Shown here: positions 1-64,000 of the stretch, one piece after another
Layout of the letters: the number at the start of each line of letters is the position of its first letter
Numbering within the stretch: position 1 is the stretch's first letter
Source: Patescibacteria group bacterium
GTDB taxonomy: Bacteria; Patescibacteriota; Patescibacteriia; Patescibacteriales; UBA12075
DNA: 64,000 bases
Reading direction: 5' to 3'
Assembly (NCBI GenBank): GCA_018897195.1
Contig: JAHILH010000001.1
Span: forward strand, 156,565-220,564
Position numbers and translations under genes: made by a program
Notes under the pieces: model-generated
What the model was told of the DNA's origin: nothing
Databases searched by the model: none
Seen by the model: only the letters and a program-made list of their open reading frames with translations

Positions 1-517
1 GTACTGGTGTTGAGGCACAATGAGCAATATTTTTGATAGCGTCTTTTACCTTGTCGTGAACATTTTCTTCCCAGCTGTCACTGATTGGAAAGTATAATGG
101 CTTAAACACAAATTTGTCATTTGCATAATGCGTGGCCCGGTTCAATTCTTCCAAGGGGTCATAGGCATCGCCATAAAAAGCTTGTTCATCGCCAAAAGTG
201 CCATCAGCTACTTCATCCGTCTCCTCAGTCTGAATTGGGGAGATGTTCAAGGCGACTTGCTTTTCTCCAGTCGTGTCGCCAGTGACATCATTCATTTCTT
301 TTATCTGGATAGGCGCGATATTAATGGACGTGCTTTTTTCTTCAGGTGTGTCGCCGGCATCTTTATTGATTTCCTTTGACTGGTCTGAAGAACGGCTATT
401 AAAGGCCTGATTGTTACCAAGTGGGTCATTGGCGACTTTTGTTGTCGCACAGCCGCTTAGAAATAGTAGTAAAAAGAGCAATACCGTTAAGCCAGTTGCT
501 GATAGTTTTTCCCGCAT
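1..517 (-). CDS. MlaA/VacJ-like lipoprotein, N-terminal part (gene runs off the left edge)
   Basis: My reverse-strand translation from ATG 517..515 gives MREKLSATGLTVLLFLLLFLSGCATTK, a signal peptide with lipobox LSGC. GGAGGAGG sits just upstream (521-530). Further on, DPLEELNRATHYANDKFVFKPLYFPISDSW fits the DPLExxNR...N...P...W core I recall for MlaA/VacJ. It is absent from the ORF track because it is open at the window edge. Confidence 0.6.
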   Translation of the reverse strand, partial: MREKLSATGLTVLLFLLLFLSGCATTKVANDPLGNNQAFNSRSSDQSKEINKDAGDTPEEKSTSINIAPIQIKEMNDVTGDTTGEKQVALNISPIQTEETDEVADGTFGDEQAFYGDAYDPLEELNRATHYANDKFVFKPLYFPISDSWEENVHDKVKDAIKNIAHCASTPV

Positions 518-606
518 AAAATCCTCCTCCTCTGATTATTGGTTTAAGTCAAAATGCGTGATGTTTGTATTGTATAGATTTTTTGAGTAATGTCAATTAT
601 GAACGT

Positions 607-635
607 TTGACATATTTTTCCACATATCTTATAAT
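607..635 (+). promoter_or_regulatory. sigma70-type promoter for the thrS leader
   Basis: TTGACA (607-612), a 17-nt spacer, then TATAAT (630-635). Both hexamers match consensus exactly. Confidence 0.6.
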
Positions 636-641
636 TTAAAT

Positions 642-851
642 ATACAATAAAATACTGCTTCATAGGTGATTGTTATGGCCACCAACCATATTATCAAATT
701 AACCTTGATATTCCATTCGGAACTAAGTCTAATGAGCAGACAAAAGTGGCCTTATAATTTTATAAGGAAACTGGGTGGAACCGCGAGCTACAATAACCTC
801 GTCCCAGTGCATTGATTTTTTTTGATTAATGCATTGAGATGAGGTTTTTTT
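642..851 (+). promoter_or_regulatory. T-box riboswitch leader (Thr by context) with antiterminator/terminator switch
   Basis: The T-box core ctGGGTGGaACCGCGag lies at 771-787. Antiterminator: ACTGGG (770-775) pairs with CCCAGT (803-808), CGAG (784-787) pairs with CTCG (798-801), and UGGAACC forms the bulge. Competing terminator: CCTCGTCCCAGTGCAT (797-812) pairs with ATGCATTGAGATGAGG (829-844), followed by T7. ACC codons at about 679-686 are specifier candidates. Confidence 0.75.
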
Positions 852-877
852 AAATTATAAATATTAAATACAAAAAG

Positions 878-2617
878 ATGGAAAACGAACAAGAAATTTT
901 ACGACATTCTTTGTCACACATTTTGGCAGCAGCCATAATGGAACTTTATCCGCAGGCAAAATTCGCCATTGGCCCAGCGATTGAGAATGGCTTTTATTAC
1001 GATATTGATTTCGGTGAAGAAAAAATTAATGATGCTTCTTTGGTGGCGATTGAGAAAAAGATGAAGCATATCATGAAGCAGAATTTAAAATTTGAACACA
1101 GTGAGAAATCAATTGCTGACGCGATTGCTTTTGAGATTGAACGAGGACAGATTTATAAACAAGAATTAATTGAGGATTTGCAAAAGGCGGGGGAGACTAA
1201 TGTGAGCTATTACCAATTGGGTAAGTTCGCCGACCTTTGTCGTGGACCGCATATTGAATCAAGTTTAAAGATCAAAGATGGTAGTTTTAAATTGACTAAA
1301 TTGGCAGGGGCATACTGGCGTGGTAGTGAAAAGAATAAAATGTTGACACGAATTTATGGTGTTGGTTTTGAAAATAAAGAACAATTAGAGGAGTATTTAA
1401 AAATGATGGAAGAGGCGGAAAAGAGGGATCATCGTAAACTAGGAAAGGAATTGGACTTATTTATGTTTCATGAGTATGCGCCAGGGATGCCTTTCTTTTT
1501 ACCGAAAGGAATGATTGCCTTGCAAGAACTATTAAAATTCGTTAGACAATATTCTTATGGTGCAGGCTATAAAGAAGTGCGCACACCACATCTTTTCAAC
1601 TCGGGGCTTTGGCAGGCGTCTGGGCACTGGGGGCATTACAAGGATGATATGTTTTGCATGCATCACGCGGAAGATAATATCGACATGGCAATGAAGCCAA
1701 TGAATTGCCCGGCACACATGTTGATTTTTAAGCGTGATATTCATTCTTATCGTGAATTGCCATTGCGTATTGCTGAAACATCAACACTTTACCGCAATGA
1801 AAAATCAGGCACCCTGCAAGGACTAACTCGTGTGCGTAGTTTGTCACAAGATGATACTCACATCTTTTTAACAGAGGAGCAAGTCTTGGAAGAGATTGGT
1901 GTCTTGCTGGAAAAAGTAAAAAAGATTTATCAAGTTTTTGATTTACAAATTGACGAAGTGCATTTATCAACTCGGCCTGAAAGTTTCTTGGGCGAGAAAG
2001 CAGTTTGGGACGAAGCAGAAAATTCTCTTAAAACAGCTTTGACTAAGGCTGGCTTGGAATATAAAATTAATGAAGGAGATGGCGCTTTTTATGGACCAAA
2101 GATTGATATCAAAGTAAAAGATGCAATTGGTCGTCAATGGCAATTGGCAACTGTGCAACTAGATTTCCAATTACCGCTACGTTTTGAATTAAAATACGCA
2201 GCCGCGGACGGCACCGATAAACAACCAGTTGTTATTCATCGCGCTCTCTTGGGATCAATGGAAAGATTTTTAGGAATTATCATTGAGCACTATGCCGGCG
2301 CTTTGCCTTTATGGTTGTCACCAGTGCAAGTGAAGATCTTGTCCGTTGGTGAAGGTCACATTGAGCATTGCAAAAAATTAGCGATTGAACTGGGTGAGGC
2401 GGGGATTAGGGCAGAGGTTGATGATGCCTCAGAAACAGTCGGCAATAAAACTCGCAAAGCCGTCAATGAAAAAACACCCTACATTTTAGTGGTTGGTGAC
2501 AAGGAGATGGCTTCCGAAAATTTAGCTATTCGCAAGCGGGGTGACCGAGAATTAAATGAGATGGGAAAAAAAGAGTTTATAGCGATGGTTTTGGAAATAA
2601 TTAAAAATATGAAATAG
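878..2617 (+). CDS. thrS: threonine--tRNA ligase (begins in the editing domain; no N-terminal TGS domain)
   Basis: 579-aa ORF. HSLSHILAAAIMELYPQAKFAIGPAIENGFYYD is the ThrRS editing-domain motif. Class II catalytic core and anticodon-binding domain follow. A T-box leader lies upstream. Confidence 0.97.
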   Translation: MENEQEILRHSLSHILAAAIMELYPQAKFAIGPAIENGFYYDIDFGEEKINDASLVAIEKKMKHIMKQNLKFEHSEKSIADAIAFEIERGQIYKQELIEDLQKAGETNVSYYQLGKFADLCRGPHIESSLKIKDGSFKLTKLAGAYWRGSEKNKMLTRIYGVGFENKEQLEEYLKMMEEAEKRDHRKLGKELDLFMFHEYAPGMPFFLPKGMIALQELLKFVRQYSYGAGYKEVRTPHLFNSGLWQASGHWGHYKDDMFCMHHAEDNIDMAMKPMNCPAHMLIFKRDIHSYRELPLRIAETSTLYRNEKSGTLQGLTRVRSLSQDDTHIFLTEEQVLEEIGVLLEKVKKIYQVFDLQIDEVHLSTRPESFLGEKAVWDEAENSLKTALTKAGLEYKINEGDGAFYGPKIDIKVKDAIGRQWQLATVQLDFQLPLRFELKYAAADGTDKQPVVIHRALLGSMERFLGIIIEHYAGALPLWLSPVQVKILSVGEGHIEHCKKLAIELGEAGIRAEVDDASETVGNKTRKAVNEKTPYILVVGDKEMASENLAIRKRGDRELNEMGKKEFIAMVLEIIKNMK

Positions 2618-2662
2618 ACAATATTTCAATTAGTTAATATTTGAAACAATAAAACTCAAAAA

Positions 2663-2696
2663 AGTCCGATTTTTAGCCAAAAAAATCGGACTTTTT
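2663..2696 (+). terminator. intrinsic terminator after thrS
   Basis: Perfect 12-bp stem: AGTCCGATTTTT (2663-2674) pairs with AAAAATCGGACT (2681-2692). A T-run follows. Confidence 0.75.
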
Positions 2697-2734
2697 GTAT
2701 TTTTTAATTTTGGAGTTTTTTTTGACCTTAGCTC

Positions 2735-2763
2735 TTGACAAATTTTAAAAAATAGCCTAAGAT
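2735..2763 (+). promoter_or_regulatory. candidate promoter for the 2791 gene
   Basis: TTGACA (2735-2740), 17-nt spacer, TAAGAT (2758-2763). Confidence 0.45.
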
Positions 2764-2790
2764 ATTCGATTAAATCGTTAAATTTACTAT

Positions 2791-3588
2791 ATGGAAATTA
2801 AGGAGTTTTTACAATTGTTAAACAGAAAAAAACAGACCGTCTTCTCAGTTTTGTTTTTATGCATTTTACTGATGGCTATTTCATTGTCTTTTCAGTCTTT
2901 TAAATATGAGGCTAAGTCGAAAATTTTGTTATTACAACATAATGGGGAGGCAACAGACCCATATACGGCTGCTAAATCCAGTCAGTTTATTAGTAGCCTG
3001 CTAGCGCAAGTGGTAACTTCAAACTCTTTTTTGAATGATGTGTTTGAGTCTGGATTTAATATTGATGAGACATATTTTGGCGATAATTTAAATACAAGAC
3101 TGAAGAAGTGGGAAAAAACAGCAGAGGCAAGAGCTATAAATGATACGGGCATCATTGAAATAAATATTTATCACACCGACAAGAGTCAGTCTGAGCAGAT
3201 TAATAGTGCCATTATAAATATTATCAAAACAAAGAATGGTTCGTATTATGGAAGAACAGAAGATATATCAATTAAAGTAATAAATGAGCCAATTGTTTCG
3301 GCTTGGCCAGTACGACCGAATATCTTGCTCAATCTGTTTCTGACAATTTTTTTATCATTTATGATTTCTTTTTCTTTTATCGTTTTATTCCCCGATGAAA
3401 AATACAATTTAAGTGTTTGGCCGAAAAGAAAAAAGAAAGAGAAAATTGTTGTAACAGAAAAGATTAATTTTGCGGACAAAATGAACGAAGAGAAGCCAAT
3501 GAATAAGGTAGAGTTTGCGCCCAAGGTAGATGCTTTTACAGAACGTGGCGATATTAAGAATATCTTTGATCAATCGAATACAAAATAA
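2791..3588 (+). CDS. Wzz/chain-length-determinant-like bitopic membrane protein
   Basis: The N-terminus LLNRKKQTVFSVLFLCILLMAISLSF..YEAKSKILL resembles the Wzz N-terminal domain. A second TM near the C-terminus (NILLNLFLTIFLSFMISFSFIVLF) is followed by a Lys-rich tail. The family call is from memory only. Confidence 0.5.
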   Translation: MEIKEFLQLLNRKKQTVFSVLFLCILLMAISLSFQSFKYEAKSKILLLQHNGEATDPYTAAKSSQFISSLLAQVVTSNSFLNDVFESGFNIDETYFGDNLNTRLKKWEKTAEARAINDTGIIEINIYHTDKSQSEQINSAIINIIKTKNGSYYGRTEDISIKVINEPIVSAWPVRPNILLNLFLTIFLSFMISFSFIVLFPDEKYNLSVWPKRKKKEKIVVTEKINFADKMNEEKPMNKVEFAPKVDAFTERGDIKNIFDQSNTK

Positions 3589-3652
3589 ATTTAGATTTTG
3601 AAGCTGGAAAATAATTTCAGCTTGAGAATCGAAATAATTTGGTTCTTGCTAT

Positions 3653-3682
3653 TTGACAACTAAATCAAGAAAAACATATAAA
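3653..3682 (+). promoter_or_regulatory. candidate promoter of the four-gene exported-protein cluster
   Basis: TTGACA (3653-3658), 18-nt spacer, TATAAA (3677-3682). AAGGAGG and ATG 3701 follow directly. Confidence 0.5.
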
Positions 3683-3700
3683 TGTCAAAGGAGGCGCGCT

Positions 3701-4753
3701 ATGAAAACGTTAGTGAAATGCTTGGTCGTTTTGTTGGCGCCGGTATTGCTTGGCGCTTGTGCAGCGAAGAATACGATGTATTTGCCGAAGTACGCTATCA
3801 CGGATCCTGGTAATGCAATTAGTATTCCGCATCCTATTGAGATGCAGAAAAAAGAAGTAAAGTCAGTAACAATTTGGACAGGAGTTCTTAGCCCTGATCT
3901 ATTGGTTGAAGTCATTTCCGGTAATGGGGTTTTTCCAATTATCGGTAGCGATGGAAAAAAGGAATTTTACGGATTTGCTTATTTGGTTGATTTGAATTAT
4001 TGGGGAGAGTGGATAGGTCAATTCGAAATTCAATGCTCCGAAAGCGAGGCTAAATCAGCAAAGTTTGTTCTGGTTAATCGCGATGGTGGTTTTGCCTACT
4101 CTTTGATGGGCGAGCGGATTACCACCGTCGACAAAAGTGATCCTCAGAAGAATATAAACCCTTATGATGTTGAGAAATTTGATACTGACCTCGAGGTGAG
4201 GTCAAGGTTTCTGACCGAATTTGGAATGACATTTTCTGAAGTAAACACTTCTTGGCAAAAATTTTTTTATGCCAAGGGAATTAACTTTGGCAATAGATCT
4301 GTCGTTACGGAATATGCAATTGGTTCAAGTGATTGGTTAAAAATGGTTGACAAAGTCAATCAAGATATTGAGTCAGGCAAACTAACTGCTTACAAAGTTG
4401 GTGGCGAAATTAGGATTGGAAGAATGAACTTTGATCAGTTTGCTGATAAAGCTTCAGATGTTCCTGATTTCAAGATCGGCGATCGCATTATCAAGCGTGC
4501 CGCTGTTCCAGTTGTGTCCCTAGCCTCAATGGCTATCGGGCCATTGGCAATGGCAGGTGCTGGATTTGGTGGAACGGTTTATTCTGCTAATATTGATAAC
4601 GATTGGCATGGACATACGCTTCGCAGTAAATTTTGGGGCTATGAATTGGCACCAACATTTCGCTCTGTCTGTGAGCAGTATAAAAAATTGCTTATTGGCA
4701 GAGATGAGGAAATTAGGAGATTAAAACATCCAACTCAACTATCTCGGAGATGA
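3701..4753 (+). CDS. lipoprotein, unknown function
   Basis: I chose ATG 3701, preceded by AAGGAGG (3688-3694), over the TTG at 3653 used in the ORF track. MKTLVKCLVVLLAPVLLGACAAK is a signal peptide with lipobox LLGAC. I recognise no domain. Confidence 0.75.
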   Translation: MKTLVKCLVVLLAPVLLGACAAKNTMYLPKYAITDPGNAISIPHPIEMQKKEVKSVTIWTGVLSPDLLVEVISGNGVFPIIGSDGKKEFYGFAYLVDLNYWGEWIGQFEIQCSESEAKSAKFVLVNRDGGFAYSLMGERITTVDKSDPQKNINPYDVEKFDTDLEVRSRFLTEFGMTFSEVNTSWQKFFYAKGINFGNRSVVTEYAIGSSDWLKMVDKVNQDIESGKLTAYKVGGEIRIGRMNFDQFADKASDVPDFKIGDRIIKRAAVPVVSLASMAIGPLAMAGAGFGGTVYSANIDNDWHGHTLRSKFWGYELAPTFRSVCEQYKKLLIGRDEEIRRLKHPTQLSRR

Positions 4754-4766
4754 GAGAGGAGGCAAT

Positions 4767-6275
4767 ATGAAAAAATTTTGGCAACTTTTTGCCATTACCT
4801 TGGCGGTGTTGGCAATGCCGGCATTGTCGAGTGCGGAAAAAGTTATTCATGAAGTTCAAAAAGGGGAGACGGCAAGCGGTATTGCGAAGCAATACGGCGT
4901 TACCGTCGAAAGCCTTGGCATCACTGATTCTAAGGGATGGGTATATGTCGGGCAGAAATTAACCATTTTTGACACGGAAAGAAAAGTGTCTTCTGCAAAG
5001 AAAAATTTCTCGTCCGATGAACCATTTCTCTGGAAAGTTCCTGGTGGTGACAAGTTTCGCGGTAGAGACGATGTCGCTTTCGAAAAGCTTAACTTGAGTA
5101 CGGTAGAAATTATTGAGCTCGAAAAGTTAATCGAGGCGAAAAGCTTTGACGTGTTGCCGATTTGTTATGGCGACAGATTTGAGATTATGGTTTTTGCAAA
5201 CATCAAAATTCGTGAAAATGTAATTGCAAGTTGGGACAAAAACAAGTGCCAGGCCGCTAGAATGTATAAATTGTCTAGCGGTAAAGAAGTTTGGATGCCA
5301 TTCATTTGTCGTAACTGGTCTGTTCGTGTTCCGAATCAGCCTGTTCCCGTAAAAAATGATGTGCCACCAACTTTAGACAATGGCTTTCCGCCGGCTCTCG
5401 AGGGTGGTCTTCCGCCAGCACCACCATCTGCACCAGAAGTCGGCTCTAATGGTGGTTCAAATCGTAATACCATTGATATTATAATGGGTACCGGTGCATA
5501 TGAAGATGCTCACAATTCTGGACATACAGGCGGATATGTTTGGATTAAAGGACGTGGATTTGTTTGGTCGTATGACATTGATCATGATTTAGCTCTGGAT
5601 GTCGGCATTGCTGCTTTTTATGCAGCGGGTGGCGGCAATGATCGTGGATATGATTATGACTGGAATGAATTTGTTGCCGGTCCGGCTTTTCGCTTGACAG
5701 GAAATGGTTGGGATGGAAATCTTGATCTGATGTATGGGCGATTGAATAATGAGGGCGATGTAAGTCTTTATTCTTCAAGTCAGAAGGATAATGTTTTTAT
5801 CACTTCAGTGCATTACAACGATTATCATCGGCGTCAGCAAAATGAGCTCGTGTTCCCGAAGTTTGAAGCCAACGTCGAGTATCGTCACGTCTTGAAGTCA
5901 TCGATTGATGCGAATTGGGGTGGTACACCTTTGGTGGAGACTCCCAACGATAACAATGCGGCTGAATTAACATTGACGCCTTATTTGTACGATTTTCGTC
6001 TGGATAATGGTGTTACTGTTAGCCCCTTGGTTGATTTTGGCCTGGGCTATGAAAATGGTGACAAGACTTATGCTCGTATTATGCCTGGTGCAGCCGTGAG
6101 TATTAATGATACTGACGTTCTCCAGGTGCGGGCATTCGGTTATAAGGACATGCTTGAGAGTGATAAGTCGCAAATCAGTTGGTTTGCCATTACACTCGAT
6201 CTGGGCGGGGTATACAAAGTATATCGCCGCGGGCAAATCAGCTCCGTTGATCGGAGTGAACTCGATCCTCGTTAG
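4767..6275 (+). CDS. secreted LysM-domain protein with Pro-rich linker and beta-strand-rich C-terminal domain
   Basis: GAGGAGG Shine-Dalgarno. Signal peptide MKKFWQLFAITLAVLAMPALSSA. LysM motif HEVQKGETASGIAKQYGVTVESL...VGQKLTI. Pro-rich PPTLDNGFPPALEGGLPPAPPSAP. About 270 aa of alternating aromatic/Gly-rich short strands follow. Confidence 0.8.
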   Translation: MKKFWQLFAITLAVLAMPALSSAEKVIHEVQKGETASGIAKQYGVTVESLGITDSKGWVYVGQKLTIFDTERKVSSAKKNFSSDEPFLWKVPGGDKFRGRDDVAFEKLNLSTVEIIELEKLIEAKSFDVLPICYGDRFEIMVFANIKIRENVIASWDKNKCQAARMYKLSSGKEVWMPFICRNWSVRVPNQPVPVKNDVPPTLDNGFPPALEGGLPPAPPSAPEVGSNGGSNRNTIDIIMGTGAYEDAHNSGHTGGYVWIKGRGFVWSYDIDHDLALDVGIAAFYAAGGGNDRGYDYDWNEFVAGPAFRLTGNGWDGNLDLMYGRLNNEGDVSLYSSSQKDNVFITSVHYNDYHRRQQNELVFPKFEANVEYRHVLKSSIDANWGGTPLVETPNDNNAAELTLTPYLYDFRLDNGVTVSPLVDFGLGYENGDKTYARIMPGAAVSINDTDVLQVRAFGYKDMLESDKSQISWFAITLDLGGVYKVYRRGQISSVDRSELDPR

Positions 6276-6492
6276 GCAGAGTAGTATACCGCAGTATATG
6301 TTTGAGTGATTTTAGACAAAAAAACCACTTATATTGGCGCAAAATGTGCCAAAATATAAGCAATAGGAGCGAGCAAAAGTTCGCAAATGTGATAGCAAAA
6401 GTTATCCACCTAGATGGGCAAAGTCTAAGAATATCTCAGCTTGATTTATTAGTTGACAATTATCACGTCCTGTGGTAGTTGTAGTATATAAC

Positions 6493-6529
6493 ATTGGTGA
6501 TGCATTGTAACAAACAATGCATCACCAAT
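6493..6529. repeat. perfect 16-bp-stem inverted repeat in a 370-nt intergenic gap
   Basis: ATTGGTGATGCATTGT (6493-6508), loop aacaa, ACAATGCATCACCAAT (6514-6529). A TTGACA lies at 6453-6458. Confidence 0.8.
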
Positions 6530-6646
6530 ATCTTAATTTAAAAAAAGATTTGTATTTAGTAAATTATCTTTATGATAGTTTGCTAAAAAACAGGCTCTTT
6601 TAAAATAAAGTGTGCATTTGCACAAAATCAAAGGAGGAGGTGTGTT

Positions 6647-7168
6647 ATGCGAAAAAACATCTGGTTGTTGATGTGTGTTGGTTGTTTTCTGATGTTGGTT
6701 GTCGGTGTTAGTGCTGACGAGATCCCGCCGGCCGGTAAATTGGTGACTACGGGATCTGATCCGGAGGTTGTTGTCGGCGTTGAAAACAGCGTTGCTACGC
6801 TTGGTTTTCCCCTGACGCTTGGCCAGAGAGAAAAACTGGGACACAAGTCTTATCCCTGGCAGATGTCTGTCAGCGTCGCTCGTTTCGTTGGTGACGAATG
6901 GCAACTGAAGGCCGAAGAAAAGGATCGGTACGAGGTGCAAACCGCGGCTGATAACAGTTCGCACACGATCGGGATGCAGTATAATATGCCCACCGATGGT
7001 TGCGACTGGATTCGCACCTGGGGCAAATCCAGCGCCGATTGGCTCTGGATTTCACAGTCGTCAAAATATTACCGCAAAGCTCAAAATGGCAAACCTGGCT
7101 ATGAGGCATTGGTTTGCTCCGACGGCAAAGTACATGTTGTACCCGACAATTATCCGTTGCGTCCGTAG
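6647..7168 (+). CDS. secreted protein, unknown function
   Basis: AAAGGAGGAGG Shine-Dalgarno. Signal peptide MRKNIWLLMCVGCFLMLVVGVSA/DE. 173 aa. Confidence 0.75.
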   Translation: MRKNIWLLMCVGCFLMLVVGVSADEIPPAGKLVTTGSDPEVVVGVENSVATLGFPLTLGQREKLGHKSYPWQMSVSVARFVGDEWQLKAEEKDRYEVQTAADNSSHTIGMQYNMPTDGCDWIRTWGKSSADWLWISQSSKYYRKAQNGKPGYEALVCSDGKVHVVPDNYPLRP

Positions 7169-7193
7169 GGGACACGATGGATGAAAAAACATG

Positions 7194-7230
7194 AAGGCGC
7201 TTTCAATTTCTTGAAAGCGCCTTTTTTCTT
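7194..7230 (+). terminator. strong intrinsic terminator between the third and fourth cluster genes
   Basis: Perfect 13-bp stem: AAGGCGCTTTCAA (7194-7206) pairs with TTGAAAGCGCCTT (7211-7223). Loop tttc, then T6. Confidence 0.8.
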
Positions 7231-7251
7231 CAACAGAAAAGGAGAGAAAAG

Positions 7252-7959
7252 ATGAAAGGGGTTAATATTTTCGCAGTATGTTTCTTGTTTTTCTCTTTTT
7301 TGACAGGCTGCGCAACGCAGCAACCAAAGTCGGAAAATATTCCTCAGGCAGTTTTGCCCGGAATTCCTGATGGCGCGATTCACGTGAGGGAGAAGATTTT
7401 TCGTCTTCAACCTCCGGAAGATTCATTTGATTTTGCTGTATTTTGGTATCAAATCGCCGCCTTGCATCAGGCTCCGGATGCAAATAAAAATTTGAGCGGA
7501 ATCATTGTGAAATCATGCCGCATCACTTGCATGGATAGCAACGGCAAGAAGATCTTTGAAAGAAATTTTGCCGGCGACACGCTTCTTGGTCCGGAATTGG
7601 GGGGGCTTTACGACCGTAATCCGTGGTTTAAAAGCGATAAGCACACGCCTATTTTCGCTCAGCGAGTTTTGCCCGAACAAGGCTTGGTGATCAACGCCTC
7701 GCTCGTGCCGGATAAGATAGTGCACTGGTGGACCGAACGTTTTCGCTACAACTCAAGAAACAAGTATAAAGTCGAGATGAAGGTCAAAATCATCGGCGAC
7801 ACAGCTCTGCAAATCGGCGGCGATTACTGGAAAGGAGCCTCGTCTCCTCACACCGGCTGGGACGCAGAATGTCGCGGCACAAATAACTGTGAAGCCTTTG
7901 TTTCCGAATGGTATGGTGATACTAAAGGCAAATATATCACCATCACCAAAGAGCTTTAA
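7252..7959 (+). CDS. lipoprotein, unknown function
   Basis: AAGGAGAG Shine-Dalgarno. MKGVNIFAVCFLFFSFLTGCATQQ is a signal peptide with lipobox LTGC. 235 aa. Confidence 0.8.
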   Translation: MKGVNIFAVCFLFFSFLTGCATQQPKSENIPQAVLPGIPDGAIHVREKIFRLQPPEDSFDFAVFWYQIAALHQAPDANKNLSGIIVKSCRITCMDSNGKKIFERNFAGDTLLGPELGGLYDRNPWFKSDKHTPIFAQRVLPEQGLVINASLVPDKIVHWWTERFRYNSRNKYKVEMKVKIIGDTALQIGGDYWKGASSPHTGWDAECRGTNNCEAFVSEWYGDTKGKYITITKEL

Positions 7960-7973
7960 AAAAAACCTTAACT

Positions 7974-7998
7974 AGGGCAATGAAAATTGCCCTTTTTT
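7974..7998 (+). terminator. intrinsic terminator after the cluster
   Basis: AGGGCAAT (7974-7981) pairs with ATTGCCCT (7986-7993), followed by a T-run. Confidence 0.7.
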
Positions 7999-8005
7999 AT
8001 TTTAA

Positions 8006-8078
8006 CCAATTGTTGTAAATAAAACGCGACCCCTCCCAAGGCGGGCAAGCGCGCTTTTTTACAACAATTGGTTTTTTT
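8006..8078 (+). repeat. long GC-cored hairpin (second, tandem terminator-like element)
   Basis: CCAATTGTTGTAAA (8006-8019) pairs with TTTACAACAATTGG (8058-8071). The arms enclose a GC-rich core cgcgacccctcccaaggcgggcaagcgcgc. T7 follows. Confidence 0.5.
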
Positions 8079-8147
8079 GTTTATTTGATTAAAATGCAAA
8101 AAATTGCTATTATTTAAATATAAATAAGTAATTCTCAATTATATTAT

Positions 8148-10811
8148 ATGAATCTAGATAAAATCTTTAAACCGAAAAGAATTGCCGTTATTGGCGCTAG
8201 TAGTGAAGCCGGAAGTGTTGGTTTTGCTCTATTCCACAACATCATAAATAGCGATTTTAAGGGCACTGTGACGCCTGTTAGTCTGAAAAGGGATAAAGTA
8301 CAGGGTATTAAGGCGGTGAAGAATATCGGCGATATTCAGGAAAAACAGGATTTGGCGATTATTATAACTCCAGCCAAGACGGTGCCATCAGTCCTGGAAG
8401 AGTGTGGAAGAGCTGGAGTCGGTGGAGTAATTATCATTTCATCCGGATTTTCTGAAATGGGCAAGGATGGCGAGAAATTAAGTGCAGAACTAAAAGCAAT
8501 TGCTAAAAAATATAATATACGGATTTTAGGACCAAACTGTCTTGGATACATAAACCCAGCCTTAAAACTTAATGCCAGTTTTGCTGGTGCAACTGCAAAG
8601 AAGGGGAATATTGCCTTCATCTCACAGAGCGGGGCTTTGTGCACTTCAATTTTAGACTGGGCTAACAAAAACAATGTGGGCTTCTCATATTTTGTCTCAA
8701 TTGGCGAAATGGTGGATGTAAGCTTTCATGATTTGATTGATTACTTCGGTTCCGATCCAAATACAACTAGCATCTTGATTTATATGGAAACCTTAAAAGA
8801 CGCGCGCAAATTTATCAGTGCAGCGCGAGCTTTTTCAAAAGGTAAACCGATTGTTGTCCTAAAGGCTGGTCGTAGTGAAGAAGGAGCAAAAGCCACTAAG
8901 TCACATACTGGTAGCTTAGCGGGGAATGACAAAGTTTTCACTGCTGCCTTTGATAGAGCTGGTGTAATTCGCGTAGACACCGTTGTTGGCTTATTTCATG
9001 TGGCTAAAACTTTATCAATGCAATCACTTCCAAAAAGTAATCGCTTAGCAATTTTAACTAATGCCGGCGGTCCTGGTGTAATCGCCACCGATGCTTTGAT
9101 TTATTCAGGAGGTAAATTAGCCAATCTATCTCAAGGAACGATTACTGAATTGGACAAGGTTTTACCAAAGTCTTGGAGTCGAAATAACCCAATTGATGTA
9201 ATCGGTGATGCTGATGCAGATCGTTATGAAAAGGCACTGAAGATTTGTCTCCGCGATGATAGCATTGACGCCATCCTTATAATCCTTACCCCACAAGCAA
9301 TGACTGATCCAACCAAGGTAGCGAAGCGAATTGTAGAGATGACCAAAAAATCAAGCAAAACTATTCTAGCGAGCTGGATGGGCGGACAATCAGTAGCAGA
9401 GGGGAGACGACTTTTGGAATCTGGAAACATCCCAACTTATCGAGCACCCGAAGATGCAATAAATGCCTTTATGAATGTTCATAAATATTCTCGTAATCTA
9501 TCGATATTAAATGAAACACCATCATCTATTCCACACGCCTTTACCCCTAAGACTGATGAAAATAAAGAACTAATTAAGCGCGTAGTCGCTGAAGGACGAT
9601 ATTCCCTAAATGAAACGGAAGCCAAAGTGTTACTTGCAAATTATGAAATACCAGTAGTTAAAAATGGCTTAGCCAAAAACTCAATTGAAGCTGGTACGGT
9701 AGCAGCTAAAATTGGTTTTCCCGTGGTTATGAAAATTTTATCTCCAGATATAATTCACAAGGTTGATGTTGGCGGCGTTGTCTTGAATGTTAATTCCAAG
9801 AAAGAAGCTGAGGCTAATTTTGAAAAAATTATCAATTCTGCTCGGGCGCATTTTCCCAAGGCGCAGATTGACGGTATTTTTATCGAGGGCATGATTAATA
9901 AAAAATACGAGCTGTTGATTGGTTCTAAAAAAGATCCGATTTTTGGCCCAGTGATCGTCTTTGGAATGGGGGGTGTGGCAGTTGAGGTGTTTCAGGATAT
10001 CAAAGTCGGCTTGCCTCCATTAAACATGTCTTTGGCAATGAGATTGATCGAAGGCACAAAAATTTACAAACTTTTACAAGGTTACCGTAATATGCCTGGA
10101 GTTGATATTCAATCGATTCAATTTTTATTATATAAATTTGCTTACCTTATCGCCGACTTTCCGGAAATTAGCGAGATTGATATCAATCCTTTTGCCGTGG
10201 ATGAACATGGTGGCATTGTTTTGGATGCAAAGGTTATCCTAGACAAACAAGTGCTTAGTAAGCCAGTTAAGCCTTATTCACACCTAGTTATTTCTCCATA
10301 TCCAAAAGAATACATCTCTAGTGTAAAAACTAAGAGCAAGAAAAATATCACCATTAGACCAATAAGACCCGAAGATGAGCCAATGGAAGATGTGATGTTT
10401 GCTTCAATTATGGCGAGCACACATGAACATATCTTTTTTGATAAGATTAAAAACATAACCCATGATTTGTTAGAAAGATATGCGCAAATTGATTATGATC
10501 GAGAAATGGTATTAATTGTGGAAGGCACAAATGGTAAGCGTGTCGAAATGGCGGGCTTAGCTAGATTAATCGAGGATCCGAATAGCAACTCCGCTGAGTT
10601 TTCTTTCGTTGTGCCTGATGGTTGGCAGGGGAATGGTATTGGTGGTATTTTGGTTGATAAGATTTTAGAGGTGGCACGCGATAAAGGGTTTGAAAAGATT
10701 TATGCTAAGTTTTTGGCGCACAATAATCCGGCAACTGGTATTTTTACCAAGCGTGGATTTACCATTAGTAAAAAAGGTGAGATCGGAATTGCAGAATTGA
10801 CAATTAGTTAA
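8148..10811 (+). CDS. ADP-forming acyl-CoA synthetase-like / GNAT acetyltransferase fusion (Pat/YfiQ architecture)
   Basis: 887 aa. N-terminal CoA-binding motif KRIAVIGAS. Succinyl-CoA-ligase-like and ATP-grasp segments. C-terminal GNAT motif QGNGIGGILVDKILEVARDKG. Size and domain order match Pat-type protein acetyltransferases (about 886 aa). Confidence 0.88.
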   Translation: MNLDKIFKPKRIAVIGASSEAGSVGFALFHNIINSDFKGTVTPVSLKRDKVQGIKAVKNIGDIQEKQDLAIIITPAKTVPSVLEECGRAGVGGVIIISSGFSEMGKDGEKLSAELKAIAKKYNIRILGPNCLGYINPALKLNASFAGATAKKGNIAFISQSGALCTSILDWANKNNVGFSYFVSIGEMVDVSFHDLIDYFGSDPNTTSILIYMETLKDARKFISAARAFSKGKPIVVLKAGRSEEGAKATKSHTGSLAGNDKVFTAAFDRAGVIRVDTVVGLFHVAKTLSMQSLPKSNRLAILTNAGGPGVIATDALIYSGGKLANLSQGTITELDKVLPKSWSRNNPIDVIGDADADRYEKALKICLRDDSIDAILIILTPQAMTDPTKVAKRIVEMTKKSSKTILASWMGGQSVAEGRRLLESGNIPTYRAPEDAINAFMNVHKYSRNLSILNETPSSIPHAFTPKTDENKELIKRVVAEGRYSLNETEAKVLLANYEIPVVKNGLAKNSIEAGTVAAKIGFPVVMKILSPDIIHKVDVGGVVLNVNSKKEAEANFEKIINSARAHFPKAQIDGIFIEGMINKKYELLIGSKKDPIFGPVIVFGMGGVAVEVFQDIKVGLPPLNMSLAMRLIEGTKIYKLLQGYRNMPGVDIQSIQFLLYKFAYLIADFPEISEIDINPFAVDEHGGIVLDAKVILDKQVLSKPVKPYSHLVISPYPKEYISSVKTKSKKNITIRPIRPEDEPMEDVMFASIMASTHEHIFFDKIKNITHDLLERYAQIDYDREMVLIVEGTNGKRVEMAGLARLIEDPNSNSAEFSFVVPDGWQGNGIGGILVDKILEVARDKGFEKIYAKFLAHNNPATGIFTKRGFTISKKGEIGIAELTIS

Positions 10812-10867
10812 TAATAGTCAATAATAAGTTATTAATTATTGTACATATAAAAAAGGAGGGAATACAA

Positions 10868-11110
10868 ATGTTCTTTTTGTTGTCATCTTTTAAATTGAAG
10901 AAGGGTGTGGACACAAAAGATGCCGTTGGGTTTATTAAGGAATCTGATTTTTCAACAGCGATTTCCAGGACTGGCCTAAGCGTGGTAAGGTCATATCTGG
11001 ATAAAGAAAAGGAGGGTGATTGTCAGATTGTATTTGTTTTGAAAAACGGAAAAGGTCGTCGTTATTTTTTAGAAGCAGTTGAGGAAATTTTCGGTCCGCC
11101 GTTAATTTAG
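10868..11110 (+). CDS. small hypothetical protein
   Basis: Strong AAGGAGGG Shine-Dalgarno 7 nt upstream. 80 aa, followed by a terminator. No domain recognised. Confidence 0.6.
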   Translation: MFFLLSSFKLKKGVDTKDAVGFIKESDFSTAISRTGLSVVRSYLDKEKEGDCQIVFVLKNGKGRRYFLEAVEEIFGPPLI

Positions 11111-11115
11111 TATTC

Positions 11116-11152
11116 AAAAAAGCCATTCATTATGAATGGCTTTTCTTTTTTT
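11116..11152. terminator. bidirectional terminator between the 10868 gene and gyrB
   Basis: AGCCATTCA (11121-11129) pairs with TGAATGGCT (11133-11141). It is flanked by an A-run and a T-run. Confidence 0.7.
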
Positions 11153-11163
11153 GATTGAAATGA

Positions 11164-13221
11164 TTATATGTCTAGATTCTGCACCTTACGCGCATGAGTC
11201 TGAATAAATTTCTTACGAGGGGCAACATCGCCACCCATTAACATATCAAAGACGGTATCCGCATAGACAGCGTCGTCAACGGTTACCTGGCTCATAATAC
11301 GCTTAGCTGGATCCATGGTTGTTTCCCAAAGTTGTTCAGGGTTCATTTCACCGAGACCTTTGTATCGTTGAATGATAATCTTGCCACCAGTTTTAGCTTT
11401 GATTTCCTTTTCTCCCGCTTCGTCTGCTGCCTCCTCTGCTTCGGCTGCCGCGGTTTCGGCAGAAACTGAATCATCATCCTCAGTGGCAACCTCAACCTCA
11501 GCAGGAATGCCGCCAAGCTTCAAGATAATTTCTTCTTTCTCGGCATCGGAATAAGCATATTCTGCCTTCGCACCTTTTTTGATTTGGTACAATGGGGGAT
11601 TAGCAACATAAAGATGTCCCAAAGTTACCAATGGCTTGAAATGACGGAAGAATAATGTCAAAAGCAAAGTTCTAATGTGAGAGCCATCAACATCGGCATC
11701 TGTCATGATGACAACTCTATGATATCGCAATTTATCAATATCAAATTGATCGTCAATATTGGTACCCAAAGCAATCACGAGGTTTTTGATTTCGTTATTG
11801 GCCAACATTTTGTCCAAACGCGCTCTCTCAACGTTTAAAATTTTACCACGAAGAGGTAGAATGGCTTGAAACTTTCGGTCACGACCTTGCTTAGCTGATC
11901 CACCAGCCGAGTCTCCCTCTACAATGTACAATTCACATTCTTCTGGTTTACGTGAGGAACAATCAGATAATTTACCTGGCAAAGTCATGCCTTCCAAGGC
12001 GCCTTTTCGTAAGATAGTGGCACGAGCATTCTTAGCGGCCATACGAGCACGACTAGAAAGTAAACATTTACCGATAATTGCCTCCGCTTCCTTTGGATGT
12101 TCTTCCAAGAAGGTCGCAAACGCTTCACCAAAGACTTGTTCAACGTAACCTTTCATTTCGACGTTACCCAGCTTACCTTTAGTTTGACCTTCAAATTGTG
12201 GTTCTAATAATTTTACACTAATAATTGACACCAAGCCTTCACGCACATCCTCACCGGTTAAATTCTCTTCCTTTTCTTTTAAGATTTTTTTATTACGCGC
12301 GTAGTTGTTAATTGATCTAGTTAGAGCCGAACGGAAGCCAGCTAAGTGACTACCACCCTCTGGATTGTAAATATTGTTCGCAAATGGCAAAACCATTTCG
12401 TTAAATTCATCATTGTATTGCAAGGCGATTTCCACCTTTGAGCTTTCAATTTCTTTTTCAATGTAGAAAACAGTTTCATTTTTGACAGTTTTGTTCTTAT
12501 TCAAAATCTTTACATAAGACTTGATGCCACCTTCAAAGTAAAAAGTGTAAGCCTTGTCGCGGTGGTCACTGCGCTTGTCAAACATTCTCAAGGTGATACC
12601 TTTTGTTAAATATGTTTGTTGGCGTAAACGATCAAGAATCGTGCCCCAGTTGTATTCTGTTTCTGGAAAAATACTGCCATCTGGTTTGAAGGTGATAGTA
12701 GTACCTGTGCGTTTGCTGTCGCCGACTGCCTTTACTTTACCCTGGGGAATACCAATTTTGTATTCTTGCACCCAGATTTTACCTTCACGATGAATCTCAG
12801 CTTTCACATAAGTACTAAGCGCGTTCACCACGGAAATACCTACACCATGCAAACCACCAGAAGCTTTGTAGCCACTATTTTCGCCACCAAATTTACCACC
12901 AGCGTGCAGAGTACACATTACAGTCTCCAAGGCCGAAACGCCAGACACCTTGTGCATGCCGACTGGAATACCACGACCATTGTCAGTCACCTGAACCATG
13001 CCGTCATCTAGAAGAGTAACCGTAATCTCATTAGCGTGACCCGCCATCGCTTCATCAAAGCCATTATCAACAACTTCCCAAATCAAGTGGTGTAGTCCGG
13101 CTAAAGAAGTCGAACCAATATACATACCTGGTCGTTTTCGCACCGGATCAAGTCCCTCCAAGACGGTAATCGAATCCGCCCCATAATCCTCATCTTTTTT
13201 CTTTTTTTCTTCTTTTGGCAT
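11164..13221 (-). CDS. gyrB: DNA gyrase subunit B
   Basis: 685 aa. Motifs LEGLDPVRKRPGMYIGS, the GHKL ATPase fold, TOPRIM EGDSAGGSAKQGRDR, and IQRYKGLGEMNPEQLWETTM. Confidence 0.97.
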   Translation of the reverse strand: MPKEEKKKKDEDYGADSITVLEGLDPVRKRPGMYIGSTSLAGLHHLIWEVVDNGFDEAMAGHANEITVTLLDDGMVQVTDNGRGIPVGMHKVSGVSALETVMCTLHAGGKFGGENSGYKASGGLHGVGISVVNALSTYVKAEIHREGKIWVQEYKIGIPQGKVKAVGDSKRTGTTITFKPDGSIFPETEYNWGTILDRLRQQTYLTKGITLRMFDKRSDHRDKAYTFYFEGGIKSYVKILNKNKTVKNETVFYIEKEIESSKVEIALQYNDEFNEMVLPFANNIYNPEGGSHLAGFRSALTRSINNYARNKKILKEKEENLTGEDVREGLVSIISVKLLEPQFEGQTKGKLGNVEMKGYVEQVFGEAFATFLEEHPKEAEAIIGKCLLSSRARMAAKNARATILRKGALEGMTLPGKLSDCSSRKPEECELYIVEGDSAGGSAKQGRDRKFQAILPLRGKILNVERARLDKMLANNEIKNLVIALGTNIDDQFDIDKLRYHRVVIMTDADVDGSHIRTLLLTLFFRHFKPLVTLGHLYVANPPLYQIKKGAKAEYAYSDAEKEEIILKLGGIPAEVEVATEDDDSVSAETAAAEAEEAADEAGEKEIKAKTGGKIIIQRYKGLGEMNPEQLWETTMDPAKRIMSQVTVDDAVYADTVFDMLMGGDVAPRKKFIQTHARKVQNLDI

Positions 13222-13336
13222 AGAGTTTTATATAGTAATTATAATAAAAATTAAAAAATAACTTTTTGCAAGTTATGTATATATTTTAGCAAAAAAGAGA
13301 AAATAATGCAAATAAAATAACCAATAATAGGGGAAT

Positions 13337-13376
13337 AAAAAATACCGCCAATATCGTAATATTAGCGGTATTTTTA
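13337..13376. terminator. terminator downstream of clpB
   Basis: ATACCGCCAATAT (13342-13354) pairs with ATATTAGCGGTAT (13359-13371) with one mismatch. It is flanked by A5 and T5. Confidence 0.65.
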
Positions 13377-13393
13377 TTATAATTTTGATTGGT

Positions 13394-16027
13394 TTATTTC
13401 ACAGTAACCAAAACCCGATCCATTGCTCCCAAATCAATCGTTACACTATCACCATCTTTAATCTTACCCTCAATAATTTCCATCGCCAATTCGTCCAAAA
13501 TACTGGTTTGAATGATGCGTTTGAGTGGGCGAGCACCAAAGGTGATGTCGTAGCCTTTCTCAGAGAGCATTTTCTTGATTTTGGCGGCGACTTTAAGTTT
13601 GATATTTTTGTCTTTCAATCTCTTTTCAACTTTAGCCATTTCGAGGTCAACAATTTGCATCAAGGTTTCCTTGGTTAAGCTCTTGAAAGCGACGATTTCG
13701 TCAATTCTATTTAAGAATTCTAGTTTGAAATTGTCGCGTAAGATCTTGTCGATTTTTTCTTTCATTTCGTCATCGCGGAAATCCTTAGCCTTAGCTGTGT
13801 CAGAGCCATCAGAGAAGCCGATAGAATACTGCTTGATTACTTCATTGCCCAAGTTTGAGGTCATAACAATTATAGTGTTCTTAAAATTAACAACACGTCC
13901 CTTGGAGTCGGTCAAACGGCCGTCGTCCAGGATTTGTAATAAAATATTAAATACTTCCGGATGGGCTTTTTCGATTTCGTCGAAAAGAATTACACTGTAT
14001 GGTCGTTTACGAATCTTGTCAGATAATTGTCCGCCTTCATCATGACCGACGTATCCAGGAGGGGAGCCGATGATTCTAGCGACCGAGTGCTTTTCCATGT
14101 ATTCACTCATATCCAACCTGATTAGAGAAGTTTCATCGTTGAACATGAATGTTGAAAGTGCTTTAGCAAGCTGAGTTTTACCAACACCAGTTGGGCCAAC
14201 GAATAGGAATGAGCCGATTGGTTTGTTTTCTTCACTGATGCCGGCACGAGAACGACGAATGGCATTAGCGACTGCCTTGATGGCTGCTTCTTGTCCCTTA
14301 ACTTTCTTGTTTAACTCTTCTTCGGCGTGTGCCAACTTAGCAACTTCCGATTGTAACATCTTGGAAACCGGAATACCAGTCCAACGCGCTACTACTTTAG
14401 CAATATCTTCCTCATCAATTTCTTCCTTAAGAATTCTTTGACCCTTGCTCTGGATTTTGGTTAATTCACCCTCAAACTTCTTTACTTCATTTTCTAATTT
14501 TGGAATAATGGAGTATTTAATTTCAGCCACACGTGTCAAATCATCACCCTTACGTTCAGTGATTTCTGCCTCGGCTTTGATGCGGTCGATTTCTTTTTTA
14601 GTATCGCTGATTTTATAAATAATATCTTTCTCGTTGCGCCAATGTAGCTCCAATTGGTTTGCCTCCTCTTTTAATTGTTCTAATTTTTTATTTAAGGTAG
14701 TTAATTTACCGTTGCTCTTATTTCGCTTATCAGTGACTAGACCAGCTTTTTCAATTTCTAAACGTTTAATCTCACGCTTTAATTTATCAAGATTTTCCGG
14801 CATAGAATCGATTTCCATGCGCAAGGCTGAGGTAGCTTCATCTACTAAATCTACTGCCTTATCAGGCAAGAAACGGTCCGTAATATAACGGCTGGAAAAA
14901 TTAGCCGCCGCAATCAAGGCATCATCAGTAATGCGGACGCCATGATGTACTTCATATTTTTCCTTGATGCCACGTAAAATGGCGATCGTATCTTCAATAG
15001 TCGGTTCAGCTACATGAATGGGTTGGAAGCGTCTTTCTAAAGCTGCGTCGCGTTCAATGTATTTTTGATATTCTTTGGTGGTGGTCGCACCGATGGTGCG
15101 GAGTTCGCCACGCGCCAAAGCTGGCTTCAACATATTAGAAGCATCAATCGAGCCCTCGGAAGCACCAGCGCCGACAAGAGTATGTAATTCATCAATGAAT
15201 AAAATTATTTTGCCATCCTGGGCCTTGATTTCCTTCATGAAAGCCTTTAAGCGGTCTTCGAACTCACCACGGAATTTTGCACCGGCAACCATAGAACCAA
15301 GGTCCAGACTAATTAGCTCTTTATTCTTTAAAGACTCCGGCACATCACCACTAATAATTCGCTGCGCTAAGCCTTCGATAATAGCTGTTTTACCTGTGCC
15401 AGCCTCACCGATTAAGACTGGATTGTTCTTGGTGCGACGAGAAAGCACCTGCATGATGCGACGGATTTCATTGTCACGACCAATAACAGGATCTAGTTTT
15501 TTCTTGCGTGCCAAGTCAGTAAGATTGATAGCGTACTTTTCCAATACTTTATATTTTGTTTCTGGATCTGGGCTATCGATTTTTTGACCACCGCGCAATT
15601 CAGTTAATATTTTTAAAACTGTGCCATATTCAATTTTGAAAGAAAGTAAAATTTCTTGAGCAGCTGATTTAACACCGATAAGAGCAAGGAATAAATGCTC
15701 TGTCGAAATAAAATCATCCTTCATTTGCTCCGCTTCCTTTTTGGCCCGATCCATGATCGCCGCCACCTCAGCTGTTCCTTGAACAGTGCCAATGCTTTTG
15801 TCGCCAGGAGTTTTTGGTAGAGTTTCAATCTGGGTAAAAGTCTTGTCCTCAATATCCTCAATGGCAATACTAAGCTTGTCCAAAATTGACTTAACCAAGC
15901 TTTCACTTTGACTCATTAAGGAAGCTAAAACATGTAGGCCCTCGATTTGCTGCTGGCCATTGTCCTGAGCAATAATCTGAGCATTAATTATAGTTTCCTG
16001 AGTTTTGTTGGTAAATTTATTGTACAT
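13394..16027 (-). CDS. clpB: ClpB disaggregase
   Basis: Two AAA+ modules ([18 protein letters not shown]) and a long coiled-coil middle domain. I moved the start to ATG 16027 ([10 protein letters not shown]...) because the GTG at 16060 in the ORF track lies inside the CIRCE operator. Confidence 0.95.
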
Positions 16028-16053
16028 ATATTTAATATAATTATTAGTTCTTT

Positions 16054-16080
16054 TTAGCACTCTATTAAACCGAGTGCTAA
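16054..16080. promoter_or_regulatory. CIRCE operator (HrcA binding site)
   Basis: TTAGCACTC-tattaaacc-GAGTGCTAA matches the CIRCE consensus TTAGCACTC-N9-GAGTGCTAA exactly. It lies between the clpB promoter and start codon. Confidence 0.85.
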
Positions 16081-16084
16081 TTTC

Positions 16085-16113
16085 AATATACTATATTGTG
16101 AAATTGGTGTCAA
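16085..16113 (-). promoter_or_regulatory. clpB promoter
   Basis: On the minus strand: TTGACA (16113-16108), 17-nt spacer, TATATT (16090-16085). It sits directly upstream of CIRCE. Confidence 0.7.
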
Positions 16114-16172
16114 GGCTTTTTTTTATATTAATTTAGTGTTATATTATTTATATATAATAATGTCTAAATTTT

Positions 16173-17345
16173 ATGAAAATATTAGGAATACATGTAACCG
16201 ATGACTCCCGCGAGGAGGTTTTGGGGCGGATTGAGGGGTTTTTGGAGTCTGATAGGCAGAATATTGTGGTAACGCCGAATCCGGAGATTATTTTGGCTGC
16301 GCAGGACGATGAGAAGCTTTTTCACATTTTAAACATTGCCAGTTTGTCACTGGCGGATGGGATTGGCTTAAAGTTGATGGGACTATTATTGGGGGAGAAT
16401 GTAGTCCGGATAACAGGGGCTGATTTAGTAGTGGATATTTTGAAAATGGCACAGAGTCGAAAAAGTAATGTTGGAATAATTAATTGGTCAGGCGGACTTT
16501 CGAGTTTTGGAGAAATAAAAAAAACATTAGAAGAAAAATTCGTAGGTATAAAAGTCTTTGTAACTGATATCGCAGAAAAAGATTTTAACAACAAAAATAT
16601 CAGTTTTGTGAGCTTAAGTAATTGTGAAATAATTTTGGCCAATCTGGGAGCTCCTTATCAAGAGAAAATTATCTTTAACAACTTGCCGCAATTTCCCAAG
16701 GCGCGAGTTTTGATTGGTATCGGTGGTGCTCTTGATTTCTTGACTGGTAAAATAGCTCGAGCGCCGTTTATCTTGCGCAAAATTGGCATGGAGTGGTTGT
16801 GGCGCTTAATTAAACAACCGACGCGCATTAAGAGAATTATTAACGCCGTTATAGTTTTCCCATTACGGTTCTTTAAATTTCATTTTATTAATTGTTTTTT
16901 CTATCGGCCCAACGTTGCTTGCTTGCTGTATAAAAAATCAGAATCTGGTTATTCTTTTTTATTAATAAGTCGCAGTGATATTGAACACCATTGGCAAGTA
17001 CCACAAGGAGGCTTGGATGGTTTAAACGCAGAAGAGGCGGCCAAAAAGGAGTTGAGCGAGGAATTGGGAACTGATAAATTTGTCACCAAGGCGATTGTGA
17101 AAAATATTTATCGTTATAAATATGTAGACAAAAAAACCGTCGTTAAACACCGTGGTTATAAGGGGCAAAAGCAAGATTTGTATATTGCAGAATTTATTGG
17201 TAATGATGAGGATATAAAAGTAAAAACTTGGGAGCATGCTGGCTGGCAGTGGGTGAGCGAGAATGAGTTCATTTCTTCACTGCACCAGGATAGGCGAAAG
17301 AGTGGAGAATTGTTTTTGGATAAATTCCAAAAATTGACAAAATAG
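16173..17345 (+). CDS. WecG/TagA/CpsF-family (GT26) glycosyltransferase fused to a NUDIX hydrolase domain
   Basis: The N-terminal 240 aa or so look GT26-like (NIVVTPNPEIIL, ADGIGL, MEWLWRL). The C-terminus has an RppH-like Nudix region HWQVPQGGLDGLNAEEAAKKELSEELG. Confidence 0.8.
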   Translation: MKILGIHVTDDSREEVLGRIEGFLESDRQNIVVTPNPEIILAAQDDEKLFHILNIASLSLADGIGLKLMGLLLGENVVRITGADLVVDILKMAQSRKSNVGIINWSGGLSSFGEIKKTLEEKFVGIKVFVTDIAEKDFNNKNISFVSLSNCEIILANLGAPYQEKIIFNNLPQFPKARVLIGIGGALDFLTGKIARAPFILRKIGMEWLWRLIKQPTRIKRIINAVIVFPLRFFKFHFINCFFYRPNVACLLYKKSESGYSFLLISRSDIEHHWQVPQGGLDGLNAEEAAKKELSEELGTDKFVTKAIVKNIYRYKYVDKKTVVKHRGYKGQKQDLYIAEFIGNDEDIKVKTWEHAGWQWVSENEFISSLHQDRRKSGELFLDKFQKLTK

Positions 17346-17369
17346 TTTAATATTATTAAAATAAGCCTT

Positions 17370-17549
17370 ATGAAATTACAATTTAAAAAATACATCTTTT
17401 TAATTAATGACGTTACAAATTTACTTTTGGGCAAAGAAAGGGAGAATTTGGAGAGAGATTTCAAGAAGATGAAAATGGTAATAATTATTTTGGGAGTGCT
17501 TTTAGTAATTTCTGTTTTGCTAAACATCTATTTATTAATAATGATATAA
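17370..17549 (+). CDS. possible 59-aa tail-anchored membrane peptide (below the ORF-track cutoff)
   Basis: My translation: MKLQFKKYIFLINDVTNLLLGKERENLERDFKKMKMVIIILGVLLVISVLLNIYLLIMI. No Shine-Dalgarno. The only support is an open frame and a C-terminal TM. Confidence 0.25.
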   Translation: MKLQFKKYIFLINDVTNLLLGKERENLERDFKKMKMVIIILGVLLVISVLLNIYLLIMI

Positions 17550-17555
17550 AATAAT

Positions 17556-19016
17556 ATGGAATTTAGAACACGGTTTGCGCCGTCACCAACTGGGTATTTG
17601 CATTTGGGCAGTTTAAGAACTGTTCTTTTTGGATATTTAATGGCAAAGAGTGAGGGAGGGAAATTTTTCTTAAGAATTGAAGATACTGATCAAAAGCGAT
17701 CGGTCGAGGGAGCAATCGAGGGTTTGCTGGATATTTTAAACTGGGTAGGCTTAACTTTTGACGAAGGTCCGCATCTTGGTGGCGATTATGGTCCTTATGT
17801 ACAGACTGAGCGAATGGATATTTATAAAAAATATTTAGAGGAATTATTGGCGACTGGCAAGGCTTATTACTGTTTTTGTACATCAGAAAGATTGGATGCT
17901 ATGCGCGCTGAGCAACAGGCGAATAAATTACCGCCTCGCTATGATCGACATTGTCGTAATTTGAGCAAGGAAGATGTGGAGAAAAGGATTGCAGCCGGCG
18001 AGCCGTATGTAGTACGACACAAATTACCGTTGGACGGAGAGATTACCGTTCATGATGAATTGCGTGGCGATATTACGGTGCAGTTTAAGGAGGTGGAAGA
18101 TTATGTTTTGATTAAGTCTGACGGGATTCCTACTTATCAATTTGCGAGCGTGGTTGATGACCATACGATGAAGACTTCACATGTCCTACGTGCCGAAGAG
18201 TGGATTCCTAGTTTACCAAAAAATATACAACTATATAACGATTTTGGCTGGGAGCCACCAAAATTTGTCCACATGTCTTTGACCTTAAATAAGGACGGTG
18301 GCAAATTGAGCAAGCGCCAGGGCGATGTGGCCGTGGAGGATTATCGGGCGAAGGGTTATTTACAAGAAGCTCTGATAAATTTTAGCGCGCTTTTGGGATG
18401 GCATCCCAAGGATGATCAAGAGATTTTAACCTTGGACGAAATTATTTCAAAATTCAATTACAAAGATATGGGTGTAAAGGGCGCTATCTTTGATTTGGAT
18501 AAATTGGATTACTATAATGGTTACTATATCCGCCAAAAACCGATCGCGGAATTGGTAGAATTGTGTAAGCCGTTCTTGGCTGAGAATTTAAAATTAACAA
18601 ACAATTCTTATAAAAAAACCGATGAATTTTTAACCAAGGTGGTAAAGTCTGAACAGGAGAGATTGAAAAAATTAATTGAAATAGGGGAGTTGACGGAGTT
18701 TTTGTTTAAGGATGAGATTGAATATGATACTAATCTATTAGTTTGGAAAAAAACGACCTTGGAGGAGATGAAAGTCAATTTACAAAAGATTTATGATTTT
18801 TTGGAAAGAATTTCTGAGGAAAACTGGAATCGTGAATATTTAGATGCTAATGTTATTGAATATTTAAAGACTAATGATTTGAAAATAGGTGATCATCTTT
18901 GGCCAACGCGCGTGGCTTTGTCTGGCAAGCAGGCGAGTCCGGGGCCTTTTGAGATTGCGGACGTTTTAGGTAAGGTAGAGACTTTGGAGAGAATTAAGAG
19001 GGCGATAGGGAAATAA
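17556..19016 (+). CDS. gltX: glutamate--tRNA ligase
   Basis: HIGH-type motif PSPTGYLHLGSLRT and KMSKS-type motif KLSKRQ. 486 aa. Confidence 0.95.
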   Translation: MEFRTRFAPSPTGYLHLGSLRTVLFGYLMAKSEGGKFFLRIEDTDQKRSVEGAIEGLLDILNWVGLTFDEGPHLGGDYGPYVQTERMDIYKKYLEELLATGKAYYCFCTSERLDAMRAEQQANKLPPRYDRHCRNLSKEDVEKRIAAGEPYVVRHKLPLDGEITVHDELRGDITVQFKEVEDYVLIKSDGIPTYQFASVVDDHTMKTSHVLRAEEWIPSLPKNIQLYNDFGWEPPKFVHMSLTLNKDGGKLSKRQGDVAVEDYRAKGYLQEALINFSALLGWHPKDDQEILTLDEIISKFNYKDMGVKGAIFDLDKLDYYNGYYIRQKPIAELVELCKPFLAENLKLTNNSYKKTDEFLTKVVKSEQERLKKLIEIGELTEFLFKDEIEYDTNLLVWKKTTLEEMKVNLQKIYDFLERISEENWNREYLDANVIEYLKTNDLKIGDHLWPTRVALSGKQASPGPFEIADVLGKVETLERIKRAIGK

Positions 19017-19022
19017 AAAACC

Positions 19023-19090
19023 CCTCACCCTGTCCCCTTTATTATTAATCGGACGAGGATTACGTTAACCCTCTCCCGCCGGGGCGAGGG
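19023..19090 (+). repeat. GC-rich intergenic repeat, copy A
   Basis: cctcaccctgtcccctttattattaatcggacgaggattacgttaaccctctcc (19023-19076), followed by cgccggggcgaggg. The 54-nt core recurs at 63237-63290 with 5 mismatches. Confidence 0.6.
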
Positions 19091-19101
19091 AAAAAAACTG
19101 T

Positions 19102-19131
19102 AAAAAGGCTGATTTTATTCAGCCTTTTTTA
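19102..19131 (+). terminator. terminator after gltX
   Basis: AGGCTGA (19106-19112) pairs with TCAGCCT (19119-19125), followed by T6. Confidence 0.7.
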
Positions 19132-19159
19132 TTTTTCCAAAATGTGCTATAATATAGAT

Positions 19160-20392
19160 ATGAAAAAATTTATCTCGGGTACAATTTTAATCTCTTTATT
19201 TTTGGGTTTTATAATTAAGGCCCCAGGTTTTGTATTGGGACAATTGTCCTCGGAATCAATAAAAAGAGAGGTGGATCAGTTGAACAACGGCATTGGTGAT
19301 CAGAAAGATAAACTTAAAAAATTACAAAAAAAACAAGAAGAATATGCCGAGGCTATTAAAAAGGCACAGGCAGAAAAATCTTCTTTAAGCAGTCAATTAG
19401 CAATTTTAGACAATCGTTTAGCTAAGGCACAGCTTGATATTGAAATAATCGAATCAAAAATTAATGAGATGGAGCTGGAAATGCAGAAGACAAACATTGA
19501 GATTGACACCAAGAATAAAGAAATTGCTAAAGAAAAAGAGCATGTTGCCAATGTTTTTAAAATGATGCAAAAGAAGGATGGGGTAACCACCTTGGAGGTT
19601 TTACTATTAAATAATTCTCTGTCAGATTTTTTGAGCCAAGTTAAATATTTGGAAAATATTAATGAGGGGATTAGTGAGAGTATTAGTAATTTGCAAAAAT
19701 TAACAAGACAGTTGGAAAGACAAAAGGAAGATTTAACGCAAAAAAATGTAAAATTAACTGCCTTAAAAAATGAATTGACTGACAATAGAAATAAGGTAAC
19801 CGCAGAGGTTGAGAATAAATCCTTTGTCTTGGTACAGGTGGGTAATTCCGAAAATGAATTTCAAAGATTATTAGCGAAGTCAAAGAAAGAACAAGAAAAC
19901 GCCAACGCTGAAATTGCTAGCATGGAAAAATTAATGCGGGCAAAATTAGCGAAACTTGATGGCAAGAAGCTAGAAATGAATCCTAATGGCTTGGTTTGGC
20001 CAGTGCCAAGAAATACAATTACGGCTTATTTTCATGATCCTGATTATCCGTTTAGAAATATTTTTGAACATCCAGCTGTTGATATTCGTGCTGGACAGGG
20101 GACTCCCCTCAAGGCGGCCGCTTCTGGATATGTCGGTAGAGCCAAATATGGCGCCAAGGGCAGTTATGGCTATATCATGCTTATTCATGGCGATGGCTTA
20201 TCTACTGTTTATGGTCATGCATCCAGGATTACCGTACAAGAGGATGATTACGTTACACAAGGTCAAATTATTGGTTATAGTGGTGGTATGCCCGGTGCAG
20301 ATGGATCAGGCGGTTTAACCACTGGTGCGCATTTACATTTTGAAACTCGTTTAAACGGAATTCCAGTTGATCCATTGGGATATTTACGCTAA
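19160..20392 (+). CDS. M23 (LytM-type) peptidoglycan endopeptidase with long N-terminal coiled coil (EnvC-like layout, catalytic residues present)
   Basis: The signal/TM segment MKKFISGTILISLFLGFII starts at ATG 19160. The track start at 19142 overlaps the TGcTATAAT box. About 230 aa of coiled coil follow. HPAVD (HxxxD) and HLHFE (HxH) motifs are intact. Confidence 0.85.
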   Translation: MKKFISGTILISLFLGFIIKAPGFVLGQLSSESIKREVDQLNNGIGDQKDKLKKLQKKQEEYAEAIKKAQAEKSSLSSQLAILDNRLAKAQLDIEIIESKINEMELEMQKTNIEIDTKNKEIAKEKEHVANVFKMMQKKDGVTTLEVLLLNNSLSDFLSQVKYLENINEGISESISNLQKLTRQLERQKEDLTQKNVKLTALKNELTDNRNKVTAEVENKSFVLVQVGNSENEFQRLLAKSKKEQENANAEIASMEKLMRAKLAKLDGKKLEMNPNGLVWPVPRNTITAYFHDPDYPFRNIFEHPAVDIRAGQGTPLKAAASGYVGRAKYGAKGSYGYIMLIHGDGLSTVYGHASRITVQEDDYVTQGQIIGYSGGMPGADGSGGLTTGAHLHFETRLNGIPVDPLGYLR

Positions 20393-20404
20393 AGAAAAAT
20401 ACAC

Positions 20405-20436
20405 AAAAAACGTTCGCGGTTATGCGAACGTTTTTT
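20405..20436. terminator. bidirectional terminator between the M23 gene and the recombinase gene
   Basis: AACGTTCGC (20409-20417) pairs with GCGAACGTT (20424-20432). It is flanked by A-runs and T-runs. Confidence 0.7.
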
Positions 20437-21396
20437 TTATTTCTTTAAATCCTTACCACTGTGTAGTTTTTTGTGAATATCACGTAGTTGCTTATTGGTG
20501 ACATGAGTGTAGATTTGTGTGGTGGCAATATTGCGATGTCCCAAGAACTCTTGGACTATTCTTAGGTCAGCACCTTGCGAGAGTAGATCGGTGGCAAATG
20601 AGTGACGAAGGGTGTGTGGCGTAGCCATGATGGGGAGGCCGGAAATTTTGACGTATTTTTTAACAATATCTTCAACACTGCGAGTGGTCAAGCGCCTTGG
20701 GTTGTTAGTCTTGTCGATTCCTGGTTTGTAGTTGATAAAGAGAGCGTCGTCAAAATCATTTCGTTTATTTAAATATTTACGCAACCAATTAATTGTTCTC
20801 TCGGAGAAGTAAACTGTTCGGACCTTGCTGCCCTTGCCGACGACGGCAACTTCGAGTTCTTCGGTCGCGTCGTTGATTCGGAGTTGTTCTAGATTGAGAG
20901 AGGCAAGTTCAGCGACACGGAGACCAGTGGAGAAGAGGGTCTCTAGGATAGCTCGGTCACGTAGACCGATTATGGTTGTGACATCAGGTGTGAGCAAAAG
21001 TCTTTCTAGCTGGTCTAGTTTTAAAAATTTAATTTCTTTGTCTGACTTGTCCTTGGCGAGTTTGATTGAGCTTGGGGAAAGGGTAGCAATTTTTTTCTCA
21101 ACAAAAAAATCAAGCAAACTTCTGAGTGCGATAAGGTAATAATTCTGAGTAGTTTTTTTGAGAGATTTTTTGGTGCGGGGGTCAACAAAGCGGGAGAGGT
21201 AGACGCGGTATTTATAGACATGGTCAGTGGTTAACTGGCCAGGCTCGATTGTGTCCAAATCAACCTCGGCAAGCCACTTGAAGAACTTGGTTAAGAACCG
21301 GGAATAATTTTCTTGGGTCTTGGAAGAAAGACCTTTTTCGATCTCAATATAATCTAAATAGTCGGTAAGATATTTTGTAATTGGCTTATCAGTCAT
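20437..21396 (-). CDS. tyrosine recombinase, XerC/XerD family
   Basis: Motifs GLRVAELASL, HTLRHSFATDLL and LGHRNIATTQIYTHV supply the R..HxxR..Y catalytic set. An N-terminal SAM-like core-binding domain is present. Confidence 0.85.
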   Translation of the reverse strand: MTDKPITKYLTDYLDYIEIEKGLSSKTQENYSRFLTKFFKWLAEVDLDTIEPGQLTTDHVYKYRVYLSRFVDPRTKKSLKKTTQNYYLIALRSLLDFFVEKKIATLSPSSIKLAKDKSDKEIKFLKLDQLERLLLTPDVTTIIGLRDRAILETLFSTGLRVAELASLNLEQLRINDATEELEVAVVGKGSKVRTVYFSERTINWLRKYLNKRNDFDDALFINYKPGIDKTNNPRRLTTRSVEDIVKKYVKISGLPIMATPHTLRHSFATDLLSQGADLRIVQEFLGHRNIATTQIYTHVTNKQLRDIHKKLHSGKDLKK

Positions 21397-21756
21397 AGGG
21401 ATATATGAATGTTAACGGGGTAATTAGTTAAAACCCCAGGAAAAGTGATATATAGTACTTCGCATAATGTAGATTAAGCGAAGTATGGTCTGTATTAAAA
21501 CAAGGGGATTTGGCCCGTTTAGTTTAGGCTAAAGCGTATTCCCATCATACTTAGGTCTGGGAAAAAAAGAAGGGATATTTTGACGAATAACAAAAACAAT
21601 CCAATCACGGTCAAAACTGACACTAAAATTGTCAGATAAAAAAAGAATTTGAATGTTGCTTCTGCCATATATTTTTAAAAAAAATGTCAAAATATTGATT
21701 GCTGGTATTATTATCGATTTCCGCGTATTTGTCAACCTAAGGTGTCTACCTTGTGC

Positions 21757-22635
21757 TTACTTGTAATAAACGCTGTCGCCGACACTGACGTCGATGTATT
21801 GTCTAGATTTAAAATCGTCTTTAAATTTTTCGTTCTTGATGATAGCCAGCTTGTTTAATTGTTTCTTGATGTCTGTGGTAATAGAAAAATAAATTTCTGG
21901 ACCGTCAACTAGCTTGCTGTTAACCATATTGACGGCATCGCCAATGATAAACTCTTGAACCTTGAAATCTGGGTATTCCTTGTACTTATCAGCCAAGGCA
22001 AACATAAAATCGATATACTCGCCCCCTGGGGCTATTTTTTTGTTATTAACCTTGTTGGCGGATTTATTTTCGACGATGGGGAGGCCGGACTGATTGGCTG
22101 CGTCTTGGTTTGTTTCTGATATTATATAACCGCTACGATCAGTATTGTAATACTTCCCGTCCTCGAGCCAGATCAAAGCTTGCTTCTTTTCCACATAACT
22201 TATCTTCACGGTATGCAGACCGCTACGACTGATATTTAATTTATCAAATAAATACTTTGTTTCTATTTGATCCACTAACCCGCCTTTGCTGCAAAAAATT
22301 ATATTACTCCTGGGTGAAAATACAAATGACTTATAGTTAATCTCATCCAAGGCAATCTGCTGGATCTCGTTTTTATCAATTTGTCCGTCCCCTTCAATTA
22401 CAATATTTTGAATCTCAAAAGTTTTGGAATACAACAAAAACCACGTTAAAAATAAAACCAATGAAACGGTTGTCGTTGTTAGGACACGAACTTTCCAATC
22501 AAAATCTTTTTTAACTGCAGTTGCCCTACGTTCCGCAAAAAAAGGATTGGAATAATCCTTTGATGCATAAGAGCTACCTCCTTTTTTCTTAATTTTTGCC
22601 CTATTATTTTTGTTGTAAATTTTACTTTCGAGCAT
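21757..22635 (-). CDS. FtsQ/DivIB-like cell-division protein (TM + POTRA)
   Basis: GGAGG Shine-Dalgarno. One TM (VSLVLFLTWFLLY) is followed by a POTRA-like FEIQNIVIEGDGQIDKNEIQQI. Confidence 0.6.
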   Translation of the reverse strand: MLESKIYNKNNRAKIKKKGGSSYASKDYSNPFFAERRATAVKKDFDWKVRVLTTTTVSLVLFLTWFLLYSKTFEIQNIVIEGDGQIDKNEIQQIALDEINYKSFVFSPRSNIIFCSKGGLVDQIETKYLFDKLNISRSGLHTVKISYVEKKQALIWLEDGKYYNTDRSGYIISETNQDAANQSGLPIVENKSANKVNNKKIAPGGEYIDFMFALADKYKEYPDFKVQEFIIGDAVNMVNSKLVDGPEIYFSITTDIKKQLNKLAIIKNEKFKDDFKSRQYIDVSVGDSVYYK

Positions 22636-22671
22636 AGTCCTCCATTTATCAATTAAGGTTGAGAGACCTCC

Positions 22672-23946
22672 CTATTTCTTTTTAATTATTTCAAGATTGC
22701 CAGGAATATATTTGCGCAGTTTTTCGGGGATAATCACAGTGCCATCTGCTTGTTGGTAATTTTCCAAAATAGCAATTAGTGCACGAGTAATCGCAATCGC
22801 CGTGCCGTTAAGCATATGTACAAATTCACTTTTGCCTTCCTTGTTCTTGAATTTAATGTTAAGTCCCCTGGCTTGATAATCGGTACAATTGGACGTAGAT
22901 GTTATTTCTGCCCAATCACCCATTTCCCCGTTCTTATTTGGCTTTCCTGGCATCCAGGCTTCTAGGTCAAAGGTTCTAATAGCTGGGCCGCCTAAGTCAG
23001 CGGTGCAATGATCGACAACGCGAAAAGGAATATTTAAACCTTCAAAGATTTCACGTTCGATGCTTAATAATTCTTTATGCGCTGTCTCACCTTTATCAGG
23101 TGTGACATATTGGAACATTTCAATTTTGGTAAATTGATGCACGCGGAAAATGCCTTTGGAGAATTTGGAATAAGCACCCGCTTCGGTTCGGAAGCAATGA
23201 GAGACGGCTACATATTTTTTTGGTAAATTTTCTTCTTTAAAAAGTTCGTCCATGTGCATACCGCCCATGGTAATTTCGGCAGTACCGATTAAGCATAGGT
23301 CGCTATTTTCAATATTATAAACCTGAGTCGACTCACCTCTTGGATTGAATCCTAGTCCTTCAAGGACTTCTTTTTTGGCCAAATCAGGGGTTATAATTGG
23401 TGTAAAGCCGTGCTTAGTGACAACCTCAAGGGCGTATTGTATTAAGGCAAATTCCAAAAAAGCTAACTCGTTTTTTAAGTAATAAAATTTAGCACCACTA
23501 ACCTTGGTGGCTCTGTCGAAATCGATCAAATCTAATTGTTCGGCTAGCTCAACATGATCTTTGGGTGTGAAGGTAAATTTAGCAGCTTCGCCAAAATTAC
23601 CAACAACGGGATTGTCATCTTCATTATCACTGACGTGCACGTCTGGATGAGTCATGTTGGGTACGCGCATAAGCATCGTGCGCAATTCGTTTTCTAATGG
23701 CGTTTGTTTTTCTTCGAGCACTCTCACCTCTTCGCCAATTTTTTTCATTTCTTCTATTTGTTCCGGCGTTGGTTTTGTCTTAGAGCCAGTGTTGCGCTTT
23801 GATCTGAGCTCGTCAACAATTATTTGTAATTTTCTTTTTTCTTCGTCTAATTTTAATAACTGATTGATATCAATATCAACTAGTCTGTTTTGACAATTCT
23901 GTTGAACTTTCTCCTTGTTTTCACGAATGTATTTAATGTCTAACAT
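22672..23946 (-). CDS. serS: serine--tRNA ligase
   Basis: 424 aa. N-terminal coiled-coil arm and class II core (FRTEAGAYSKFSKGIFRVHQF, NGTAIA). Confidence 0.95.
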   Translation of the reverse strand: MLDIKYIRENKEKVQQNCQNRLVDIDINQLLKLDEEKRKLQIIVDELRSKRNTGSKTKPTPEQIEEMKKIGEEVRVLEEKQTPLENELRTMLMRVPNMTHPDVHVSDNEDDNPVVGNFGEAAKFTFTPKDHVELAEQLDLIDFDRATKVSGAKFYYLKNELAFLEFALIQYALEVVTKHGFTPIITPDLAKKEVLEGLGFNPRGESTQVYNIENSDLCLIGTAEITMGGMHMDELFKEENLPKKYVAVSHCFRTEAGAYSKFSKGIFRVHQFTKIEMFQYVTPDKGETAHKELLSIEREIFEGLNIPFRVVDHCTADLGGPAIRTFDLEAWMPGKPNKNGEMGDWAEITSTSNCTDYQARGLNIKFKNKEGKSEFVHMLNGTAIAITRALIAILENYQQADGTVIIPEKLRKYIPGNLEIIKKK

Positions 23947-23963
23947 ATATATAAAATTAATTA

Positions 23964-25427
23964 TTATTTATTTTTGGGTTTTATTAATGGGAATAAAGTT
24001 GCCTCACGCAAGGTTTTGTCACTAAGAGCGGCAAAGAGACGCTCACCAAAGCCGAAACCAAATGTTGGGGGCATGCCATGTTCAAGCATCTCAACAAAAT
24101 CCCAGTCAGGCATCATCGCCTCATCATCCCCTTCTTCCATAAGTTTTTGTTGTGCCTCAAAACGTTCGCGTTGGTCAATTGGATCATTCAACTCCGAGTA
24201 ACCGTTGCCGATTTCACTGCCACAGAGAATGATTTGGAATTTTTCTACTGTACCAGGAAATTCAACTGACTCCTTGGACAAAGGTGCGATCATCTTTGGG
24301 TGTCTAACCAAGAAGGCTGGTCCGGCAATCTGCTTGCGACAATACTTCCACAATGAATCGATTAATCTTTCTTTATTGCGTGCGTCGGATTTTACACCTA
24401 GCTCGGCCAGCTTTGCGAGCATTTCTTTTTCCGTAGTATTTAAAACATCGATTCCGGTCCTATTTAAAACCTCTTCGCGATAGTCAATCTCCTTCCACTC
24501 CCCTGCTAAATCAAATTCATAACCGCGTGATGAAAATTTAGTTTTACCAAATACCTTATTGGCGATTTCTAAATACAATTCTCTAGTCAATTTCATACCA
24601 TCTTTATAATCAGCATACGCCCAATAGAATTCCATATTCGTAAACTCTTGCAAATGATTAGGACTAGTGCCTTCGTTGCGATAAGCACGGCCGATTTCAA
24701 AAGTTTTTTCATAGCCGGCCGCCATTAATCTTTTTTGCCACAATTCGCCGATGGAAATACGCATATAAACATCGATATCAAAATCATTGTGATGTGTCCG
24801 AAAAGGATTGGCTTCGGCACCACCAGTTGTATTTTCAATCGTTGGTGTTTCTACTTCTAAGAATCCCTTGTCCTTCAAAAAATTTCTGGTTACCTCCCAA
24901 AATTTTGCACGTTGAATAAATAACTGAAAATGTTCATCGTTGGTTAAGAGATCAAGATATCTTTTGCGAATAATTTCTTCTTCATCTTTTAGACCATGAA
25001 ATTTTTCTGGCAATGGCAATAAGGCCTTGGTTAGTAATTTCCAGGACTTCACCATGACACTTTGTTCACCCTTATGAGTCAAAAAACATTCACCGGTAAT
25101 TTCCAAGAAGTCACCCATGTCAATTAATTTTACAAAGTCCTTATATGAATCAACGCCGATTTCATTCTTGGAAACAGCAATCTGAATTTGGTAACCGTTG
25201 TTTTTCAGGTTAGCAAAAGATAAGTTACCGTGAGAACGCTTACTCATCAAGCGACCAGCCAAAGAAATTGAAGTTTTGTCGGCTTCCAATTGTTCAAATA
25301 CAGTCAAAACATCCTCAACCCTGATTGTGGTTTTGGTACTAGCGGGATATGGATTTACACCCTTGCCCTTTAACTCCTCTAATTTTTTTAAGCGCTCATC
25401 ATGTTCGCTAACTTTACCTATTTCCAT
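23964..25427 (-). CDS. lysS: lysine--tRNA ligase, class II
   Basis: 487 aa. OB-fold N-domain and class II motifs (FLEVETP, FEIGRAYRNEG, GFGFGERL). Confidence 0.95.
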   Translation of the reverse strand: MEIGKVSEHDERLKKLEELKGKGVNPYPASTKTTIRVEDVLTVFEQLEADKTSISLAGRLMSKRSHGNLSFANLKNNGYQIQIAVSKNEIGVDSYKDFVKLIDMGDFLEITGECFLTHKGEQSVMVKSWKLLTKALLPLPEKFHGLKDEEEIIRKRYLDLLTNDEHFQLFIQRAKFWEVTRNFLKDKGFLEVETPTIENTTGGAEANPFRTHHNDFDIDVYMRISIGELWQKRLMAAGYEKTFEIGRAYRNEGTSPNHLQEFTNMEFYWAYADYKDGMKLTRELYLEIANKVFGKTKFSSRGYEFDLAGEWKEIDYREEVLNRTGIDVLNTTEKEMLAKLAELGVKSDARNKERLIDSLWKYCRKQIAGPAFLVRHPKMIAPLSKESVEFPGTVEKFQIILCGSEIGNGYSELNDPIDQRERFEAQQKLMEEGDDEAMMPDWDFVEMLEHGMPPTFGFGFGERLFAALSDKTLREATLFPLIKPKNK

Positions 25428-25542
25428 ATATTTTTATTTAATTTTGTTCATGAAAATAAGATGCTTAATTCGGCATCATTATTAATATAATATATAACAT
25501 TCGTGCAAAAATGTAAAGACCGAAAAAATTGCGCCAAAAATT

Positions 25543-25571
25543 AAAAAGAGGAATATTTAATTCCTCTTTTT
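25543..25571. terminator. terminator downstream of the SulP gene
   Basis: AGAGGAAT (25547-25554) pairs with ATTCCTCT (25560-25567). It is flanked by A5 and T5. Confidence 0.65.
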
Positions 25572-25597
25572 ACAACAATATTGTGAAAGTTTAAATT

Positions 25598-27346
25598 CTA
25601 CGAGTTACATTCTTTAAAAATTTTACTAGTACATTTCGCACAAATGTCTTTATCTAGGAGAGAATAAATCTTGGCAATCGCCTCCGGTTTAGAATGACAA
25701 ATATGCTTATCGCCGATCACTTCCATTAAGCCTGATTTTTGCATTTCAGTCATAATGTAAGGACTGACATTGCTAAAATAAACATCTTTATCATGTTTTC
25801 TGTATTTTTTAATAATATTTGACAACATATCGAAACCAGCTAAATCAACTGTGCTGACACTACTGAATACGATTAAAACTATTTTGTGATCCGGGTTTTC
25901 TTCATTAATTCTGTTAATTGAATGCTCAACGTGTTCAGTTGAACCGAAGAAGATTGAGCCATCAATTTTGATCAAAGTTAATTGCGGACATTTTGGCAAT
26001 TCATCACTGGCCACCATTCTTCTTCTTGGGTGATTATTATCGGGAACGTAACAGGAAACGTGTGGCTTGGCTGTGTTGCGCAAATAAATTGCAATCGAAA
26101 GCAAAACGCCAACAAAGATTGCAAATTCTAATTCAATAAAGAGGGTTGATAAAAAAGTAATTACCAATAAAGAAGCTTCGCTCTTATTAGCCTTGATAAT
26201 GTTCTTGATGTGATGAAAGTCTATTAAACCATAAGCGACCAAGAAAAGAATTGCAGCCATAACTGCGTTTGGCAAATAAGCTGCCAAAGGCGCGACAAAT
26301 AAAACTATAATACTCAAGAAGATAGCTGAGTACACAGAGGAGAATTGTGTTTTAGCGCCACTCTCATAATTTAGACCAGTTCGATTAAAGGATCCGCTAG
26401 CAGGATATGCTGAAAACATACTGCCAACAATATTAGAAATCCCCTGTCCGATTATTTCCTGATTGCCATTAATTTGTTGTCCAGATTTTAGCGCAATAGC
26501 TTTAGATATTGCTACGGCCTCAACAAGGGCTAGCATGGTAACTGCCAAGGCAGGAGAAGCTAGTTCCTTAATTGAACCGAACTTTATTAATGAAAATGAG
26601 AATGGTGGTAAAATACTTGGTAATGCTCCGACAGTTTTTATAGCCGTGGTGTCAAAACCATATTTACTAGTTAGGTAATAACCAAAGAAGCTACCTACCA
26701 GCATGGCTGGGATCATATAGGGAATTTTTGGAAATTTTTTCTTCAAAATAAGGCCGATAATTAAAGTTAGAGAACTAACGGCCACGATGTAAGGATTGAT
26801 TTTATCAAGATGTAGTAAAAACTCATGAATGGTTTCGTAAAAAGAACTTCCTTGTGGTATCTTAACGCCAAAAAAATTCTTGATTTGACTGGATCCGATT
26901 AAGATTGCGGCGCCTGCAGTAAAGCCAACGACAACCGTATGTGAAATAAAATTCAGCAAGCGTCCAAATTTCAACCAACCCATTACTAATTGAATAATAC
27001 CCACTAATAATGAGATTGTTAAAATTAAACTAATATACTCTTGACTGCCTGGTTCTGCCATCGGGCTAACCGTTGCAAAGATAACTAATGAGATGGCTGT
27101 AGTCGGACCTGAGACTAGGTGCGCAGATGAGCCCCATAAAGCGGCCATGATAGCGGGTGCAATAGCTGCAAAAATACCGTATTGTGGTGGTAGACCAGCA
27201 ATAGTGGCAAAGGCCACGCCCTGAGGTAGTACGATAATGGCGCCAATCAGGCCAGCCATTGCGTCTTTTCTGGCTTTTTCTTTGTTATAACTTTTTAACG
27301 TTTCTATAAAGGGGAAAAACGATAAGACCTTTTCTTTTGATAACAT
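25598..27346 (-). CDS. SulP-family anion permease with C-terminal STAS domain
   Basis: Polytopic membrane protein (LIGAIIVLPQGVAFATIAGLPP, SGSFNRTG) with a STAS-like C-terminus. I prefer the start at ATG 27346 (MLSKEKV) over the upstream TTG in the track. Confidence 0.9.
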   Translation of the reverse strand: MLSKEKVLSFFPFIETLKSYNKEKARKDAMAGLIGAIIVLPQGVAFATIAGLPPQYGIFAAIAPAIMAALWGSSAHLVSGPTTAISLVIFATVSPMAEPGSQEYISLILTISLLVGIIQLVMGWLKFGRLLNFISHTVVVGFTAGAAILIGSSQIKNFFGVKIPQGSSFYETIHEFLLHLDKINPYIVAVSSLTLIIGLILKKKFPKIPYMIPAMLVGSFFGYYLTSKYGFDTTAIKTVGALPSILPPFSFSLIKFGSIKELASPALAVTMLALVEAVAISKAIALKSGQQINGNQEIIGQGISNIVGSMFSAYPASGSFNRTGLNYESGAKTQFSSVYSAIFLSIIVLFVAPLAAYLPNAVMAAILFLVAYGLIDFHHIKNIIKANKSEASLLVITFLSTLFIELEFAIFVGVLLSIAIYLRNTAKPHVSCYVPDNNHPRRRMVASDELPKCPQLTLIKIDGSIFFGSTEHVEHSINRINEENPDHKIVLIVFSSVSTVDLAGFDMLSNIIKKYRKHDKDVYFSNVSPYIMTEMQKSGLMEVIGDKHICHSKPEAIAKIYSLLDKDICAKCTSKIFKECNS

Positions 27347-27462
27347 AATTTTTTTCAAAAAAAAATAAAACCTCCTCAAAAAAAAAGAAAGTTTTCTTTA
27401 GATTATTAATAACAGTTTTAATTATACGGAATAAGTTAAAGTAAGTCAAATAATGAATTTCC

Positions 27463-27491
27463 TTGACTTTTTTTTCAAAATGTATTATAAA
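27463..27491 (+). promoter_or_regulatory. candidate typA promoter
   Basis: TTGACT (27463-27468), 17-nt spacer, TATAAA (27486-27491). Confidence 0.5.
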
Positions 27492-27552
27492 TAGGATAAG
27501 ATTTATTTATACATAAACTGCCTCATTATTAGGGGGTGGTTTTACTTTTTTT

Positions 27553-29349
27553 ATGGAAATTAGAAATATTGCCATTATCGCTCACGTAGATCATGGAAAA
27601 ACAACTTTAACAGATGCTTTAATGCGCCAAACCGGTATGTCAGCCGAGGGTGTTAGTATGGATAGCAATGCTCTTGAACAAGAAAGAGGAATTACGATCT
27701 ACTCTAAAAATACTTCTGTTTATTACAAAGACACAAAGATTAATATTGTGGACACTCCCGGACATGCTGACTTCGGCTCCGAAGTTGAGCGTGTTTTGCG
27801 TTCCATTGACTCTGTGCTTTTAGTAGTCGATGCGCAAGAAGGACCAATGCCTCAAACCAAATTCGTTTTGAAAAAATCTCTTGAATTAGGCTTGAAACCT
27901 ATTGTGGTTATCAATAAAATTGATAAACCGGCCGCTCGCCCTGATGAGGTAAAAGAAATGGTTTATGAATTATTCTTGGACTTAGGTGCTAATGATGAGC
28001 AATTAGATTTTACAACTATTTATGCCATTGCTCGTGAAGGTATCGCGAAGATGAATATGGACGATGAGTCAAAAGACCTCTTCCCTATTTTGGATGTTGT
28101 TTTGAAAGAGGTGCCAATGGCATCAAGTGCTGAATTAGATGAAAGGCCTTTGAAAATGCAAACATTTAACCTAGCCTATGATAACTTCTTGGGCCGTCTT
28201 TCAATTAGCCGTATTTATGAAGGTAAAGTAAAAGCTGGACAAAAAGTAATTATCAAGGGTGTTGGCGATACAAGCCGTGAGGGAAAAGTTACTAAATTAT
28301 ATTCATTTGAAGGTTTAAAAAGAAAAGAAGTCACTGAGGCTTTTGCTGGTGATATCGTGATGACCGCTGGTTTGGCTGATATCTTTATTGGCGAAACTAT
28401 TTGTGAAAACGCTGACCAGGAAGCGCTCCCAGCTATCAATGTCGATGAGCCGACTATCTCTCTTAACTTCTTTGTAAATAGCTCCCCTTTTGCTGGTAAA
28501 GAAGGTAAATTCGTAACTAACAGACAGATTAAAGAACGTTTGGAAAAAGAATTAGAAATTAACGTTGGTTTGAAAATTGATTTTGATTTTATTGATCATT
28601 ATAAAGTGTATGGTCGTGGTGAAATGCACATCGCTATTTTATTAGAAAATATGCGTCGTGAAAATTACGAATTACAAATCTCCCAACCGCACGTTATTAT
28701 CAAGGAAGAAGGTGGTCACAAACTTGAACCGTTTGAGGAAGTAACTATCTCTGTTCCAGAAACAATGACAGGTACTGTAATCGAAAAATTATCCAAGCGT
28801 AAGGGTAATATGACAGAAATGAAGCCAGAACATGGCCATGTGCGAATCTTATTTGAAATCCCGACTCGTGGATTACTTGGCTACCGAAATGACTTTGTAG
28901 TTGATACTCGCGGTGAAGGTATTATGTATACTCGTGTAATCGGCTTTAAGCCACACGTGGGCAAGATTGAGAAACATGACGTTGGTTCTATGATCTCGAT
29001 GGCTACTGGCAAAGCGCTTGGTTTCTCCATCTTCAATCTTCAAGAACGTGGTTCAATGTATATTGCTGCTAATACTGAGGTTTATGAAGGTATGGTAATC
29101 GGCAATACTTCTAAGGGTGAAGATATGATGGTTAATCCAACCAAAGGCAAGCAATTAACTAATATGCGTGCGTCTGGCTCTGATGAGGCAATCCGTTTAA
29201 CTCCCCCATTGGAAATTACCTTGGAAAGAGGTATGAGTGTTATGAAAGATGATGAATACTTGGAAATTACTCCAAAGAACATTCGTCTTCGTAAACAGTA
29301 TTTGACTGAAAATGAAAGAGTAAGACTTGGTCGTAAGAAACAAGCGTAA
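27553..29349 (+). CDS. typA: translational GTPase TypA/BipA
   Basis: Motifs [19 protein letters not shown] and NKIDK. 598 aa, with an EF-G-like domain order lacking domain IV. Confidence 0.95.
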
Positions 29350-29362
29350 ACAACTTCGATAT

Positions 29363-29396
29363 AAAAAAACGAGCGAATTAAATCGCTCGTTTTTTG
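29363..29396. terminator. bidirectional terminator after typA
   Basis: ACGAGCGA (29369-29376) pairs with TCGCTCGT (29383-29390). It is flanked by A7 and T5. Confidence 0.75.
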
Positions 29397-29476
29397 TTTT
29401 TCTCATCGCTCTACTGGAAAGCACATGTGCTGCGCCAGGCATAAGGTTGTTGTGAGGGGTGTTTTATGTGAGTGTG

Positions 29477-31390
29477 TTATTTCCTAATTTCAATTTCGAT
29501 TCTTCCTGGTTCGATTAATGCGGGAATCTTGGTAATAAAGGATGGGTAGAATTGAATTTCGTGCCCAGCTAGGTCTAAGTTGCCAGTTTTATCAATGTCG
29601 TTTAGATAGGCATTGACTTGATCTTTATTTAAGCCGATTAATTTCTCTTTGTCAATGACGTTAGAATTATCCTTTAAAGTAACCATGCCCTCAAAAGAAG
29701 CGCCGACGTTGGCGGTGCCGTTCTCGACATTAAAGTTGTTTAGTGAGTAGTTAATATTTTCACTGTCAAAACTAACTAATTCTTTATTATCGGCTAATGA
29801 TTTCATTAATTTATCTTTAGCAATTTCTGCAAATATCTTATTGCTAAAAGCGACAACTACTACTTTGGCTTCCATGCCAATCTGAAATTCGGAGATTTCT
29901 TCACCTACTTTATTATTGACAGTTGTAATGATGGAATTCTCATCTATCTTGTAAATTATCTTATCGTAATTACTGTAGCTGTCATTGACTTCCTTTTTGG
30001 CATTGTTTAATAATTCTTGTTTCAAGTCCTTGACGCCATTCCTAATGTCATCTTCGGAGATACTTTTTTTGACTTTTTGTTGATAGATAGCCGCTTCTGA
30101 ACTTTCAGCATAAATCTTGTCCTGGAGACCTGCCCATAGACCAGGAATGGTGAACTTGGACGCGCCAATCGCCATTTCTGGACTTGAATCATCGGCGTAA
30201 ATCTCAGCCTCAACTGATCCGTTTACGGGAATGTCGACGGTATTTTTTAGTCTAAATAATTTACCATCAGTTGATAATAATCTAGTACTCGCGACTAAAG
30301 GTTGATTTTTGATATAATTATTTACTAGTCTAACCTTGCCAATCACCTCTTTGCCCAAAACCTCTTCGTTTGTGGCAGGATATGTCTTGGAAAAACTAAC
30401 CGCTGTTTCTTTAACAACACCGATCACCTTTTCACCAACAGCCTCATCGACGTTTTGATTCTTTTCGGCATCCAGAACATCAAAAATTGCATTATTGCTA
30501 ATTCTTTCCTGACTAGGTATTAAAACTATCTTAACATGTATAAATGTGAAGTAGAAAACCGCCGCACCAACTGCCATTAATAATAATGCAAAAAAATAAG
30601 CAATTTTTTTATAAATACCAATAGCATGCGATGATAATTTGAAGACATTATTTTCATGCTCAATAACAGGGGTTTCTGGTACTTTTTTGGCATTTTCTGC
30701 GTCTGTCTTTGCGGCATTGGCGGCGGCAATGACCTTTTTTACGGCATCGCTTTCAACATTCCACAATCCATCCTGTTCTTCTGTTGCGCTTTCGATAATT
30801 TTCTCGTCAATTTTAATGGCGGCATCTGGCACTACAACAACAACATCTTTTTTCGCCTCGATTTTATTACTTTCAGCAATAACGGCTTCAACTGGTGATG
30901 TTGATGCGCCGTTGTCTGCGTCATTGCTAGTTTCTGCTGGAGTGGTTGCTGTGATATTTTCCACAGGCTTTTCTGTCCCCAGGGTTTCTGAGGTGGCAAT
31001 TAATTCATCGATATTATTTTGAATTTTACCTTTGATATTGATTTTAATAGCAATTTCCTCATCATCAGAATAACTGTCTTGGTTAATTGGACCATCTGAA
31101 TATAAAGTCTCTGCAGGCTTTTCAGCGCTAATCAATGGTTTAATAATTATTGGTTTTTTGTCTACCTTTTTCGTGCTTGTTTTTTTTACAGTTGATTTCT
31201 TAACCACTTTTTTTTCTTTAACAACTTTATCCTTAGTGGTAGCTATGGCACCCTCAATCTTTTTCGGTCTTCCCGCTTTCTTTTTTACAACAATATTCTC
31301 CGCGTTTACCTGAGTGATTTCTTCTTTTTGATTATCTTTTTTTTCTGCTGTCATAAAAAAATTATTAATTTCGATTGAGGAATCCGCCAC
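29477..31390 (-). CDS. bitopic membrane protein: Lys-rich/AT-hook-like N-terminus, one TM, large C-terminal outside domain
   Basis: 637 aa. KKAGRPKKIEG and KKVVKKSTVKKTSTKKVDKK lie near the N-terminus, followed by an acidic/Thr-rich low-complexity stretch. TM is IAYFFALLLMAVGAAVFYFTF, then about 360 aa. The start codon is uncertain (GTG 31390 or ATG 31354). I vaguely recall similar C-terminal domains annotated as baseplate-J-like in uncultivated lineages. This is unverified. Confidence 0.7.
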   Translation of the reverse strand: MADSSIEINNFFMTAEKKDNQKEEITQVNAENIVVKKKAGRPKKIEGAIATTKDKVVKEKKVVKKSTVKKTSTKKVDKKPIIIKPLISAEKPAETLYSDGPINQDSYSDDEEIAIKINIKGKIQNNIDELIATSETLGTEKPVENITATTPAETSNDADNGASTSPVEAVIAESNKIEAKKDVVVVVPDAAIKIDEKIIESATEEQDGLWNVESDAVKKVIAAANAAKTDAENAKKVPETPVIEHENNVFKLSSHAIGIYKKIAYFFALLLMAVGAAVFYFTFIHVKIVLIPSQERISNNAIFDVLDAEKNQNVDEAVGEKVIGVVKETAVSFSKTYPATNEEVLGKEVIGKVRLVNNYIKNQPLVASTRLLSTDGKLFRLKNTVDIPVNGSVEAEIYADDSSPEMAIGASKFTIPGLWAGLQDKIYAESSEAAIYQQKVKKSISEDDIRNGVKDLKQELLNNAKKEVNDSYSNYDKIIYKIDENSIITTVNNKVGEEISEFQIGMEAKVVVVAFSNKIFAEIAKDKLMKSLADNKELVSFDSENINYSLNNFNVENGTANVGASFEGMVTLKDNSNVIDKEKLIGLNKDQVNAYLNDIDKTGNLDLAGHEIQFYPSFITKIPALIEPGRIEIEIRK

Positions 31391-31504
31391 GGCGGACTAA
31401 CCATGTAAAAAGCTTTTAGCTTTTTTATCCACAAGTTTTAATATATGAATAATATAACAAATTTTTGGGTTTATGTCCAATTCGCGACTTTTTTCCTGTA
31501 AAAC

Positions 31505-31534
31505 AAAAAGATCATCCGTTGCGGATGATCTTTT
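31505..31534. terminator. terminator downstream of the tRNA-Glu pair
   Basis: GATCATCCG (31510-31518) pairs with CGGATGATC (31522-31530). It is flanked by A-runs and T-runs. Confidence 0.65.
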
Positions 31535-31542
31535 AATGCTTG

Positions 31543-31614
31543 TGATCCCTAGGAGAATCGAACTCCTGTTATCAGGATGAGAACCTGGTGTCCTAACCAT
31601 TAGACGAAGGGACC
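31543..31614 (-). tRNA. tRNA-Glu (anticodon CUC), no encoded CCA
   Basis: The reverse complement GGTCCCTTCGTCTAATGGTTAGGACACCAGGTTCTCATCCTGATAACAGGAGTTCGATTCTCCTAGGGATCA folds as a cloverleaf. Anticodon loop is TTCTCAT. T-arm is AGGAG-TTCGATT-CTCCT. Confidence 0.9.
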
Positions 31615-31676
31615 ATTTTTTGCGAAAATAAATAGCCCTATATGGGACTGTTGGTCGTGTGATTGTTATTAAATTG

Positions 31677-31748
31677 TGATCCCTAGGGGAATCGAACCCC
31701 TATTATCAGGATGAAAACCTGGTGTCCTAACCACTAGACGAAGGGACC
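31677..31748 (-). tRNA. tRNA-Glu (anticodon UUC), no encoded CCA
   Basis: The reverse complement GGTCCCTTCGTCTAGTGGTTAGGACACCAGGTTTTCATCCTGATAATAGGGGTTCGATTCCCCTAGGGATCA folds as a cloverleaf. Anticodon loop is TTTTCAT. Confidence 0.9.
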
Positions 31749-31790
31749 TTTTTCGGCAAAAAATAAATAGCCCTTTTCAGAGCTATTTGT

Positions 31791-31819
31791 ATTATATATT
31801 GAATAATAAAATATGTCAA
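31791..31819 (-). promoter_or_regulatory. promoter of the tRNA-Glu operon
   Basis: On the minus strand: TTGACA (31819-31814), 17-nt spacer, TATAAT (31796-31791). Both hexamers match consensus. Confidence 0.65.
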
Positions 31820-31895
31820 GAGTATTTTTTGGCACTAATTTTTATAAATAATGCTAAGATTAGCAAAATAACAAATATAATATTTTATTATATTT

Positions 31896-32723
31896 TTAAA
31901 TCCGAAAAAATATTCGCGCATTTCTAGTAGTTGTTTCCTCTATCGAATCAATACTTAAATTTTTAATCTCGGCAATTCTTTTGGCGACATAGGATACCAG
32001 GGCTGGTTCGTTGCGGCTGCCACGGAATGGTTCGGGGGTCATGTATGGGCAATCGGTTTCGATCATGTATTTATCTTTGGGAATTTTGCGGATGAGGTCG
32101 TCCCATTGTTTGCTAAATGTAATTAACCCAGTGAATGAAATAATAATACCGATGCCGAAATATTTCCAAGCGAGATCTTCATCTCCGGAAAAACAATGCA
32201 TGACTGCCCAGGGCCTATCTTTGGGAATTAGTTGGCGGTTTTCGCGGCGGAATTCATCAAGTAATTGGAGCATATCATCGTGGGCTTGGCGACAATGAAT
32301 AATGGCTGGCAAATCTAAACGTCTAGCTAGTAGTAATTGTTGATAAAAAACTTTTTTCTGTGTTTCTTTAATCTTGCTGACATCCTGGGTATTGTCGATA
32401 TGATAATAATCCAAGCCAATCTCCCCCACTGCGACCACTTTTTCAAACTTGGATAATTTTTCGTAAACGTCGTAATTGTATTCCTCGCCCGCGGTTGTAT
32501 AATCGTTTTCTTGATGTGCGTGTAGGTGAATTGGATGTAGGCCAACAGCGGCGTAAACACCTTTTTCGTATTTATTGGCATACTCCAATGCACGCTTAGA
32601 AGTTTTGTAATCAGCACCAACCACAATCTGCCAAGTCTTTTCAGACAAGGAGTTGCGGATAACTTCATCAGCGTCATCGCGGAAGTTTTTAAAATTTACG
32701 TGGGAGTGAGTATCGATGAACAT
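31896..32723 (-). CDS. tatD: TatD-family metal-dependent hydrolase/DNase
   Basis: Motifs FIDTHSHV, GEIGLDY, IHCR, HCFSG and ETDCPY. Confidence 0.9.
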   Translation of the reverse strand: MFIDTHSHVNFKNFRDDADEVIRNSLSEKTWQIVVGADYKTSKRALEYANKYEKGVYAAVGLHPIHLHAHQENDYTTAGEEYNYDVYEKLSKFEKVVAVGEIGLDYYHIDNTQDVSKIKETQKKVFYQQLLLARRLDLPAIIHCRQAHDDMLQLLDEFRRENRQLIPKDRPWAVMHCFSGDEDLAWKYFGIGIIISFTGLITFSKQWDDLIRKIPKDKYMIETDCPYMTPEPFRGSRNEPALVSYVAKRIAEIKNLSIDSIEETTTRNARIFFRI

Positions 32724-32761
32724 ATAGTGCGAATTTTTAATTTTGAATTTTTAATTTTAAA

Positions 32762-32777
32762 TAAGGATATATCCTTA
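32762..32777. promoter_or_regulatory. perfect 16-bp palindrome in the divergent tatD / small-peptide control region
   Basis: TAAGGATATATCCTTA equals its own reverse complement. It lies 39 nt from the tatD start and 51 nt upstream of the peptide gene -35 box. Confidence 0.55.
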
Positions 32778-32827
32778 TCCTCTTTTAATAGTATACCATT
32801 TTTTCCGGTTTATCAACTTTATCTTTT

Positions 32828-32856
32828 TTGACTTAAATGCTGATATTTTGTATAAT
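32828..32856 (+). promoter_or_regulatory. promoter of the Cys-rich peptide gene
   Basis: TTGACT (32828-32833), 17-nt spacer, TATAAT (32851-32856). Confidence 0.7.
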
Positions 32857-32920
32857 ATTATCGTCGTCGTTCTTTTCGGAATATATTTCCAAAACCTTCA
32901 ATCAAAAAAAGGAGGCTATC

Positions 32921-33079
32921 ATGATTGGAGAATCACAGAAAAAAATCTTCAATCCTCGTATCGAGATGTTTTCGGCATTCAGTCAACCATTTGCCACAAC
33001 CTCAACCAGCGTCATTGACACGTCATTGGAAAAAGCAGCTGCTTGTTGCGCATGCACGGCTTGCACTGCCTGTCGCTAA
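32921..33079 (+). CDS. 52-aa peptide with C-terminal CCACTACTACR (candidate RiPP precursor or metal-binding peptide)
   Basis: AAGGAGG (32909-32915) lies 5 nt before ATG 32921. Translation: MIGESQKKIFNPRIEMFSAFSQPFATTSTSVIDTSLEKAAACCACTACTACR. It has its own promoter and terminator. The track start at 32837 lies inside the promoter. Confidence 0.55.
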   Translation: MIGESQKKIFNPRIEMFSAFSQPFATTSTSVIDTSLEKAAACCACTACTACR

Positions 33080-33094
33080 CCAAAAAACCTCAAC

Positions 33095-33127
33095 AAAGAT
33101 CTCTGCACGCAGGGATCTTTCTTTTAT
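33095..33127 (+). terminator. hairpin plus U-tract immediately after the peptide ORF
   Basis: AGATCTCTGC (33097-33106) pairs with GCAGGGATCT (33109-33118) with one G-U pair. ttcttttat follows. The next ATG is at 33130. Confidence 0.55.
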
Positions 33128-33129
33128 AT

Positions 33130-34530
33130 ATGAAAAACACTATACAAATAAAAAACGCGACTGCGAATAATTTGAAAAATGTCAGTGTGGCTATCCCCTT
33201 GAATAAATTGGTAGTTGTCGCCGGGAAAAGTGGCAGTGGTAAATCTTCTTTGATTTACGATGTGTTGTTTAAGGCATCGCAAGGAGAGAGGGTTGCGGCC
33301 GTGATTGGTAAATTACCAAAGACTTTTGCGATATCACAAAAGGTTAAGTCTGATGGCAAGATGAGCTTGGGTGAAACTAATATGGGTAAATTGCGGGAGA
33401 TTTTAAAAGTTATCAAAAAGGATGAATTGCTGATAATTGATGAGCCTTGCGCAGGGATGAACAAGGTTGACCGCGAAAGTGTTTTGAAATTATTACGAGA
33501 CAGTTTAAAGAAAGGTATTTCAATTATTGTAGTTGAGCACAACAAAGATATCATTGCCAATGCTGATTACGTTATCGAATTTGGCCCTGAGGCGGGCGCT
33601 AAGGGCGGTGAAGTTATTTTTCAGGGCTCGATTGCTGATTATAAAAAAGCCAAGACGCCGACTTCTATTTATGTTTTTTCTAAAAAAGCAGAATTAGTGG
33701 ATTATCAGAGAAGTCCGAATGCCAAGGCAAAATTGATGCAAAAAAAATCTTTGATAATTAAGGGTATAAACCAAAATAATATCAAGAATTATAATTTAAA
33801 TATTCCTCTTGGTAGTTTGGTTTGTATGACTGGCGGGATTGGTACGGGCAAGACAACTTTATTGTCGGTTGCCTATGGTTCTCTGTTCAAGGGCAAGGAT
33901 GCCTGGAAGATGAAGCAAGGTTTTAAATCCATTGAGGGCAAGGCGAATGTGAGAAGATCTTATTTTGTTGACCAGACTATTTTGAGTCCGATTATCACCA
34001 GTACCCCGGCCACCTATCTTGGTATTTGGGATTCAATTCGAGATGTCTTCGGTGGCTTGCCTGAGAGTAAAAAATTGAAATTGAATAAATCGCATTTCAG
34101 TTTGAATACGCAATTTGGTAAAGAAAAAATTCACGTTTTGGAAAAAGTAAAATATAAAAATAAGACAATTTTTGATGTCTTGAAAATGACCATTGATGAA
34201 GCGACTATTTTGTTTGATGATAATTCTTTGGTAAAAAGAAAATTAGGTTTTTTGCAAGAAGTTGGTTTGGGCTATCTGGCCTTGGGACAAAAATCAGGCA
34301 CCCTGTCTGGCGGTGAGGCACAACGAGTGCGCTTGGCGAAGATTTTGTCCAAAAAATTAGGTGATCGTTGTATTTATATTCTAGACATCCCATCGCGAGG
34401 CTTGCATTTGAGCGACCTTCCTACTTTGACGAAAATATTTCAAAAAATTATTGATAAGAATAATACCGTTTTGATTGCCGAGAACAGAGAAGAAATTATT
34501 AACAATTGTGATGCGGTTATAAATCTATAA
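33130..34530 (+). CDS. minimal UvrA-like double-ABC ATPase (466 aa; no zinc modules or UvrB-binding domain)
   Basis: IKNATANNLKNVSVAIPLNKLVVVAGKSGSGKSSLIYDVLF is the UvrA N-terminal motif. The second module has GGIGTGKTT, PATYLGIW and LSGGEAQRVRLA. I chose ATG 33130 because the track's upstream extension crosses the terminator hairpin. Confidence 0.85.
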   Translation: MKNTIQIKNATANNLKNVSVAIPLNKLVVVAGKSGSGKSSLIYDVLFKASQGERVAAVIGKLPKTFAISQKVKSDGKMSLGETNMGKLREILKVIKKDELLIIDEPCAGMNKVDRESVLKLLRDSLKKGISIIVVEHNKDIIANADYVIEFGPEAGAKGGEVIFQGSIADYKKAKTPTSIYVFSKKAELVDYQRSPNAKAKLMQKKSLIIKGINQNNIKNYNLNIPLGSLVCMTGGIGTGKTTLLSVAYGSLFKGKDAWKMKQGFKSIEGKANVRRSYFVDQTILSPIITSTPATYLGIWDSIRDVFGGLPESKKLKLNKSHFSLNTQFGKEKIHVLEKVKYKNKTIFDVLKMTIDEATILFDDNSLVKRKLGFLQEVGLGYLALGQKSGTLSGGEAQRVRLAKILSKKLGDRCIYILDIPSRGLHLSDLPTLTKIFQKIIDKNNTVLIAENREEIINNCDAVINL

Positions 34531-35976
34531 TTACTTAACTAAATTCTCCCCAATCCGAAAAATATCCCCCGCTCCCATCAAAATCACAATATCGCCTCTA
34601 TCAATATCACCTCTTAAATATGCTTCACATTCCGCCAAAGTCGGGATGTGTTTTGCTTTTCGCAAGTGAGCCGTGCGTGGTTTGCAAGCGAGTTGTCTAT
34701 CTAATTGTTTGGTAATAATATTAACCAAGTCCTTGCTGTGCACGCCGCCTTGTTCTTCGCGGGCAGAGCCGTAGATGTCGAGGACGATTAATTCGTCGGC
34801 ATCGCCGAAGCTGGTGGCGAAGTCGTTGAGGAGAGCCTTGGTGCGGGTGTAAGTGTGCGGGTGGAAAACGACTTTGATTTTTTTATCGCCGTATTTTTGG
34901 CGCGCTCCCGCTAGGGTTGCTTTGATTTCGGTCGGATGATGGGCGTAGTCGTCAATAATAGTTGCGCCCCGGAATTGTCCCATCGTTTGCATACGACGAG
35001 CGGTGCCTTCGAAATTTTCGAGATGGGTACGGATGTCGACTAAGTCGATTTCCAATTCAGCGCAGGTCGCTATTACGGCTAAAGCATTATAGATACTATG
35101 TTGTCCGGAAAGTTGAATGCTAAATTCTCCCAAGTTGGTGTCACCCACTTCATCGTCTTCATCAAAACTACTCACGCCGATCTTAACTTTAAAAACCTGC
35201 CGATCCCCTTCTTGTTTAATATCATAAGCCATGTAATCTGCTGATTCATTGATAGCATAACTCACGACGCGTCCACGACAATTCACATTGGCAATTTTGC
35301 GGATGAATTTGTCATCAAAATTCGCAACCAAAAAACCTTTGCTAGAAATTTTTTGAATAAAATCGACAAAAACCTGAACATAACTTTCTTCGGTCGGAAA
35401 ATAATCCGGGTGATCGTAATCGATATTATTTAGTAAAACTATTTTGGGATTAAAATATTGTAATTTATTCTGATACTCATCGGCCTCGATAATTAAATAG
35501 CTAGAATGACCATTCAATGACGCGCCATCAAACTGAGGCACGCGCGCTCCCACCATCACACTTGGCGACTTCCCCGCTCTATCCATCACATAACCCAACC
35601 AGGCCGACGTCGTAGTCTTGCCATGGGAGCCAATGACGGCGATACCATGCTTTTGATTAAAGACTAGGCCAAGTGCCTCAGCGTATTTCAAGACTTTATG
35701 TTTTGATGACATGGCCACAGCTAATTCTGGATTAGTTTTTTCGTTATAAGCAGTTGAGTAGATAATTAAATCTGTGTCTATTGGAATATTTTTCTCGTCA
35801 AAGCCTTTGAAGACTTTAATGCCTTCTTTTTCTAACACTTCATCAGTCATAAAAATTTCATCAATATCCGAGCCAGAAACTTCCATGCTGATGTTGTTTA
35901 AATATTGTGCCAACATCGTCATGCCAACACCCTTGATGCCGATCATGTAGATTTTTTTGATTTTATTTAGGTCCAT
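34531..35976 (-). CDS. murC: UDP-N-acetylmuramate--L-alanine ligase
   Basis: Motifs GIKGVGMTMLAQYL, GSHGKTTTSAW and the Mur ligase C-terminal domain. Lies in a cell-wall gene cluster. Confidence 0.9.
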   Translation of the reverse strand: MDLNKIKKIYMIGIKGVGMTMLAQYLNNISMEVSGSDIDEIFMTDEVLEKEGIKVFKGFDEKNIPIDTDLIIYSTAYNEKTNPELAVAMSSKHKVLKYAEALGLVFNQKHGIAVIGSHGKTTTSAWLGYVMDRAGKSPSVMVGARVPQFDGASLNGHSSYLIIEADEYQNKLQYFNPKIVLLNNIDYDHPDYFPTEESYVQVFVDFIQKISSKGFLVANFDDKFIRKIANVNCRGRVVSYAINESADYMAYDIKQEGDRQVFKVKIGVSSFDEDDEVGDTNLGEFSIQLSGQHSIYNALAVIATCAELEIDLVDIRTHLENFEGTARRMQTMGQFRGATIIDDYAHHPTEIKATLAGARQKYGDKKIKVVFHPHTYTRTKALLNDFATSFGDADELIVLDIYGSAREEQGGVHSKDLVNIITKQLDRQLACKPRTAHLRKAKHIPTLAECEAYLRGDIDRGDIVILMGAGDIFRIGENLVK

Positions 35977-35987
35977 ATGTTTAATGA

Positions 35988-36103
35988 GTCATTCTGGAAG
36001 GAGCGAAGTGACTGATAGAATCTTCCGATGTTTTATAAAAGGAGTGTTGATATATTTTCTTTTTTAACATTGGAAGATCCTATCGCTTGCGCTCCAGGAT
36101 GAC
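35988..36103. repeat. imperfect long inverted repeat between murG and murC
   Basis: The left arm gtcattctggaaggagcgaagtgactgatagaatcttcc (35988-36026) pairs imperfectly with the right arm ggaagatcctatcgcttgcgctccaggatgac (36072-36103). The ends GTCATTCTGGA/TCCAGGATGAC and GGAAGAT/ATCTTCC pair well. Confidence 0.55.
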
Positions 36104-36109
36104 AGATTT

Positions 36110-37210
36110 TTATCTTATTAATTTCTTAATTTCCTCCACAATCTTCCCTCCCGCATTTGTCTTAATAATCCCTTGAATATTCTTACTCAATTCTTCGCGC
36201 AATTCTTGATTACTGAAAATATTCAAAATATTATCCATGAAAATTCGTGCATCGATTTCTTTTTGATTTAAGACAATCGCGCCTTTTTTGTCGGCGAAGA
36301 CTTGGGCGTTTTCTTCTTGATGTGAATCTGGCATTGGGATTAAAATGGCTGGCTTGCCCAAGTATGAAAGTTCAGTGAGGACGCCGATGCCACAGCGAGA
36401 AATAACTAATTCAGCGGCAGTAAATGATTTAAGCATGCCCGTAGTATCAAGGAATTCGAAGGCTTTGTAATTTGGAAGGTCGAAATTTTTGTCCGCGGTG
36501 TTCATGCGGTCTTTGCCGGTGATGTGGACGATTTGGAATTTTTTTAGTAATTCAGGTAAATTATCAAGAACCATTTTGTTGATAAAATCAGAGCCAGTGC
36601 CACCGCCGAGGATAAGAATAATCGGCATGTCTTTACGGAAGCCTAATTTTTCAATTGCCTCCCTCTTGGTCATATTTAAGGTGCTCATGATACCGCGGAC
36701 GGGATTGCCAGTGCGGACCGCTTTGCGACCGTAGTCATCCAGGGATTTTTCAAAAGTAACTGTAATTACTGTCGCAAAATAGGACATGATTTTATTGGCC
36801 AAGCCAGGGCGCATATCTAATTGATGAATTAAAATTGGAATACGTAAAACCCAAGCGGCGCAGACTACGGGCACACTGACAAAAGAGCCGGCGGTGATAA
36901 CAATATCCGGACGCCATTTAATGAGGTAAAATAATGATTGATAAAAACCATATTTAATAAAAAATGGATCAATGAAATTTTGCCAGGACCAATAGCGTCG
37001 TAGTTTTCCCCATTTGATTGCTTTGAAAGTAATTTTTTCGCGCTCCATTAAAAACTTTTCTGGTCCTTCGGCTGTGCCAATCCAGCGGACTTCAAAATTA
37101 ATGTCTGGTGTGGATTTTTTTAATTCGTCGTAGATAGCCAAAACCGGCACGACTGAACCGCCTGTTCCTCCACCGGTTAATAATATTTTTTTTGTTGTTT
37201 TTTCGTTCAT
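36110..37210 (-). CDS. murG: lipid II glycosyltransferase MurG
   Basis: Motifs LTGGGTGGSVVPVLAI and HQEENA. GT28 layout and cell-wall cluster context. Confidence 0.9.
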   Translation of the reverse strand: MNEKTTKKILLTGGGTGGSVVPVLAIYDELKKSTPDINFEVRWIGTAEGPEKFLMEREKITFKAIKWGKLRRYWSWQNFIDPFFIKYGFYQSLFYLIKWRPDIVITAGSFVSVPVVCAAWVLRIPILIHQLDMRPGLANKIMSYFATVITVTFEKSLDDYGRKAVRTGNPVRGIMSTLNMTKREAIEKLGFRKDMPIILILGGGTGSDFINKMVLDNLPELLKKFQIVHITGKDRMNTADKNFDLPNYKAFEFLDTTGMLKSFTAAELVISRCGIGVLTELSYLGKPAILIPMPDSHQEENAQVFADKKGAIVLNQKEIDARIFMDNILNIFSNQELREELSKNIQGIIKTNAGGKIVEEIKKLIR

Positions 37211-37214
37211 AAAT

Positions 37215-38333
37215 TTAAGAAGTTGTTTGTTTAGAAATATTCATTAAAACTCCCAGCGCAGCCAAGGCAGTCAGAATTGCAGACCCCCCGTAACTAATTA
37301 ATGGCAGGGGTACACCGGTCATGGGCATAATGTTAATTAGACCACCGATATTTACTACCATCTGAATTGTTATCCAGCTAACGACACCGATAGCTAAAAT
37401 TTTGCCAAAATCATCTGGGGCGTTGGCAGAAATTTTGTAACCGCGATAAAAAATATACAGGTAAGTTAAAACTAAGCCGATTGAATAAAATAAACCCACC
37501 TCTTCGGCAATAACGGCAAAAATAAAGTCACTCGATACTTCTGGCAGATACATATATTTTTGTTTGCTACCGCTAATCCCCCGTCCCCAGACACCACCGG
37601 AACCGACAGCAATTAGGGATTGATTGATTTGATAACAAACGTCGTTCTTGCTGAAATTCGGATCGGCAACGCATTTAAATCGATTCATCTGGTATGGCTT
37701 AATTTGCACCAGGATAAATACTCCCAAAATGGCTGCCAGAAAAATATACAAGATATGCTTGGTTTTACCGCCACCGACAAAATAAACCACCATTGAGGTC
37801 ATGCCTACAATTGATAGGGTTCCTAAATCTGGTTGCAAAAGCATTAAAAATGCAATTAATCCTAAAACGGCTAAAAATGGTCCAATGCCTTGGTGGGCAT
37901 TATGCAAATCCTTTTTGCGCGCTTCAAGCCAAGCAGCTAGATAAAGCAAGAAGGATAATTTTACAAACTCGGATGGTTGCAAAGAGAAACCAAAGACATT
38001 AATCCAGCTATGGGCTGTGCCGTAGTCGGCGCTTAAACCGGGTATAAATACTAAAACCAGTAAAAAAATAGAAAAGAATAAAAAGCCAGCGGCGTACTTT
38101 TTCAAGCGACGGTAGTCAAAATTAGTAAAAAACCAAAAAGCGGCCACACCGGCTGCTATGGCAAATAATTGATGTTTAAAATAATAATACGGATCACCGA
38201 ATTTTTCATAAGCGACAATTGATGAGGCACTAGATAAACTTAATAGGCCGAACAAAACTATGCCCACAATGGCGATGAGTAAGCCTTTATCAAGGGAGTG
38301 ATAGCCTGGTTTTGATGTGATCGGTTTGCGCAT
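37215..38333 (-). CDS. ftsW: SEDS-family peptidoglycan polymerase (FtsW by context)
   Basis: Polytopic FtsW/RodA/SpoVE pattern (QPSEFVKL, LQPDLGT, PEVSSDFIFA, GVPLPLISYGGS). Located between mraY and murG. Confidence 0.85.
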   Translation of the reverse strand: MRKPITSKPGYHSLDKGLLIAIVGIVLFGLLSLSSASSIVAYEKFGDPYYYFKHQLFAIAAGVAAFWFFTNFDYRRLKKYAAGFLFFSIFLLVLVFIPGLSADYGTAHSWINVFGFSLQPSEFVKLSFLLYLAAWLEARKKDLHNAHQGIGPFLAVLGLIAFLMLLQPDLGTLSIVGMTSMVVYFVGGGKTKHILYIFLAAILGVFILVQIKPYQMNRFKCVADPNFSKNDVCYQINQSLIAVGSGGVWGRGISGSKQKYMYLPEVSSDFIFAVIAEEVGLFYSIGLVLTYLYIFYRGYKISANAPDDFGKILAIGVVSWITIQMVVNIGGLINIMPMTGVPLPLISYGGSAILTALAALGVLMNISKQTTS

Positions 38334-38339
38334 AAAAAA

Positions 38340-39395
38340 TTACATTGTCTTGTCTGATAAAAATAATACCAAGCCAATTGTGGCGGCGACACCAGAGATT
38401 ACCCAAAAGCGCATGACAATCTTAGCTTCGATCCAGCCTTTGGCTTCGAAATGATGATGAATTGGAGAAGAGAGGAAGACTTTTTTGCCGTTACGTAATT
38501 TTTTGGAAGTTAATTGAATAATAACTGATAGAGATTCGATAACAAAGATTAAGCCAATAACCGGTAAAATCAAAGCTGTATTGGTTAGCATGGCGATAAC
38601 ACCCAGAGTAACACCCAGGCTCATTGCCCCAGTGTCCCCCATGTAAAAGCGCGCCGGCATAATATTGAACCATAAAAATCCCAGCAAGGCCCCGACGATG
38701 ACACCGCAAAAAACTGCTAAATCATATTTGCCCATGGAAAAAGCGATAACCGCATAAGCGGCAAAAGAAGTTAATAAGGCGCCACCAGCCAAGCCATCAA
38801 GGCCGTCGGTTAAATTAACCGAATGAGCTGTTGCCACGATTACCAATATAAAAATCAAAATATATGACCAGCCTAATTTTACTAAGCCAACAAAGGGAAT
38901 ATGAAATAAGTCCCAATCAAGCTTGAAATAGAACCATAAAGCCCCAATCAGGGCAATGACGGCGTAAATTGCAAAACGATGTTTCATGTTTAAACCACCG
39001 CCACCTTTGACACCACTCCCCCTAATATCTAACCAGTCATCAAATAAACCAACAAGCGCAGTGGCAACCAGGGCACCCAAGGGTAAAAGAGTTTGTTCGC
39101 GCGATAAAAAATTCAAACTGACAAAAATGCTATTAGGAAACAGATCAGCTAAATAATAAATTGAAAGCGAAAAAATTAAAACGGTCATCCAGATTAGGAT
39201 ACCGCCCATGGTTGGTGTGCCGGCTTTGTGTAAATGCAATTTGGAAAAAATCGGTGTCTCGCCGCTGTTACGGATGTTTTTGCCCAATTTGTATTTATAC
39301 AAAAAATGTGTGAACAATGGCGTCCAAGCCATTGTGAAGATAAAAGCTAAGCCCGTGAATAGCAAAACTTTGATTGTGTTAAAATCGTTTGTCAT
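38340..39395 (-). CDS. mraY: phospho-N-acetylmuramoyl-pentapeptide transferase
   Basis: Motifs GTPTMGG, DDWLDI, NLTDGLDGLA, MGDTGAMSLG and HHHFE. Confidence 0.93.
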   Translation of the reverse strand: MTNDFNTIKVLLFTGLAFIFTMAWTPLFTHFLYKYKLGKNIRNSGETPIFSKLHLHKAGTPTMGGILIWMTVLIFSLSIYYLADLFPNSIFVSLNFLSREQTLLPLGALVATALVGLFDDWLDIRGSGVKGGGGLNMKHRFAIYAVIALIGALWFYFKLDWDLFHIPFVGLVKLGWSYILIFILVIVATAHSVNLTDGLDGLAGGALLTSFAAYAVIAFSMGKYDLAVFCGVIVGALLGFLWFNIMPARFYMGDTGAMSLGVTLGVIAMLTNTALILPVIGLIFVIESLSVIIQLTSKKLRNGKKVFLSSPIHHHFEAKGWIEAKIVMRFWVISGVAATIGLVLFLSDKTM

Positions 39396-39409
39396 AATTT
39401 TTGTTTTAT

Positions 39410-39844
39410 TTATTGTCCAAAATTAACAATATACAGAGAAATAATCGCCATTACCAAGATGATATTGGCAAAAAAAGCCGACCCTAAAAGAGTGTAGGCG
39501 ATAAAAGTTCTGTCTTTTTTGTTGTTAATAAAAGATAGAATTAAAAAATTAAGGATAAAAACAAATAAGCCGAATATGGGGAGAATATATAATTTTTTCG
39601 CTTCTCCGTAAAGGTCAATTCCCTTCTCTACGTTATAATGTAAGGCAATATTGTCAGCACCTGCCAAAACAACGGCTTTATGCACTATAACCCAAATAAT
39701 GATATTGATAGCTATAATCGCAATAATAAAAAAGCGAACATAGGTAGCAGAAAATAGTTCACTTAAATAATTTTCAACATCATCTTTTTTAAAGTAAAAA
39801 AAGTCTAAAAATTTGGAAAACATACAGCAAAAAATCTTATCCAC
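39410..39844 (-). CDS. small polytopic membrane protein, unknown function
   Basis: 144 aa with 3-4 predicted TM segments. It occupies the slot upstream of mraY. Confidence 0.5.
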   Translation of the reverse strand: MDKIFCCMFSKFLDFFYFKKDDVENYLSELFSATYVRFFIIAIIAINIIIWVIVHKAVVLAGADNIALHYNVEKGIDLYGEAKKLYILPIFGLFVFILNFLILSFINNKKDRTFIAYTLLGSAFFANIILVMAIISLYIVNFGQ

Positions 39845-39965
39845 TAATTGCGGATTTTGTTAAAACTTCTAAATAAAAAATAACATATATTCCATAAAAA
39901 AACAAATTTTATTCTTTGGTGATAAGCGGTTGTGAATTAATAATATTTCAAAAAAAACAATTTTG

Positions 39966-39974
39966 TGGTATAAT
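39966..39974 (+). promoter_or_regulatory. extended -10 promoter upstream of pilB
   Basis: TGgTATAAT at 39966-39974, 36 nt before ATG 40011. Confidence 0.45.
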
Positions 39975-40010
39975 AAAAAATAATTAAACCTGTGTATAAA
40001 TAAATCCCTC

Positions 40011-41747
40011 ATGTTTTCAAAAAAGCAATTAAAAAATATTCTTTTGAGTGCGGAAATTATTTCCGCTGATGACTTTGAGAAGTTATCAGCGGAGGCAATT
40101 AGCCTTGGTAAGCCACTTGAGAATTTATTAGTCGAAAAGAAAATTACTTCTTCTTTGGCTATATGTGAAAATGCGGCCAGCTATTACAAGCTGCCCTTTA
40201 TTGATTTAAAAAACCAAAATATTCGTAAAGATGTTTTATTTTCAATTCCAGAACCAATTGCTTCTGCGCACGAAATTATTGCCTTTGACTCTGATGGCAA
40301 GGATTTAAAACTAGCCTTGATAAATCCGGAAAATATCCAGATTATTGAATTTATTAAGAAAAAAACTGGTCTAAATCCAGTGCTTTATGTTACCACCTCT
40401 GACAGTATTCATGACACTTTAAAGCAATATCACAAAAGTCTAAAGGCGGAATTCGATTATTTGTCCGATGAACAAAAAGAGGATCTTTCAGAATTGGATA
40501 TAAACAAAGATTTGAAGAAATTGGCTCAAGATGTGCCCGTGGTTCGTATCGTGGATACTTTATTGGAGTACTCCATTATTGAGGGCGCGAGTGATATTCA
40601 CATTGAGCCAGAAGAAAAAGACGTATTAGTTCGCTATCGTATCGATGGTATTTTGAAAAATGTAATGGTTTTACCCAAGAATGTTCAATCTGGCATTGTG
40701 GCGCGTATCAAAATTTTGGCGAATTTAAAAGTAGACGAACATCGCCTACCACAAGATGGTCGTTTTAAGATTTCCAACGCTGAACATAAGATGGCTTTTC
40801 GTGTTTCGATTTTACCAACCTTTGATGGCGAAAAAATTGTAATGCGTTTGTTAAATGAAAAAGGACAGATTTTAACCTTGGAACAGCTTGGTTTTCAGCG
40901 TAGCGCCTTAGAGGCTTTGAAGCGTAATATTACTAAGCCACACGGTGTGCTTTTGGTGACCGGACCAACGGGGTCAGGAAAAACCACTACCCTATATACA
41001 ATCTTAAGTATTCTTAATCAACCAGAGGTTAATATTTCTACCATTGAGGACCCAATTGAGTATCGTATGCCCCATGTGAACCAGTCACAGGTTAATGCCA
41101 AGATTGGTTACACCTTTGCTCAGGGCTTGCGTGCTTTTTTGCGGCAAGATCCGAATATTATTATGGTGGGAGAAATCCGTGATGAAGAAACGGCTGAAAT
41201 TGCGACGCATGCGGCTATGACTGGTCATATGGTGTTATCTACTATTCATACCAACAGCGCTGCGGCCACTTTGCCTCGTTTAACTGAAATGGGTATCCCC
41301 TCTTTTTTGATTGCAACGACGGCCAATGCTATTATTGCGCAACGTTTGGTGCGAAAAATATGTCCAAATTGTATTCAAAGTTTTAATCTGGATAAAGAAG
41401 TTATTGATAAACTCGAAAAACAATTAAATATCGGAAGTATTTTAACGACACTGGAACAGGAGAAGCAAATTTTGAGCGCTAAAAAGGGGTTATCGCAATT
41501 GCTGTTTTATCGCGGTAAGGGTTGTAAGCAATGTAATAATACTGGCTATAAGGGGCGTATTGGTATTTATGAAATATTAGAAAACACTCCGGATATATCA
41601 TCATTAATTGTTAAAAATGCCAGTGCTCATGAGATTCATCAAAAGGCCATCGAGCAAGGCATGTTGACGATTGTTGAAGATGGTTTTATTAAGGCGAAAA
41701 ACGGCGTGACAACAATTGAAGAGGTGTTGCGCGTGACAAAGGAATAG
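40011..41747 (+). CDS. pilB: type IV pilus assembly ATPase (GspE/PilB family)
   Basis: N-terminal GspE-N-like domain. Walker A GPTGSGKTTT, GEIRDEETA, and tetracysteine CPNC...CKQC. Confidence 0.92.
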   Translation: MFSKKQLKNILLSAEIISADDFEKLSAEAISLGKPLENLLVEKKITSSLAICENAASYYKLPFIDLKNQNIRKDVLFSIPEPIASAHEIIAFDSDGKDLKLALINPENIQIIEFIKKKTGLNPVLYVTTSDSIHDTLKQYHKSLKAEFDYLSDEQKEDLSELDINKDLKKLAQDVPVVRIVDTLLEYSIIEGASDIHIEPEEKDVLVRYRIDGILKNVMVLPKNVQSGIVARIKILANLKVDEHRLPQDGRFKISNAEHKMAFRVSILPTFDGEKIVMRLLNEKGQILTLEQLGFQRSALEALKRNITKPHGVLLVTGPTGSGKTTTLYTILSILNQPEVNISTIEDPIEYRMPHVNQSQVNAKIGYTFAQGLRAFLRQDPNIIMVGEIRDEETAEIATHAAMTGHMVLSTIHTNSAAATLPRLTEMGIPSFLIATTANAIIAQRLVRKICPNCIQSFNLDKEVIDKLEKQLNIGSILTTLEQEKQILSAKKGLSQLLFYRGKGCKQCNNTGYKGRIGIYEILENTPDISSLIVKNASAHEIHQKAIEQGMLTIVEDGFIKAKNGVTTIEEVLRVTKE

Positions 41748-41777
41748 ATTTTTAAAAATAATTAATAAATAAAAACT

Positions 41778-42914
41778 ATGGTAGTTAATTTTAGTTCGCA
41801 GGACTATGGCGCAAATGATGTCAAAAAAGAAGAGGTGCCTATAATGGATAAAATTAATAATTTTCTTCTGACTCTGACTCCAATCGCACTAAAAGAAAAA
41901 TTATTTTTTGTGCAACACTTGGGATTGATGCTTAAGTCCGGCATTTCTCTTGCGCGTGCGCTTAAGACTTTAGCTGACCAATCCGAGAATAAACATTTTA
42001 ATCAAATTTTAACTGATGTGGCTAGCCGAGTTGAAAAAGGCTCAAGTTTTGCTGAATCCTTAGAGGATTATCGTAAAGTTTTTGGTGATCTTTTTTTGAG
42101 TATGATCGACGCCGGAGAATTGTCAGGTAAACTAGAGGAGGTGCTTAGACAACTTTTTGTGCAGATGAAAAAAGAGCATCAATTAGTTTCTAAGGTGAAA
42201 GGGGCCATGACGTATCCGGCAGTTATCCTATTTGCGATGTTCGGTATCGGTGCTTTTATGTTAATCGTGGTGGTTCCAAAAATTACAGCCATGTTTGATG
42301 AGTTACATGCTGAATTGCCACTAGCCACAAAAATTTTGATTGGGGCCAGTGATGCTATTAGAAATAATGGCATAATGGTTGTGATTGGATTGGGAATTTT
42401 TATTACAGCTTGGGTCAAGATATTAAAAACCTATAAAGGAAGATACATTCTTCAGACAATCTTGTTGCGGGCACCGGTTTTTGGCACAATTATCAAAAAA
42501 ATTAATCTCGCGCGTTTCGCGAGAAATATTAGTTCTCTTTTGAAGACTGATATTATGATTGTAAAATGCTTCCAAATCACTGCCAACGTTCTGGGAAATT
42601 TACATTATAAGGCGGCCTTGAATGATATGTCGCAAGTAATCAAGCAGGGCGGTAAATTAAATGAAGCTGTTAAGGCCTATCCCCATCTTTTTACTCCAGT
42701 AGTTGTGCAAATGATTGCCATTGGCGAAGAGACTGGTGAGCTTGATAATATTTTAATGGAATTAGCTGAGTTTTACGAAGATGAAGTTGATCAGATTATG
42801 GAAAATTTACCAACTATTATTGAGCCCTTATTAATTCTTGCACTTGGCCTAGGCGTTGGTGGCGTGGCCGTGGCTATCGTGATGCCAATGTTTGCCATTT
42901 CATCGGCAATATAA
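41778..42914 (+). CDS. pilC: type IV pilus platform protein (GspF/PilC family)
   Basis: Two T2SS-F repeats (SGISLARAL..., GEETGELD) and three TM segments. An alternative start is ATG 41844. Confidence 0.9.
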   Translation: MVVNFSSQDYGANDVKKEEVPIMDKINNFLLTLTPIALKEKLFFVQHLGLMLKSGISLARALKTLADQSENKHFNQILTDVASRVEKGSSFAESLEDYRKVFGDLFLSMIDAGELSGKLEEVLRQLFVQMKKEHQLVSKVKGAMTYPAVILFAMFGIGAFMLIVVVPKITAMFDELHAELPLATKILIGASDAIRNNGIMVVIGLGIFITAWVKILKTYKGRYILQTILLRAPVFGTIIKKINLARFARNISSLLKTDIMIVKCFQITANVLGNLHYKAALNDMSQVIKQGGKLNEAVKAYPHLFTPVVVQMIAIGEETGELDNILMELAEFYEDEVDQIMENLPTIIEPLLILALGLGVGGVAVAIVMPMFAISSAI

Positions 42915-42919
42915 AATTA

Positions 42920-45900
42920 ATGAAATTATCCCCCCAAAAAAATCAAAAAGGCTTTACATTAATTGAGGTTACAGTCTCTTTGGCTATAATCGCTGTTTTG
43001 ATTTTGGGAGTTTACAGCTTGGTAATCTTGTCTCTTAGAATAACGGCTGACAACAAAAACTATGTATCAGCGATTGAGATTGCCAATCAAAAAATGGAGC
43101 AGATTCGCAATATGCCCTATGATAATGTCGGAACTATTGACAGCAGTATTGTCTCTGGCACAATTCCTCAAATAGTTACCATTGAAAGAGGTGGAGTTTT
43201 TACGGTTACAACAAACGTCACCATGCCAAACGATCCATACGATGATATTGCTGGAGTAGATACCATCCCTAATGACTATAAGCAGGCCACGGTTAAAGTT
43301 GGTTGGGAAAGTAGTTATGGTCCAAAAAGTATATCTGTGTTTTCTAAAATAGTTTCCAAGACCAAAGAAGTGGCCGCTGGCTATGGCTTGCTAGAGCTTC
43401 ATTCTGTTGATTCTAATGGATTACCCGTTCCTAATGCTAATGTCTATATAGATAATGATATTTTAGTTCCTGCCATGCATGAACATACGACAGTTACTGA
43501 TGCAAACGGCATATTAAACATGGCGCTTCTTAAGTCATTTCAAGGTTATAAGATTACGGTTAGCAAGGCTGGTTATAGCACTGATTATTCTCTCGACCCC
43601 GCTTCCGGTTTAACACCAATTCATCTCTCAATTACTGAGGGTAATAAAACAGCTGAAAGTTTTTCAATAGATAAGCTAGCTACACTTATTGTTAAAACAT
43701 ATTCTGATAATATTCCTGCAAATTGGATGGTCAATAAGGCGACGTCGACAAGTAGTAAGTCAAAAACAGCTATTTCAAAAGATGATTCCGGAAATATTTA
43801 TTTCATTTGGCAAGATGTAGTTGATGCGACAAACGCAGGTGTTTTTATTCAAAAATATAACTCTGCCAAGACCAGACAATGGCTAAATGATGTTAGAGTG
43901 GAAACCTCAAGTAATGAAACTAATCCTAGTATTGCCACAAGCAAGAACGGCACTTCTTATGTTGTTTGGCAGGACAGTTCAATAGCTTTAAAATCATTGG
44001 CAAAAGCTCCAGTTGAATCAAGTCTAGCCAGTAATGATGACTTGACTAGCCCCAGCAGTGATAAGGTTCTAAACGTGAATAAAATTGTTAAAAGTTCCTT
44101 GCTGAGACCGCTAAGTAATGTTGGCAGACTTGCTGAATTGTATTTTAATAAAATAAAAGTTTTTTTATTTCATGATATTAGAAATAATTCACATATTTTT
44201 GTTGCTAAAATTAAAAAATATTTTAGCAATAACAGTGCTGTTGCCGCCGGTACAGTTACAATTGTACAGACAAAAATAGGCGCAAACGTAAACAATTCAC
44301 CAACCTTGTCAGCTACCTTTGATAGTGCCCCACTTAGCGGTAATGTTATTATTGCCATTGCAAGTCATCGGCATAGTTTCACTTCATTTATTACGCCAGC
44401 TGGTTTTACAAAATCAGTTTATAGCGATGTCTCAGCTAGTCTGGATGCTGGTATCTGGCATAAAGTTGCGGGCGCTAGCGAATCAAAAACAGTCTCTATT
44501 ACAAATTCTGGCGATATAAATGGCGGTGTCTTGATGCTTATGGAGGTAAGTGGACTCGAAACCGCTAGCTTGCTTGATGTTGTCTCAATGAATTATCAAG
44601 GTGACTTGTCTAAAACTGGCAACACCGACTTGACTGCCACTTCAACAAATAACAGTTTTGGCGTCGCGGCAGTGTCTTTTGGTGACGACGCTTTTACGGC
44701 ACCAACTTCGGCAAATTGGCAATCATCATCATCTAATGTGTATACTCAGAAAATGTGGGATGATTGGAATTCTGGAAGCAAAGGGTCCTTGAGTGTGGCG
44801 ACGATAAATATAAATGCTGGTGTTCCACAAAAGGCTACGCTTGGGCCCTTGCTAGGTGGTAGCAATACGTATAGAAATAGCGTCTTGGCAATTTTTAAAA
44901 TTAAAAATGACACCTCTGTTAGTGCAATAAATTCTCAAACAGCCTCTATCACCTTCCCTGCCACAAACCAATATATTGGTGGTTCTTTTGCAATTACGGC
45001 AAGTTCTACAAACTCTGTCAGTAGTATAAAAATAAGTGAAGATGGAACTGTTGATGCGCAAAATAATTTAGAAAATATTCACTTGTATTATGATATAGAC
45101 TCTAGTTTTCCATATGACTGCGTTAGTGAGTCGTACGCTGGTACCGATTTGCAATTTGGTACTAATACTGGTTTTGATAGTTACGATGGTGTGGCAATAT
45201 TTACAAAAGTTGGTGGTGTGACAATCGATACCACACATAGTCTTTGTGTCTATACAGTTCTAGATGTTAAAAGTTCGTCTAATAAAAATGACACCGTTGA
45301 AATTAAAATAAGTAATCCGGCAACAGATGTTATAATTAGCGCTGGTCTTATGACTCCTGGATCTACTGTCGCCATTGCGGGAACAACCATTCTTTTAAAA
45401 CCAGCTGAATTGCAGCAGATTCATTATAGATTTCGCAATGATGATGGTGATGAAAGCACTGCTTCTTGGAGTAAGACCGAAGATAATAATTTGATAACCA
45501 AAATAGGGGCTCCGGTTAGACTGAGATTTGCCGTTACCAATGCAGGCAGCTTTGATTCCGCTGCTACTAGTTATCAGATTCAGTACGGCGAAAAAGATAC
45601 TACCTGTGCTGCAATTTCAGTCTGGAGTTCATTGCCGGCAAAATGGAAAATGTACAACTCGAGCAATATTAACGATGGTGATGCAACGACTGATTCTACT
45701 GGTATTACCAATGAAAATACTAATTTTAAGGCTAGTCAAATAAAAGATACTGGTAGTCAAACTTCAGCACTGACACTCACCTCTTCTGATTTTACCGAAA
45801 TTGAATATTCTCTTGAGGCTGATGGTAGTGCATCTGAAAAAACTTATTGCTTCCGCTTGACCAATGCTGGCGCAACCACCCAGTTTAACTATATTGAATA

Positions 45901-47020
45901 TCCCGAGATTAGCATTGTCGGCGATGATAATATTTATATAAAAAGTTTTAATAATGACGGGAGTGAACACTGGGGCGTGAAAAGAGTTCATTTGGATTCG
46001 TCTAGTGTTAATCAGCAAAATCCGCAAATTGCTATCACGGAAAATTTTGGCACGGCCACAACTACGGTTATTTGGGAAGATAGTCGCAATGGCAATATTG
46101 ATATTTACGCGCAAAGCTTTAATGAGGGCGGCAACCGCTTATGGAGTAGTGATTTGAGAATCACTAGTTCTTCAACAAATGAAATAAATCCCGTGATTGA
46201 TATCGACGCAGAAGACAATATTTATATCAGCTGGGAGGAACAAGGCGATATTTATTTACAAAAATTTGATATTGATGGTAATAAGTTGTGGCTTGAGCCT
46301 ATTAATATCACTAATTCAGGTGTTGCAGATTTTCGACCAAGAATTAGCCATGCTTCAACAACTGCCCTTTTATCCTGGACTGCATCAGAATCATCTATTT
46401 ATAATACTTATTTAGCCAAATTTGATAGCACAGGTAGCTTAATTTGGAAAGAACGGGCAAATGTAGAGTCTAGTGAAAAAAACCAATTCTACCCGACTAT
46501 TGCTAGTAATGATTCTAATGTTTATGTAACATGGACTGATGATCGTAATGGTAATAACAACATCTATGCTCAAAAATTTAATCTCAGCGGTGTTGCAGAG
46601 TGGACCAATGATCAAAAAATAACCGACGATATAGACTCGTCAGATCAAAATTCACCTGCTATTATCATAAGTTCAGATAATAAAATTTTTAGTGCTTGGC
46701 ACGATGAAAGAAGTTTATCCAAGGAGATCTATGCAACCGAAATTAGCGAACCAGGAACACCAACGGTGGTGGCCAATGTCCCCTTGGTTATAACCGGCTC
46801 AAGATTGATATACAAAGATCCATTGCAGTATAAATATAGTCAAACGCATGCTACTGACGGTGGTGGTGACTTGTCTTTGCAGTTGGAGTGGGATGCATCA
46901 TATCAAATAGTTGCAAGCAGCACCTTGACAGGGCTAATTGTGACTGAATGCCGCCCCCTTAACTGCCCTATTAGTATTAGCGCTGATGAAATAAAAACAA
47001 TTGAAATTTATGTTAAATAA
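42920..47020 (+). CDS. giant prepilin-like protein (1,366 aa) with CarboxypepD_reg-like segment and propeller-type repeats
   Basis: MKLSPQKNQKG/FTLIEVTVSLAIIAVLILGVYSL is a class III signal. The repeat signature recurs: VIWEDSRNGNIDIYAQSF, VTWTDDRNGNNNIYAQKF, SAWHDERSLSKEIYATEI. Confidence 0.85.
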   Translation: MKLSPQKNQKGFTLIEVTVSLAIIAVLILGVYSLVILSLRITADNKNYVSAIEIANQKMEQIRNMPYDNVGTIDSSIVSGTIPQIVTIERGGVFTVTTNVTMPNDPYDDIAGVDTIPNDYKQATVKVGWESSYGPKSISVFSKIVSKTKEVAAGYGLLELHSVDSNGLPVPNANVYIDNDILVPAMHEHTTVTDANGILNMALLKSFQGYKITVSKAGYSTDYSLDPASGLTPIHLSITEGNKTAESFSIDKLATLIVKTYSDNIPANWMVNKATSTSSKSKTAISKDDSGNIYFIWQDVVDATNAGVFIQKYNSAKTRQWLNDVRVETSSNETNPSIATSKNGTSYVVWQDSSIALKSLAKAPVESSLASNDDLTSPSSDKVLNVNKIVKSSLLRPLSNVGRLAELYFNKIKVFLFHDIRNNSHIFVAKIKKYFSNNSAVAAGTVTIVQTKIGANVNNSPTLSATFDSAPLSGNVIIAIASHRHSFTSFITPAGFTKSVYSDVSASLDAGIWHKVAGASESKTVSITNSGDINGGVLMLMEVSGLETASLLDVVSMNYQGDLSKTGNTDLTATSTNNSFGVAAVSFGDDAFTAPTSANWQSSSSNVYTQKMWDDWNSGSKGSLSVATININAGVPQKATLGPLLGGSNTYRNSVLAIFKIKNDTSVSAINSQTASITFPATNQYIGGSFAITASSTNSVSSIKISEDGTVDAQNNLENIHLYYDIDSSFPYDCVSESYAGTDLQFGTNTGFDSYDGVAIFTKVGGVTIDTTHSLCVYTVLDVKSSSNKNDTVEIKISNPATDVIISAGLMTPGSTVAIAGTTILLKPAELQQIHYRFRNDDGDESTASWSKTEDNNLITKIGAPVRLRFAVTNAGSFDSAATSYQIQYGEKDTTCAAISVWSSLPAKWKMYNSSNINDGDATTDSTGITNENTNFKASQIKDTGSQTSALTLTSSDFTEIEYSLEADGSASEKTYCFRLTNAGATTQFNYIEYPEISIVGDDNIYIKSFNNDGSEHWGVKRVHLDSSSVNQQNPQIAITENFGTATTTVIWEDSRNGNIDIYAQSFNEGGNRLWSSDLRITSSSTNEINPVIDIDAEDNIYISWEEQGDIYLQKFDIDGNKLWLEPINITNSGVADFRPRISHASTTALLSWTASESSIYNTYLAKFDSTGSLIWKERANVESSEKNQFYPTIASNDSNVYVTWTDDRNGNNNIYAQKFNLSGVAEWTNDQKITDDIDSSDQNSPAIIISSDNKIFSAWHDERSLSKEIYATEISEPGTPTVVANVPLVITGSRLIYKDPLQYKYSQTHATDGGGDLSLQLEWDASYQIVASSTLTGLIVTECRPLNCPISISADEIKTIEIYVK

Positions 47021-47075
47021 AATTTTAAAAAAGCCATTGTTTTTTTATATGGCTGGGCATTCATTTTCCTCAACT

Positions 47076-47651
47076 ATGAAAAATAAAACCGGTTTCACTA
47101 TGATTGAATTAATTGTCGTGATTGCAGTTATGGGTGTCATCTCAACCATGGTTTTAAATTTTACCGTCATGGGTCTGAGAGCTTCTCGTTTTGAGGCTGA
47201 ACAAGCTGAAGCGGTCAAACAAGCCAGAGATGCAATGAACATTATGAAGACTGAAATTAGAGGCGCAAATAATTCCGCCCATGGTGATTACCCGATTTCT
47301 GTAATTACTAATCAAGAGTTTGCTTTTTTCTCCGACATCGACAAGGATGATGTGTATGAAAAAGTTAGATACTACCTCGACGGCTTGGAGTTAAAAAAAG
47401 CTGTCATTGAGCCCAATATCTCTAATTTGTATACAGACCCACCAGTCATTACGGTTATTGCTAATTACGTCAATAATCAAACCGAAAATGTCTTTAACTA
47501 CTATACCTCTAATTATACTATTGCTGGGGATATTAACGAGGTTAGATTAATTAATATGAATTTAAAAATCAACGTTACTCCGGAAATATCACCGGCTGAT
47601 ATTTATGTCGAAACTGATGTTGCTCTCCGTAATCTTAAATCAAATTTATAA
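47076..47651 (+). CDS. minor (pseudo)pilin
   Basis: MKNKTG/FTMIELIVVIAVMGVISTMVL is a class III signal. I chose ATG 47076 over the track start at 47001, which overlaps the previous gene. Confidence 0.75.
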   Translation: MKNKTGFTMIELIVVIAVMGVISTMVLNFTVMGLRASRFEAEQAEAVKQARDAMNIMKTEIRGANNSAHGDYPISVITNQEFAFFSDIDKDDVYEKVRYYLDGLELKKAVIEPNISNLYTDPPVITVIANYVNNQTENVFNYYTSNYTIAGDINEVRLINMNLKINVTPEISPADIYVETDVALRNLKSNL

Positions 47652-47655
47652 GTTA

Positions 47656-49245
47656 ATGAATATGCAGAAACAAAAAATAAAACAATTCATGAATAACAGC
47701 AGAGGCTCGATGTTAATCCTTGCCTTGGTTTTGACCGGTCTTTTTATGGCCATGACTATGGGCGCCATCGGCCTAGCTCTTTTACAACAAAAATTAAATA
47801 TGATCAAAATTGCCAGCAATCAAGCCGTTCATATTGCTGAGGCTGGTGTTAATTATTATCGCTGGGTGCTATATCATGATCCAGAAGAGTATTGCAATAA
47901 AGAGGCTTGTCGTGCCTCGACCACTCCATATGGGCCATACGCATATACGGACGCTAGTGGCAGCATTACAGGTCATTATGAGTTATATATTACCCCACCA
48001 GCTATTAATGCCTCAACTATCGTGACAGTTAAATCAATAGGGTGGGAAGATGGCCACCCAAGCGTTAAAAGAGTCATTGAGGTTAAACTAGGAAAACCCT
48101 CTTGGTCTAATTTTGCAACTTTATCTAATAATGATATTACATTTGGTGCTGATACTGAGGTTTGGGGGCCTATTCATTCAAATGGCGGTGTTCGATTTGA
48201 TGGAATAGCTCATAATATTATTACCTCTTCCAAGGATTATTATACCGACCCAGATCATGCCAGTAGTGATGTTTTTGCGTTTGGAGTGCATACTCACAAT
48301 GGTGCTGGTAATGGTACTTATAATACAACCGAAGAAGGAAATCCCGGACTAAGTCTTCCTGCGCCAGATCAAAGTGCAACTTTTCTTTCTGGTCGCGAAT
48401 TCCCCGTCCCAATCGTGAGCTTTAGTTTATTAGATAACTATATAAGTGAGACATATATTAAAGCTTCTTCAAGCGGAATGATTATTGATCCTAGAAGTGC
48501 TGGGATAGCTGATCCTGAATCAGAGCCAACTCTTCGTAATTGCATTAGCTCTACCTGCGACGAGGGATTCCATATTACACTAAAAACAAATAATACTTTT
48601 GAAATTAGGGATGTCTCCGCTGTTTTCCCGGATTGGAGTAATAATCCCAGTGCAGACTCTAAAAGCCTTAGTATAAAAACTGAAGGAGCTGCTAAAACTT
48701 TTAGCATTCCGGAGAACGGAATAATTTTTGTCAAAAATCATGTCTGGATTGATGGAAAAATAAACGGAAGCAAGGTGAACGTTTTAGCATTTTTCGAACC
48801 GTTTACGGGCACTGTTAACACTGCGAGTATAATCACTAATAAGGATTTACTTTATACAAATTATGACGGCACAGACTCCATTGGACTTATCGCTCAAGGC
48901 GATATTGGCCCTGGTTTGTATAGCGAAGGTGCTTTGTCGGGAACGGAGGATCAAATGGAATTAAGAATTGATGCAGCTATGATTGCTAAGACTGGTCGAG
49001 TCGGTCGTTTGTATTACAAGCACAGTAGCGGCGATGAGTATCCCAAGAGACAAACGATAACTATTTATGGGTCTTTGGCAACAAACCAGCGCTATGGTTT
49101 TAGTTATTCTTGTGGCACCAGTGATCAATGGTGTTCTGGATATAAAATTAGGAATATAATTTATGATAATAATCTTACGCTGGATCCCCCGGCGAATTTT
49201 CCTACCACGGGAGAGTATACTTTTGTTTCTTGGAAAGAAGATTAA
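47656..49245 (+). CDS. large PilX-N-terminal-like pilus-associated protein
   Basis: NNSRGSMLILALVLTGLFMAMTMGAIGL resembles the PilX N-terminal hydrophobic segment. About 490 aa of unknown fold follow. The start is placed after the previous stop. Confidence 0.6.
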   Translation: MNMQKQKIKQFMNNSRGSMLILALVLTGLFMAMTMGAIGLALLQQKLNMIKIASNQAVHIAEAGVNYYRWVLYHDPEEYCNKEACRASTTPYGPYAYTDASGSITGHYELYITPPAINASTIVTVKSIGWEDGHPSVKRVIEVKLGKPSWSNFATLSNNDITFGADTEVWGPIHSNGGVRFDGIAHNIITSSKDYYTDPDHASSDVFAFGVHTHNGAGNGTYNTTEEGNPGLSLPAPDQSATFLSGREFPVPIVSFSLLDNYISETYIKASSSGMIIDPRSAGIADPESEPTLRNCISSTCDEGFHITLKTNNTFEIRDVSAVFPDWSNNPSADSKSLSIKTEGAAKTFSIPENGIIFVKNHVWIDGKINGSKVNVLAFFEPFTGTVNTASIITNKDLLYTNYDGTDSIGLIAQGDIGPGLYSEGALSGTEDQMELRIDAAMIAKTGRVGRLYYKHSSGDEYPKRQTITIYGSLATNQRYGFSYSCGTSDQWCSGYKIRNIIYDNNLTLDPPANFPTTGEYTFVSWKED

Positions 49246-49286
49246 AATGTGTTACAATAAAGTTATAAAATATTTAATACTAAAGT

Positions 49287-50435
49287 ATGCTCTCATTCAG
49301 ACAATCAAATTTTCCCATCGGACTTGACATATCAGACACCTCGCTTAAATTAGTTCAATTAAGGAAAAAAACCAACAAAATTAAAATTCAGGCGATGGGA
49401 CGAGTTGAATTGCCTATCGGTACTATTGAAAAAGGTGAAATAAAAAATCAACGTGTTTTTTTGGAATCATTGGAGAAGTTAATTGCTAAGCCAAAATTTG
49501 GCAATATTACCACTAATGAAATTGTTGCATGTTTGCCAGAGTCAAAAACTTACATAGAATTAATCAAGATTGCTAAATCATCAAATCAGATTGAAAATGT
49601 AATAGAGACTGAGATGGAAAAATATTTCCCCATTTCCGCTAATGAATTATTTTATGATTGGCAAATATTTAGTGAAGATAAAAATAACTATAGTGTTTTA
49701 ATCGGCGCTGCCGAGAAAGCTGTAGTAACACAGTATATTGCCATTTTTAATAAAGCCAAGCTTTCAACGGTTGCTTTGGAGATTGAGTCTGTGGCCATTT
49801 GCCGGGCTTTATTGACCGAGGAGTCACCAAATTTCAAAATTAAGCAATTTAAAAATTACCTAATTATTGATATAGGCTACAATCGTACCAATTTAATAGC
49901 CTATTCTGGCAATGCCATTGTTTTTTCAGTAAGCATCCCCGTGTCTGGCAGAGAGATTACAAAAAAAATTGCCGATATTTTAGAAATAAGCGAGGAACAA
50001 GCCGAGAAGGCAAAGATAATTTGCGGTCTTGATGAAACAATTGCCAAGGGTATAATTAAAAAAATTCTTGCTAACACCTTAGACGTTGTTAACAAAAGAA
50101 TTGAGTCTGCTCTAGAATTTTACAATAATAATTATAGTAGCCTTGGGCCGATTAATGAAATAATTTTATCTGGCGGTGGTTCTAATATTAAAGACCTAGA
50201 TAAAATTATTGCAGAAAATATAAAAATCGAAACAAAAAATGGTGATATTTTTACACACCTAGATAGAGAATTTAGTGATAGTTTTTCTAAAAATTTGATA
50301 GAAACCCATGATCTAAAATTAGACAATATCAAGGGGTTAGATGATAAAAAACTTTCAATTAAACAAAGTACCAGCTCTGGATACGCGACAGCTATCGGAC
50401 TGTCATTAAGAAATATATTTATAGCTAATAAATAA
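49287..50435 (+). CDS. pilM: type IV pilus assembly protein PilM (actin-like ATPase fold)
   Basis: PIGLDISDTSLKLVQL, the ILSGGGSNI motif, and position before the pilN/pilO-like genes. Confidence 0.85.
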   Translation: MLSFRQSNFPIGLDISDTSLKLVQLRKKTNKIKIQAMGRVELPIGTIEKGEIKNQRVFLESLEKLIAKPKFGNITTNEIVACLPESKTYIELIKIAKSSNQIENVIETEMEKYFPISANELFYDWQIFSEDKNNYSVLIGAAEKAVVTQYIAIFNKAKLSTVALEIESVAICRALLTEESPNFKIKQFKNYLIIDIGYNRTNLIAYSGNAIVFSVSIPVSGREITKKIADILEISEEQAEKAKIICGLDETIAKGIIKKILANTLDVVNKRIESALEFYNNNYSSLGPINEIILSGGGSNIKDLDKIIAENIKIETKNGDIFTHLDREFSDSFSKNLIETHDLKLDNIKGLDDKKLSIKQSTSSGYATAIGLSLRNIFIANK

Positions 50436-50436
50436 A

Positions 50437-50970
50437 ATGATTACATTAAACATTATCTCGCCAGAATTAAAAAATGAGATCAAATTAAAGTATATTTATC
50501 GGATTATTGGAAAGTCTTTTATCTTGATTGGTGTTTTTTTGGGATTCTATGCGATTATTTTAGTCTCTTCAAGAATTGTTCTCAGTTCTTACTTGAGTGA
50601 AGTTAGTCAGATGAACAGCACTACCAACGAGTCAACTAACAATACGGTTAAGGCGGTTAATGATGTAAATAAAAAATTAAAAGAAGTCGCCGTTATTCAA
50701 AAAGATGAAATAAGTTGGTTAAATCTCTTGGAGTTAATCTCTCAAAATACTTCTAAAGATATCAAATATAATAAAATATCAATGGATAGAAATAATGGGC
50801 TTAGCCTCACTGGGCAATCAAAAACCAGGGATGGCCTGATTAAGATAAAAAAATTCCTCGATGAGTCCGCCTTCCTTTCCGACGTCGACTTCCCTATTAG
50901 CAATTTACTGGAAAAAGAGAATATAAATTTTAATATTAGCGCCAAAATTAATAATTATGAATTTAAATAA
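50437..50970 (+). CDS. pilN: PilN-like bitopic protein
   Basis: 177 aa with a single N-terminal TM. It is start/stop-coupled to pilM. The call rests on position and topology. Confidence 0.55.
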   Translation: MITLNIISPELKNEIKLKYIYRIIGKSFILIGVFLGFYAIILVSSRIVLSSYLSEVSQMNSTTNESTNNTVKAVNDVNKKLKEVAVIQKDEISWLNLLELISQNTSKDIKYNKISMDRNNGLSLTGQSKTRDGLIKIKKFLDESAFLSDVDFPISNLLEKENINFNISAKINNYEFK

Positions 50971-51583
50971 TCAAAAACATTATTCAGCTAAGCAAAAAAT
51001 AACTAATATAATTTTTTTATTTATAGTTTTTTTTGGTGCTTTGTTGTATTTTGCAATTATACCATCAATAGCCGCTATTAATGATCTTGAGGTAAAAATT
51101 ATTAATGAGAAAATAAACAGTGAAAAAAAATATCAAATTGAAAATAACGCCATTAGTCTAAATAAGAAAATAGGTGAAATTGAACCAAGCGTAAAAACTC
51201 TGGAGGAGGTATTTATTAATAAAAACAGAGAATTAGAGTTTATTACCGTTTTGGAAAGTGTTGCGAATAAAAACAATGTAGAGCAAAAAATAAGCCTAAC
51301 CTCTCCAGCGAGTGAAGATAAAACCGTCAAAGCGACAAAAAACAACAGTGCCAATAAAGAGTCTGGAAATAATAACTTGTTTGTGCCAATGACAATAACC
51401 TTAAGCGGTAATTACAAAAATGTAGTGAACTATCTTTCTGAATTACAATCTTTAAAATATTACATCAACATTGATGGATTGGATTTTGTCAGCGGGTCGT
51501 CCAACGGCTCCCTGCCTAATGACAATTCTAGCCGCAATCAAATAATTACTTTAAATATAGTGGCAAAAACTTATTGGAAATAA
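50957..51583 (+). CDS. PilO-like bitopic protein
   Basis: 208 aa with an N-terminal TM and coiled coil. It overlaps the pilN end by 14 nt. The call rests on position and topology only. Confidence 0.45.
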   Translation: MNLNNQKHYSAKQKITNIIFLFIVFFGALLYFAIIPSIAAINDLEVKIINEKINSEKKYQIENNAISLNKKIGEIEPSVKTLEEVFINKNRELEFITVLESVANKNNVEQKISLTSPASEDKTVKATKNNSANKESGNNNLFVPMTITLSGNYKNVVNYLSELQSLKYYINIDGLDFVSGSSNGSLPNDNSSRNQIITLNIVAKTYWK

Positions 51584-51584
51584 T

Positions 51585-51854
51585 ATGCAGTTAAAATTAA
51601 TAATTTCAAAAAACAACATCGTGAATCTGATAAATCCTATCATATACGCAATAAATATTATTGTTATTATTATTGTAATCATCTTTATTAATAAAAATGT
51701 TTATCAGACAATAGCAATCCAAGGCCAAGACTTAAGAGATCGGATTAATGAATCGCCAAATGATATAAACATTGAAGAGTTTAATAAAGTGGTAGATAAA
51801 ATAAATTACCGCAAAACTAAACAGCAATCAATTACGATTGGAGAAATTTTTTAA
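51585..51854 (+). CDS. 89-aa single-TM protein ending the pilus operon
   Basis: Its start lies 1 nt after the pilO-like stop. TM is IIYAINIIVIIIVIIFI. No family recognised. Confidence 0.4.
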   Translation: MQLKLIISKNNIVNLINPIIYAINIIVIIIVIIFINKNVYQTIAIQGQDLRDRINESPNDINIEEFNKVVDKINYRKTKQQSITIGEIF

Positions 51855-52985
51855 TATTTTTTGTAAATATTTTTCAAGAGAATAGTTGTTAATATTTTTT
51901 GTGTAATTTTTTTTTAAATTCTCAATTTTTTGAGGATTTTTTATTATCCAGTCTATTTTTTTTTGCAAATCAGTCTGGTCGCCAGGATTGAATAATATCC
52001 CGCCGATGTCGTGAAGGAGCTCAGTAATGCCGCCAATTCGTGAACCTAGCACTGGTAGTCCGGCTGCCATGGCCTCGTAGATAACTGTTGGTGAATTTTC
52101 ATAGCATAAAGAAGGAACTATTAAGCAGTCAGCATTCTTCATGATTTCAACAACTTCTTCTTTTGATTTTCTACCAGTAATAATAATATTTTTTTTATTT
52201 TTGGTGTTTTCCACGAGTTGTTGCCGATAACTTCCGTCGCCTACAATTTTCAATTCAACTCCATTTATGGTGGCAAGGGCGTTAGCTAAAAATTCAACAC
52301 CTTTGTATTTTTCTACTTGACCAACATAAAGAAATTGAAAAATATTATTTTTTGGTGTGGCGTATTGTTCAATCTTGTTAATATTAACCGGGTTTGGAAT
52401 AACGCTCGTAGTTATTTTTTTAAAAAAACCTCTCTTTAGATGCTGGTCTAGTAGCCATTGTGAAGGTGAAACAATTTCTTCGCAAAAGTTAAATAAATAT
52501 CTAGAAAAGTTCATGTAAAATTTTGCACCAAGACTATCTAGTACTTGTTCTTGTCCGTGCATTATCAAGCCTGATGGGTGCAATAGTTGCACATCATGAA
52601 GTATGTGAATATGCCTGGTATTTGTTTTTTTAATTATTAATGGCAGTAAAAAGCTAATCCCCTTTAGATTGTTGGTGATTATTAAATCTGGTTTTTCCTG
52701 TGACAAAATATTCTTAACCTGCAAGGCGGTAAAAATATCAAACATGTCATAAAAATGCCAAAATAAGCGAAAAAAAACAGGCATTTTGCCTAGGTTATAA
52801 TAGCAAGATTTTAAATTATACTTACCAGCGCTGTTAGTAATTTTTTTATTAAATCTGGGAGTGGTTGATATGACAAAAACGTCATGCTTAAGTTCGGCAA
52901 GGCCACCATTGATTGATTCAAGGACTATTTCAGCGCCACCGCGCGCAAAGGGTTTATATAAGTTATTGATCAAGCAAATTTTCAT
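51828..52985 (-). CDS. GT4-family glycosyltransferase
   Basis: GT-B layout. C-terminal ENSPTVIYEAMAAGLPVLGSRIGGITELL is the E-x7-E region. Confidence 0.85.
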   Translation of the reverse strand: MKICLINNLYKPFARGGAEIVLESINGGLAELKHDVFVISTTPRFNKKITNSAGKYNLKSCYYNLGKMPVFFRLFWHFYDMFDIFTALQVKNILSQEKPDLIITNNLKGISFLLPLIIKKTNTRHIHILHDVQLLHPSGLIMHGQEQVLDSLGAKFYMNFSRYLFNFCEEIVSPSQWLLDQHLKRGFFKKITTSVIPNPVNINKIEQYATPKNNIFQFLYVGQVEKYKGVEFLANALATINGVELKIVGDGSYRQQLVENTKNKKNIIITGRKSKEEVVEIMKNADCLIVPSLCYENSPTVIYEAMAAGLPVLGSRIGGITELLHDIGGILFNPGDQTDLQKKIDWIIKNPQKIENLKKNYTKNINNYSLEKYLQKILKNFSNRN

Positions 52986-52996
52986 ACAATTGTAGT

Positions 52997-53617
52997 TTAT
53001 ATAGTCAGGGTAATTTTTTTAAATAATTTATAGTGCCAAGGATACATTGATAACAGGATTAATGACTGAAAAATATCTACCGTGTCTGGCGTTTTTCCAG
53101 TGGTGTATGATAGAGTATAAAAAATTATCGGAAAAAGAAAAATAATAATCTCGTCATTGATGATTTTATTTAAGGTTAGGCCTATGGAATTATTATTGCC
53201 ATCATTTCTCAATAAAAATAAATGCCACAACGTCATGGCAATAAAAATAAAAAATACCTGTATTAAATCATCTCGTAGAAATTTACCCATGGCAATGGGC
53301 AGTGCTGCGTTTACAACTGCGACTAATAATACTGCGGCGATGTCTTTCCGTTTTTCTTTTACTGTTACGTAAACAACAATTTCGTTGGTATCACTGTTGT
53401 TGTCATTGTTTATATTATTTTTTTTCTTTAGCTTCCTTTTGTGCTTGAAAAAAAATATAAAAAAAATTGAGAAGATTGCGAGGGGTACTAATGACTTCAG
53501 GATGGCGGTAAAAGTCTCAAATCTATCACCTACGATAAAAAAAGTTATAAAAAAAATAACAACGACGATTAGGAAGGCATAATTTAAAAAATCTATTAAA
53601 ACATCTTTGGCGTTCAT
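52997..53617 (-). CDS. polytopic membrane protein, unknown function
   Basis: 206 aa with about 5 TM segments and a Lys/Asn-rich loop. Confidence 0.5.
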   Translation of the reverse strand: MNAKDVLIDFLNYAFLIVVVIFFITFFIVGDRFETFTAILKSLVPLAIFSIFFIFFFKHKRKLKKKNNINNDNNSDTNEIVVYVTVKEKRKDIAAVLLVAVVNAALPIAMGKFLRDDLIQVFFIFIAMTLWHLFLLRNDGNNNSIGLTLNKIINDEIIIFLFPIIFYTLSYTTGKTPDTVDIFQSLILLSMYPWHYKLFKKITLTI

Positions 53618-53665
53618 ATATTATTTTCGGTCAAGGAGTTTAAATACTTCAACCATGCAAAACCC

Positions 53666-53995
53666 CTATGGTTTGATATTATTAATGGCAATATTTTTTA
53701 CTATCTTTGTCATTTCTCTTTCCATTTTTTCTTGTCGAAGGCGAATACGAAAAACAAAGTAAAACAAAATTATCACCGAGATGTAAAGCAAAACATTAAT
53801 ACCAGAACTGGAGAAGCCGAAGCTAGCTACTAATTCGTCGACAAGTCGAAGATTTAGAATTATTATCCCAGCGACAAACCAGAAAACAAACCAAAATAAA
53901 AATTCCCGCGAATCAATTTGTTTTTTCTTTTTCTGCCAAACAAGTCTAAATAAGAAAAAAAAGATAACGGCGATGGCGATGTATTGTTGTAACAT
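53666..53995 (-). CDS. DUF2304-like small membrane protein
   Basis: 109 aa. The topology and REFLFWFVFW motif match my recollection of DUF2304, which often sits beside GT2 genes. Confidence 0.55.
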   Translation of the reverse strand: MLQQYIAIAVIFFFLFRLVWQKKKKQIDSREFLFWFVFWFVAGIIILNLRLVDELVASFGFSSSGINVLLYISVIILFYFVFRIRLRQEKMEREMTKIVKNIAINNIKP

Positions 53996-54005
53996 ATTTT
54001 TATAG

Positions 54006-54668
54006 TTAATCTAATAATTTTGCCAAAAGCAAGTCCTTGATGATGCGAATGCCGCCGCCGAAGCTTTGACCAAATTCATCGTAGATTACTGTTATTGGCA
54101 CCTCCTTAATTCTTAATTTATTTTTAAAAGCTTTATAGATAATTTCACTGCAATGAGCCATTCCTCTTTGTGTGATGATTATTTCTTGCAAGGCTTTCCT
54201 GTTTAGGGCACGAAAACCGCCTTGTGGGTCTGATAGCGTTCGGCCTAGAATAATCTTGTTCACTAAATGCGCTAAAGGCATGATAATGAATTCTTTCCAA
54301 AATGGTAATTTTGATTTTTTGCCTAAAAATCTGGAACCGAAGACGATATCACATTCGTTGTTAATAAGCGGCTGAATCACCTCTTTTATTTCTGTTGCCA
54401 AGAATTGTCCGTCGGCGTCAAAGTGAACGACGATGTCGGCACCATTCAACAATGCGAATTCGTTGCCTGTTTGTAGCGCAGCGCCCTGGCCTCTGTTTAT
54501 TATGTGTCTAAGGACGATCGCATTGGTTTTTTTTAAAACCTCTACTGTTTGATCAATTGAACCGTCATCAACTACAACAACATTGTCGACATATTTTGCC
54601 GCCTCATTAACAACGTCTAATATTTTCTTTTCTTCATTCCACGCTGGAATAACGCAAAATATTTTCAT
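54006..54668 (-). CDS. GT2-family glycosyltransferase (polyprenol-phosphate sugar transferase-like)
   Basis: Motifs VIPAWNEE, VVVDDGSIDQT and DADGQ (DxD). Confidence 0.85.
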   Translation of the reverse strand: MKIFCVIPAWNEEKKILDVVNEAAKYVDNVVVVDDGSIDQTVEVLKKTNAIVLRHIINRGQGAALQTGNEFALLNGADIVVHFDADGQFLATEIKEVIQPLINNECDIVFGSRFLGKKSKLPFWKEFIIMPLAHLVNKIILGRTLSDPQGGFRALNRKALQEIIITQRGMAHCSEIIYKAFKNKLRIKEVPITVIYDEFGQSFGGGIRIIKDLLLAKLLD

Positions 54669-54672
54669 AATT

Positions 54673-55683
54673 TTAAAATCCTATAATTCCTTTTTTAGCT
54701 CTAAGATCGTCTATTGTTTTATGTAATCCAGTATCAAGTGTGATAATCGGCAACCAGCCAAGTTCATTTCTTGCTTTGGTTAAATCTGGTAGACACAAAG
54801 GCTTCATAAAGAGCACCTCTTCGGCATAAACGATTTTTGACTTTGATTTTACCGCCTCGATTACCTTTCCAGCAAAAGAGGTTAGATTGACCTTAACATC
54901 AGAGCCAATATTCATTGGGCCATAAAACTTAGAAGACATCATCTTGATAGCAGCATCAATGCAGTCACTTACATAGCAAAATGATGATGAAAAATTGGCA
55001 TCACCTTGAATGATTAAGTCTTTATCGTCAAGGGCATTGGTTATAAAATCTGGAATCATTTGGTCATCGCCTAGTGGCATTCTTGGACCAAAGGTTCTAA
55101 ATATTCTAATAATCTTGGCGTCAATGCCGTATTCTTCACGATAATTCATTACCATTGTTTCAGCAAATCTTTTTCCTTCATCATAAACAGCGCGTTCGGA
55201 GAGGTGATCAATTTTGCCGACGTAATTTTCAGGTATTTTTTGCTCAAAATCATCAAAAAGTCCATAAACAACCGATGATGAAAAGTGTAGAAATTTTGCT
55301 CCATACTGAACCGCTAAATCTAGGGCATTCTTGACGCCATGAGAATTTACCAAAAGAGTTTCTATTTTATTTCTATTGAAATTTTTGACAGACATCGGGC
55401 AGGCTAAATTATAAATTTCTTGAATACCTTGAAATTCTAGCTTGAATTTTTGCAACTCAGGATACTCTTCCAGGACGATTGTCTTTGTTATGTCATGATT
55501 GATAAATTCAAAATCAGGGTTGGCTAAAAGATGATCAATATTTTTTTCTTGTCCACTGGAAAAGTTGTCGATACAAATTACTTTAGCATCTTTCAGTAAT
55601 TCATCACAAAGATGCGAGCCTATGAAGCCGGCGCCACCAATAACTAAAACATTTTTTTTATCAAATATAGCCCTCTTTGTCAT
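54673..55683 (-). CDS. SDR-family NAD-dependent sugar-nucleotide dehydratase/decarboxylase (UXS-like)
   Basis: Motifs GGAGFIGSHLCDEL and YDEGKRFAE (YxxxK). 336 aa. Confidence 0.85.
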   Translation of the reverse strand: MTKRAIFDKKNVLVIGGAGFIGSHLCDELLKDAKVICIDNFSSGQEKNIDHLLANPDFEFINHDITKTIVLEEYPELQKFKLEFQGIQEIYNLACPMSVKNFNRNKIETLLVNSHGVKNALDLAVQYGAKFLHFSSSVVYGLFDDFEQKIPENYVGKIDHLSERAVYDEGKRFAETMVMNYREEYGIDAKIIRIFRTFGPRMPLGDDQMIPDFITNALDDKDLIIQGDANFSSSFCYVSDCIDAAIKMMSSKFYGPMNIGSDVKVNLTSFAGKVIEAVKSKSKIVYAEEVLFMKPLCLPDLTKARNELGWLPIITLDTGLHKTIDDLRAKKGIIGF

Positions 55684-55709
55684 ATATTTTTATATAAAGT
55701 TTAAATAAA

Positions 55710-57824
55710 TTATAATTCAATTGCTGCGACTGAAACTCCGCCATTAAAACTTTCCTCATAGGCATAAAAAGAGGAAACCAGCGTACCGTTGTCGTCGAAA
55801 GCTCTGACATGTGGAGCGCCACCAGGCCCAGTCCCTGTGATAATTTCTTTTTGACCATCATAATCAATATCTGCCAAGGAAATATTTACACCACCCTTGA
55901 ATTGCTCAGCATAGGCAAAAAATTGGCCATGTAGCTTGAAGTGATTGTCAAAGATTTTTATTTGCGGTCCACCACCCTTTCCTGGCGCTGTTATAATCAT
56001 TGAACGGGCATTTCGGACGCTATCATTGAATGCTCCAACCGCGACGTTTACACCGCCTCTGAATTTTTTATCATAAGCAAAGTATTGTCCTTTTAACTGT
56101 CCGTTGTTGTTAAAAATACGTACCTGTGGTCCACCGCCGACGCCAGCACCTGTTACTATTTCAGATATACCATCACCATCAAGGTCGCCAGCTGCGACAT
56201 TTACACCACCTCTGAAATTTTTGTCATAGGCAAAAAATTGCCTTTTTAATTCGCCTTTATGATTAAAAACTCTAATGTGCGGTCCGCCACCAATACCAGC
56301 GCCGACTACAATCTCCGAAAATCCATCACCATCAATATCTGAAACTACTACATTTACACCACCTTTAAACTTCTTATCAAAAGCATAAAATTCTTTTTTT
56401 AATTTACCATCACTGCTAAAGATTTTTACATGAGGACTGTTTCCAGTATTTGCGCTAACGATAATTTCAGATAAACCATCTCCGTTGACATCGCCGGTTG
56501 CGACATTGACGCCACCCTTGAAATTTTGATCAAAGGCAAAAAATTTATTTAAAATTTTTCCATCTTTGTCTGTCAATAATATCTCACCATTTTTTCCCGA
56601 TAGCGGGCCAATAACTAAATCAACATTCTTTTTTTGAGAAATATCAAGTACGTTATTAATGGCAGCGTAAACGTTTAGTCTGCCGCTCCCAAGTTTACCG
56701 ATATAGTTTGGGTTTAAATTATCAATATTATCTGTATTTTTTAGCAATGCGTTAACCACCTCACTTCTTGATAGGTGCGGATTGGCTGCCTCAATCAAAG
56801 CAACTGCTCCGGAAACCATAGGCACAGCCATTGAAGTTCCAGCCCAGTAGCCATCATAATTATTGTTAAAAACAGTTGAGCCTGGTTTATTTACAGCAGT
56901 ACTAAAAATACTAATACCTGGTGCGGAAATATCAATGCACCTACTGCCATAGCCTGAAAAATTTGCTTTTTGATCAAGTGAATCAGTTGCCGCAACACCG
57001 ATTACCATGTTTTCACCATTTTTACCATCGTAGCAAACGGGATATAGTGGCTCTTTGTCTAAAAAATGGCTACTATCACCTTCCATGTCATTGCCAGCTG
57101 CGGCCACGACCACAATACCGGCGTTATAGGCTCGCCTAATAGCGTCTTCTAGGATTGAGCTGTATCCAGCGCCAACAAAGCTTAAGTTGATAATATCAGC
57201 TCCGTTTTTAATTGCATAATCAATCGCCCTAACAACGCTCTTTGTATTTCCCTCTCCCTTGCCATTTAAAACACGCAGGGGCATAATCTTGGCATTCCAG
57301 GCAACACCAGTAATGCCTAAGAAGTTATTACCACCGGCAGCGGCAACACCTGCTACAACTGTTCCGTGCATGATGCCGTCCTTGGTATAGCCTTCGTCGT
57401 ATTTAGGATTTGGGTCTGAGTTGTTTTCAACGAAGTCCCAACCATTATAATCATCAATAAACCCATTACCATCATCATCTCTATTATTTTTGGGCACCTC
57501 GCCGGAATTAATCCAGATATTATCTTTAAGGTCTGGGTGATTAATTTGTACCCCTGAATCAATAACGGCAATAATAATACTACTAGCATCCCAATGCTCG
57601 TCCCATGTTTCCACAGCCTTAATTCTTTTTAAATACCACTGCTTATCAAAATAAGGGTCGGACGGAACAGTGCTGGCCCTATAGATGTTAACATCGTCTT
57701 TTTCGGTAAACTTAATCTCAAAATCTGCTGTTTTATTAGCTAAAACCGCAGAAGGATAAAAAAAGTTACCGGCAATGCTAGCCAGCAAAAATAAAATAAA
57801 AAAAGATGATATTTTTTTTCTCAT
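55710..57824 (-). CDS. secreted S8 subtilisin-like protease with C-terminal FG-GAP-like repeats
   Basis: Signal peptide from ATG 57824 (MRKKISSFFILFLLASIAG). Catalytic triad motifs AVIDSGV, HGTVVAG and GTSMAVP. About 5.5 repeats of roughly 50 aa follow (F.AYDKKFRGGVNVA.GD.DGDG.SEI..G.G.GGGP.V.IF). Confidence 0.88.
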   Translation of the reverse strand: MRKKISSFFILFLLASIAGNFFYPSAVLANKTADFEIKFTEKDDVNIYRASTVPSDPYFDKQWYLKRIKAVETWDEHWDASSIIIAVIDSGVQINHPDLKDNIWINSGEVPKNNRDDDGNGFIDDYNGWDFVENNSDPNPKYDEGYTKDGIMHGTVVAGVAAAGGNNFLGITGVAWNAKIMPLRVLNGKGEGNTKSVVRAIDYAIKNGADIINLSFVGAGYSSILEDAIRRAYNAGIVVVAAAGNDMEGDSSHFLDKEPLYPVCYDGKNGENMVIGVAATDSLDQKANFSGYGSRCIDISAPGISIFSTAVNKPGSTVFNNNYDGYWAGTSMAVPMVSGAVALIEAANPHLSRSEVVNALLKNTDNIDNLNPNYIGKLGSGRLNVYAAINNVLDISQKKNVDLVIGPLSGKNGEILLTDKDGKILNKFFAFDQNFKGGVNVATGDVNGDGLSEIIVSANTGNSPHVKIFSSDGKLKKEFYAFDKKFKGGVNVVVSDIDGDGFSEIVVGAGIGGGPHIRVFNHKGELKRQFFAYDKNFRGGVNVAAGDLDGDGISEIVTGAGVGGGPQVRIFNNNGQLKGQYFAYDKKFRGGVNVAVGAFNDSVRNARSMIITAPGKGGGPQIKIFDNHFKLHGQFFAYAEQFKGGVNISLADIDYDGQKEIITGTGPGGAPHVRAFDDNGTLVSSFYAYEESFNGGVSVAAIEL

Positions 57825-57878
57825 AACATCTTTATTATAACACATTAAAAAAGTATTTGGCAATGTTGTTTTTGTTAT

Positions 57879-59162
57879 CTAATTATTGATTATTTCTTGT
57901 AGTGTTTCTTCGGCACATTTTTTCCAGCCAAAACTTTTAACCCTTTCTTTTCCATTAATGATTAACTCTTCTCTAAGATCTTTATTGTTTGCAACCTCAT
58001 CCATGGCCTCGGCAATCGATTTAACGTATTGAGGATTAAATAATCTGGCGGCATTCTCTACTACCTCGGGAATAGAGGAGATGTTGGATGCGATAATTGG
58101 TGTTCCGCAAGCCATCGCCTGTAGTAATGGAATCCCAAACCCCTCGTAAACTGAAGGAAAAATAAATGCTAGGGCCCCACTGTACAGCGCGGGTAAATCC
58201 CCTTCGTTAACCCAGCCTGGAATTATTACGTCGTGCTCAAGGGCAAATTCTCTAATCATATAATTAACCTCGTCAAAGCCGTAACTAGCACTTCCAATTA
58301 AGACTAATTTGATATTTTTATTTTCAGGATTATCGCGCATGATTGCAAAAGCTTCAATCAGGGCTGCGATATTTTTCTTTTTTTCAATTCTTCCAACGTA
58401 TAAAAAATATTGATCTCTGATTCCGTATTTCTTGAGAATATTATCAACCGTGCCCTGTTCGCTACACTTGGCATATAAAGTTTCATTATACCCATTGTGA
58501 ACTACTTTTATTTTGCTTTCGTTAACTTTATATTGATCGATAATTTCTGCTTTGCTAAAATGAGAAACAGTTATGATTTTTTTGGCGTGTTTTAGGGCAT
58601 AGGCTGTTGTCCAACGTAGGTAATCAAGTGTGTTGGCGCGATATTTCCCCATGGTAAAGAGAAGGGCCAGGCCGTTTAATATTTTTCTGATTTTTTTATT
58701 TGCTGGACCAATATTTTCTGTCTTGTAGATATTACTGGTTTTATCAAAACCAATATCATGAATGGTGACAACGGATTTTTTAGGATGAATTACTGGTAGA
58801 GCGTGCGAGGGGATAAATAAAACGTCCGGTTTCTTGATTAGCATTTCCAGTGACAATCGACCCTGGGTCCAGAAGAATTGAAAAGGCCATTTCAGGATTT
58901 TGCCGTGAAAATTATTATGAGGACTTTTTATTTCTTGGTATCCATTTTTGAGGACTTCTGCCTTTTCGACGATGTCGGTATTGTAATCAAAGTTTTCATT
59001 CGTTAAATCCAAAAGACCACCAGTTAGCGGTCTGTCGGTATATAATATGTACTGGTTTTCCTTGTCTATTTGGGCAAAGTGCCTAATCAAACTATACGCA
59101 TACCACTCTGTCCCAGTCTTTCTGATTTTGTTTGCCCTGCTAGCATCAATGCCTATTAACAT
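57879..59162 (-). CDS. GT4-family glycosyltransferase
   Basis: [29 protein letters not shown] is the E-x7-E region. 427 aa. Confidence 0.85.
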
Positions 59163-59172
59163 AAAATTTGTT

Positions 59173-60348
59173 TTAATTTAATTCACCAAGGATAATTGAA
59201 ACATTTTCCCTTTTATCGTTTCTTAAATAAATAACATCAATTACTTGTCCTGGTTTGTAGCCACCAATCATATCATTTAACTGATTATTTTTATCAATGT
59301 TAACTCCGTTAATTGATATTATAATATCCCCAATTTTTAATTTGGCAATATCGGCGGGACTGGATTTCTTAATAGCAATGCCTTTCTCATTGGCAGTTAT
59401 CAAGGCCCCATTTTCCGGGTATTTGTTATCAACTGATTTGACTAGGGCGGATAAATTAATATAATTAACGCCTAGGCTAGATTTTTTTATTAAACTCTTA
59501 TCAAGTAAGCAGTTGATGCATGAAATATAGTTACCGATAAAACCAACCGAGCCGTCGTTGTTGATAAAGGCAAGCAGGTTGCCACTTAAATCAAATAAGA
59601 ACGATCCATGAAAGATTGGATTAGGGTTGCTCGCTAAGGTTATTTTTTTGAAGTAATCATCACTGGAAGTAATTGCATTATCCTTTTTGTCTGATTTCGA
59701 TATTATGGTTGAAACCCACACCGACTCGTTCCAGTTTACCGCCATTACCATTTGCCCATTTGCTATATCATTATTCGATACAAAAACATGTACTGGCAAA
59801 TCTTTAGCATTAACTTTCCAGAATGAGTAAGCTAAGTCTTTATCAATTACAATATTTTCAACATTGAATATTTTTTTATCCTTTGTGATAATTACATAGG
59901 TGTCAAAAAGCTCTTTTGTAGTTGAGGCAGTTTTCTTTTTATCTTCAACAATCTCCTTGGGCAAGTAGCCACTCATTACCCAGCCGTCACTAGTGATAAC
60001 AAATCCTTGTCCCAAGACGTTATCAACTTTATAATAATCTGCCATGGAAAAGTTATTGTTGTTTGGTGTCGAGGTGGCTATTTTTTTGAAAACGCCGACT
60101 ATTCCATTTTTAACACTATTTGAAGTTTCGATTATTTTTTCATTTTGTTCGACAACTACTTTGCTGGGATTGCTGATGACTAAATTTTTGCCGTCTACAA
60201 CCGAATTCCTGATGTTAATATCGCCCAACATTGGAATATTAAAGGCATTGTCCATTAAATAAGTTCGAGAAATGATTTGACCAACCACACCCCCACTTAA
60301 ACCAAAAAAAACTGCTATTAATATAATGATAATCAGCTTGTTGTTCAT
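59173..60348 (-). CDS. HtrA-like trypsin-fold + PDZ protein, apparently lacking catalytic His and Ser
   Basis: N-terminal TM. GQGFVITSDGWVMSGYLP stands where GSGF...TNxHV is expected. NPIFHGSFLFDLSGNLLAFIN stands where GNSGGPL...G..IGIN is expected. The PDZ is clear (IGDIIISINGVNI). Confidence 0.7.
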   Translation of the reverse strand: MNNKLIIIILIAVFFGLSGGVVGQIISRTYLMDNAFNIPMLGDINIRNSVVDGKNLVISNPSKVVVEQNEKIIETSNSVKNGIVGVFKKIATSTPNNNNFSMADYYKVDNVLGQGFVITSDGWVMSGYLPKEIVEDKKKTASTTKELFDTYVIITKDKKIFNVENIVIDKDLAYSFWKVNAKDLPVHVFVSNNDIANGQMVMAVNWNESVWVSTIISKSDKKDNAITSSDDYFKKITLASNPNPIFHGSFLFDLSGNLLAFINNDGSVGFIGNYISCINCLLDKSLIKKSSLGVNYINLSALVKSVDNKYPENGALITANEKGIAIKKSSPADIAKLKIGDIIISINGVNIDKNNQLNDMIGGYKPGQVIDVIYLRNDKRENVSIILGELN

Positions 60349-60392
60349 ATTTTTTTATAATTTATTTTATTTAAAATTTAATTTTTAAATTC

Positions 60393-61154
60393 CTAGATCC
60401 ATCGCGCCGTCAAAAGAGCTATTGAGACACTTATTAATCCAAAAATAAGATACATTTTAACCTTTTCCTTGCTTAAGTTTCCAAATAGATAGAATCTAAT
60501 CAACCCAATTAAAACATAAAAACTAATCGTTAATATAAGTCCTAAAATATAGTAGCTTAATGTTAAAAAAGAGATCCCCCAGGCTAATTCTAGCACAATC
60601 AAACTTAATAGCAAGCTATAAAAAAAGCTTGTTTGTTTGTTAATTTCACCAGACCAGGATATTTGAAAAACGATTAAAAATACAACTCCGGCTAGAAGTA
60701 TTATTAATTTCCAAATAGCGATGTCGAGAAAAAGCTGAAGGCCAAAAAAAGATACTGCCATAAAATAAAAGGCGAGAAAATTACCATAAGTGGATAAGTT
60801 TTCCATCTTTTCCTTTTGAAACAAATCCAGTTTTAAAAAGTGATAATATAACATCTTGAAATAATAATATAAAAAAATCAAATTAACTAAAAATAGAACA
60901 TGAACCACCCATTTATTTATAATAAAAAAAGAAACAAAAACAGAGCCAAAAGTGAATAGAATTGGTAATGAAATCGTATTAATTATGTTATCTTTTTTAC
61001 CTGAAGCATAGGCAAATTGTCTGGCAAGGAAAAAAAATAAAGAAAATATTATCACTAAAATAACAAAAACAGATTTAGGATAAAATGAATATATTTCCAA
61101 GAAGATAAAGGATAAAACCGGGACAATTAATGTTAAAAATTTATTGTATTTCAT
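60393..61154 (-). CDS. polytopic membrane protein, unknown function
   Basis: 253 aa with about 8 TM segments. Confidence 0.55.
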   Translation of the reverse strand: MKYNKFLTLIVPVLSFIFLEIYSFYPKSVFVILVIIFSLFFFLARQFAYASGKKDNIINTISLPILFTFGSVFVSFFIINKWVVHVLFLVNLIFLYYYFKMLYYHFLKLDLFQKEKMENLSTYGNFLAFYFMAVSFFGLQLFLDIAIWKLIILLAGVVFLIVFQISWSGEINKQTSFFYSLLLSLIVLELAWGISFLTLSYYILGLILTISFYVLIGLIRFYLFGNLSKEKVKMYLIFGLISVSIALLTARWI

Positions 61155-61215
61155 ATGATTAATATCATTAGTTTAGCAAAAAATCAAGAAAATTAAAAGG
61201 GTCATCTGTCAAGTT

Positions 61216-61247
61216 AAAAAAAACCGAGCCTTTTTCGCCGGGCCCGG
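61216..61247 (-). terminator. terminator of the hydrogenase-like transcription unit
   Basis: On the minus strand, CCGGGCC pairs with GGCTCGG (plus-strand 61241-61247 and 61224-61230) with one G-U pair. U8 follows. Confidence 0.55.
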
Positions 61248-61272
61248 TGATTTTTGTAAATATGTAAATTGA

Positions 61273-61413
61273 TTATTCGTAGAGAAAGCAGATTTTATTC
61301 CTAGTCTTAACCAAGTAATATCGAGACACTCTTTTGATAAAGAGCTCAAAATTTCCATTATTAGCTATATCAACCAGACGAAGAGAAATGATTGATACAA
61401 ATAATAATTTCAT
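61273..61413 (-). CDS. possible 46-aa ORF downstream of the hydrogenase-like gene
   Basis: My translation: MKLLFVSIISLRLVDIANNGNFELFIKRVSRYYLVKTRNKICFLYE. A weak GAGAGG lies upstream. It is below the ORF-track cutoff. Confidence 0.2.
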   Translation of the reverse strand: MKLLFVSIISLRLVDIANNGNFELFIKRVSRYYLVKTRNKICFLYE

Positions 61414-61565
61414 AAAGCCTCTCAATCATCACTTGGTATCCAAGGAGCAATTTGTAATCTGCTTACATAATTGAATATAGCAATGAAAAATTAAGAAAAG
61501 GTTAAATTTTAAAATTGTTATATTTTTCCCAACATTACGATGGTTATAGAACTACAACTCTGGAT

Positions 61566-63194
61566 TTATGAGAACAATATTTTATTTACCAAATTATTGC
61601 TTTCTAACCACTCCAAGATATCCACAATCTGTCCATCTAATTTTTTTTGATTAAAATTCTTTGGTAATTTCTTGGCTAAAAATGCGTGTTTGCGTTTTTT
61701 GCGCAACTCTTTCGTTGTAGGAATTGGCTGACCACCTCCACCAAGGCAACCGTCGGGGCATGACATAATTTCCAAATAGCTGTATTTTTCCAAGTGATTA
61801 ATGATTTTATTAACCTCACCAATCCCCTTCAGCGATGCCAATTCTTTACCACTTTCATTTTGCAACAACAAAACTTCATCTAGATTGTGGATGTTTTGTT
61901 TGCCATCGACCTTGGTAATTTGATTAGCCAATTTTAAGCGCCCTAATATTGATGCAAAAACACTAGTGGAAAATAAATCTGCTAATTCATTATTTAGTGA
62001 ATCGATATTTTTTATTTTGCTTTTAGTTAAATCAAGTTTATGTTTTTTTAATAAAAAAGAGAGTTCACGCAGAGTTAGAACATAATCAACTGGCCACAAG
62101 CCATTGAACTGCATTTTCTTTTCCACAATTTCATTTTTTCTTGCCACGCAAACACCGATACTTATTACTGAAATTTTTTCCGGGTCCAGCTTTTGCTTGT
62201 CCGCCCAATAAGTTTTTATTAAACCCCCCATAACCATAGCCGGTGATTTAATTTTTTGTAAATTTTTTGCCAAGGCTGGTTGGTATTGTTTGATGTAATT
62301 AACTGTAGCTGGACAATGAGAGCCGATCATTACTTCCCCGCCGTTGTTTTCTAAAATGTGTTCAGATTGAAGGTGTGCATTAATCTCGACACCAAGTGCG
62401 GAATTAAAAACATAATTAACACCCATTTGTTTTAGAGCGGCTGCCACTGAATTTAATTCTATATTTTTCATGTCAAAATTCTCACCAATGCTAAGCTCCA
62501 TTATTGGATCTAGAATTACCACCACAGTTTTTTGTTTATCTTTTATTTCCCGTTCCAGGTCCTCGTAATTAGTTTGCTCTTGAATGGCACTAACTGGGCA
62601 ATGAAGCGCGCATTGACCGCAAAGAATACAGGGATTTTTTTTGCTATCTTTAAAATCAACTTCTTGACCATGGCCTTTGCCACGCATCACTAAGCAGTCA
62701 AGTTTTTGTAAGTCCTGACAAGCGGAAATGCAATTACGGCAATCAATACATTGTGTGCCATCAATCTCTAGCGCATTTTTAAGTTTATGAATTTGGCGAT
62801 TCTTTTTGCGATCAGTAAAACGAACGATTTTAGTTTGGTATTTTTGAGCAAACTCTAATAGCTTGCATTCAAAACGCCAGACGCAAGTCGCGCATTTTTC
62901 CACGTGCTCAGCGTAAATCAATTCAATATTTACATTGCGGACTTTTTTAATTTTATCAGATTCGGTCATGATTTCCATACCCGCACTTGCCTTAGTGGAA
63001 CAAGAGGTTACCAGTTTATTGTTACCTTTCACTTCTACGACACAAACACGACAATTGCCCTTGGCACAAAAATCCTTGTGGTGGCAAAGGGTTGGTATTT
63101 CAATTCCATTTCGTTCAGCCACTTCCAAAATAGTCTCGCCCTCCGTGCCAGTCATTTTTTGATTGTTGATTTTAAGTTTAATTTTATTTATCAT
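61566..63194 (-). CDS. [FeFe]-hydrogenase-like protein (2Fe-2S + 4Fe-4S ferredoxin domains + divergent H-cluster domain)
   Basis: N-terminal 2Fe-2S fold (CHHKDFCAKGNCRVCVVEV). CIDCRNCISAC and CILCGQCALHCP. H-domain motifs GSHCPAT, IGVCVARKNE and EIMSCPDGCLGGGGQPIP. Confidence 0.85.
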   Translation of the reverse strand: MINKIKLKINNQKMTGTEGETILEVAERNGIEIPTLCHHKDFCAKGNCRVCVVEVKGNNKLVTSCSTKASAGMEIMTESDKIKKVRNVNIELIYAEHVEKCATCVWRFECKLLEFAQKYQTKIVRFTDRKKNRQIHKLKNALEIDGTQCIDCRNCISACQDLQKLDCLVMRGKGHGQEVDFKDSKKNPCILCGQCALHCPVSAIQEQTNYEDLEREIKDKQKTVVVILDPIMELSIGENFDMKNIELNSVAAALKQMGVNYVFNSALGVEINAHLQSEHILENNGGEVMIGSHCPATVNYIKQYQPALAKNLQKIKSPAMVMGGLIKTYWADKQKLDPEKISVISIGVCVARKNEIVEKKMQFNGLWPVDYVLTLRELSFLLKKHKLDLTKSKIKNIDSLNNELADLFSTSVFASILGRLKLANQITKVDGKQNIHNLDEVLLLQNESGKELASLKGIGEVNKIINHLEKYSYLEIMSCPDGCLGGGGQPIPTTKELRKKRKHAFLAKKLPKNFNQKKLDGQIVDILEWLESNNLVNKILFS

Positions 63195-63236
63195 ATAAAA
63201 ATTATATACACTAATTAATCTTCTTCGCCCGTTCTA

Positions 63237-63306
63237 CCTCACCCCGCCCTCTTTATAATTAGTCGGACGAGGATTACGTTAACCCTCTCCTGCAAAGGAG
63301 AGGGAT
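63237..63306 (+). repeat. GC-rich intergenic repeat, copy B
   Basis: cctcaccccgccctctttataattagtcggacgaggattacgttaaccctctcc (63237-63290) matches copy A at 49 of 54 positions. The hairpin CCCTCTCC-tgcaaa-GGAGAGGG ends at 63304. Confidence 0.6.
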
Positions 63307-63370
63307 CTATTACCCAACGCCGATTATAAATAAAAAAATTGTTTTTTAAAGGAAGTAATATCTACTAGTT

Positions 63371-63404
63371 CCCTCGCCCCGCCGGGAGAGGGTTAGGGTG
63401 AGGG
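63371..63404 (-). repeat. inverted short form of the GC-rich repeat (copy C)
   Basis: ccctcgccccgccgggagagggttagggtgaggg. Its reverse complement resembles copy A with the internal segment of about 35 nt removed. Confidence 0.5.
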
Positions 63405-63408
63405 AACA

Positions 63409-64000
63409 TTAAATATATTTCTCCTCACTATAATATGGATAAACAATCGACACCATGGCTCCAACCAAGAAATACCAAATAAAATCTTCGATTGGAATCC
63501 CAATAAATAATATCCCTGACAACTTCTCCAACATCCAGGTGTGTTCAACCCAACCAGGAGAAACGAATATCATCAACAAATAAATCGGCAACGAGATCAA
63601 TATCATCATTACCCCGCTCATTAAAGATATTTTAATCAAATCCGTACGTTTTATTAAAATGTAAATAATGGCTGTCAAAATTCCAATCGAATTAGCGTAA
63701 AAAGAATTCCAATCAAACATTTTGAATAAAACCAATGTGATAATTCCTGTAGAAATTAGTGGAATTGCAATGCGCGCCCAACTTGCCTGTCCTCTGCTTT
63801 TAATTTTTAAAAATAATAAATACCAAATCGCTGCAATACCAGCATTACTAAAACCTAATAAAAAATCTTCAACACCGACACGATAGCCGAAGATAGTTTC
63901 CGGTCGCCACCAGTCGGCAGTATAGACCAGCCCGAAAGTAACTCCCAAAATGGCATACAATAAACTAATCAATAACAATCTTTGACGATATTCTTTTAAT
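63409..64000 (-). CDS. membrane protein with two lycopene-cyclase-domain-like motifs (probably 5'-truncated by the window edge)
   Basis: Polytopic. GVEDFLLGF and IPIEDFIWYF resemble the PxE(E/D) motifs of CrtYc/Yd-type lycopene cyclase domains. The frame stays open upstream of the TTG at 63978 to the window end. Confidence 0.5.
   Translation of the reverse strand, partial: LKEYRQRLLLISLLYAILGVTFGLVYTADWWRPETIFGYRVGVEDFLLGFSNAGIAAIWYLLFLKIKSRGQASWARIAIPLISTGIITLVLFKMFDWNSFYANSIGILTAIIYILIKRTDLIKISLMSGVMMILISLPIYLLMIFVSPGWVEHTWMLEKLSGILFIGIPIEDFIWYFLVGAMVSIVYPYYSEEKYI

Follow-up and report, generated by a model that had tools for sequence, protein, structure and literature searches.

The type IV pilus operon at positions 40011-51854 (+) of the window, the whole 64-kb stretch of DNA that was analysed, is most probably (we put the probability at about 0.8) a core pilus operon of the CPR type that lacks a secretin, encodes a tip complex of PilV-, PilW- and PilX-like minor pilins with an adhesin, and has its missing genes elsewhere in the genome. 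The source organism is an ultrasmall Patescibacteria/CPR bacterium close to Ca. Falkowbacteria: the closest genome matches of PilM come from Ca. Falkowbacteria and other Patescibacteria MAGs, and the NCBI names for the window's own proteins are Patescibacteria or Parcubacteria. The one unusual part of the operon is a giant pilin of 1366 residues, probably an adhesin at the pilus tip. Otherwise it is ordinary for a CPR group already known to lack the secretin.

The operon and its surroundings

The operon, as delimited by its ORF coordinates, runs from pilB and pilC through a 1366-aa prepilin, a 191-aa prepilin and a 529-aa PilX-type protein to pilM, pilN-like and pilO-like genes and an 89-aa TM gene:

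39947..39974, + strand: promoter-like site, TTCAAA, 16-nt spacer and TG-extended TATAAT, in the 166-nt gap 5' of pilB
40011..41747, + strand: pilB, extension ATPase, 578 aa, with MshEN N-terminal domain (PF00437 437 bits, PF05157 39.5 bits)
41778..42914, + strand: pilC, inner-membrane platform protein, 378 aa (PF00482 T2SSF 193 bits, two stretches)
42920..47020, + strand: giant V-slot modular prepilin, 1366 aa (leader MKLSPQKNQKG/FTLIEV, Glu at +5)
47076..47651, + strand: W-slot prepilin, 191 aa (leader MKNKTG/FTMIEL, Glu at +5; PF07963 29.7 bits, above cut-off)
47656..49245, + strand: X-slot protein, 529 aa, with N-terminal hydrophobic helix and beta-rich body
49287..50435, + strand: pilM, cytoplasmic actin-like protein, 382 aa (PF11104 134 bits; TIGR01175 137.5 bits, cut-off 133)
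50437..50970, + strand: pilN-like bitopic membrane protein, 177 aa (one TM segment, residues 22-53)
50957..51583, + strand: pilO-like bitopic membrane protein, 208 aa (PF04350 27.0 bits, gathering score 22)
51585..51854, + strand: 89-aa single-TM protein, last operon gene (TM segment residues 11-45)
51828-52985, - strand: GT4 glycosyltransferase gene, convergent with the operon

This gene order agrees with the first-pass annotation, whose coordinates match, and profiles support PilB, PilC, PilM, PilO and both prepilins. Two of its sizes, 192 and 530 aa, become 191 aa from ATG 47076 and 529 aa from ATG 47656. It had also described an overlap of 27 nt between the 3' end of the operon and a convergent glycosyltransferase gene at 51828-51854. 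This overlap is real, because the GT4 gene occupies 51828-52985 (-) and the last operon gene ends at 51854. The promoter-like site has 10 of 12 consensus matches plus the TG extension in a consensus scan, which is a pattern match only and common in AT-rich DNA as found here. A glycosyltransferase cluster adjoins the pilus operon. MurC, MurG, FtsW, MraY, TatD and a 495-aa ABC-like protein were recognised in the window from translations and the Pfam annotation of identical loci.

Profile searches bear out the pilO-like call, and a five-sequence PilO-like profile matches M. xanthus PilO (3jc8) with an E-value of 2.3e-5. The PilN-like protein of the window scores 19.7 bits with PF05137, just below the gathering score of 22.8, its orthologs in loci L004 and L005 pass with 23.4 and 28.5 bits, and the gene lies between pilM and pilO in all relatives; the PilN-like call is thus not refuted by profile searches. 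The 89-aa protein belongs to no Pfam family, and only three sequence homologs were found. Its position is filled by an 88-115-aa gene in L004, L005, L008, L013 and L015, and an 88-aa gene on the other strand comes after pilO in L016. Alignment identity to the positional counterparts is 24-34%, with a YQTIA-like motif; the position is kept in relatives while the sequence diverges fast.

Components absent from the window

Among the other plausible ORFs of at least 100 aa in the 64-kb window, all scanned with Pfam, there was neither a Peptidase_A24 nor a second T2SSE ATPase nor a Secretin; two six-frame motif scans revealed no prepilins in the window beyond the known two, and neither operon nor window contains a small pilin. 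The initial statement that the window lacks secretin, pilD, pilT and a small major pilin is thus upheld. Secretin, PilD and PilT were likewise absent within about 10 kb in the related loci read that carry the large pilin-like genes. Surveys of CPR bacteria report PilB, PilT, PilC, PilM, PilN, PilO and PilD in the absence of PilQ (PMC6744442; PMC7143001), which is consistent with their having no outer membrane.

The synteny comparison suggested at first pass showed that the secretin-less layout ends alike in all related loci read. It is the norm for the lineage and not an anomaly. Locus L013 shares the layout from mraY through the convergent GT4 gene, although its giant pilin is only 46% identical. 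The Patescibacteria affiliation, the published surveys without PilQ and this shared operon end support the monoderm-type pilus that had been proposed. The window derives from a metagenome assembly, so the missing secretin might reflect misassembly or misbinning of a diderm genome, and the first-pass annotation had allowed for its loss through poor assembly. This explanation is effectively refuted: the identical sequence was assembled independently in ENA and several Logan runs, divergent genomes, some represented by contigs of 0.5-1.3 Mb, keep the operon end, unrelated conserved genes adjoin the operon without a gap, and PilQ absence is already known for the lineage. Recurrence in all related loci examined therefore argues against an assembly artefact. 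We infer that other parts of the genome encode a major pilin, PilD and any PilT; PilD, the peptidase needed for cleaving both G/F prepilins, is assumed to be among these genes.

The profile scores also bear on a different reading, in which the operon would build a pilus for DNA uptake (competence) or a pseudopilus like that of type II secretion, with a GspH/I/J/K-like tip, and not an adhesive surface pilus. PilB scores 578 bits with TIGR02538 (PilB) and nearly as much, 538 bits, with GspE, both below the equivalog cut-offs; the top score of PilC is GspF, and the prepilins show weak GspH, GspI and GspJ matches. The window lacks PilT, and DNA uptake has been proposed as a role for CPR pili (PMC6744442). 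However, PilM, PilN and PilO, which ComG systems lack, are characteristic of type IVa pili, ComGA and ComGB profiles score below their cut-offs, and GspC, GspL, GspM and GspD are all absent. A short periplasm-like pseudopilus would also poorly accommodate a pilin of 1366 aa that carries a propeller and several beta-sandwiches. We therefore regard this reading as unlikely, although one pilus could serve both adhesion and DNA uptake, and the two are not mutually exclusive.

The minor-pilin cassette

Relatives with small-form minor pilins (L004, with a contig that begins within the minor-pilin cassette, L005 and L008) carry pilB-pilC, a GspH-like gene (~148 aa), V (~145 aa), W (~190 aa), X (~410 aa), pilM, pilN, pilO and a small TM gene. 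By position and best BLAST match, the three large genes appear to occupy the PilV, PilW and PilX slots that these relatives fill in small form; the GspH/FimU-like gene is missing from the operon here. The labels V, W and X are provisional, derived mainly from gene order and weak, sub-threshold matches, with the PilV and GspI profiles below cut-off. In six other loci the large-V, ~195-aa and ~500-aa genes also lie side by side, even where the remaining operon is rearranged. A class III signal peptide is present in only two of the three large pilin-like proteins.

The best BLAST matches of the W-slot prepilin are the W-slot genes of relatives. A nine-sequence alignment of this family shows invariant G, F and E, an RYY motif and a C-terminal V-x-x-RN, and a search of PDB with the family profile found nothing beyond the generic N-terminal helix of pilins. 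Other gene callers start the gene earlier, giving 200 or 213 aa. The X-slot protein lacks the G/F...E5 cleavage motif and itself matches no Pfam or NCBIfam family, PilX_N included. Its best BLAST matches are again the X-slot genes of relatives. Among its more than 1646 homologs NCBI names some as PilX N-terminal domain proteins, and PF14341 matches 9 of 43 family members. The AF2 model (pLDDT 83.3, pTM 0.80) has a helix (residues 15-74) that precedes a sheet and solenoid-like strands; neither a sequence match nor a significant fold match was found in PDB.

The first-pass annotation had placed the filament-forming subunit either elsewhere or among the large pilin-like proteins. The former is more likely. 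A large subunit would agree with the absence of a small pilin from operon and window and with the canonical G/F...E5 signals of both prepilins. But by alignment the counterparts of the 191-aa protein are the W-slot genes of relatives and not a major pilin, and a 1366-aa subunit cannot pack along the filament shaft except at the tip, according to the modular-pilin modelling in PMC8179133. Moreover, separate N_methyl pilins of 173-178 aa adjoin the triad in some giant-carrying relatives, L009 and L014, and the major pilins of TM7x lie in separate loci. A filament built from one of the large proteins is thus very unlikely, and the three most likely form a priming or tip complex.

The giant prepilin combines a pilin module with a beta-sandwich and with a beta-propeller into which ~640 aa are inserted, and has at least six extra domains, most of them without a database signature:

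43406..43588, + strand: residues 163-223, CarboxypepD_reg-like beta-sandwich (PF13620)
43772..43987, + strand: residues 285-356, first two propeller blades (YFIWQD and YVVWQD motifs, motif scan)
43988..45916, + strand: residues 357-999, ~640-aa propeller insert, missing from 757-aa short forms
45917..47017, + strand: residues 1000-1366, remaining blades (W-x-D-x-R-x-G-N-x-D-I-Y-A-Q type repeats) and C-terminal beta-sandwich from about residue 1281

Its pilin module matches PF07963 with 37 bits, above cut-off, and PilV (TIGR02523) below cut-off (E 1.8e-6, residues 9-65); the top BLAST match of residues 5-111 is to the V-slot minor pilins of relatives. PF13620 reaches 28.4 bits on the whole protein and 32.5 bits on the fragment (cut-off 32.3). 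The family comprises 55 clusters, with conserved proteins of 1330-1415 aa and short forms of 754-778 aa. In the 757-aa short form P0049, the stretch of the first two blades directly joins the blades equivalent to giant residue 1000 onward. Residues 168-1366 were modelled by AF2 with a pLDDT of 83.3; secondary structure and pLDDT divide the insert into a low-confidence linker (362-444) and three all-beta domains, A (~447-647), B (~650-820) and C (~823-997). The linker is least conserved, with 22% identity against 45-51% for the insert domains. No Pfam family matches the insert at E-values up to 1, and domains B and C (~170 aa each) recur in more than 1000 other large proteins (1353 cluster representatives).

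The propeller gave weak matches to NCBIfam beta-propeller repeats (E about 1e-7) and none to PF05567. In PDB, Foldseek matched it best to GH33 sialidases (E 7e-10) and to GH43/GH62 propeller enzymes, and the operon adjoins a glycosyltransferase cluster. The giant prepilin might be a sialidase-like or other glycoside hydrolase, carried on or exported by the pilus machinery and attacking host surface glycans, and not a passive adhesin. These matches, however, show a similarity shared by propellers in general (TM 0.18 for the query and 0.36 for the target, rmsd 24 Å, identity of 7-10%), BNR/Asp-box, GH33 and GH43 Pfam families are unmatched even by fragments at E-values up to 1, and the blade motif is no Asp-box. 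An enzymatic function is distinctly unlikely.

Proposed role and comparison with known systems

In the adhesive pilus that we favour, PilB and PilC would serve as motor and platform, and PilM, PilN and PilO together with the small lineage-specific TM protein would provide inner-membrane alignment, with the minor-pilin cassette encoded within the same operon. No secretin would be needed because the cell has no outer membrane, and the filament would cross only the cytoplasmic membrane and the wall. Assembly on PilC would be primed by a complex that the V, W and X proteins probably form, and this complex would finally sit at the filament tip. The adhesin displayed there, contacting a host cell or glycan, would consist of the 1200-residue extension of the V-slot protein, with its beta-sandwiches and interrupted beta-propeller, together with the beta-rich X-slot body.

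Clostridium-type operons have the gene order pilB-pilC-pilM-pilN-pilO. Like the operon described here, these monoderm Firmicutes systems are secretin-less and possess PilM, PilN and PilO (review PMC6916266). In contrast, their major pilin and PilD are commonly encoded in or beside the operon, and here not within 64 kb. The tip complexes of type IVa pili and type II systems (FimU-PilV-PilW-PilX with PilY1; GspH-I-J-K) share the V, W, X gene order, an X-type member without Glu5 that is the largest of the ordinary minor pilins, and an associated beta-propeller adhesin. They differ in having the H/FimU-like gene and a separate PilY1; here a true pilin itself carries the propeller, and PF05567 is unmatched.

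The closest parallels are other CPR/Patescibacteria pili (Meheust et al. 2019, PMC6744442; Nanosynbacter lyticus TM7x, PMC11623550 / PMC12206443), in which PilB, PilC, PilM, PilN and PilO are co-localised, PilQ is absent, and minor pilins bear elaborate extra domains, one with a beta-propeller as presumed adhesin. For the Saccharibacterium TM7x, a beta-propeller minor pilin is the candidate adhesin and the major pilins are encoded in separate loci (PMC11623550), as would be the case here. The TM7x propeller, however, is carried by PilX2, which has no PilD signal, whereas here it resides on the V-slot protein with a canonical class III signal peptide and is split by the ~640-aa insert. The X-slot protein bears a different, solenoid-like beta body.

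The giant prepilin also resembles the modular pilins PilB and PilC of Streptococcus sanguinis (Raynaud et al. 2021, PMC8179133), in which an N-terminal IPR012902/PF07963 pilin module is fused to non-pilus modules, but it is much larger and has at least six extra domains. Modular pilins are widespread, and an InterPro survey includes PF13620-containing and Falkowbacteria examples with a predicted tip location (PMC8179133).

Pilus machinery and the end of the operon

Our ORF check placed nine forward-strand genes where the first-pass annotation had located the operon, and its pilB and pilM calls were supported by PF00437 and by PF11104/TIGR01175, respectively. In Pfam, PilB scored 437 bits with PF00437 and 39.5 bits with PF05157 (MshEN/GSPII N-terminal domain); its best NCBIfam equivalog, TIGR02538, gave 578 bits, which is under the cut-off of 675.65. 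The platform protein PilC matched PF00482 (T2SSF) with 193 bits across two stretches, and the actin-like protein PilM reached 134 bits with PF11104 and 137.5 bits with TIGR01175 (cut-off 133). The pilN- and pilO-like calls fared differently in profile tests. The bitopic PilO exceeded its Pfam gathering score (PF04350, 27 bits vs 22), and a profile search of PDB sequences led from it to M. xanthus PilO (3jc8, E 2.3e-5). In contrast, the PilN-like protein stayed just under its gathering score (19.7 vs 22.8 bits) and found no PDB match in the profile search. Its position and topology fit PilN, and its orthologs in the related loci compared (L001 to L016) scored above this threshold in L004 (23.4) and L005 (28.5) and below it in L013 (20.9), with no match in L008.

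The last operon gene (51585-51854) encodes an 89-aa transmembrane protein that belongs to no family and had only 3 relatives in a homology search, but is conserved by position. Between it and the convergent GT4 glycosyltransferase gene (51828-52985) there is a 27-nt overlap, as previously noted. GC content reaches the window minimum, 0.289, at 50001-52000, where pilN, pilO and the 89-aa gene lie; the same genes are the fastest-diverging of the operon.

Pfam scans of the ORFs detected neither Secretin (PF00263) nor PilP within the 64-kb window, and the gene after pilO encodes the 89-aa protein rather than PilP or PilQ. Likewise, neither of these followed pilO in L004, L005, L008, L013, L015 and L016, and the operon end was identical in layout across all related loci examined. 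The initial description as a secretin-less, monoderm-type pilus operon is borne out by these results. In CPR genomes PilB/T/C/M/N/O/D are co-localised and PilQ is lacking, which fits the absence of an outer membrane (Meheust et al. 2019, PMC6744442), and a closed Microgenomates genome is likewise without PilQ (Kadnikov et al. 2020, PMC7143001). In L013 the giant prepilin of the operon is just 46% identical to that of the window, yet the same layout extends from mraY to the convergent GT4 gene, which again overlaps the 89-aa gene. Loss of the secretin through an assembly artefact is excluded, because CPR lack PilQ, the related loci end alike, and the layout is conserved in L013. The secretin-less layout is normal for the lineage rather than unusual; it matches the established textbook view of CPR, to which nothing new is added here. 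The nearest genome matches of PilM were from Ca. Falkowbacteria and other Patescibacteria MAGs (41-52% identity), and the identical locus was independently assembled in ENA ERZ27247113 and several Logan runs.

From the diderm type IVa pilus (PilMNOPQ) the operon differs in that PilQ and PilP were not found after pilO. The type II secretion system's GspD, GspC, GspL and GspM were not found in the window by Pfam and NCBIfam scans. The ComG competence pilus has no PilMNO, whereas PilM, a PilN-like protein and PilO are present here; the NCBIfam scores for ComGA (259 bits vs 300) and ComGB (139 vs 240) were both below their cut-offs.

Prepilins and the V-W-X cassette

Two prepilins carry a class III signal peptide with Gly at -1, a hydrophobic residue at +1 and Glu at +5.

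42920, + strand: giant prepilin, leader MKLSPQKNQKG/FTLIEV, canonical class III signal
47076, + strand: W-slot prepilin, leader MKNKTG/FTMIEL, canonical class III signal

The second, listed before as a 192-aa prepilin, was confirmed as such, but it measures 191 aa when translated from the ATG at 47076. The next protein, formerly given as 530-aa and PilX-N-like, comprises 529 aa from 47656 and is without a family match itself. Two six-frame motif scans of the 64 kb revealed no further prepilins and no major pilin of ~100-200 aa. Candidate N_methyl pilins of 173-178 aa adjoin the corresponding genes in L009 and L014. Pfam scans of the 64-kb window gave no PilD (Peptidase_A24), and none lay in the flanking DNA of the related loci examined. 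No second T2SSE ATPase (PilT) was found in the window by Pfam scans, and tblastn with PilB gave no PilT paralog in L001-L008 or the window. The reported absence of pilD, pilT and a small major pilin from the window is confirmed. Two multi-TM operon neighbours of 144 and 206 aa were considered as cryptic prepilin peptidases and rejected, as neither matched Peptidase_A24 at E up to 1.

Related loci with small forms of these genes allowed slots to be assigned, which we named V, W and X after PilV, PilW and PilX. In L005 and L008, pilB-pilC is followed by a GspH-like gene (~148 aa), a PilV-like prepilin (~145), a third prepilin (~190) and a protein of ~410 aa that is PilX-type at its N-terminus, and then by pilM, pilN, pilO and a 91-115-aa TM gene. 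L004 has the same gene order from the cassette onward. The best BLASTP matches of giant residues 5-111, the 191-aa protein and the 529-aa protein were the V, W and X genes of these relatives, respectively, so that slot order and best matches agree. The individual family labels are sub-threshold at sequence level: V reached 28.4 bits with TIGR02523 (NCBIfam cut-off 52.2), and the W family gave N-terminal matches only, with the generic pilin helix alone found in the PDB profile search. Genes for a large V, a ~195-aa and a ~500-aa protein are adjacent in L009, L013, L014, L015 and L016, including loci in which pilB, pilC and pilM have been rearranged around them, and the H-like gene is missing from every giant-carrying operon examined. 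From the best matches and this lasting adjacency, the three large genes are read as a putative minor-pilin priming/tip set.

The X-slot protein has >1646 homologs at about 50% identity. PF14341 (PilX_N) matched 9 of 43 sampled homologs (best E 2.9e-7) and not the window protein. Its AF2 model (pLDDT 83.3, pTM 0.80) has an N-terminal helix, 60 residues long, together with a sheet and strands of solenoid-like arrangement. Foldseek against the PDB found nothing significant, the best match being a DUF3494-type ice-binding beta-helix (E 0.06), with tapirins at E >3; a profile search of PDB sequences with the X family gave no match.

In two loci on contigs >1 Mb, L009 (1-9360, - strand) and L014 (1-9041, - strand), the cassette adjoins enormous ORFs of 8033 aa (L009) and of 2148 and 1209 aa (L014). 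A faint MG2 in the 1209-aa ORF was the sole recorded Pfam match among them. PilM is an SH3-domain fusion in both genomes (627 and 504 aa, respectively).

The giant V-slot pilin and its possible role

In NCBI, the product of the giant gene already bears the name prepilin-type N-terminal cleavage/methylation domain protein and is assigned to Patescibacteria or Parcubacteria. The family comprised 55 clusters, mostly of 1330-1415 aa, with short forms of 754-778 aa. In alignment, a 757-aa short form (P0049) equals window residues 9-356 joined straight to 1000-1366; hence, residues 357-999 constitute an insert. Since both flanks bear W-x-D/E blade motifs, a beta-propeller is divided by the insert. 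Modelled with AF2 from a 36-sequence alignment (pLDDT 83.3, pTM 0.58), residues 168-1366 take the form of a propeller and several beta-sandwich domains; the model is all-beta except for a low-confidence linker (362-444), which is also the least conserved stretch. Foldseek matched the model to sialidases and GH43 enzymes with a TM of 0.18 and 7-10% identity. This similarity is generic to propellers, and insert and propeller have no Pfam match; an identity as sialidase was therefore rejected.

An exhaustive phmmer search with the insert (E up to 0.001) retrieved 1353 cluster representatives. Within the query, ~305-472 and 472-643 were the recurring stretches, up to 21-24 times per protein: a protein of 3924 aa contained 24 matched stretches and one of 6179 aa contained 21. 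No informative Pfam domain was found in six repeat-bearing proteins scanned. These stretches correspond to the last two insert domains, B (~650-820) and C (~823-997).

44900-45916 (giant residues ~661-999): two ~170-aa all-beta modules, no Pfam family, recurring singly or paired, often in long tandem arrays

Domains B and C as copies of one repeat were rejected; BLASTP between them gave E 0.24, i.e. no detectable similarity, and they are therefore treated as two distinct modules. They resemble a repeat domain, so far uncatalogued, of giant surface proteins.

PilY1/PilC tip adhesins carry their C-terminal propeller (PF05567/IPR008707) on a non-pilin, whereas the giant has no PF05567 match, and PilY1 was absent among its best 50 Foldseek PDB matches. 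Because it has a class III signal peptide, the giant is a pilin and not a PilY1-family member; it may work like PilY1 without being one. Modular type IV pilins, as described by Raynaud et al. (2021, PMC8179133), join an N-terminal class III signal/IPR012902 motif to one or more modules not specific to pilus biology; the giant, composed of PF07963, PF13620 and extra modules, is a further member of this known pilin type. Domains B and C are also common to non-pilin giant proteins. In TM7x, a propeller-bearing minor pilin is a candidate adhesin (PMC11623550), and the mechanism proposed below matches both this case and the modular-pilin concept (PMC8179133).

We tentatively propose, with a probability of about 0.3, that V, W and X together make up a tip cassette of Falkowbacteria-type pili that is conserved and movable, in which V is a pilin-propeller fusion acting as host-recognition adhesin and its insert determines the host or glycan bound. 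This ~640-aa insert, which separates the 1366-aa from the ~757-aa forms, would consist partly of the two ~170-aa modules common to >1000 giant surface proteins. Following established type IV pilus biology, from which the steps are taken, PilB would drive PilC, and PilM would bind the cytoplasmic N-terminus of PilN, which together with PilO and possibly the 89-aa protein would form the membrane alignment complex. After cleavage by PilD, V, W and X would prime assembly and cap the filament, for whose shaft a major pilin from another locus would serve. Binding would take place at an exposed surface made up of the V extension and the X body.

Uncultured bacteria of this ultrasmall kind are thought to rely on pili for finding and holding their hosts. 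The conserved three-gene cassette and a 1366-residue pilin with a domain map are concrete candidates for the part of such a pilus that contacts the host in the Falkowbacteria group. A further outcome are the two uncatalogued ~170-residue modules common to many giant proteins. Cassette, pilin and modules are targets for complex structure prediction, glycan-binding assays and host-range comparative genomics.

Flanking genes

Upstream of the operon and divergent from it, a multi-TM gene of 144 aa is followed by mraY, ftsW, murG and murC. Further features of the window are listed together with this gene.

3653-4753, 6647-7168 and 7252-7959: ORFs with lipoprotein- or signal-like N-termini, no Pfam family
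31542-31748, - strand: tandem tRNA-Glu pair (anticodons CTC and TTC), 61 nt apart
33043-34530, + strand: 495-aa ABC-type ATPase with UvrA-like N-terminal sequence, about half the length of UvrA
39410-39844, - strand: 144-aa protein, 4-5 TM segments predicted, no family, between mraY and pilB
55710-57863, - strand: 717-aa subtilase (Peptidase_S8) with FG-GAP repeats, inside the cluster of glycosyltransferase/epimerase genes that lies downstream of the pilus operon
61566-63194, - strand: 542-aa [FeFe]-hydrogenase large-subunit-like protein with Fe_hyd_lg_C, 2Fe-2S and 4Fe-4S domains

The region 3653-7959 has a GC content of 0.43-0.45 at 4-8 kb, compared with ~0.37 for the window, and may be an acquired island. 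The ATPase gene was called as 466-492 aa in identical loci. A gene of 137-139 aa occupies the position of the 144-aa gene in L010, L013 and L016, and the latter is thus conserved at the junction of dcw cluster and pilus operon. The same subtilase neighbour is present in L013, indicating that the linkage of pilus operon, sugar genes and protease is conserved.

What the first reader, a model, noticed from the sequence alone, without database searches (positions are those of the whole stretch)
42920..47020. 1,366-aa protein with a textbook prepilin N-terminus fused to propeller-type repeats, a candidate pilus-displayed adhesin
The N-terminus MKLSPQKNQKG/FTLIEVTVSLAIIAVLILGVYSL has all the class III signal features: a short basic leader, Gly-1, Phe+1, Glu+5 and about 20 hydrophobic residues. 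Ordinary pilins and pseudopilins are about 120-250 aa, yet this protein continues for about 1,330 more residues. It has a CarboxypepD_reg-like segment (LELHSVDSNGLPVPNANVYIDND...GYKITVSKAGYS, nt ~43380-43590). It also has one short block (nt ~43770-43985) and one long block (nt ~45920-46750) of a degenerate repeat. The repeat reads FIWQDVVDATNAGVFIQKY, YVVWQDSS, VIWEDSRNGNIDIYAQSF, ISWEEQGDIYLQKF, LSWTASESSIYNTYLAKF, VTWTDDRNGNNNIYAQKF and SAWHDERSLSKEIYATEI. A strand-W-x-D ... IYxQ/K-F pattern is what beta-propeller blades look like. The gene lies directly after pilB-pilC and before two more prepilin-like genes. This supports the hypothesis that a propeller module is mounted on the pilus, a plausible host- or substrate-recognition device.
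Basis: partly seen in the sequence, partly recalled or inferred. Interest (0 to 1): 0.8.

Follow-up and report, generated by a model that had tools for sequence, protein, structure and literature searches.

The report
Giant modular pilin with split propeller
This gene from an ultrasmall (Patescibacteria/CPR) bacterium encodes a type IV pilus subunit carrying a 1,200-residue cargo, most likely a pilus-tip adhesin for grabbing a host; this kind of "modular pilin" is already known, so it is an unusually elaborate new example, not a new principle.

Summary
ORF 42920-47020 encodes 1,366 aa with a canonical prepilin signal (N_methyl 37 bits against a cutoff of 21.2). It also has a transthyretin-like (CarboxypepD_reg) domain and WxD...IYxQKF repeats.

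Predicted structures (pLDDT 74 and 85) give a pilin fold (50-residue helix plus 4 strands), a beta-sandwich and a beta-propeller (Foldseek prob 1.0). The closest solved relative by sequence is the seven-bladed CylK propeller (E 3e-11).

The two repeat blocks are one seven-bladed propeller. Blade 2 is cut between WQDSS and GDDNIYIK by a 646-aa insert: a disordered linker and three beta domains (D1-D3). Orthologs of about 750 aa at the same operon position lack the insert exactly.
- D1 is a swappable cassette (14-19% identity where the flanking domains keep 40-68%).
- D2 and D3 belong to a large unnamed repeat-module family (1,312 cluster representatives).

About 45 full-length homologs keep G/F-T-L-x-E, so this is not a chimera. 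In about 40 CPR loci it is the first of three minor-pilin-like genes between pilBC and pilMNO.

It most likely sits in the pilus-tip complex as an adhesin. Pilus display and ligand binding are inferred, not shown. Modular pilins (Raynaud 2021) and a propeller-bearing, host-binding minor pilin (TM7x PilX2) are published, so this is a new member of a known kind.

The parts
40011..41747 (+). pilB, the pilus extension ATPase
   Evidence: Pfam T2SSE E 4.5e-131 and MshEN
41778..42914 (+). pilC, the platform protein
   Evidence: Pfam T2SSF E 1.6e-57, two stretches
42920..47020 (+). Giant modular minor pilin, 1,366 aa (identical to NCBI MBU4216903.1)
42920..42952 (+). Class III leader peptide MKLSPQKNQKG (res 1-11), ending in Gly-1
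   Evidence: N_methyl and TIGR02532 above their cutoffs; conserved across the family
42953..43369 (+). Pilin module. Res 12-63 form the alpha-1 helix (Phe+1, Glu+5). Res 64-150 form a small 4-stranded head.
   Evidence: AF2 model: helix 14-63, strands 85-89, 93-101, 121-131, 134-144, pLDDT about 79-94. Weak PilV/GspI HMM hits over res 9-75, below cutoffs.
43370..43684 (+). Transthyretin-like (CarboxypepD_reg) beta-sandwich, res about 151-255
   Evidence: Pfam PF13620 E 2e-6; Foldseek hits to the carboxypeptidase D/N C-terminal domain at rmsd 2.0-2.6 A
43742..43984 (+). Propeller blade 1 and the first half of blade 2 (res 275-355)
   Evidence: Repeat HMM hits at 275-323 (hmm 2-49) and 329-353 (hmm 3-27); strands modelled at pLDDT 85-95
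43985..44251 (+). Start of the insert: a low-complexity or helical linker (res 356-444)
   Evidence: pLDDT below 50 in both models; 21% mean family identity
44252..44890 (+). Insert domain D1 (res about 445-657), an all-beta variable cassette
   Evidence: pLDDT about 86-92. Identity to P0013, P0018, P0041-45 is 14-19% while flanking domains stay at 40-68%; P0048 carries a third, 343-aa type. No Pfam or NCBIfam hit.
44891..45415 (+). Insert domain D2 (res about 658-832), an all-beta repeat module with a conserved Cys pair (C734, C776)
   Evidence: It matches repeated modules in hundreds of large proteins.
45416..45919 (+). Insert domain D3 (res about 833-1000), an all-beta module of HYRFRNDDG...YCFRLTNAG type with a conserved Cys pair (C896, C977)
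45920..46774 (+). Second half of blade 2 and blades 3-7 of the propeller (res 1001-1285)
   Evidence: Repeat HMM hits at 1001-1018 (hmm 30-47) plus five full units; CylK profile match E 3e-11; Foldseek propeller hits
46775..47020 (+). C-terminal beta-sandwich (res 1286-1366) and the stop codon
   Evidence: Eight strands at pLDDT about 85-92; present in both short and long orthologs; no family hit
47001..47651 (+). Second minor pilin (216-aa ORF). The likely start is M26 at nt 47076, giving MKNKTG/FTMIELIVV.
   Evidence: N_methyl E 4.9e-7; motif scan; conserved at this position in about 35 loci
47605..49245 (+). Third pilin-like protein, of PilX/GspK style, with no Glu5. The likely start is nt 47659.
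   Evidence: The N-terminus reads RGSMLILALVLTGLFMAM; no Pfam or NCBIfam hit; conserved at this position
49287..51583 (+). pilM, pilN and pilO, the alignment subcomplex
   Evidence: PilM_2 E 7e-39; PilN E 9e-4 (19.7 bits, below its 22.8 cutoff); PilO E 6e-6

Best explanation
The gene encodes a modular type IV minor pilin. Shown or directly predicted: a canonical class III signal, a small pilin module (a 50-residue alpha-1 helix plus a 4-stranded head), a transthyretin-like spacer, a seven-bladed CylK/SBBP-like beta-propeller, and a C-terminal beta-sandwich. Blade 2 of the propeller is interrupted by a 646-aa insert made of a flexible linker, a variable domain D1 and two stalk-type repeat modules, D2 and D3. 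Inferred mechanism: a prepilin peptidase encoded elsewhere in the genome cleaves after Gly11 and methylates Phe12. The alpha-1 helix holds the protein in the membrane. Together with the products of the next two genes (a 216-aa pilin and a roughly 528-aa PilX/GspK-like protein lacking Glu5), it forms the priming complex on PilC/PilMNO. That complex ends up at the tip when PilB polymerises the major pilin beneath it. Patescibacteria have no outer membrane, and no secretin gene lies in the cluster, so a 150-kDa cargo can be carried outward. The propeller and the insert arm, with D1 as the exchangeable specificity element, then bind a surface ligand, probably a glycan, on a host or partner cell. 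In this way the protein combines in one chain the roles that PilV and PilY1 play separately in diderm T4aP.
For: Signal: N_methyl 37 bits against a cutoff of 21.2, and TIGR02532 above its cutoff. Gly-1, Phe+1 and Glu+5 are conserved across 52 homologs. Pilin fold predicted at pLDDT about 79-94. Propeller: model pLDDT 85.4, Foldseek prob 1.0 to propellers including CylK 7roo at rmsd 4.3 A over 324 columns, and family profile against CylK at E 3e-11. Seven repeat units with blade 2 split: HMM positions 3-27 lie at res 329-353 and positions 30-47 at res 1001-1018, and deleting 356-1001 in silico restores one 36-bit unit. Natural short orthologs read ...VVWSDNSV-GDENIYIV... with 0 aa where the long forms carry 631-646 aa. 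Operon position: pilB-pilC-[this gene]-pilin-PilX-like-pilMNO, conserved in L001, L002 and about 40 genome loci from Falkowbacteria, Komeilibacteria, Moraniibacteria, Saccharibacteria and Paceibacterota; the first pilin ranges from 440 to 1,415 aa. Extracellular character: invariant Cys pairs in D2 and D3. D1 swapping: 14-19% identity against 40-68% in flanking domains, and the D1 types are scattered on the backbone tree. Precedents: modular pilins act as tip adhesins (PMC8179133), and deleting the propeller-bearing minor pilin PilX2 of TM7x halves host binding (PMC11623550).
Against: No experiment or proteomic data show that the protein is processed, polymerised or tip-located. No prepilin peptidase, major pilin or PilT gene lies in the window. 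Assignment to the PilV/GspI type rests on HMM hits below the curated cutoffs and on gene order. Foldseek of the N-terminal model did not list solved pilins in its top 50, because the hits were dominated by the transthyretin-like domain. I could not read the model coordinates, so ring closure between blades 1-2 and 3-7 is inferred from sequence and orthologs, not measured. No ligand is known. The closest solved propellers are enzymes (CylK, sialidases), not lectins.
Confidence: 0.65

Rival explanations
1. The protein is a membrane-anchored surface protein that uses the class III signal only for export and anchoring. It is never polymerised into a filament, like the archaeal 'bindosome' sugar-binding proteins that carry class III signals (from my own knowledge of Sulfolobus). 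The cargo would then sit at the cell surface.
For: The cargo is about 1,200 aa, eight times the pilin module. No evidence of polymerisation exists. The D1-like, D2 and D3 modules also occur in non-pilin surface proteins that have ordinary signal or TM N-termini, for example P0175, P0101 and P0077.
Against: The position between pilBC and pilMNO is strictly conserved, together with two further pilin-like genes, in about 40 loci. Glu+5, which matters for filament assembly rather than for mere anchoring, is conserved. The alpha-1C motif ANQKMEQIRN is conserved like a packing surface.
Confidence: 0.15
2. The protein is a pilus-borne enzyme. The propeller, with or without the insert, is a glycoside hydrolase, lyase or transferase that remodels the host envelope and is not a passive adhesin.
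For: The top Foldseek hits are GH33 sialidases, GH43 and GH-like propellers, and the enzyme CylK. CylK is also the only significant PDB sequence relative.
Against: There is no hit to BNR/sialidase, GH43 or any catalytic family in Pfam or NCBIfam. Sialidases have six blades; this protein has seven repeat units. TM-scores to the enzymes are low (TMt 0.24-0.56) and sequence identity is 7-15%. The residues conserved in each blade (W, D, R, G, IY) look structural, one set per blade.
Confidence: 0.1
3. The filament is a competence or secretion pseudopilus and the cargo serves DNA capture or substrate pushing, not host adhesion.
For: Patescibacteria are naturally competent and depend on uptake of external building blocks (PMC10633639, abstract listed). 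Some modular pilins bind DNA, such as ComZ, cited in PMC8179133.
Against: No DNA-binding family or obviously basic domain was detected. The all-beta propeller, sandwich and stalk architecture with a variable distal cassette is typical of adhesins and receptor-binding proteins. No com genes are adjacent.
Confidence: 0.05
4. The ORF is an assembly chimera or a fusion artefact of separate genes.
For: The only support is its unusual length.
Against: An identical protein is found in several NCBI records. About 45 collinear full-length homologs lie on independent contigs at 37-79% identity. Composition is uniform across the gene. No DNA repeats occur at the domain junctions.
Confidence: 0.01

Closest known systems
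Modular type IV pilins (Streptococcus sanguinis PilB/PilC; survey in Raynaud et al. 2021, PMC8179133)
   Same: Both have an N-terminal class III signal and a small pilin module with a functional non-pilus module grafted on. Both are minor pilins proposed to be tip-exposed adhesins. The survey lists N_methyl + PF13620 among the 15 commonest architectures and gives CPR examples, including Falkowbacteria.
   Different: The cargo here is about 1,200 aa in six folded domains, against one vWA or lectin module. The survey's 'most extreme' case was 860 aa. The propeller with a nested three-domain insert is not among the architectures quoted in the passages I read, and most of this cargo has no InterPro or Pfam signature.
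PilX2 of Nanosynbacter lyticus TM7x (Saccharibacteria), PMC11623550
   Same: It is a Patescibacterial T4P minor pilin carrying a heptabladed beta-propeller. Its deletion roughly halves host binding, and it is proposed to be the tip adhesin or lectin.
   Different: The PilX2 propeller has RCC1 repeats and is C-terminal and uninterrupted, and PilX2 lacks a predicted PilD signal. The present protein has a canonical signal, an SBBP/CylK-like propeller (no RCC1 hit), a 646-aa insert and a transthyretin-like spacer. It occupies the first (PilV-like) slot, not the PilX slot.
PilY1/PilC tip adhesin of diderm T4aP with the FimU-PilVWX priming complex
   Same: A seven-bladed beta-propeller adhesin sits at the pilus tip together with a set of minor pilins that prime assembly. 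The minor-pilin gene order V-W-X is comparable (PMC8179133 discussion; PMC7541494, listed).
   Different: PilY1 is not a pilin; it docks non-covalently onto the minor pilins. Here the propeller is covalently fused to the pilin. There is no match to the PilY1/PilC propeller family in Pfam.
CylK C-terminal seven-bladed beta-propeller / SBBP repeat proteins (PF06739, TIGR04275, LipL53 family)
   Same: CylK is the only significant PDB sequence relative (E 3e-11 over profile positions 1050-1180) and a good fold match (7roo, rmsd 4.3 A over 324 columns). Weak SBBP and beta_prop_Msarc repeat hits occur. Both have seven blades (PMC8916777).
   Different: CylK is a cytoplasmic Friedel-Crafts alkylating enzyme fused to a Ca-binding beta-roll. 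Here the propeller is extracellular pilin cargo with a nested insert. The curated cutoffs of the SBBP models are not reached.
GspI-GspJ-GspK pseudopilus tip complex of the T2SS
   Same: Three consecutive minor (pseudo)pilin genes. The last one lacks Glu5 and is the largest ordinary one. The first gives weak GspI/PilV HMM hits.
   Different: The hits are far below the equivalog cutoffs, GspI is about 100-120 aa with no cargo, and no T2SS secretin or other gsp genes are present.

Membership tests
Type IV pilin (class III signal, IPR012902/PF07963) | A short hydrophilic leader ending in Gly-1, followed by about 20 hydrophobic residues with Glu at +5, and an HMM score above the curated cutoff | tested here: met
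   MKLSPQKNQKG/FTLIEVTVSLAIIAVLILGVYSL; PF07963 37 bits against 21.2; TIGR02532 29.6 against 16.3; conserved in homologs
Type IV pilin (class III signal, IPR012902/PF07963) | Lollipop fold: an extended alpha-1 helix of about 50 residues packed on an antiparallel beta-sheet | tested here: met
   AF2 model: helix 14-63 and four strands between 85 and 144, pLDDT 79-94. This is a prediction only. Foldseek against PDB did not list pilins in its top 50.
Type IV pilin (class III signal, IPR012902/PF07963) | Encoded with, and assembled by, T4P machinery (PilB, PilC, PilMNO) | tested here: met
   The gene lies between pilBC and pilMNO, and this position is conserved in about 40 loci. Assembly itself was not tested.
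Type IV pilin (class III signal, IPR012902/PF07963) | Cleavage and N-methylation by a prepilin peptidase, and incorporation into filaments | not testable with these tools
   No Peptidase_A24 gene was found among the window ORFs scanned.
Modular pilin (sensu Raynaud et al. 2021) | An N-terminal pilin module plus at least one extra module not specific to T4P biology | tested here: met
   CarboxypepD_reg-like domain, propeller, D1-D3 and C-terminal sandwich; definition taken from PMC8179133
Modular pilin (sensu Raynaud et al. 2021) | The extra module has a direct role in a pilus-mediated function such as adhesion | not testable with these tools
   This needs binding assays or genetics.
PilV / GspI core minor pilin | A score above the equivalog cutoff of TIGR02523 (PilV) or TIGR01707 (GspI) | tested here: not met
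   28.4 bits against 52.2, and 22.1 against 44.35. The matches cover only res 9-75. Gene order (first of three) is compatible but not diagnostic.
SBBP / CylK-like seven-bladed beta-propeller | Seven homologous four-stranded repeat units | tested here: met
   Seven units by a repeat HMM, one of them split by the insert. Short orthologs have seven contiguous units. Strand pattern in the model.
SBBP / CylK-like seven-bladed beta-propeller | Propeller fold and sequence relationship to a solved member | tested here: met
   Foldseek prob 1.0 to many propellers, CylK 7roo at rmsd 4.3 A; profile against CylK at E 3e-11
SBBP / CylK-like seven-bladed beta-propeller | Pfam PF06739 or NCBIfam SBBP models at their curated cutoff | tested here: not met
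   No PF06739 hit for the window protein. NF047494 scores 31 bits against 400, and TIGR04275 scores 31.4 against 85. The ortholog P0051 has only sub-threshold SBBP and PD40 hits.
SBBP / CylK-like seven-bladed beta-propeller | Ring closure: blades 1-2 pack against blades 3-7 in three dimensions | tested here: inconclusive
   Model coordinates and PAE were not readable with these tools. Closure is inferred.
PilY1/PilC tip adhesin | A C-terminal PilY1/PilC-type propeller domain (IPR008707/PF05567), and the protein is not itself a pilin | tested here: not met
   No such Pfam hit at E <= 0.1, and the protein has a class III signal. The resemblance is functional only.
TM7x PilX2-type propeller pilin | An RCC1-repeat heptabladed propeller at the C-terminus and a non-canonical signal | tested here: not met
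   No RCC1 hit, a canonical signal and a different operon slot. No direct sequence comparison with PilX2 was made, because its sequence was not at hand.
GH33 sialidase | A six-bladed propeller with BNR/Asp-box repeats and a catalytic Arg triad, Tyr and Glu | tested here: not met
   Only fold-level hits (TMt 0.24-0.36, 7-10% identity); no BNR or sialidase family hit; seven repeat units, not six. Catalytic residues were not examined.

The most novel reading that the evidence does not exclude
The 646-aa insert is an exchangeable host-range arm, not mere decoration. It springs from a propeller loop, with D2-D3 as a stalk built from a very large unnamed surface-repeat family and D1 as a cassette. 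D1 is swapped by recombination between lineages and occasionally lost whole. This would determine which host cell a Falkowbacteria epibiont can grab, as tail-fibre tip swapping does in phages, and it would give a sequence-readable predictor of host specificity for uncultivated CPR bacteria.
Probability: 0.25. Interest if true: 0.65.

Novelty: new member of a known kind. Interest (0 to 1): 0.45.

Why it matters
Patescibacteria make up a large share of bacterial diversity and most are thought to live attached to other microbes. How they recognise hosts is known only for a few cultivated Saccharibacteria, where type IV pili and a propeller-bearing minor pilin contribute. This family gives uncultivated Falkowbacteria-type lineages a concrete candidate recognition device. 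It sits at a fixed operon position and carries a dispensable insert and a swappable distal domain, so it can be expressed, tested on glycan arrays and tracked in metagenomes. It also flags two abundant beta-module families (D2, D3) that no curated database names. It does not change the principle already established for modular pilins.

Tried and rejected
- Diversity-generating retroelement as the source of D1 variability: no template/variable repeat pair was found in the window. Repeat searches show only weak or unrelated repeats, and no reverse transcriptase appeared among the ORFs I scanned (some window ORFs were never scanned). Rejected for this locus.
- Pfam and NCBIfam on the isolated linker, D1, D2, D3 and C-terminal domain at E up to 10 and 1 respectively: no hits apart from a few chance-level matches (E 0.09-0.17).
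- phmmer of the whole protein against PDB: nothing significant. Only the family profile found CylK.
- Foldseek of the N-terminal model against PDB was dominated by the transthyretin-like domain and gave no pilin hits.
- Foldseek of the large model against PDB and BFVD was dominated by propellers, so the folds of D1-D3 could not be named. BFVD did include a mycobacteriophage minor tail protein and phage G proteins, but with long, high-rmsd alignments that I do not interpret.
- The afdb50 library was unavailable.
- Model coordinates are not exposed in /data, so blade contacts could not be measured.
- A Pfam scan of the whole family alignment exceeded the residue limit.
- Searches of the window for PilD, PilT or a major pilin found none.
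- The promoter and terminator scan was uninformative.
- The 116-aa antisense ORF 45764-46114 is treated as spurious.

Full report
**1. Observation**

The ORF at 42920-47020 (+) is real. It starts with ATG five bases after the pilC stop and encodes 1,366 aa.

Its N-terminus MKLSPQKNQKG/FTLIEVTVSLAIIAVLILGVYSL scores 37 bits on Pfam N_methyl (cutoff 21.2) and 29.6 bits on TIGR02532 (cutoff 16.3). A motif scan of all six frames of the 64-kb window finds only two class III signals. Both sit at the start of ORFs in this operon.

The CarboxypepD_reg segment (res 163-223) is a sub-threshold Pfam hit (28.4 against 32.3 bits). The predicted structure confirms the fold: it superposes on the transthyretin-like domain of carboxypeptidases D and N at 2.0-2.6 A.

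The gene's base composition matches its neighbours. There are no DNA-level repeats inside it.

**2. Not a chimera: a conserved family**

- The identical protein is deposited at NCBI (MBU4216903.1 and others) as a 'prepilin-type N-terminal cleavage/methylation domain-containing protein' from Candidatus Parcubacteria/Patescibacteria.
- About 45 collinear homologs of 1,331-1,482 aa, at 37-79% identity, lie on independent contigs.
- Nearly all of them keep G/F(T,S)L(I,M,V)E. The few that lack it are start miscalls or truncations.

**3. Structure**

Two AlphaFold2 models were built on the family alignment.

- Residues 1-460 (mean pLDDT 74.4) show an alpha-1 helix at 14-63, a four-stranded sheet between 85 and 144, a beta-sandwich at 155-249 and blade strands at 279-351.
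- Residues 167-1366 (mean pLDDT 85.4; only 362-444 is low) are all-beta apart from a low-confidence helix in that 362-444 linker and a few 4-7-residue helices.
- Foldseek against PDB returns beta-propellers at probability 1.0: GH33 sialidases, CylK (7roo, rmsd 4.3 A over 324 columns), GH43 and NHL.
- The family profile finds one significant solved relative by sequence, the seven-bladed propeller of CylK (E 3e-11).
- SBBP-type repeat models give weak, sub-cutoff hits.

**4. The two repeat blocks are one split propeller**

- Six orthologs of about 755 aa align to residues 1-355 and 1002-1367 only.
- At the junction they read, for example, NSFVVWSDNSV-GDENIYIVSLDADGDERW. That is one ordinary blade. 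The long forms have 631-646 aa between WQDSS(I/V) and (I)GDDNIYIKS.
- A repeat HMM trained only on the five C-terminal units finds a full unit at 275-323. It finds the first half of a unit (HMM positions 3-27) at 329-353 and the second half (positions 30-47) at 1001-1018.
- Deleting 356-1001 in silico restores a single 36-bit unit, giving seven units in all.

So the insert sits in the strand 2 to strand 3 loop of blade 2, the loop that elsewhere carries D-x-R-N-G-N-x-D. If the unit's four strands correspond to strands A-D, this is a top-face loop (PMC8916777). That step is inference. I could not read the coordinates, so ring closure was not measured.

**5. The insert (res 356-1001)**

It has four parts:
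- a poorly conserved, low-confidence linker with a helix (356-444; 21% mean family identity);
- D1 (about 445-657);
- D2 (about 658-832);
- D3 (about 833-1000).

The three domains are confidently modelled beta domains. None hits Pfam or NCBIfam.

D2 and D3 each keep an invariant Cys pair (C734/C776 and C896/C977), which suggests an extracytoplasmic location.

An exhaustive phmmer search of res 440-1001 against 1.84 billion cluster representatives finds 1,312 proteins at E <= 1e-3. Almost all match D2 and/or D3. They include proteins of 3,924 and 6,179 aa with 24 and 21 matched stretches. They also include non-pilin proteins with ordinary signal or TM N-termini made of D2 arrays or alternating D2-D3. 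D2 and D3 are therefore generic, unnamed stalk modules of large surface proteins.

D1 behaves differently.
- In P0013, P0018 and P0041-45 it is only 14-19% identical to the query, while every other domain of the same proteins stays at 40-68%.
- P0048 carries a third, 343-aa version.
- On a neighbour-joining tree of the shared regions, the D1 types are scattered. Two short forms (P0049, P0050) nest inside the long clade.

This points to cassette exchange and at least one clean loss of the insert. The tree has no support values, so this is indicative only.

**6. Context**

The operon reads:
- pilB (T2SSE, E 4.5e-131);
- pilC (T2SSF);
- this gene;
- a 216-aa canonical prepilin (likely start at nt 47076);
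- a roughly 528-aa protein whose N-terminus (RGS/MLILALV...) resembles PilX/GspK in lacking Glu5, with no family hit;
- pilM, pilN, pilO.

Upstream on the other strand are mraY, ftsW, murG and a Mur ligase.

The arrangement is the same around the short ortholog P0051 (L001) and around the Falkowbacteria homolog P0013 (L002).

A scan of GTDB species genomes recovered 43 loci. tblastn with the window's Pil proteins shows pilB-pilC-[homolog of this pilin]-[216-like]-[546-like]-pilMNO in about 40 of them. These come from Falkowbacteria, Komeilibacteria, Moraniibacteria, Saccharibacteria, Paceibacterota and others. The first pilin ranges from about 440 aa through about 600 and about 750 aa up to 1,415 aa.

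The pilin plus transthyretin-like 'carrier' is thus widespread in CPR, and the cargo is what varies. No secretin, PilD, PilT or major pilin gene lies in the window.

**7. Mechanism**

Shown or predicted: the signal, the pilin fold, the split propeller, the insert, and the conserved operon slot.

Inferred:
- processing by a prepilin peptidase encoded elsewhere;
- formation of a three-protein priming complex with the next two gene products;
- a tip location once PilB polymerises the major pilin;
- outward display made possible by the lack of an outer membrane and secretin in Patescibacteria;
- ligand binding (probably glycan) by the propeller and arm, with D1 as the specificity element.

I put this at 0.65.

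Rivals:
- a non-polymerised, bindosome-like surface anchor (0.15);
- a pilus-borne enzyme, suggested by the sialidase and CylK fold hits but unsupported by any catalytic family match (0.10);
- a DNA-uptake or secretion pseudopilus (0.05);
- an assembly artefact (about 0.01, effectively excluded).

**8. Comparison with what is known**

Raynaud et al. 2021 (PMC8179133) defined modular pilins. They showed that S. sanguinis PilB is a tip adhesin, counted more than 1,200 such proteins in 264 architectures, listed N_methyl+PF13620 among the commonest, and cited CPR examples. The largest they mention is 860 aa, from Falkowbacteria.

Grossman et al. (PMC11623550) showed that the TM7x minor pilin PilX2 carries a heptabladed RCC1 propeller and that its deletion roughly halves host binding.

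PilY1 is the non-pilin propeller adhesin of diderm T4aP.

The present protein works like these and meets the definition of a modular pilin. It is not a PilY1, PilX2, PilV/GspI equivalog or sialidase by the tests run (see the membership table).

**9. Verdict**

Novelty: a new member of a known kind. It is unusually large, has a propeller interrupted by a dispensable three-domain arm, and carries a swappable distal cassette. Interest is moderate (0.45). A specialist would not find it surprising in principle, but it is a useful, testable candidate for host recognition in uncultivated Patescibacteria.

Noticed in passing
window 44891-45919 (D2, D3); P0056-P0197: D2 and D3 belong to a very large repeat-module family with no Pfam or NCBIfam model. 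There are 1,312 cluster representatives at E <= 1e-3, including 3,924-aa and 6,179-aa proteins with 24 and 21 matched stretches. Each module has a conserved Cys pair.
   Followed up: partly
window 19023-19091 and 63237-63305; inverted partner 63363-63395: A 69-nt intergenic repeat, 86% identical between two sites 44 kb apart. The second copy is paired with a nearby inverted copy. No Rfam family matches.
   Followed up: no
window 47605-49245 (likely start 47659): A roughly 528-aa protein with a PilX/GspK-like N-terminus lacking Glu5 and no hit in Pfam or NCBIfam. It is nevertheless conserved at this operon position in about 35 CPR loci at 29-63% identity.
   Followed up: partly
window 55710-57863 (-): A subtilase (Peptidase_S8) fused to FG-GAP repeats, encoded by 153-nt period DNA repeats. 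A homologous gene also lies beside the pil cluster in the Falkowbacteria locus L002.
   Followed up: no
window 51585-51854 (+): An 89-aa ORF with a predicted membrane segment directly after pilO. An 89-aa ORF also sits in the same place in L002 (18595-18864), so it may be a further pilus-machine component.
   Followed up: no
L009, L010, L013, L017, L019, L022, L023, L029, L031, L036 (genome contigs): Several MAG records carrying this CPR-type pil operon are titled 'uncultured Gammaproteobacteria' (others Izemoplasmatales or Bdellovibrionales). These are probably mislabelled taxonomy in the deposited records.
   Followed up: no
window 31543-31614 and 31677-31748 (-): Two adjacent tRNA genes about 90% identical to each other.
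   Followed up: no
window 29477-31390 (-): A 636-aa ORF with no Pfam hit at E <= 1e-5.
   Followed up: no
window 61566-63194 (-) and 8148-10811 (+): An [FeFe]-hydrogenase-like protein (Fe_hyd_lg_C plus 2Fe-2S domains) and an ADP-forming acetyl-CoA synthetase-like protein fused to a GNAT domain. Both fit a fermentative small-genome organism.
   Followed up: no
P0049, P0050 compared with the long-form clade: Two short (insert-less) orthologs nest within the long-form clade on an NJ tree. This implies precise secondary loss of the 646-aa insert, or recombination (no support values).
   Followed up: partly

Follow-up and report, generated by a model that had tools for sequence, protein, structure and literature searches.

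The 64,000-nucleotide stretch of Patescibacterial DNA analyzed here (hereafter, the window) carries a gene at positions 61566-63194 of the minus strand whose product is a full-length homolog of the clostridial-type (M3) [FeFe] hydrogenase HydA. This HydA-like protein is probably a hydrogenase-like iron-sulfur (FeS) subunit that carries electrons within an NAD(H)-linked oxidoreductase and either lacks the [2Fe] subsite or does not use it. [FeFe]-hydrogenase homologs are routinely taken as evidence for H2 production in reconstructions of uncultured members of the candidate phyla radiation (CPR). The protein belongs to a clade that would pass a screen for the H-domain (PF02906) but is almost certainly unable to act as a normal hydrogenase.

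Domains, active-site motifs, and the di-iron pocket

The coding sequence begins with an ATG and specifies 542 amino acids. The protein is identical to one from “Candidatus Parcubacteria bacterium” (P0001), and NCBI labels it merely as a “2Fe-2S iron-sulfur cluster-binding protein.” A Pfam scan returned the same domain order that an earlier note on this DNA had read from the letters alone: an N-terminal [2Fe-2S] domain (residues 4-79, positions 62958-63185; Fer2_4, E 1.8e-20), a His-ligated [4Fe-4S] region (residues 86-122, 62829-62939; NADH-G_4Fe-4S_3, PF10588, below the cut-off), a 2x[4Fe-4S] ferredoxin-like domain (residues 144-205, 62580-62765; 4Fe-4S dicluster models), and the H-domain (Fe_hyd_lg_C, PF02906; residues 222-487, 61734-62531; E 6e-48, 164 bits against a cut-off of 22), all on the minus strand. 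The ligand set of the four accessory FeS clusters is complete: Cys37/48/51/65 in the [2Fe-2S] domain; His97, Cys101, Cys104, and Cys110 in the His-ligated region (read from the alignment to CpI and HydA structures, and lying in invariant columns); and Cys149/152/155/159 plus Cys189/192/195/199 in the ferredoxin-like domain. The [2Fe-2S] domain has an additional cysteine, Cys43, which was rejected as a diagnostic feature of the degenerate forms described below because canonical loci (L010, L021, and L023) also have it. The AF2 model (pLDDT 88.6) matches HydA and CpI in Foldseek with TM scores of 0.85-0.87, and in this predicted structure the H-domain fold is kept and the pocket is remodeled.

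Motifs were called from HMMER alignments to solved HydA structures and from hmmalign column mapping, and are discussed in CpI numbering where a canonical residue is named. The H-domain contains exactly four cysteines (294, 349, 479, and 483), each at the column of a cubane ligand, and the four Cys of the [4Fe-4S]H subcluster are thus retained, as the earlier note had it. Its by-eye alignment of the altered motifs next to the 2Fe subsite (GSHCPAT, GVC, CVARKNE, and DPIME) also proved correct: neither method recovered a canonical L1 or L2. In L1, TSCCPxW is replaced by GSHCPAT (residues 291-297, 62304-62324, minus strand as for all of the following motifs), with only the S, the second C, and the P surviving; the proton-relay Cys299 is His293, the substitution that had been claimed, and Cys300, which binds the cubane, survives as Cys294. 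In L2, GVCVARKNE (residues 347-355, 62130-62156) stands for MPCxxKxxE (MPCTAKKxE), with M353G, P354V, and K358R, so that only the C (cubane ligand Cys349) and the E remain. L3 is nearly canonical: EIMSCPDGCLGGGGQP (residues 475-490, 61725-61772) matches ExMACxxGCxxGGGxP with a single A-to-S change and keeps Met477, Cys479, and Cys483.

Changes extend to the rest of the pocket, where substitutions affect the residues that pack on the di-iron subsite, hydrogen-bond to it, or give it protons. DPIME (residues 229-233, 62496-62510) takes the place of APSVR (CpI 230-234). The segment aligned to the proton-transfer helix reads AHLQSEHILEN (62346-62378); here E279 is Gln276 and E282 is His279 by column mapping, and R286 is Asn283 by ungapped pairing within the HMMER alignment. 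In the motif table, LFSTSVFASILGRL (61935-61976) stands where canonical proteins have (I/L)(F/Y)GxxGGVMESALR, with loss of the GGVMES loop, and a deletion of about 25 residues follows. Position by position against CpI, the pocket states are A230D, P231P, S232I, E279Q, E282H, C299H, C300C, S319Q, Q325A, M353G, P354V, C355C, K358R, M497M, C499C, and C503C.

Some of these states speak against our preferred reading, namely the retention of L3, Cys503, Pro231, and Met497 and the conservative nature of K358R. They would also fit an atypical but genuine [FeFe] hydrogenase that binds [2Fe], relays protons through His293 and Asp229 instead of the usual residues, and makes H2 slowly from NADH. It should be noted that loss of Cys299 alone is no proof of H-cluster loss: in group C/D enzymes Ala takes this position and the proton pathway of group A is missing, yet an H-cluster is present and H2 is turned over slowly (PMC10407848). 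Moreover, position 299 is Asp in one relative (P0016), a C299D variant of CpI has been crystallized (PDB 6GLZ), and the GAPDH/NuoF context (see below) matches that of the canonical enzymes. Weighed against this, more than 10 pocket and relay positions have changed together, the GGVMES loop is lost, and the scores, sub-lineage variation, and maturase distribution described in the following sections all point the other way; we regard a slow but genuine hydrogenase as unlikely.

The motif changes had been likened to those of sensory or non-catalytic relatives. The non-catalytic part of this is favored by the motifs and the model scores. The sensory part found no support, given the M3 architecture and the absence from the protein of a PAS domain, an output domain, and a C-terminal Cys cluster. 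As the proton-relay Cys is also replaced in HydS, the protein could be a HydS-type (group C/D) regulator of gene expression that senses H2 or redox state, but there is no Cys past residue 483, the nearest relatives are catalytic-type HydAs, and regulator, kinase, and phosphatase neighbors are absent from the context tables. This reading is extremely improbable.

Relatives, tree, and selection

Despite the strong PF02906 match, the protein scores well under the cut-offs of the NCBI hydrogenase models: 364.6 against 765 for NF040763, 208.1 against 405.95 for TIGR02512, and 276.9 against 900 for NF040762. A genuine hydrogenase would sit uneasily with these values. Among the 120 best homologs, 112 are canonical at all motifs and eight are degenerate, and all eight of the latter have the four cubane Cys. 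These eight are monophyletic in 200 of 200 neighbor-joining (NJ) bootstraps and sit 11 nodes deep among canonical Patescibacterial HydAs in the NJ tree, which was built on long branches and with outgroups typed from alignment printouts. Distances to the outgroups are 1.5-1.9 for the degenerate clade versus 1.11 for canonical proteins. In this tree, then, the clade is a fast-evolving, derived, long-branch group inside the canonical Patescibacterial HydAs. The earlier note had counted clustering with ordinary group A hydrogenases against its reading of the protein as altered. The protein does nest inside the group A HydAs of the NJ tree, and it does so as part of a derived, fast clade, so the choice between the two is a false dichotomy.

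Intact open reading frames of this kind are present in more distant lineages as well as in six or more clusters drawn at 90% identity. When compared with the remaining degenerate cluster representatives, the HydA-like protein is 24-35% identical to most of them and 41-44% identical to P0146, P0147, and P0149. In a search with its profile, the proton-relay Cys is likewise missing from about 40% of the top-scoring representatives of 50%-identity clusters. Degenerate sub-lineages differ in the residue at position 299 (H, Q, D, or R). A230D is the only pocket change that the sub-lineages have in common, and Asp229 is accordingly the sole derived pocket residue invariant across the degenerate relatives (seven of seven). 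Such a lack of conservation agrees with relaxed constraint once the subsite was lost, and is not what a conserved alternative active site in a genuine hydrogenase would predict.

Constraint is uneven along the protein. Identity to canonical HydAs is 58% in the FeS domains and 38% in the H-domain, whereas canonical proteins share 69% and 71%, respectively, with one another. Relative to P0002, pN and pS are 0.048 and 0.76 for the FeS domains, and 0.118 and 0.78 for the H-domain (a ratio of ∼0.15 for the latter), and by this measure the gene is under purifying selection. These numbers bear on two further explanations. The first is that the protein feeds electrons into a soluble ferredoxin:NAD+ oxidoreductase as its input module, with all traffic between the N-terminal clusters and NuoF-FMN, the H-domain being a structural vestige and its cubane a dead end. 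The far stronger constraint on the FeS domains (pN 0.048 versus 0.118; identity 58% versus 38%), the free drift of pocket residues among sub-lineages, and the intact NuoF-like partner all agree with this. However, purifying selection on the H-domain is still clear, neither the four cubane Cys nor L3 varies, and a vestige could have been deleted, as many HydA relatives miss whole domains. We give a purely vestigial H-domain a minor chance; it is in any case a sub-case of our preferred explanation rather than its true opposite. The second explanation is that the gene is a decaying, functionless relic, as its accelerated H-domain evolution and lost active-site motifs might suggest. The intact reading frames across clusters and distant lineages, saturated synonymous sites with pN of 0.05-0.21, conserved synteny and gene overlaps, and a confident AF2 model leave this with almost no probability.

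Gene neighborhood, upstream spacer, and maturases

An exact 9.2-kb extension past the window end (L001) shows the genes that precede hydA-like, all on one strand: GAPDH (L001 positions 6785-7801), a NuoF-like gene (7954-9072), a lycopene-cyclase-family (LycCyc) membrane-protein gene (9121-9786), and hydA-like itself (10001-11629). The order GAPDH, NuoF-like, HydA or HydA-like recurs in every Patescibacterial locus that reaches far enough upstream. The HydA-like gene is the positional ortholog of HydA in a Patescibacteria-wide cluster that consists of GAPDH, NuoF-like, an optional small membrane protein, and HydA. The NuoF-like partner, just past the window end, is a minimal form of 372 amino acids in which the motifs for FMN/NADH and the N3 [4Fe-4S] cluster are intact (GRGGAGFPT, EGEPG, GGEESAL, and ESCGQCVPCREG...SLCGLG).

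The 3′ part of the membrane-protein gene lies within the window (63409-64000, minus strand; its start is beyond the window end). The product has 221 amino acids, about six transmembrane segments, and a domain of the lycopene-cyclase family (PF18916). We considered this protein as a hallmark of the degenerate form, since it precedes five distinct degenerate loci, but rejected it because it also precedes canonical HydA in L045. Homologs are located elsewhere in L043 and L044, and an unrelated membrane protein of 269/293 amino acids occupies the same slot in degenerate L046 and canonical L010. The link of a membrane protein to the degenerate form is thus unspecific.

Genes in the cluster overlap by 4 and 11 nt in L004 and also overlap in L006, and the membrane-protein and hydA-like genes overlap by ∼10 nt in relatives. 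Here, they are separated by a 214-bp spacer (63195-63408) with GC-rich repeats and hairpins, which we interpret as an insertion because the two genes overlap in relatives. The GC-rich repeat noted earlier directly upstream of the gene is part of this spacer. An Rfam search of 61100-63500 gave no match. The TATAAT reported 6 nt before the ATG is present in the sequence, but a promoter role for it found no support in a promoter scan, from whose list it is missing because there is no acceptable −35 element. The scan's best site (63350→63323, minus strand) falls inside the spacer, and the 10 sites found in total are no excess over the 8.1 ± 2.7 expected by chance. The overlap of the gene start with the upstream gene in relatives points instead to expression as part of an operon.

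No radical-SAM or HydF-type gene was found in the 64-kb window by Pfam scan or existing annotation of every ORF of at least 100 amino acids, and tblastn with Patescibacterial HydG, HydE, and HydF gave no match there; the absence of hydE, hydF, and hydG from the window, as originally stated, therefore stands. Likewise, none of the three was found in the 9.2-kb extension or in degenerate loci L004-L008, L011, and L046. Window and extension together make up about 74 kb of the 565-kb contig. In canonical loci L012 and L015, hydG-hydE-hydF lie directly downstream from hydA. Radical-SAM genes in L007 and L010 were examined as candidates for HydE or HydG and rejected, as one has an RlmN-like N terminus and the other only a weak generic match, and neither gave a tblastn match to HydG or HydE. 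That maturases are adjacent in two canonical loci and in none of the degenerate ones counts against a genuine hydrogenase. However, L012 and L015 are the only canonical Patescibacterial loci among those fetched that carry hydGEF within the available flanks, and because most canonical loci also lack adjacent maturases, their absence nearby is weak evidence on its own.

Proposed function and comparison with known systems

Our preferred reading remains that of an FeS electron-transfer subunit. The HydA-like and NuoF-like proteins would together form an NAD(H)-linked oxidoreductase, in which electrons from NADH generated by the adjacent GAPDH would pass through FMN and the NuoF cluster into the HydA-like FeS chain, although the flow could be reversed. 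The electrons would end on an acceptor other than H+, and the protein would neither produce nor use H2. One candidate acceptor is a ferredoxin-type carrier that docks at the distal clusters. Another is a partner or substrate at the remodeled H-domain, possibly at the membrane via the putatively co-transcribed lycopene-cyclase-family protein. A bolder version, to which we give only a slim chance, is that the remodeled H-domain is a new active site, in which the cubane, Asp229, and His/Gln293 in the vacated pocket reduce a non-proton substrate with NADH-derived electrons, maybe at the membrane with the LycCyc-family protein. If true, some Patescibacteria would have a previously unrecognized sink for glycolytic NADH that replaces H2 evolution.

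We found no description of the degenerate Patescibacterial clade in the literature on [FeFe] hydrogenases of Patescibacteria, Parcubacteria, or CPR, as searched mostly outside subscription journals. The practical consequence concerns surveys: if proteins that pass PF02906 are not hydrogenases, H2 production would be overestimated, and as about two-fifths of the cluster representatives lack the relay Cys, such miscounting may be widespread. Given that the HydA-like protein most likely passes NADH electrons elsewhere than to protons, surveys should not count its gene as that of an H2 producer. The question raised is by what route these minimal fermenters re-oxidize the NADH from the neighboring GAPDH.

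The closest comparison is with canonical Patescibacterial group A HydAs (e.g., P0009, P0011, and P0014), whose nearest NCBIfam model is “NADH-dependent [FeFe] hydrogenase, group A6.” They share with the HydA-like protein the M3 domain order, the accessory ligands, and the GAPDH/NuoF-like neighborhood, at 44-48% identity overall and 58% in the FeS domains. In contrast, they have APSIRVS, E..E..R, TSCCPxW, MPCTAKK[YF]E, GGVMES, and a C-terminal Fe_hyd_SSU-like tail, none of which is found in the HydA-like protein, and at two loci they have hydG-hydE-hydF directly downstream, as is the case at no degenerate locus.

Reuse of the hydrogenase scaffold for FeS or electron-handling tasks has a precedent in eukaryotic Nar1/NARF (IOP1) of cytosolic Fe-S assembly, which has the H-domain fold and keeps the cubane site, with no [2Fe] subsite and no maturases. 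Nar1/NARF differs in being eukaryotic, in its other N-terminal cluster domain, and in having no NuoF-type partner, and it is not specifically related to the HydA-like protein, whose nearest relatives are bacterial HydAs.

The putatively sensory HydS enzymes of groups C and D (TmHydS and TamHydS) resemble the HydA-like protein in that Cys299 and most of the group A proton-pathway residues are replaced, although the latter has many more pocket changes. Their architecture differs: group C has a PAS domain, and in both groups an atypical [4Fe-4S] cluster sits at the C terminus, while the N terminus is not of the M3 type and carries [4Fe-4S] clusters only.

A further parallel is HylA, a HydA homolog from the HylABC-FdhF2 complex of Clostridium acidurici and other Firmicutes, which is without L1-L3 and is thought to function in electron transfer (PMC6085437; PMC5861303; Wang et al. 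2013 as described there). Both proteins have lost active-site motifs, kept the FeS Cys motifs, and are co-encoded with a NuoF-type flavoprotein. This raises the alternative that the HydA-like protein is a HylA ortholog, serving an electron-bifurcating formate dehydrogenase as its hydrogenase-like subunit, as its degenerate L1 and L2 and clustering with a NuoF/HylB-like gene might indicate. However, HylA is accompanied by HylC (NuoE-like) and FdhF2, and reported HylAs form one clade confined to Firmicutes (PMC6085437), whereas the protein studied here is Patescibacterial, nests in Patescibacterial HydAs (in an NJ tree built without a verified HylA sequence), and has only 24-35% identity to most other degenerate representatives. 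By the HylA criterion of L1-L3 loss, L1 and L2 are lost and L3 is retained. Further, no NuoE/HylC-like or formate dehydrogenase gene was found in the 64-kb window, the extension, or the related loci; the NuoF-like partner is of the minimal, 372-amino-acid form, and a membrane-protein gene is interposed. HylA orthology is therefore very unlikely. The HydA-like protein would instead parallel HylA functionally but with an independent origin and without HylC or Fdh, which suggests that a hydrogenase has been turned into an electron-transfer module for a second time, independently, and here in a compact and conserved operon context.

An altered H-cluster pocket in an intact fold

The hydA-like ORF (61566-63194, minus strand) encodes 542 aa, comprising a 2Fe-2S domain (residues 4-79, Pfam Fer2_4), a NuoG-type His-ligated 4Fe-4S region (residues 86-122, a sub-threshold Pfam match), a 2x[4Fe-4S] region (residues 144-205, Pfam), and the [FeFe]-hydrogenase large-subunit domain, or H-domain (residues 222-487, Pfam, E 6e-48). 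The closest solved structures are HydA of the electron-bifurcating HydABC (7q4v, 8a6t, 7p5h) and CpI (E 1e-77 to 6e-62). Ligands of the accessory clusters are complete (Cys37/48/51/65; His97 with Cys101/104/110; Cys149/152/155/159; Cys189/192/195/199), and the H-domain has exactly four Cys, each at a ligand position of the H-cluster cubane. The AlphaFold2 model is confident (pLDDT 88.6, pTM 0.90), and its superposition on full-length HydA and CpI (TM 0.85-0.87) indicates an intact fold. The NCBI label of the identical protein P0001, which lies on a 565-kb contig, is only [quoted passage not shown].

Residue-by-residue alignments and HMM-based column mapping (CpI numbering) bear out the motif alignment made by eye in the earlier note. 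At the APSVR site the protein has A230D and S232I, with P231 unchanged; elsewhere it carries E279Q, E282H, C299H, S319Q, Q325A, M353G, P354V, and K358R, and keeps C300, C355, C499, C503, and M497. Where canonical proteins have (I/L)(F/Y)GxxGGVMESALR, this one has LFSTSVFASILGRL, behind which ~25 residues are deleted. The protein departs from group A HydA in L1, in L2, and in the family cut-offs, its score being far under all NCBIfam hydrogenase cut-offs; it descends from a group A HydA yet no longer qualifies as one.

We consider it probable that this is not a working hydrogenase. The main rival explanation, a slow and atypical hydrogenase, draws on the retained L3, Cys503, Pro231, and Met497, and on group C/D enzymes, which bind the H-cluster without needing Cys299 or the group A proton path (PMC10407848); we judge it unlikely. 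A sensory role, one of the options raised in the earlier note, lacks any supporting feature, there being no PAS domain, C-terminal cluster, or output domain in the protein.

Descent and recurrence of degenerate HydAs

Among the 120 best database homologs, 112 carry the canonical form of each motif (APSIRVS, E..E..R, TSCCPxW, SRSP(Q/H), MPCTAKK(Y/F)E, GGVMES, MACPGGCIGGGGQP), and those with a named source are mostly labeled Patescibacteria, Parcubacteria, or Falkowbacteria. The other eight are degenerate, and all eight retain the four cubane Cys. The query, P0002-P0005 (71-83% identical), and the fragment P0082 share DP(I/V)(M/I)x or DQIIE, (G/S)S(H/Q)CPA(T/F), and GVCVARK(N/E/T)E; P0016 has TSDCPSF and SPCVAKKYE, and P0060 has ISRCAGV and APCTAKKFE. 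The sole pocket substitution common to the full-length degenerate proteins (7/7) is A230D. The remaining pocket positions vary among sub-lineages, a pattern to be expected if constraint relaxed once the [2Fe] site was lost, and not if an alternative catalytic site were conserved.

A neighbor-joining tree (200 bootstraps), rooted with CpI, T. maritima HydA, and T. kivui HydA, placed the eight in one clade in 200/200 bootstraps, 11 nodes deep within canonical Patescibacterial HydAs; the tree is distance-based, with long branches and with outgroups typed from alignment printouts. Distances from this clade to the outgroups are inflated (1.5-1.9 vs 1.11 for canonical proteins). Divergence is centered on the H-domain: degenerate and canonical proteins are 38% identical there and 58% in the FeS domains, compared with 71% and 69% among canonical proteins. 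Between the query and P0002, pS is saturated at 0.76-0.78; the FeS domains have a pN of 0.048 and the H-domain one of 0.118. By its sequence, the gene is not decaying.

A profile of the clade was searched against 1.84 billion cluster representatives. Cys299 is missing in 50 of the 123 near-full-length proteins among the best 150 profile matches, being replaced by H, S, N, F, A, D, T, G, or another residue; in these 50, position 230 is most often S or D and position 353 most often T, S, A, V, or G, and 41 keep all four cubane Cys. Because most are nearer some canonical HydA than one another, M3-type HydA has degenerated repeatedly. One case was already known: HylA, a HydA homolog without conserved L1-L3 for which a role in electron transfer is proposed (PMC6085437). 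HylA-type proteins probably account for some of the 50. P0146, P0147, and P0149 are additional Patescibacteria-like degenerate lineages.

A different alteration occurs in the HydAs of L026-L042 (loci of Syntrophomonas, Spirochaetia, Bacillota, and other MAGs), in which L1 reads TSCSPGW, with the cubane-ligand position Cys300 changed to Ser, and a new Cys lies beside the KSPQ motif, as (T/S)CKSPQQM; together these suggest a relocated cubane ligand. The A. woodii HydA1 structure (7q4v) carries the identical TSCSPGW. P0145, a predicted protein of 4122 aa, matches the profile in seven distinct segments, and its H-domain is nearly canonical (FTSCCAGW, MPCTVKK). Either P0145 is a giant multi-domain hydrogenase-like protein, or its gene was called wrongly.

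Gene neighborhood, maturases, and noncoding elements

The hydA-like gene begins 806 nt from the upstream end of the window. Metagenomic contig L001 overlaps the window by 12,435 nt with 0 mismatches and adds 9.2 kb, revealing the same-strand order GAPDH, NuoF-like, LycCyc (lycopene-cyclase-family) membrane protein, hydA-like. The order is identical at the loci of P0002, P0016, and P0060; the P0005 contig begins within the NuoF-like gene, so that the GAPDH position lies beyond it. Gene boundaries in the related locus L004 overlap by 4 and 11 nt, indicating an operon. The NuoF-like protein (372 aa; Complex1_51K and NADH_4Fe-4S) retains the FMN/NADH motifs GRGGAGFPT, EGEPG, and GGEESAL and four N3-type-cluster Cys. 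GAPDH, NuoF-like, and HydA also stand in this order at every canonical Patescibacterial locus reaching far enough upstream, and no NuoE/HydC-like gene lies beside any locus compared. This shared arrangement makes the query the positional ortholog of HydA in a hydrogenase module that has two subunits and is presumably linked to NADH.

The LycCyc protein (221 aa, ~6 TM, PF18916; window 63409-64000, L001:9121-9786, minus strand; its 3' part is window ORF 63409-63978) has two (V/I)EDF motifs, VGVEDFLLGF and IPIEDFIWYF. It belongs to the lycopene-cyclase domain family, in an organism where carotenoid synthesis is not expected. Only 24 homologs were found at E<=1e-5; some adjoin hydA, and some lie away from it, near ATP synthase or cytochrome b5. 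The gene precedes hydA-like in each of the five degenerate loci compared first; it also precedes canonical HydA in L045, which rules it out as a diagnostic partner of the degenerate form. A second, unrelated polytopic family (269/293 aa, no Pfam match, mutual E 1e-41) occupies the same slot in degenerate L046 (P0146) and canonical L010. The slot between nuoF-like and hydA is often filled by a small membrane-protein gene, which is not diagnostic.

The earlier note's statement that hydE/F/G are absent from the window holds: no radical-SAM or HydF-like gene was found among window ORFs of at least 100 aa, all scanned or already annotated, and tblastn with Patescibacterial HydG/E/F over 785 kb (window plus compared loci) matched only L012, L015, and two Syntrophomonas loci; it gave no hit in the window, in L001, or at any other degenerate locus. 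In the Patescibacterial genomes of L012 and L015, a hydG-hydE-hydF operon immediately follows canonical hydA (L012:11846-15648; L015:3578-7296), so the complete set of maturases exists in at least some Patescibacteria (TIGR03955 559 bits, TIGR03956 306 bits, TIGR03918 319 bits; HydG and HydE above NCBIfam cut-offs, HydF slightly under, at 319.4 vs 325.55). Adjacent maturases are also missing from most canonical Patescibacterial loci. Their absence from the window and the degenerate loci is consistent with a lost [2Fe] site without proving it.

Directly upstream of hydA-like, a 214-bp spacer (63195-63408) is missing in relatives, whose two flanking genes overlap. It contains inverted-repeat hairpins (e.g., 63280-63312/63363-63395) and two of the window's three copies (0.04 expected) of the GC-rich repeat CCCTC(G/A)CCCCGCC (63236-63248, 63371-63383, and 19078-19090 on the minus strand), and resembles a small intergenic repeat element that entered the operon by insertion.

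Downstream, a 410-nt "intergenic" stretch holds no conserved ORF and is conserved far above CDS synonymous sites, which are saturated. Within it, between hydA-like and a DUF5656 gene, lies a ~250-nt noncoding element with long invariant runs (61215-61470, minus strand; in relatives, L004:11769-12035 and L006:3085-3365). It is predicted to fold as a ~180-nt rod-like hairpin with an intrinsic terminator behind it (MFE -69.8 kcal/mol, z -4.95), and a three-sequence alignment shows seven compensatory pairs. There was no Rfam match at E<=1, and nhmmer matched only the loci of close relatives. The element is a candidate new structured RNA, of a shape that gives a 6S-like impression only.

Elsewhere in the window are two adjoining tRNA-Glu genes (CTC and TTC anticodons; 31542-31748, minus strand), a XerC/phage-integrase-family recombinase (20437-21396, minus strand), and an ADP-forming acetyl-CoA synthetase with a fused GNAT domain (887 aa; 8148-10811, plus strand), the last consistent with a fermentative, acetate-forming lifestyle.

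Possible function and known counterparts

On balance, we lean toward a hydrogenase-like electron-transfer subunit of an NAD(H)-linked oxidoreductase with an acceptor other than H+. The NuoF-like subunit would use its FMN to oxidize NADH from the neighboring GAPDH and would hand on the electrons, through its [4Fe-4S] cluster, to the FeS chain of the HydA-like protein. Having lost the di-iron subsite, that protein would have to deliver them to an acceptor that is not a proton. One candidate is a ferredoxin-type carrier at the distal clusters; another is a partner or substrate at the remodeled H-domain, possibly membrane-associated. The opposite flow, from ferredoxin to NAD+, is equally compatible.

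The chief practical consequence concerns metabolic annotation of CPR genomes. We found no description of the Patescibacterial degenerate clade or of the GAPDH/NuoF-like/HydA cluster in the literature searched, which excluded most subscription journals. The protein falls outside HylA by its partners, this locus having neither HylC nor Fdh, and probably by its phylogeny too. By analogy, it may work like HylA or like the Nar1-type hydrogenase-like proteins.
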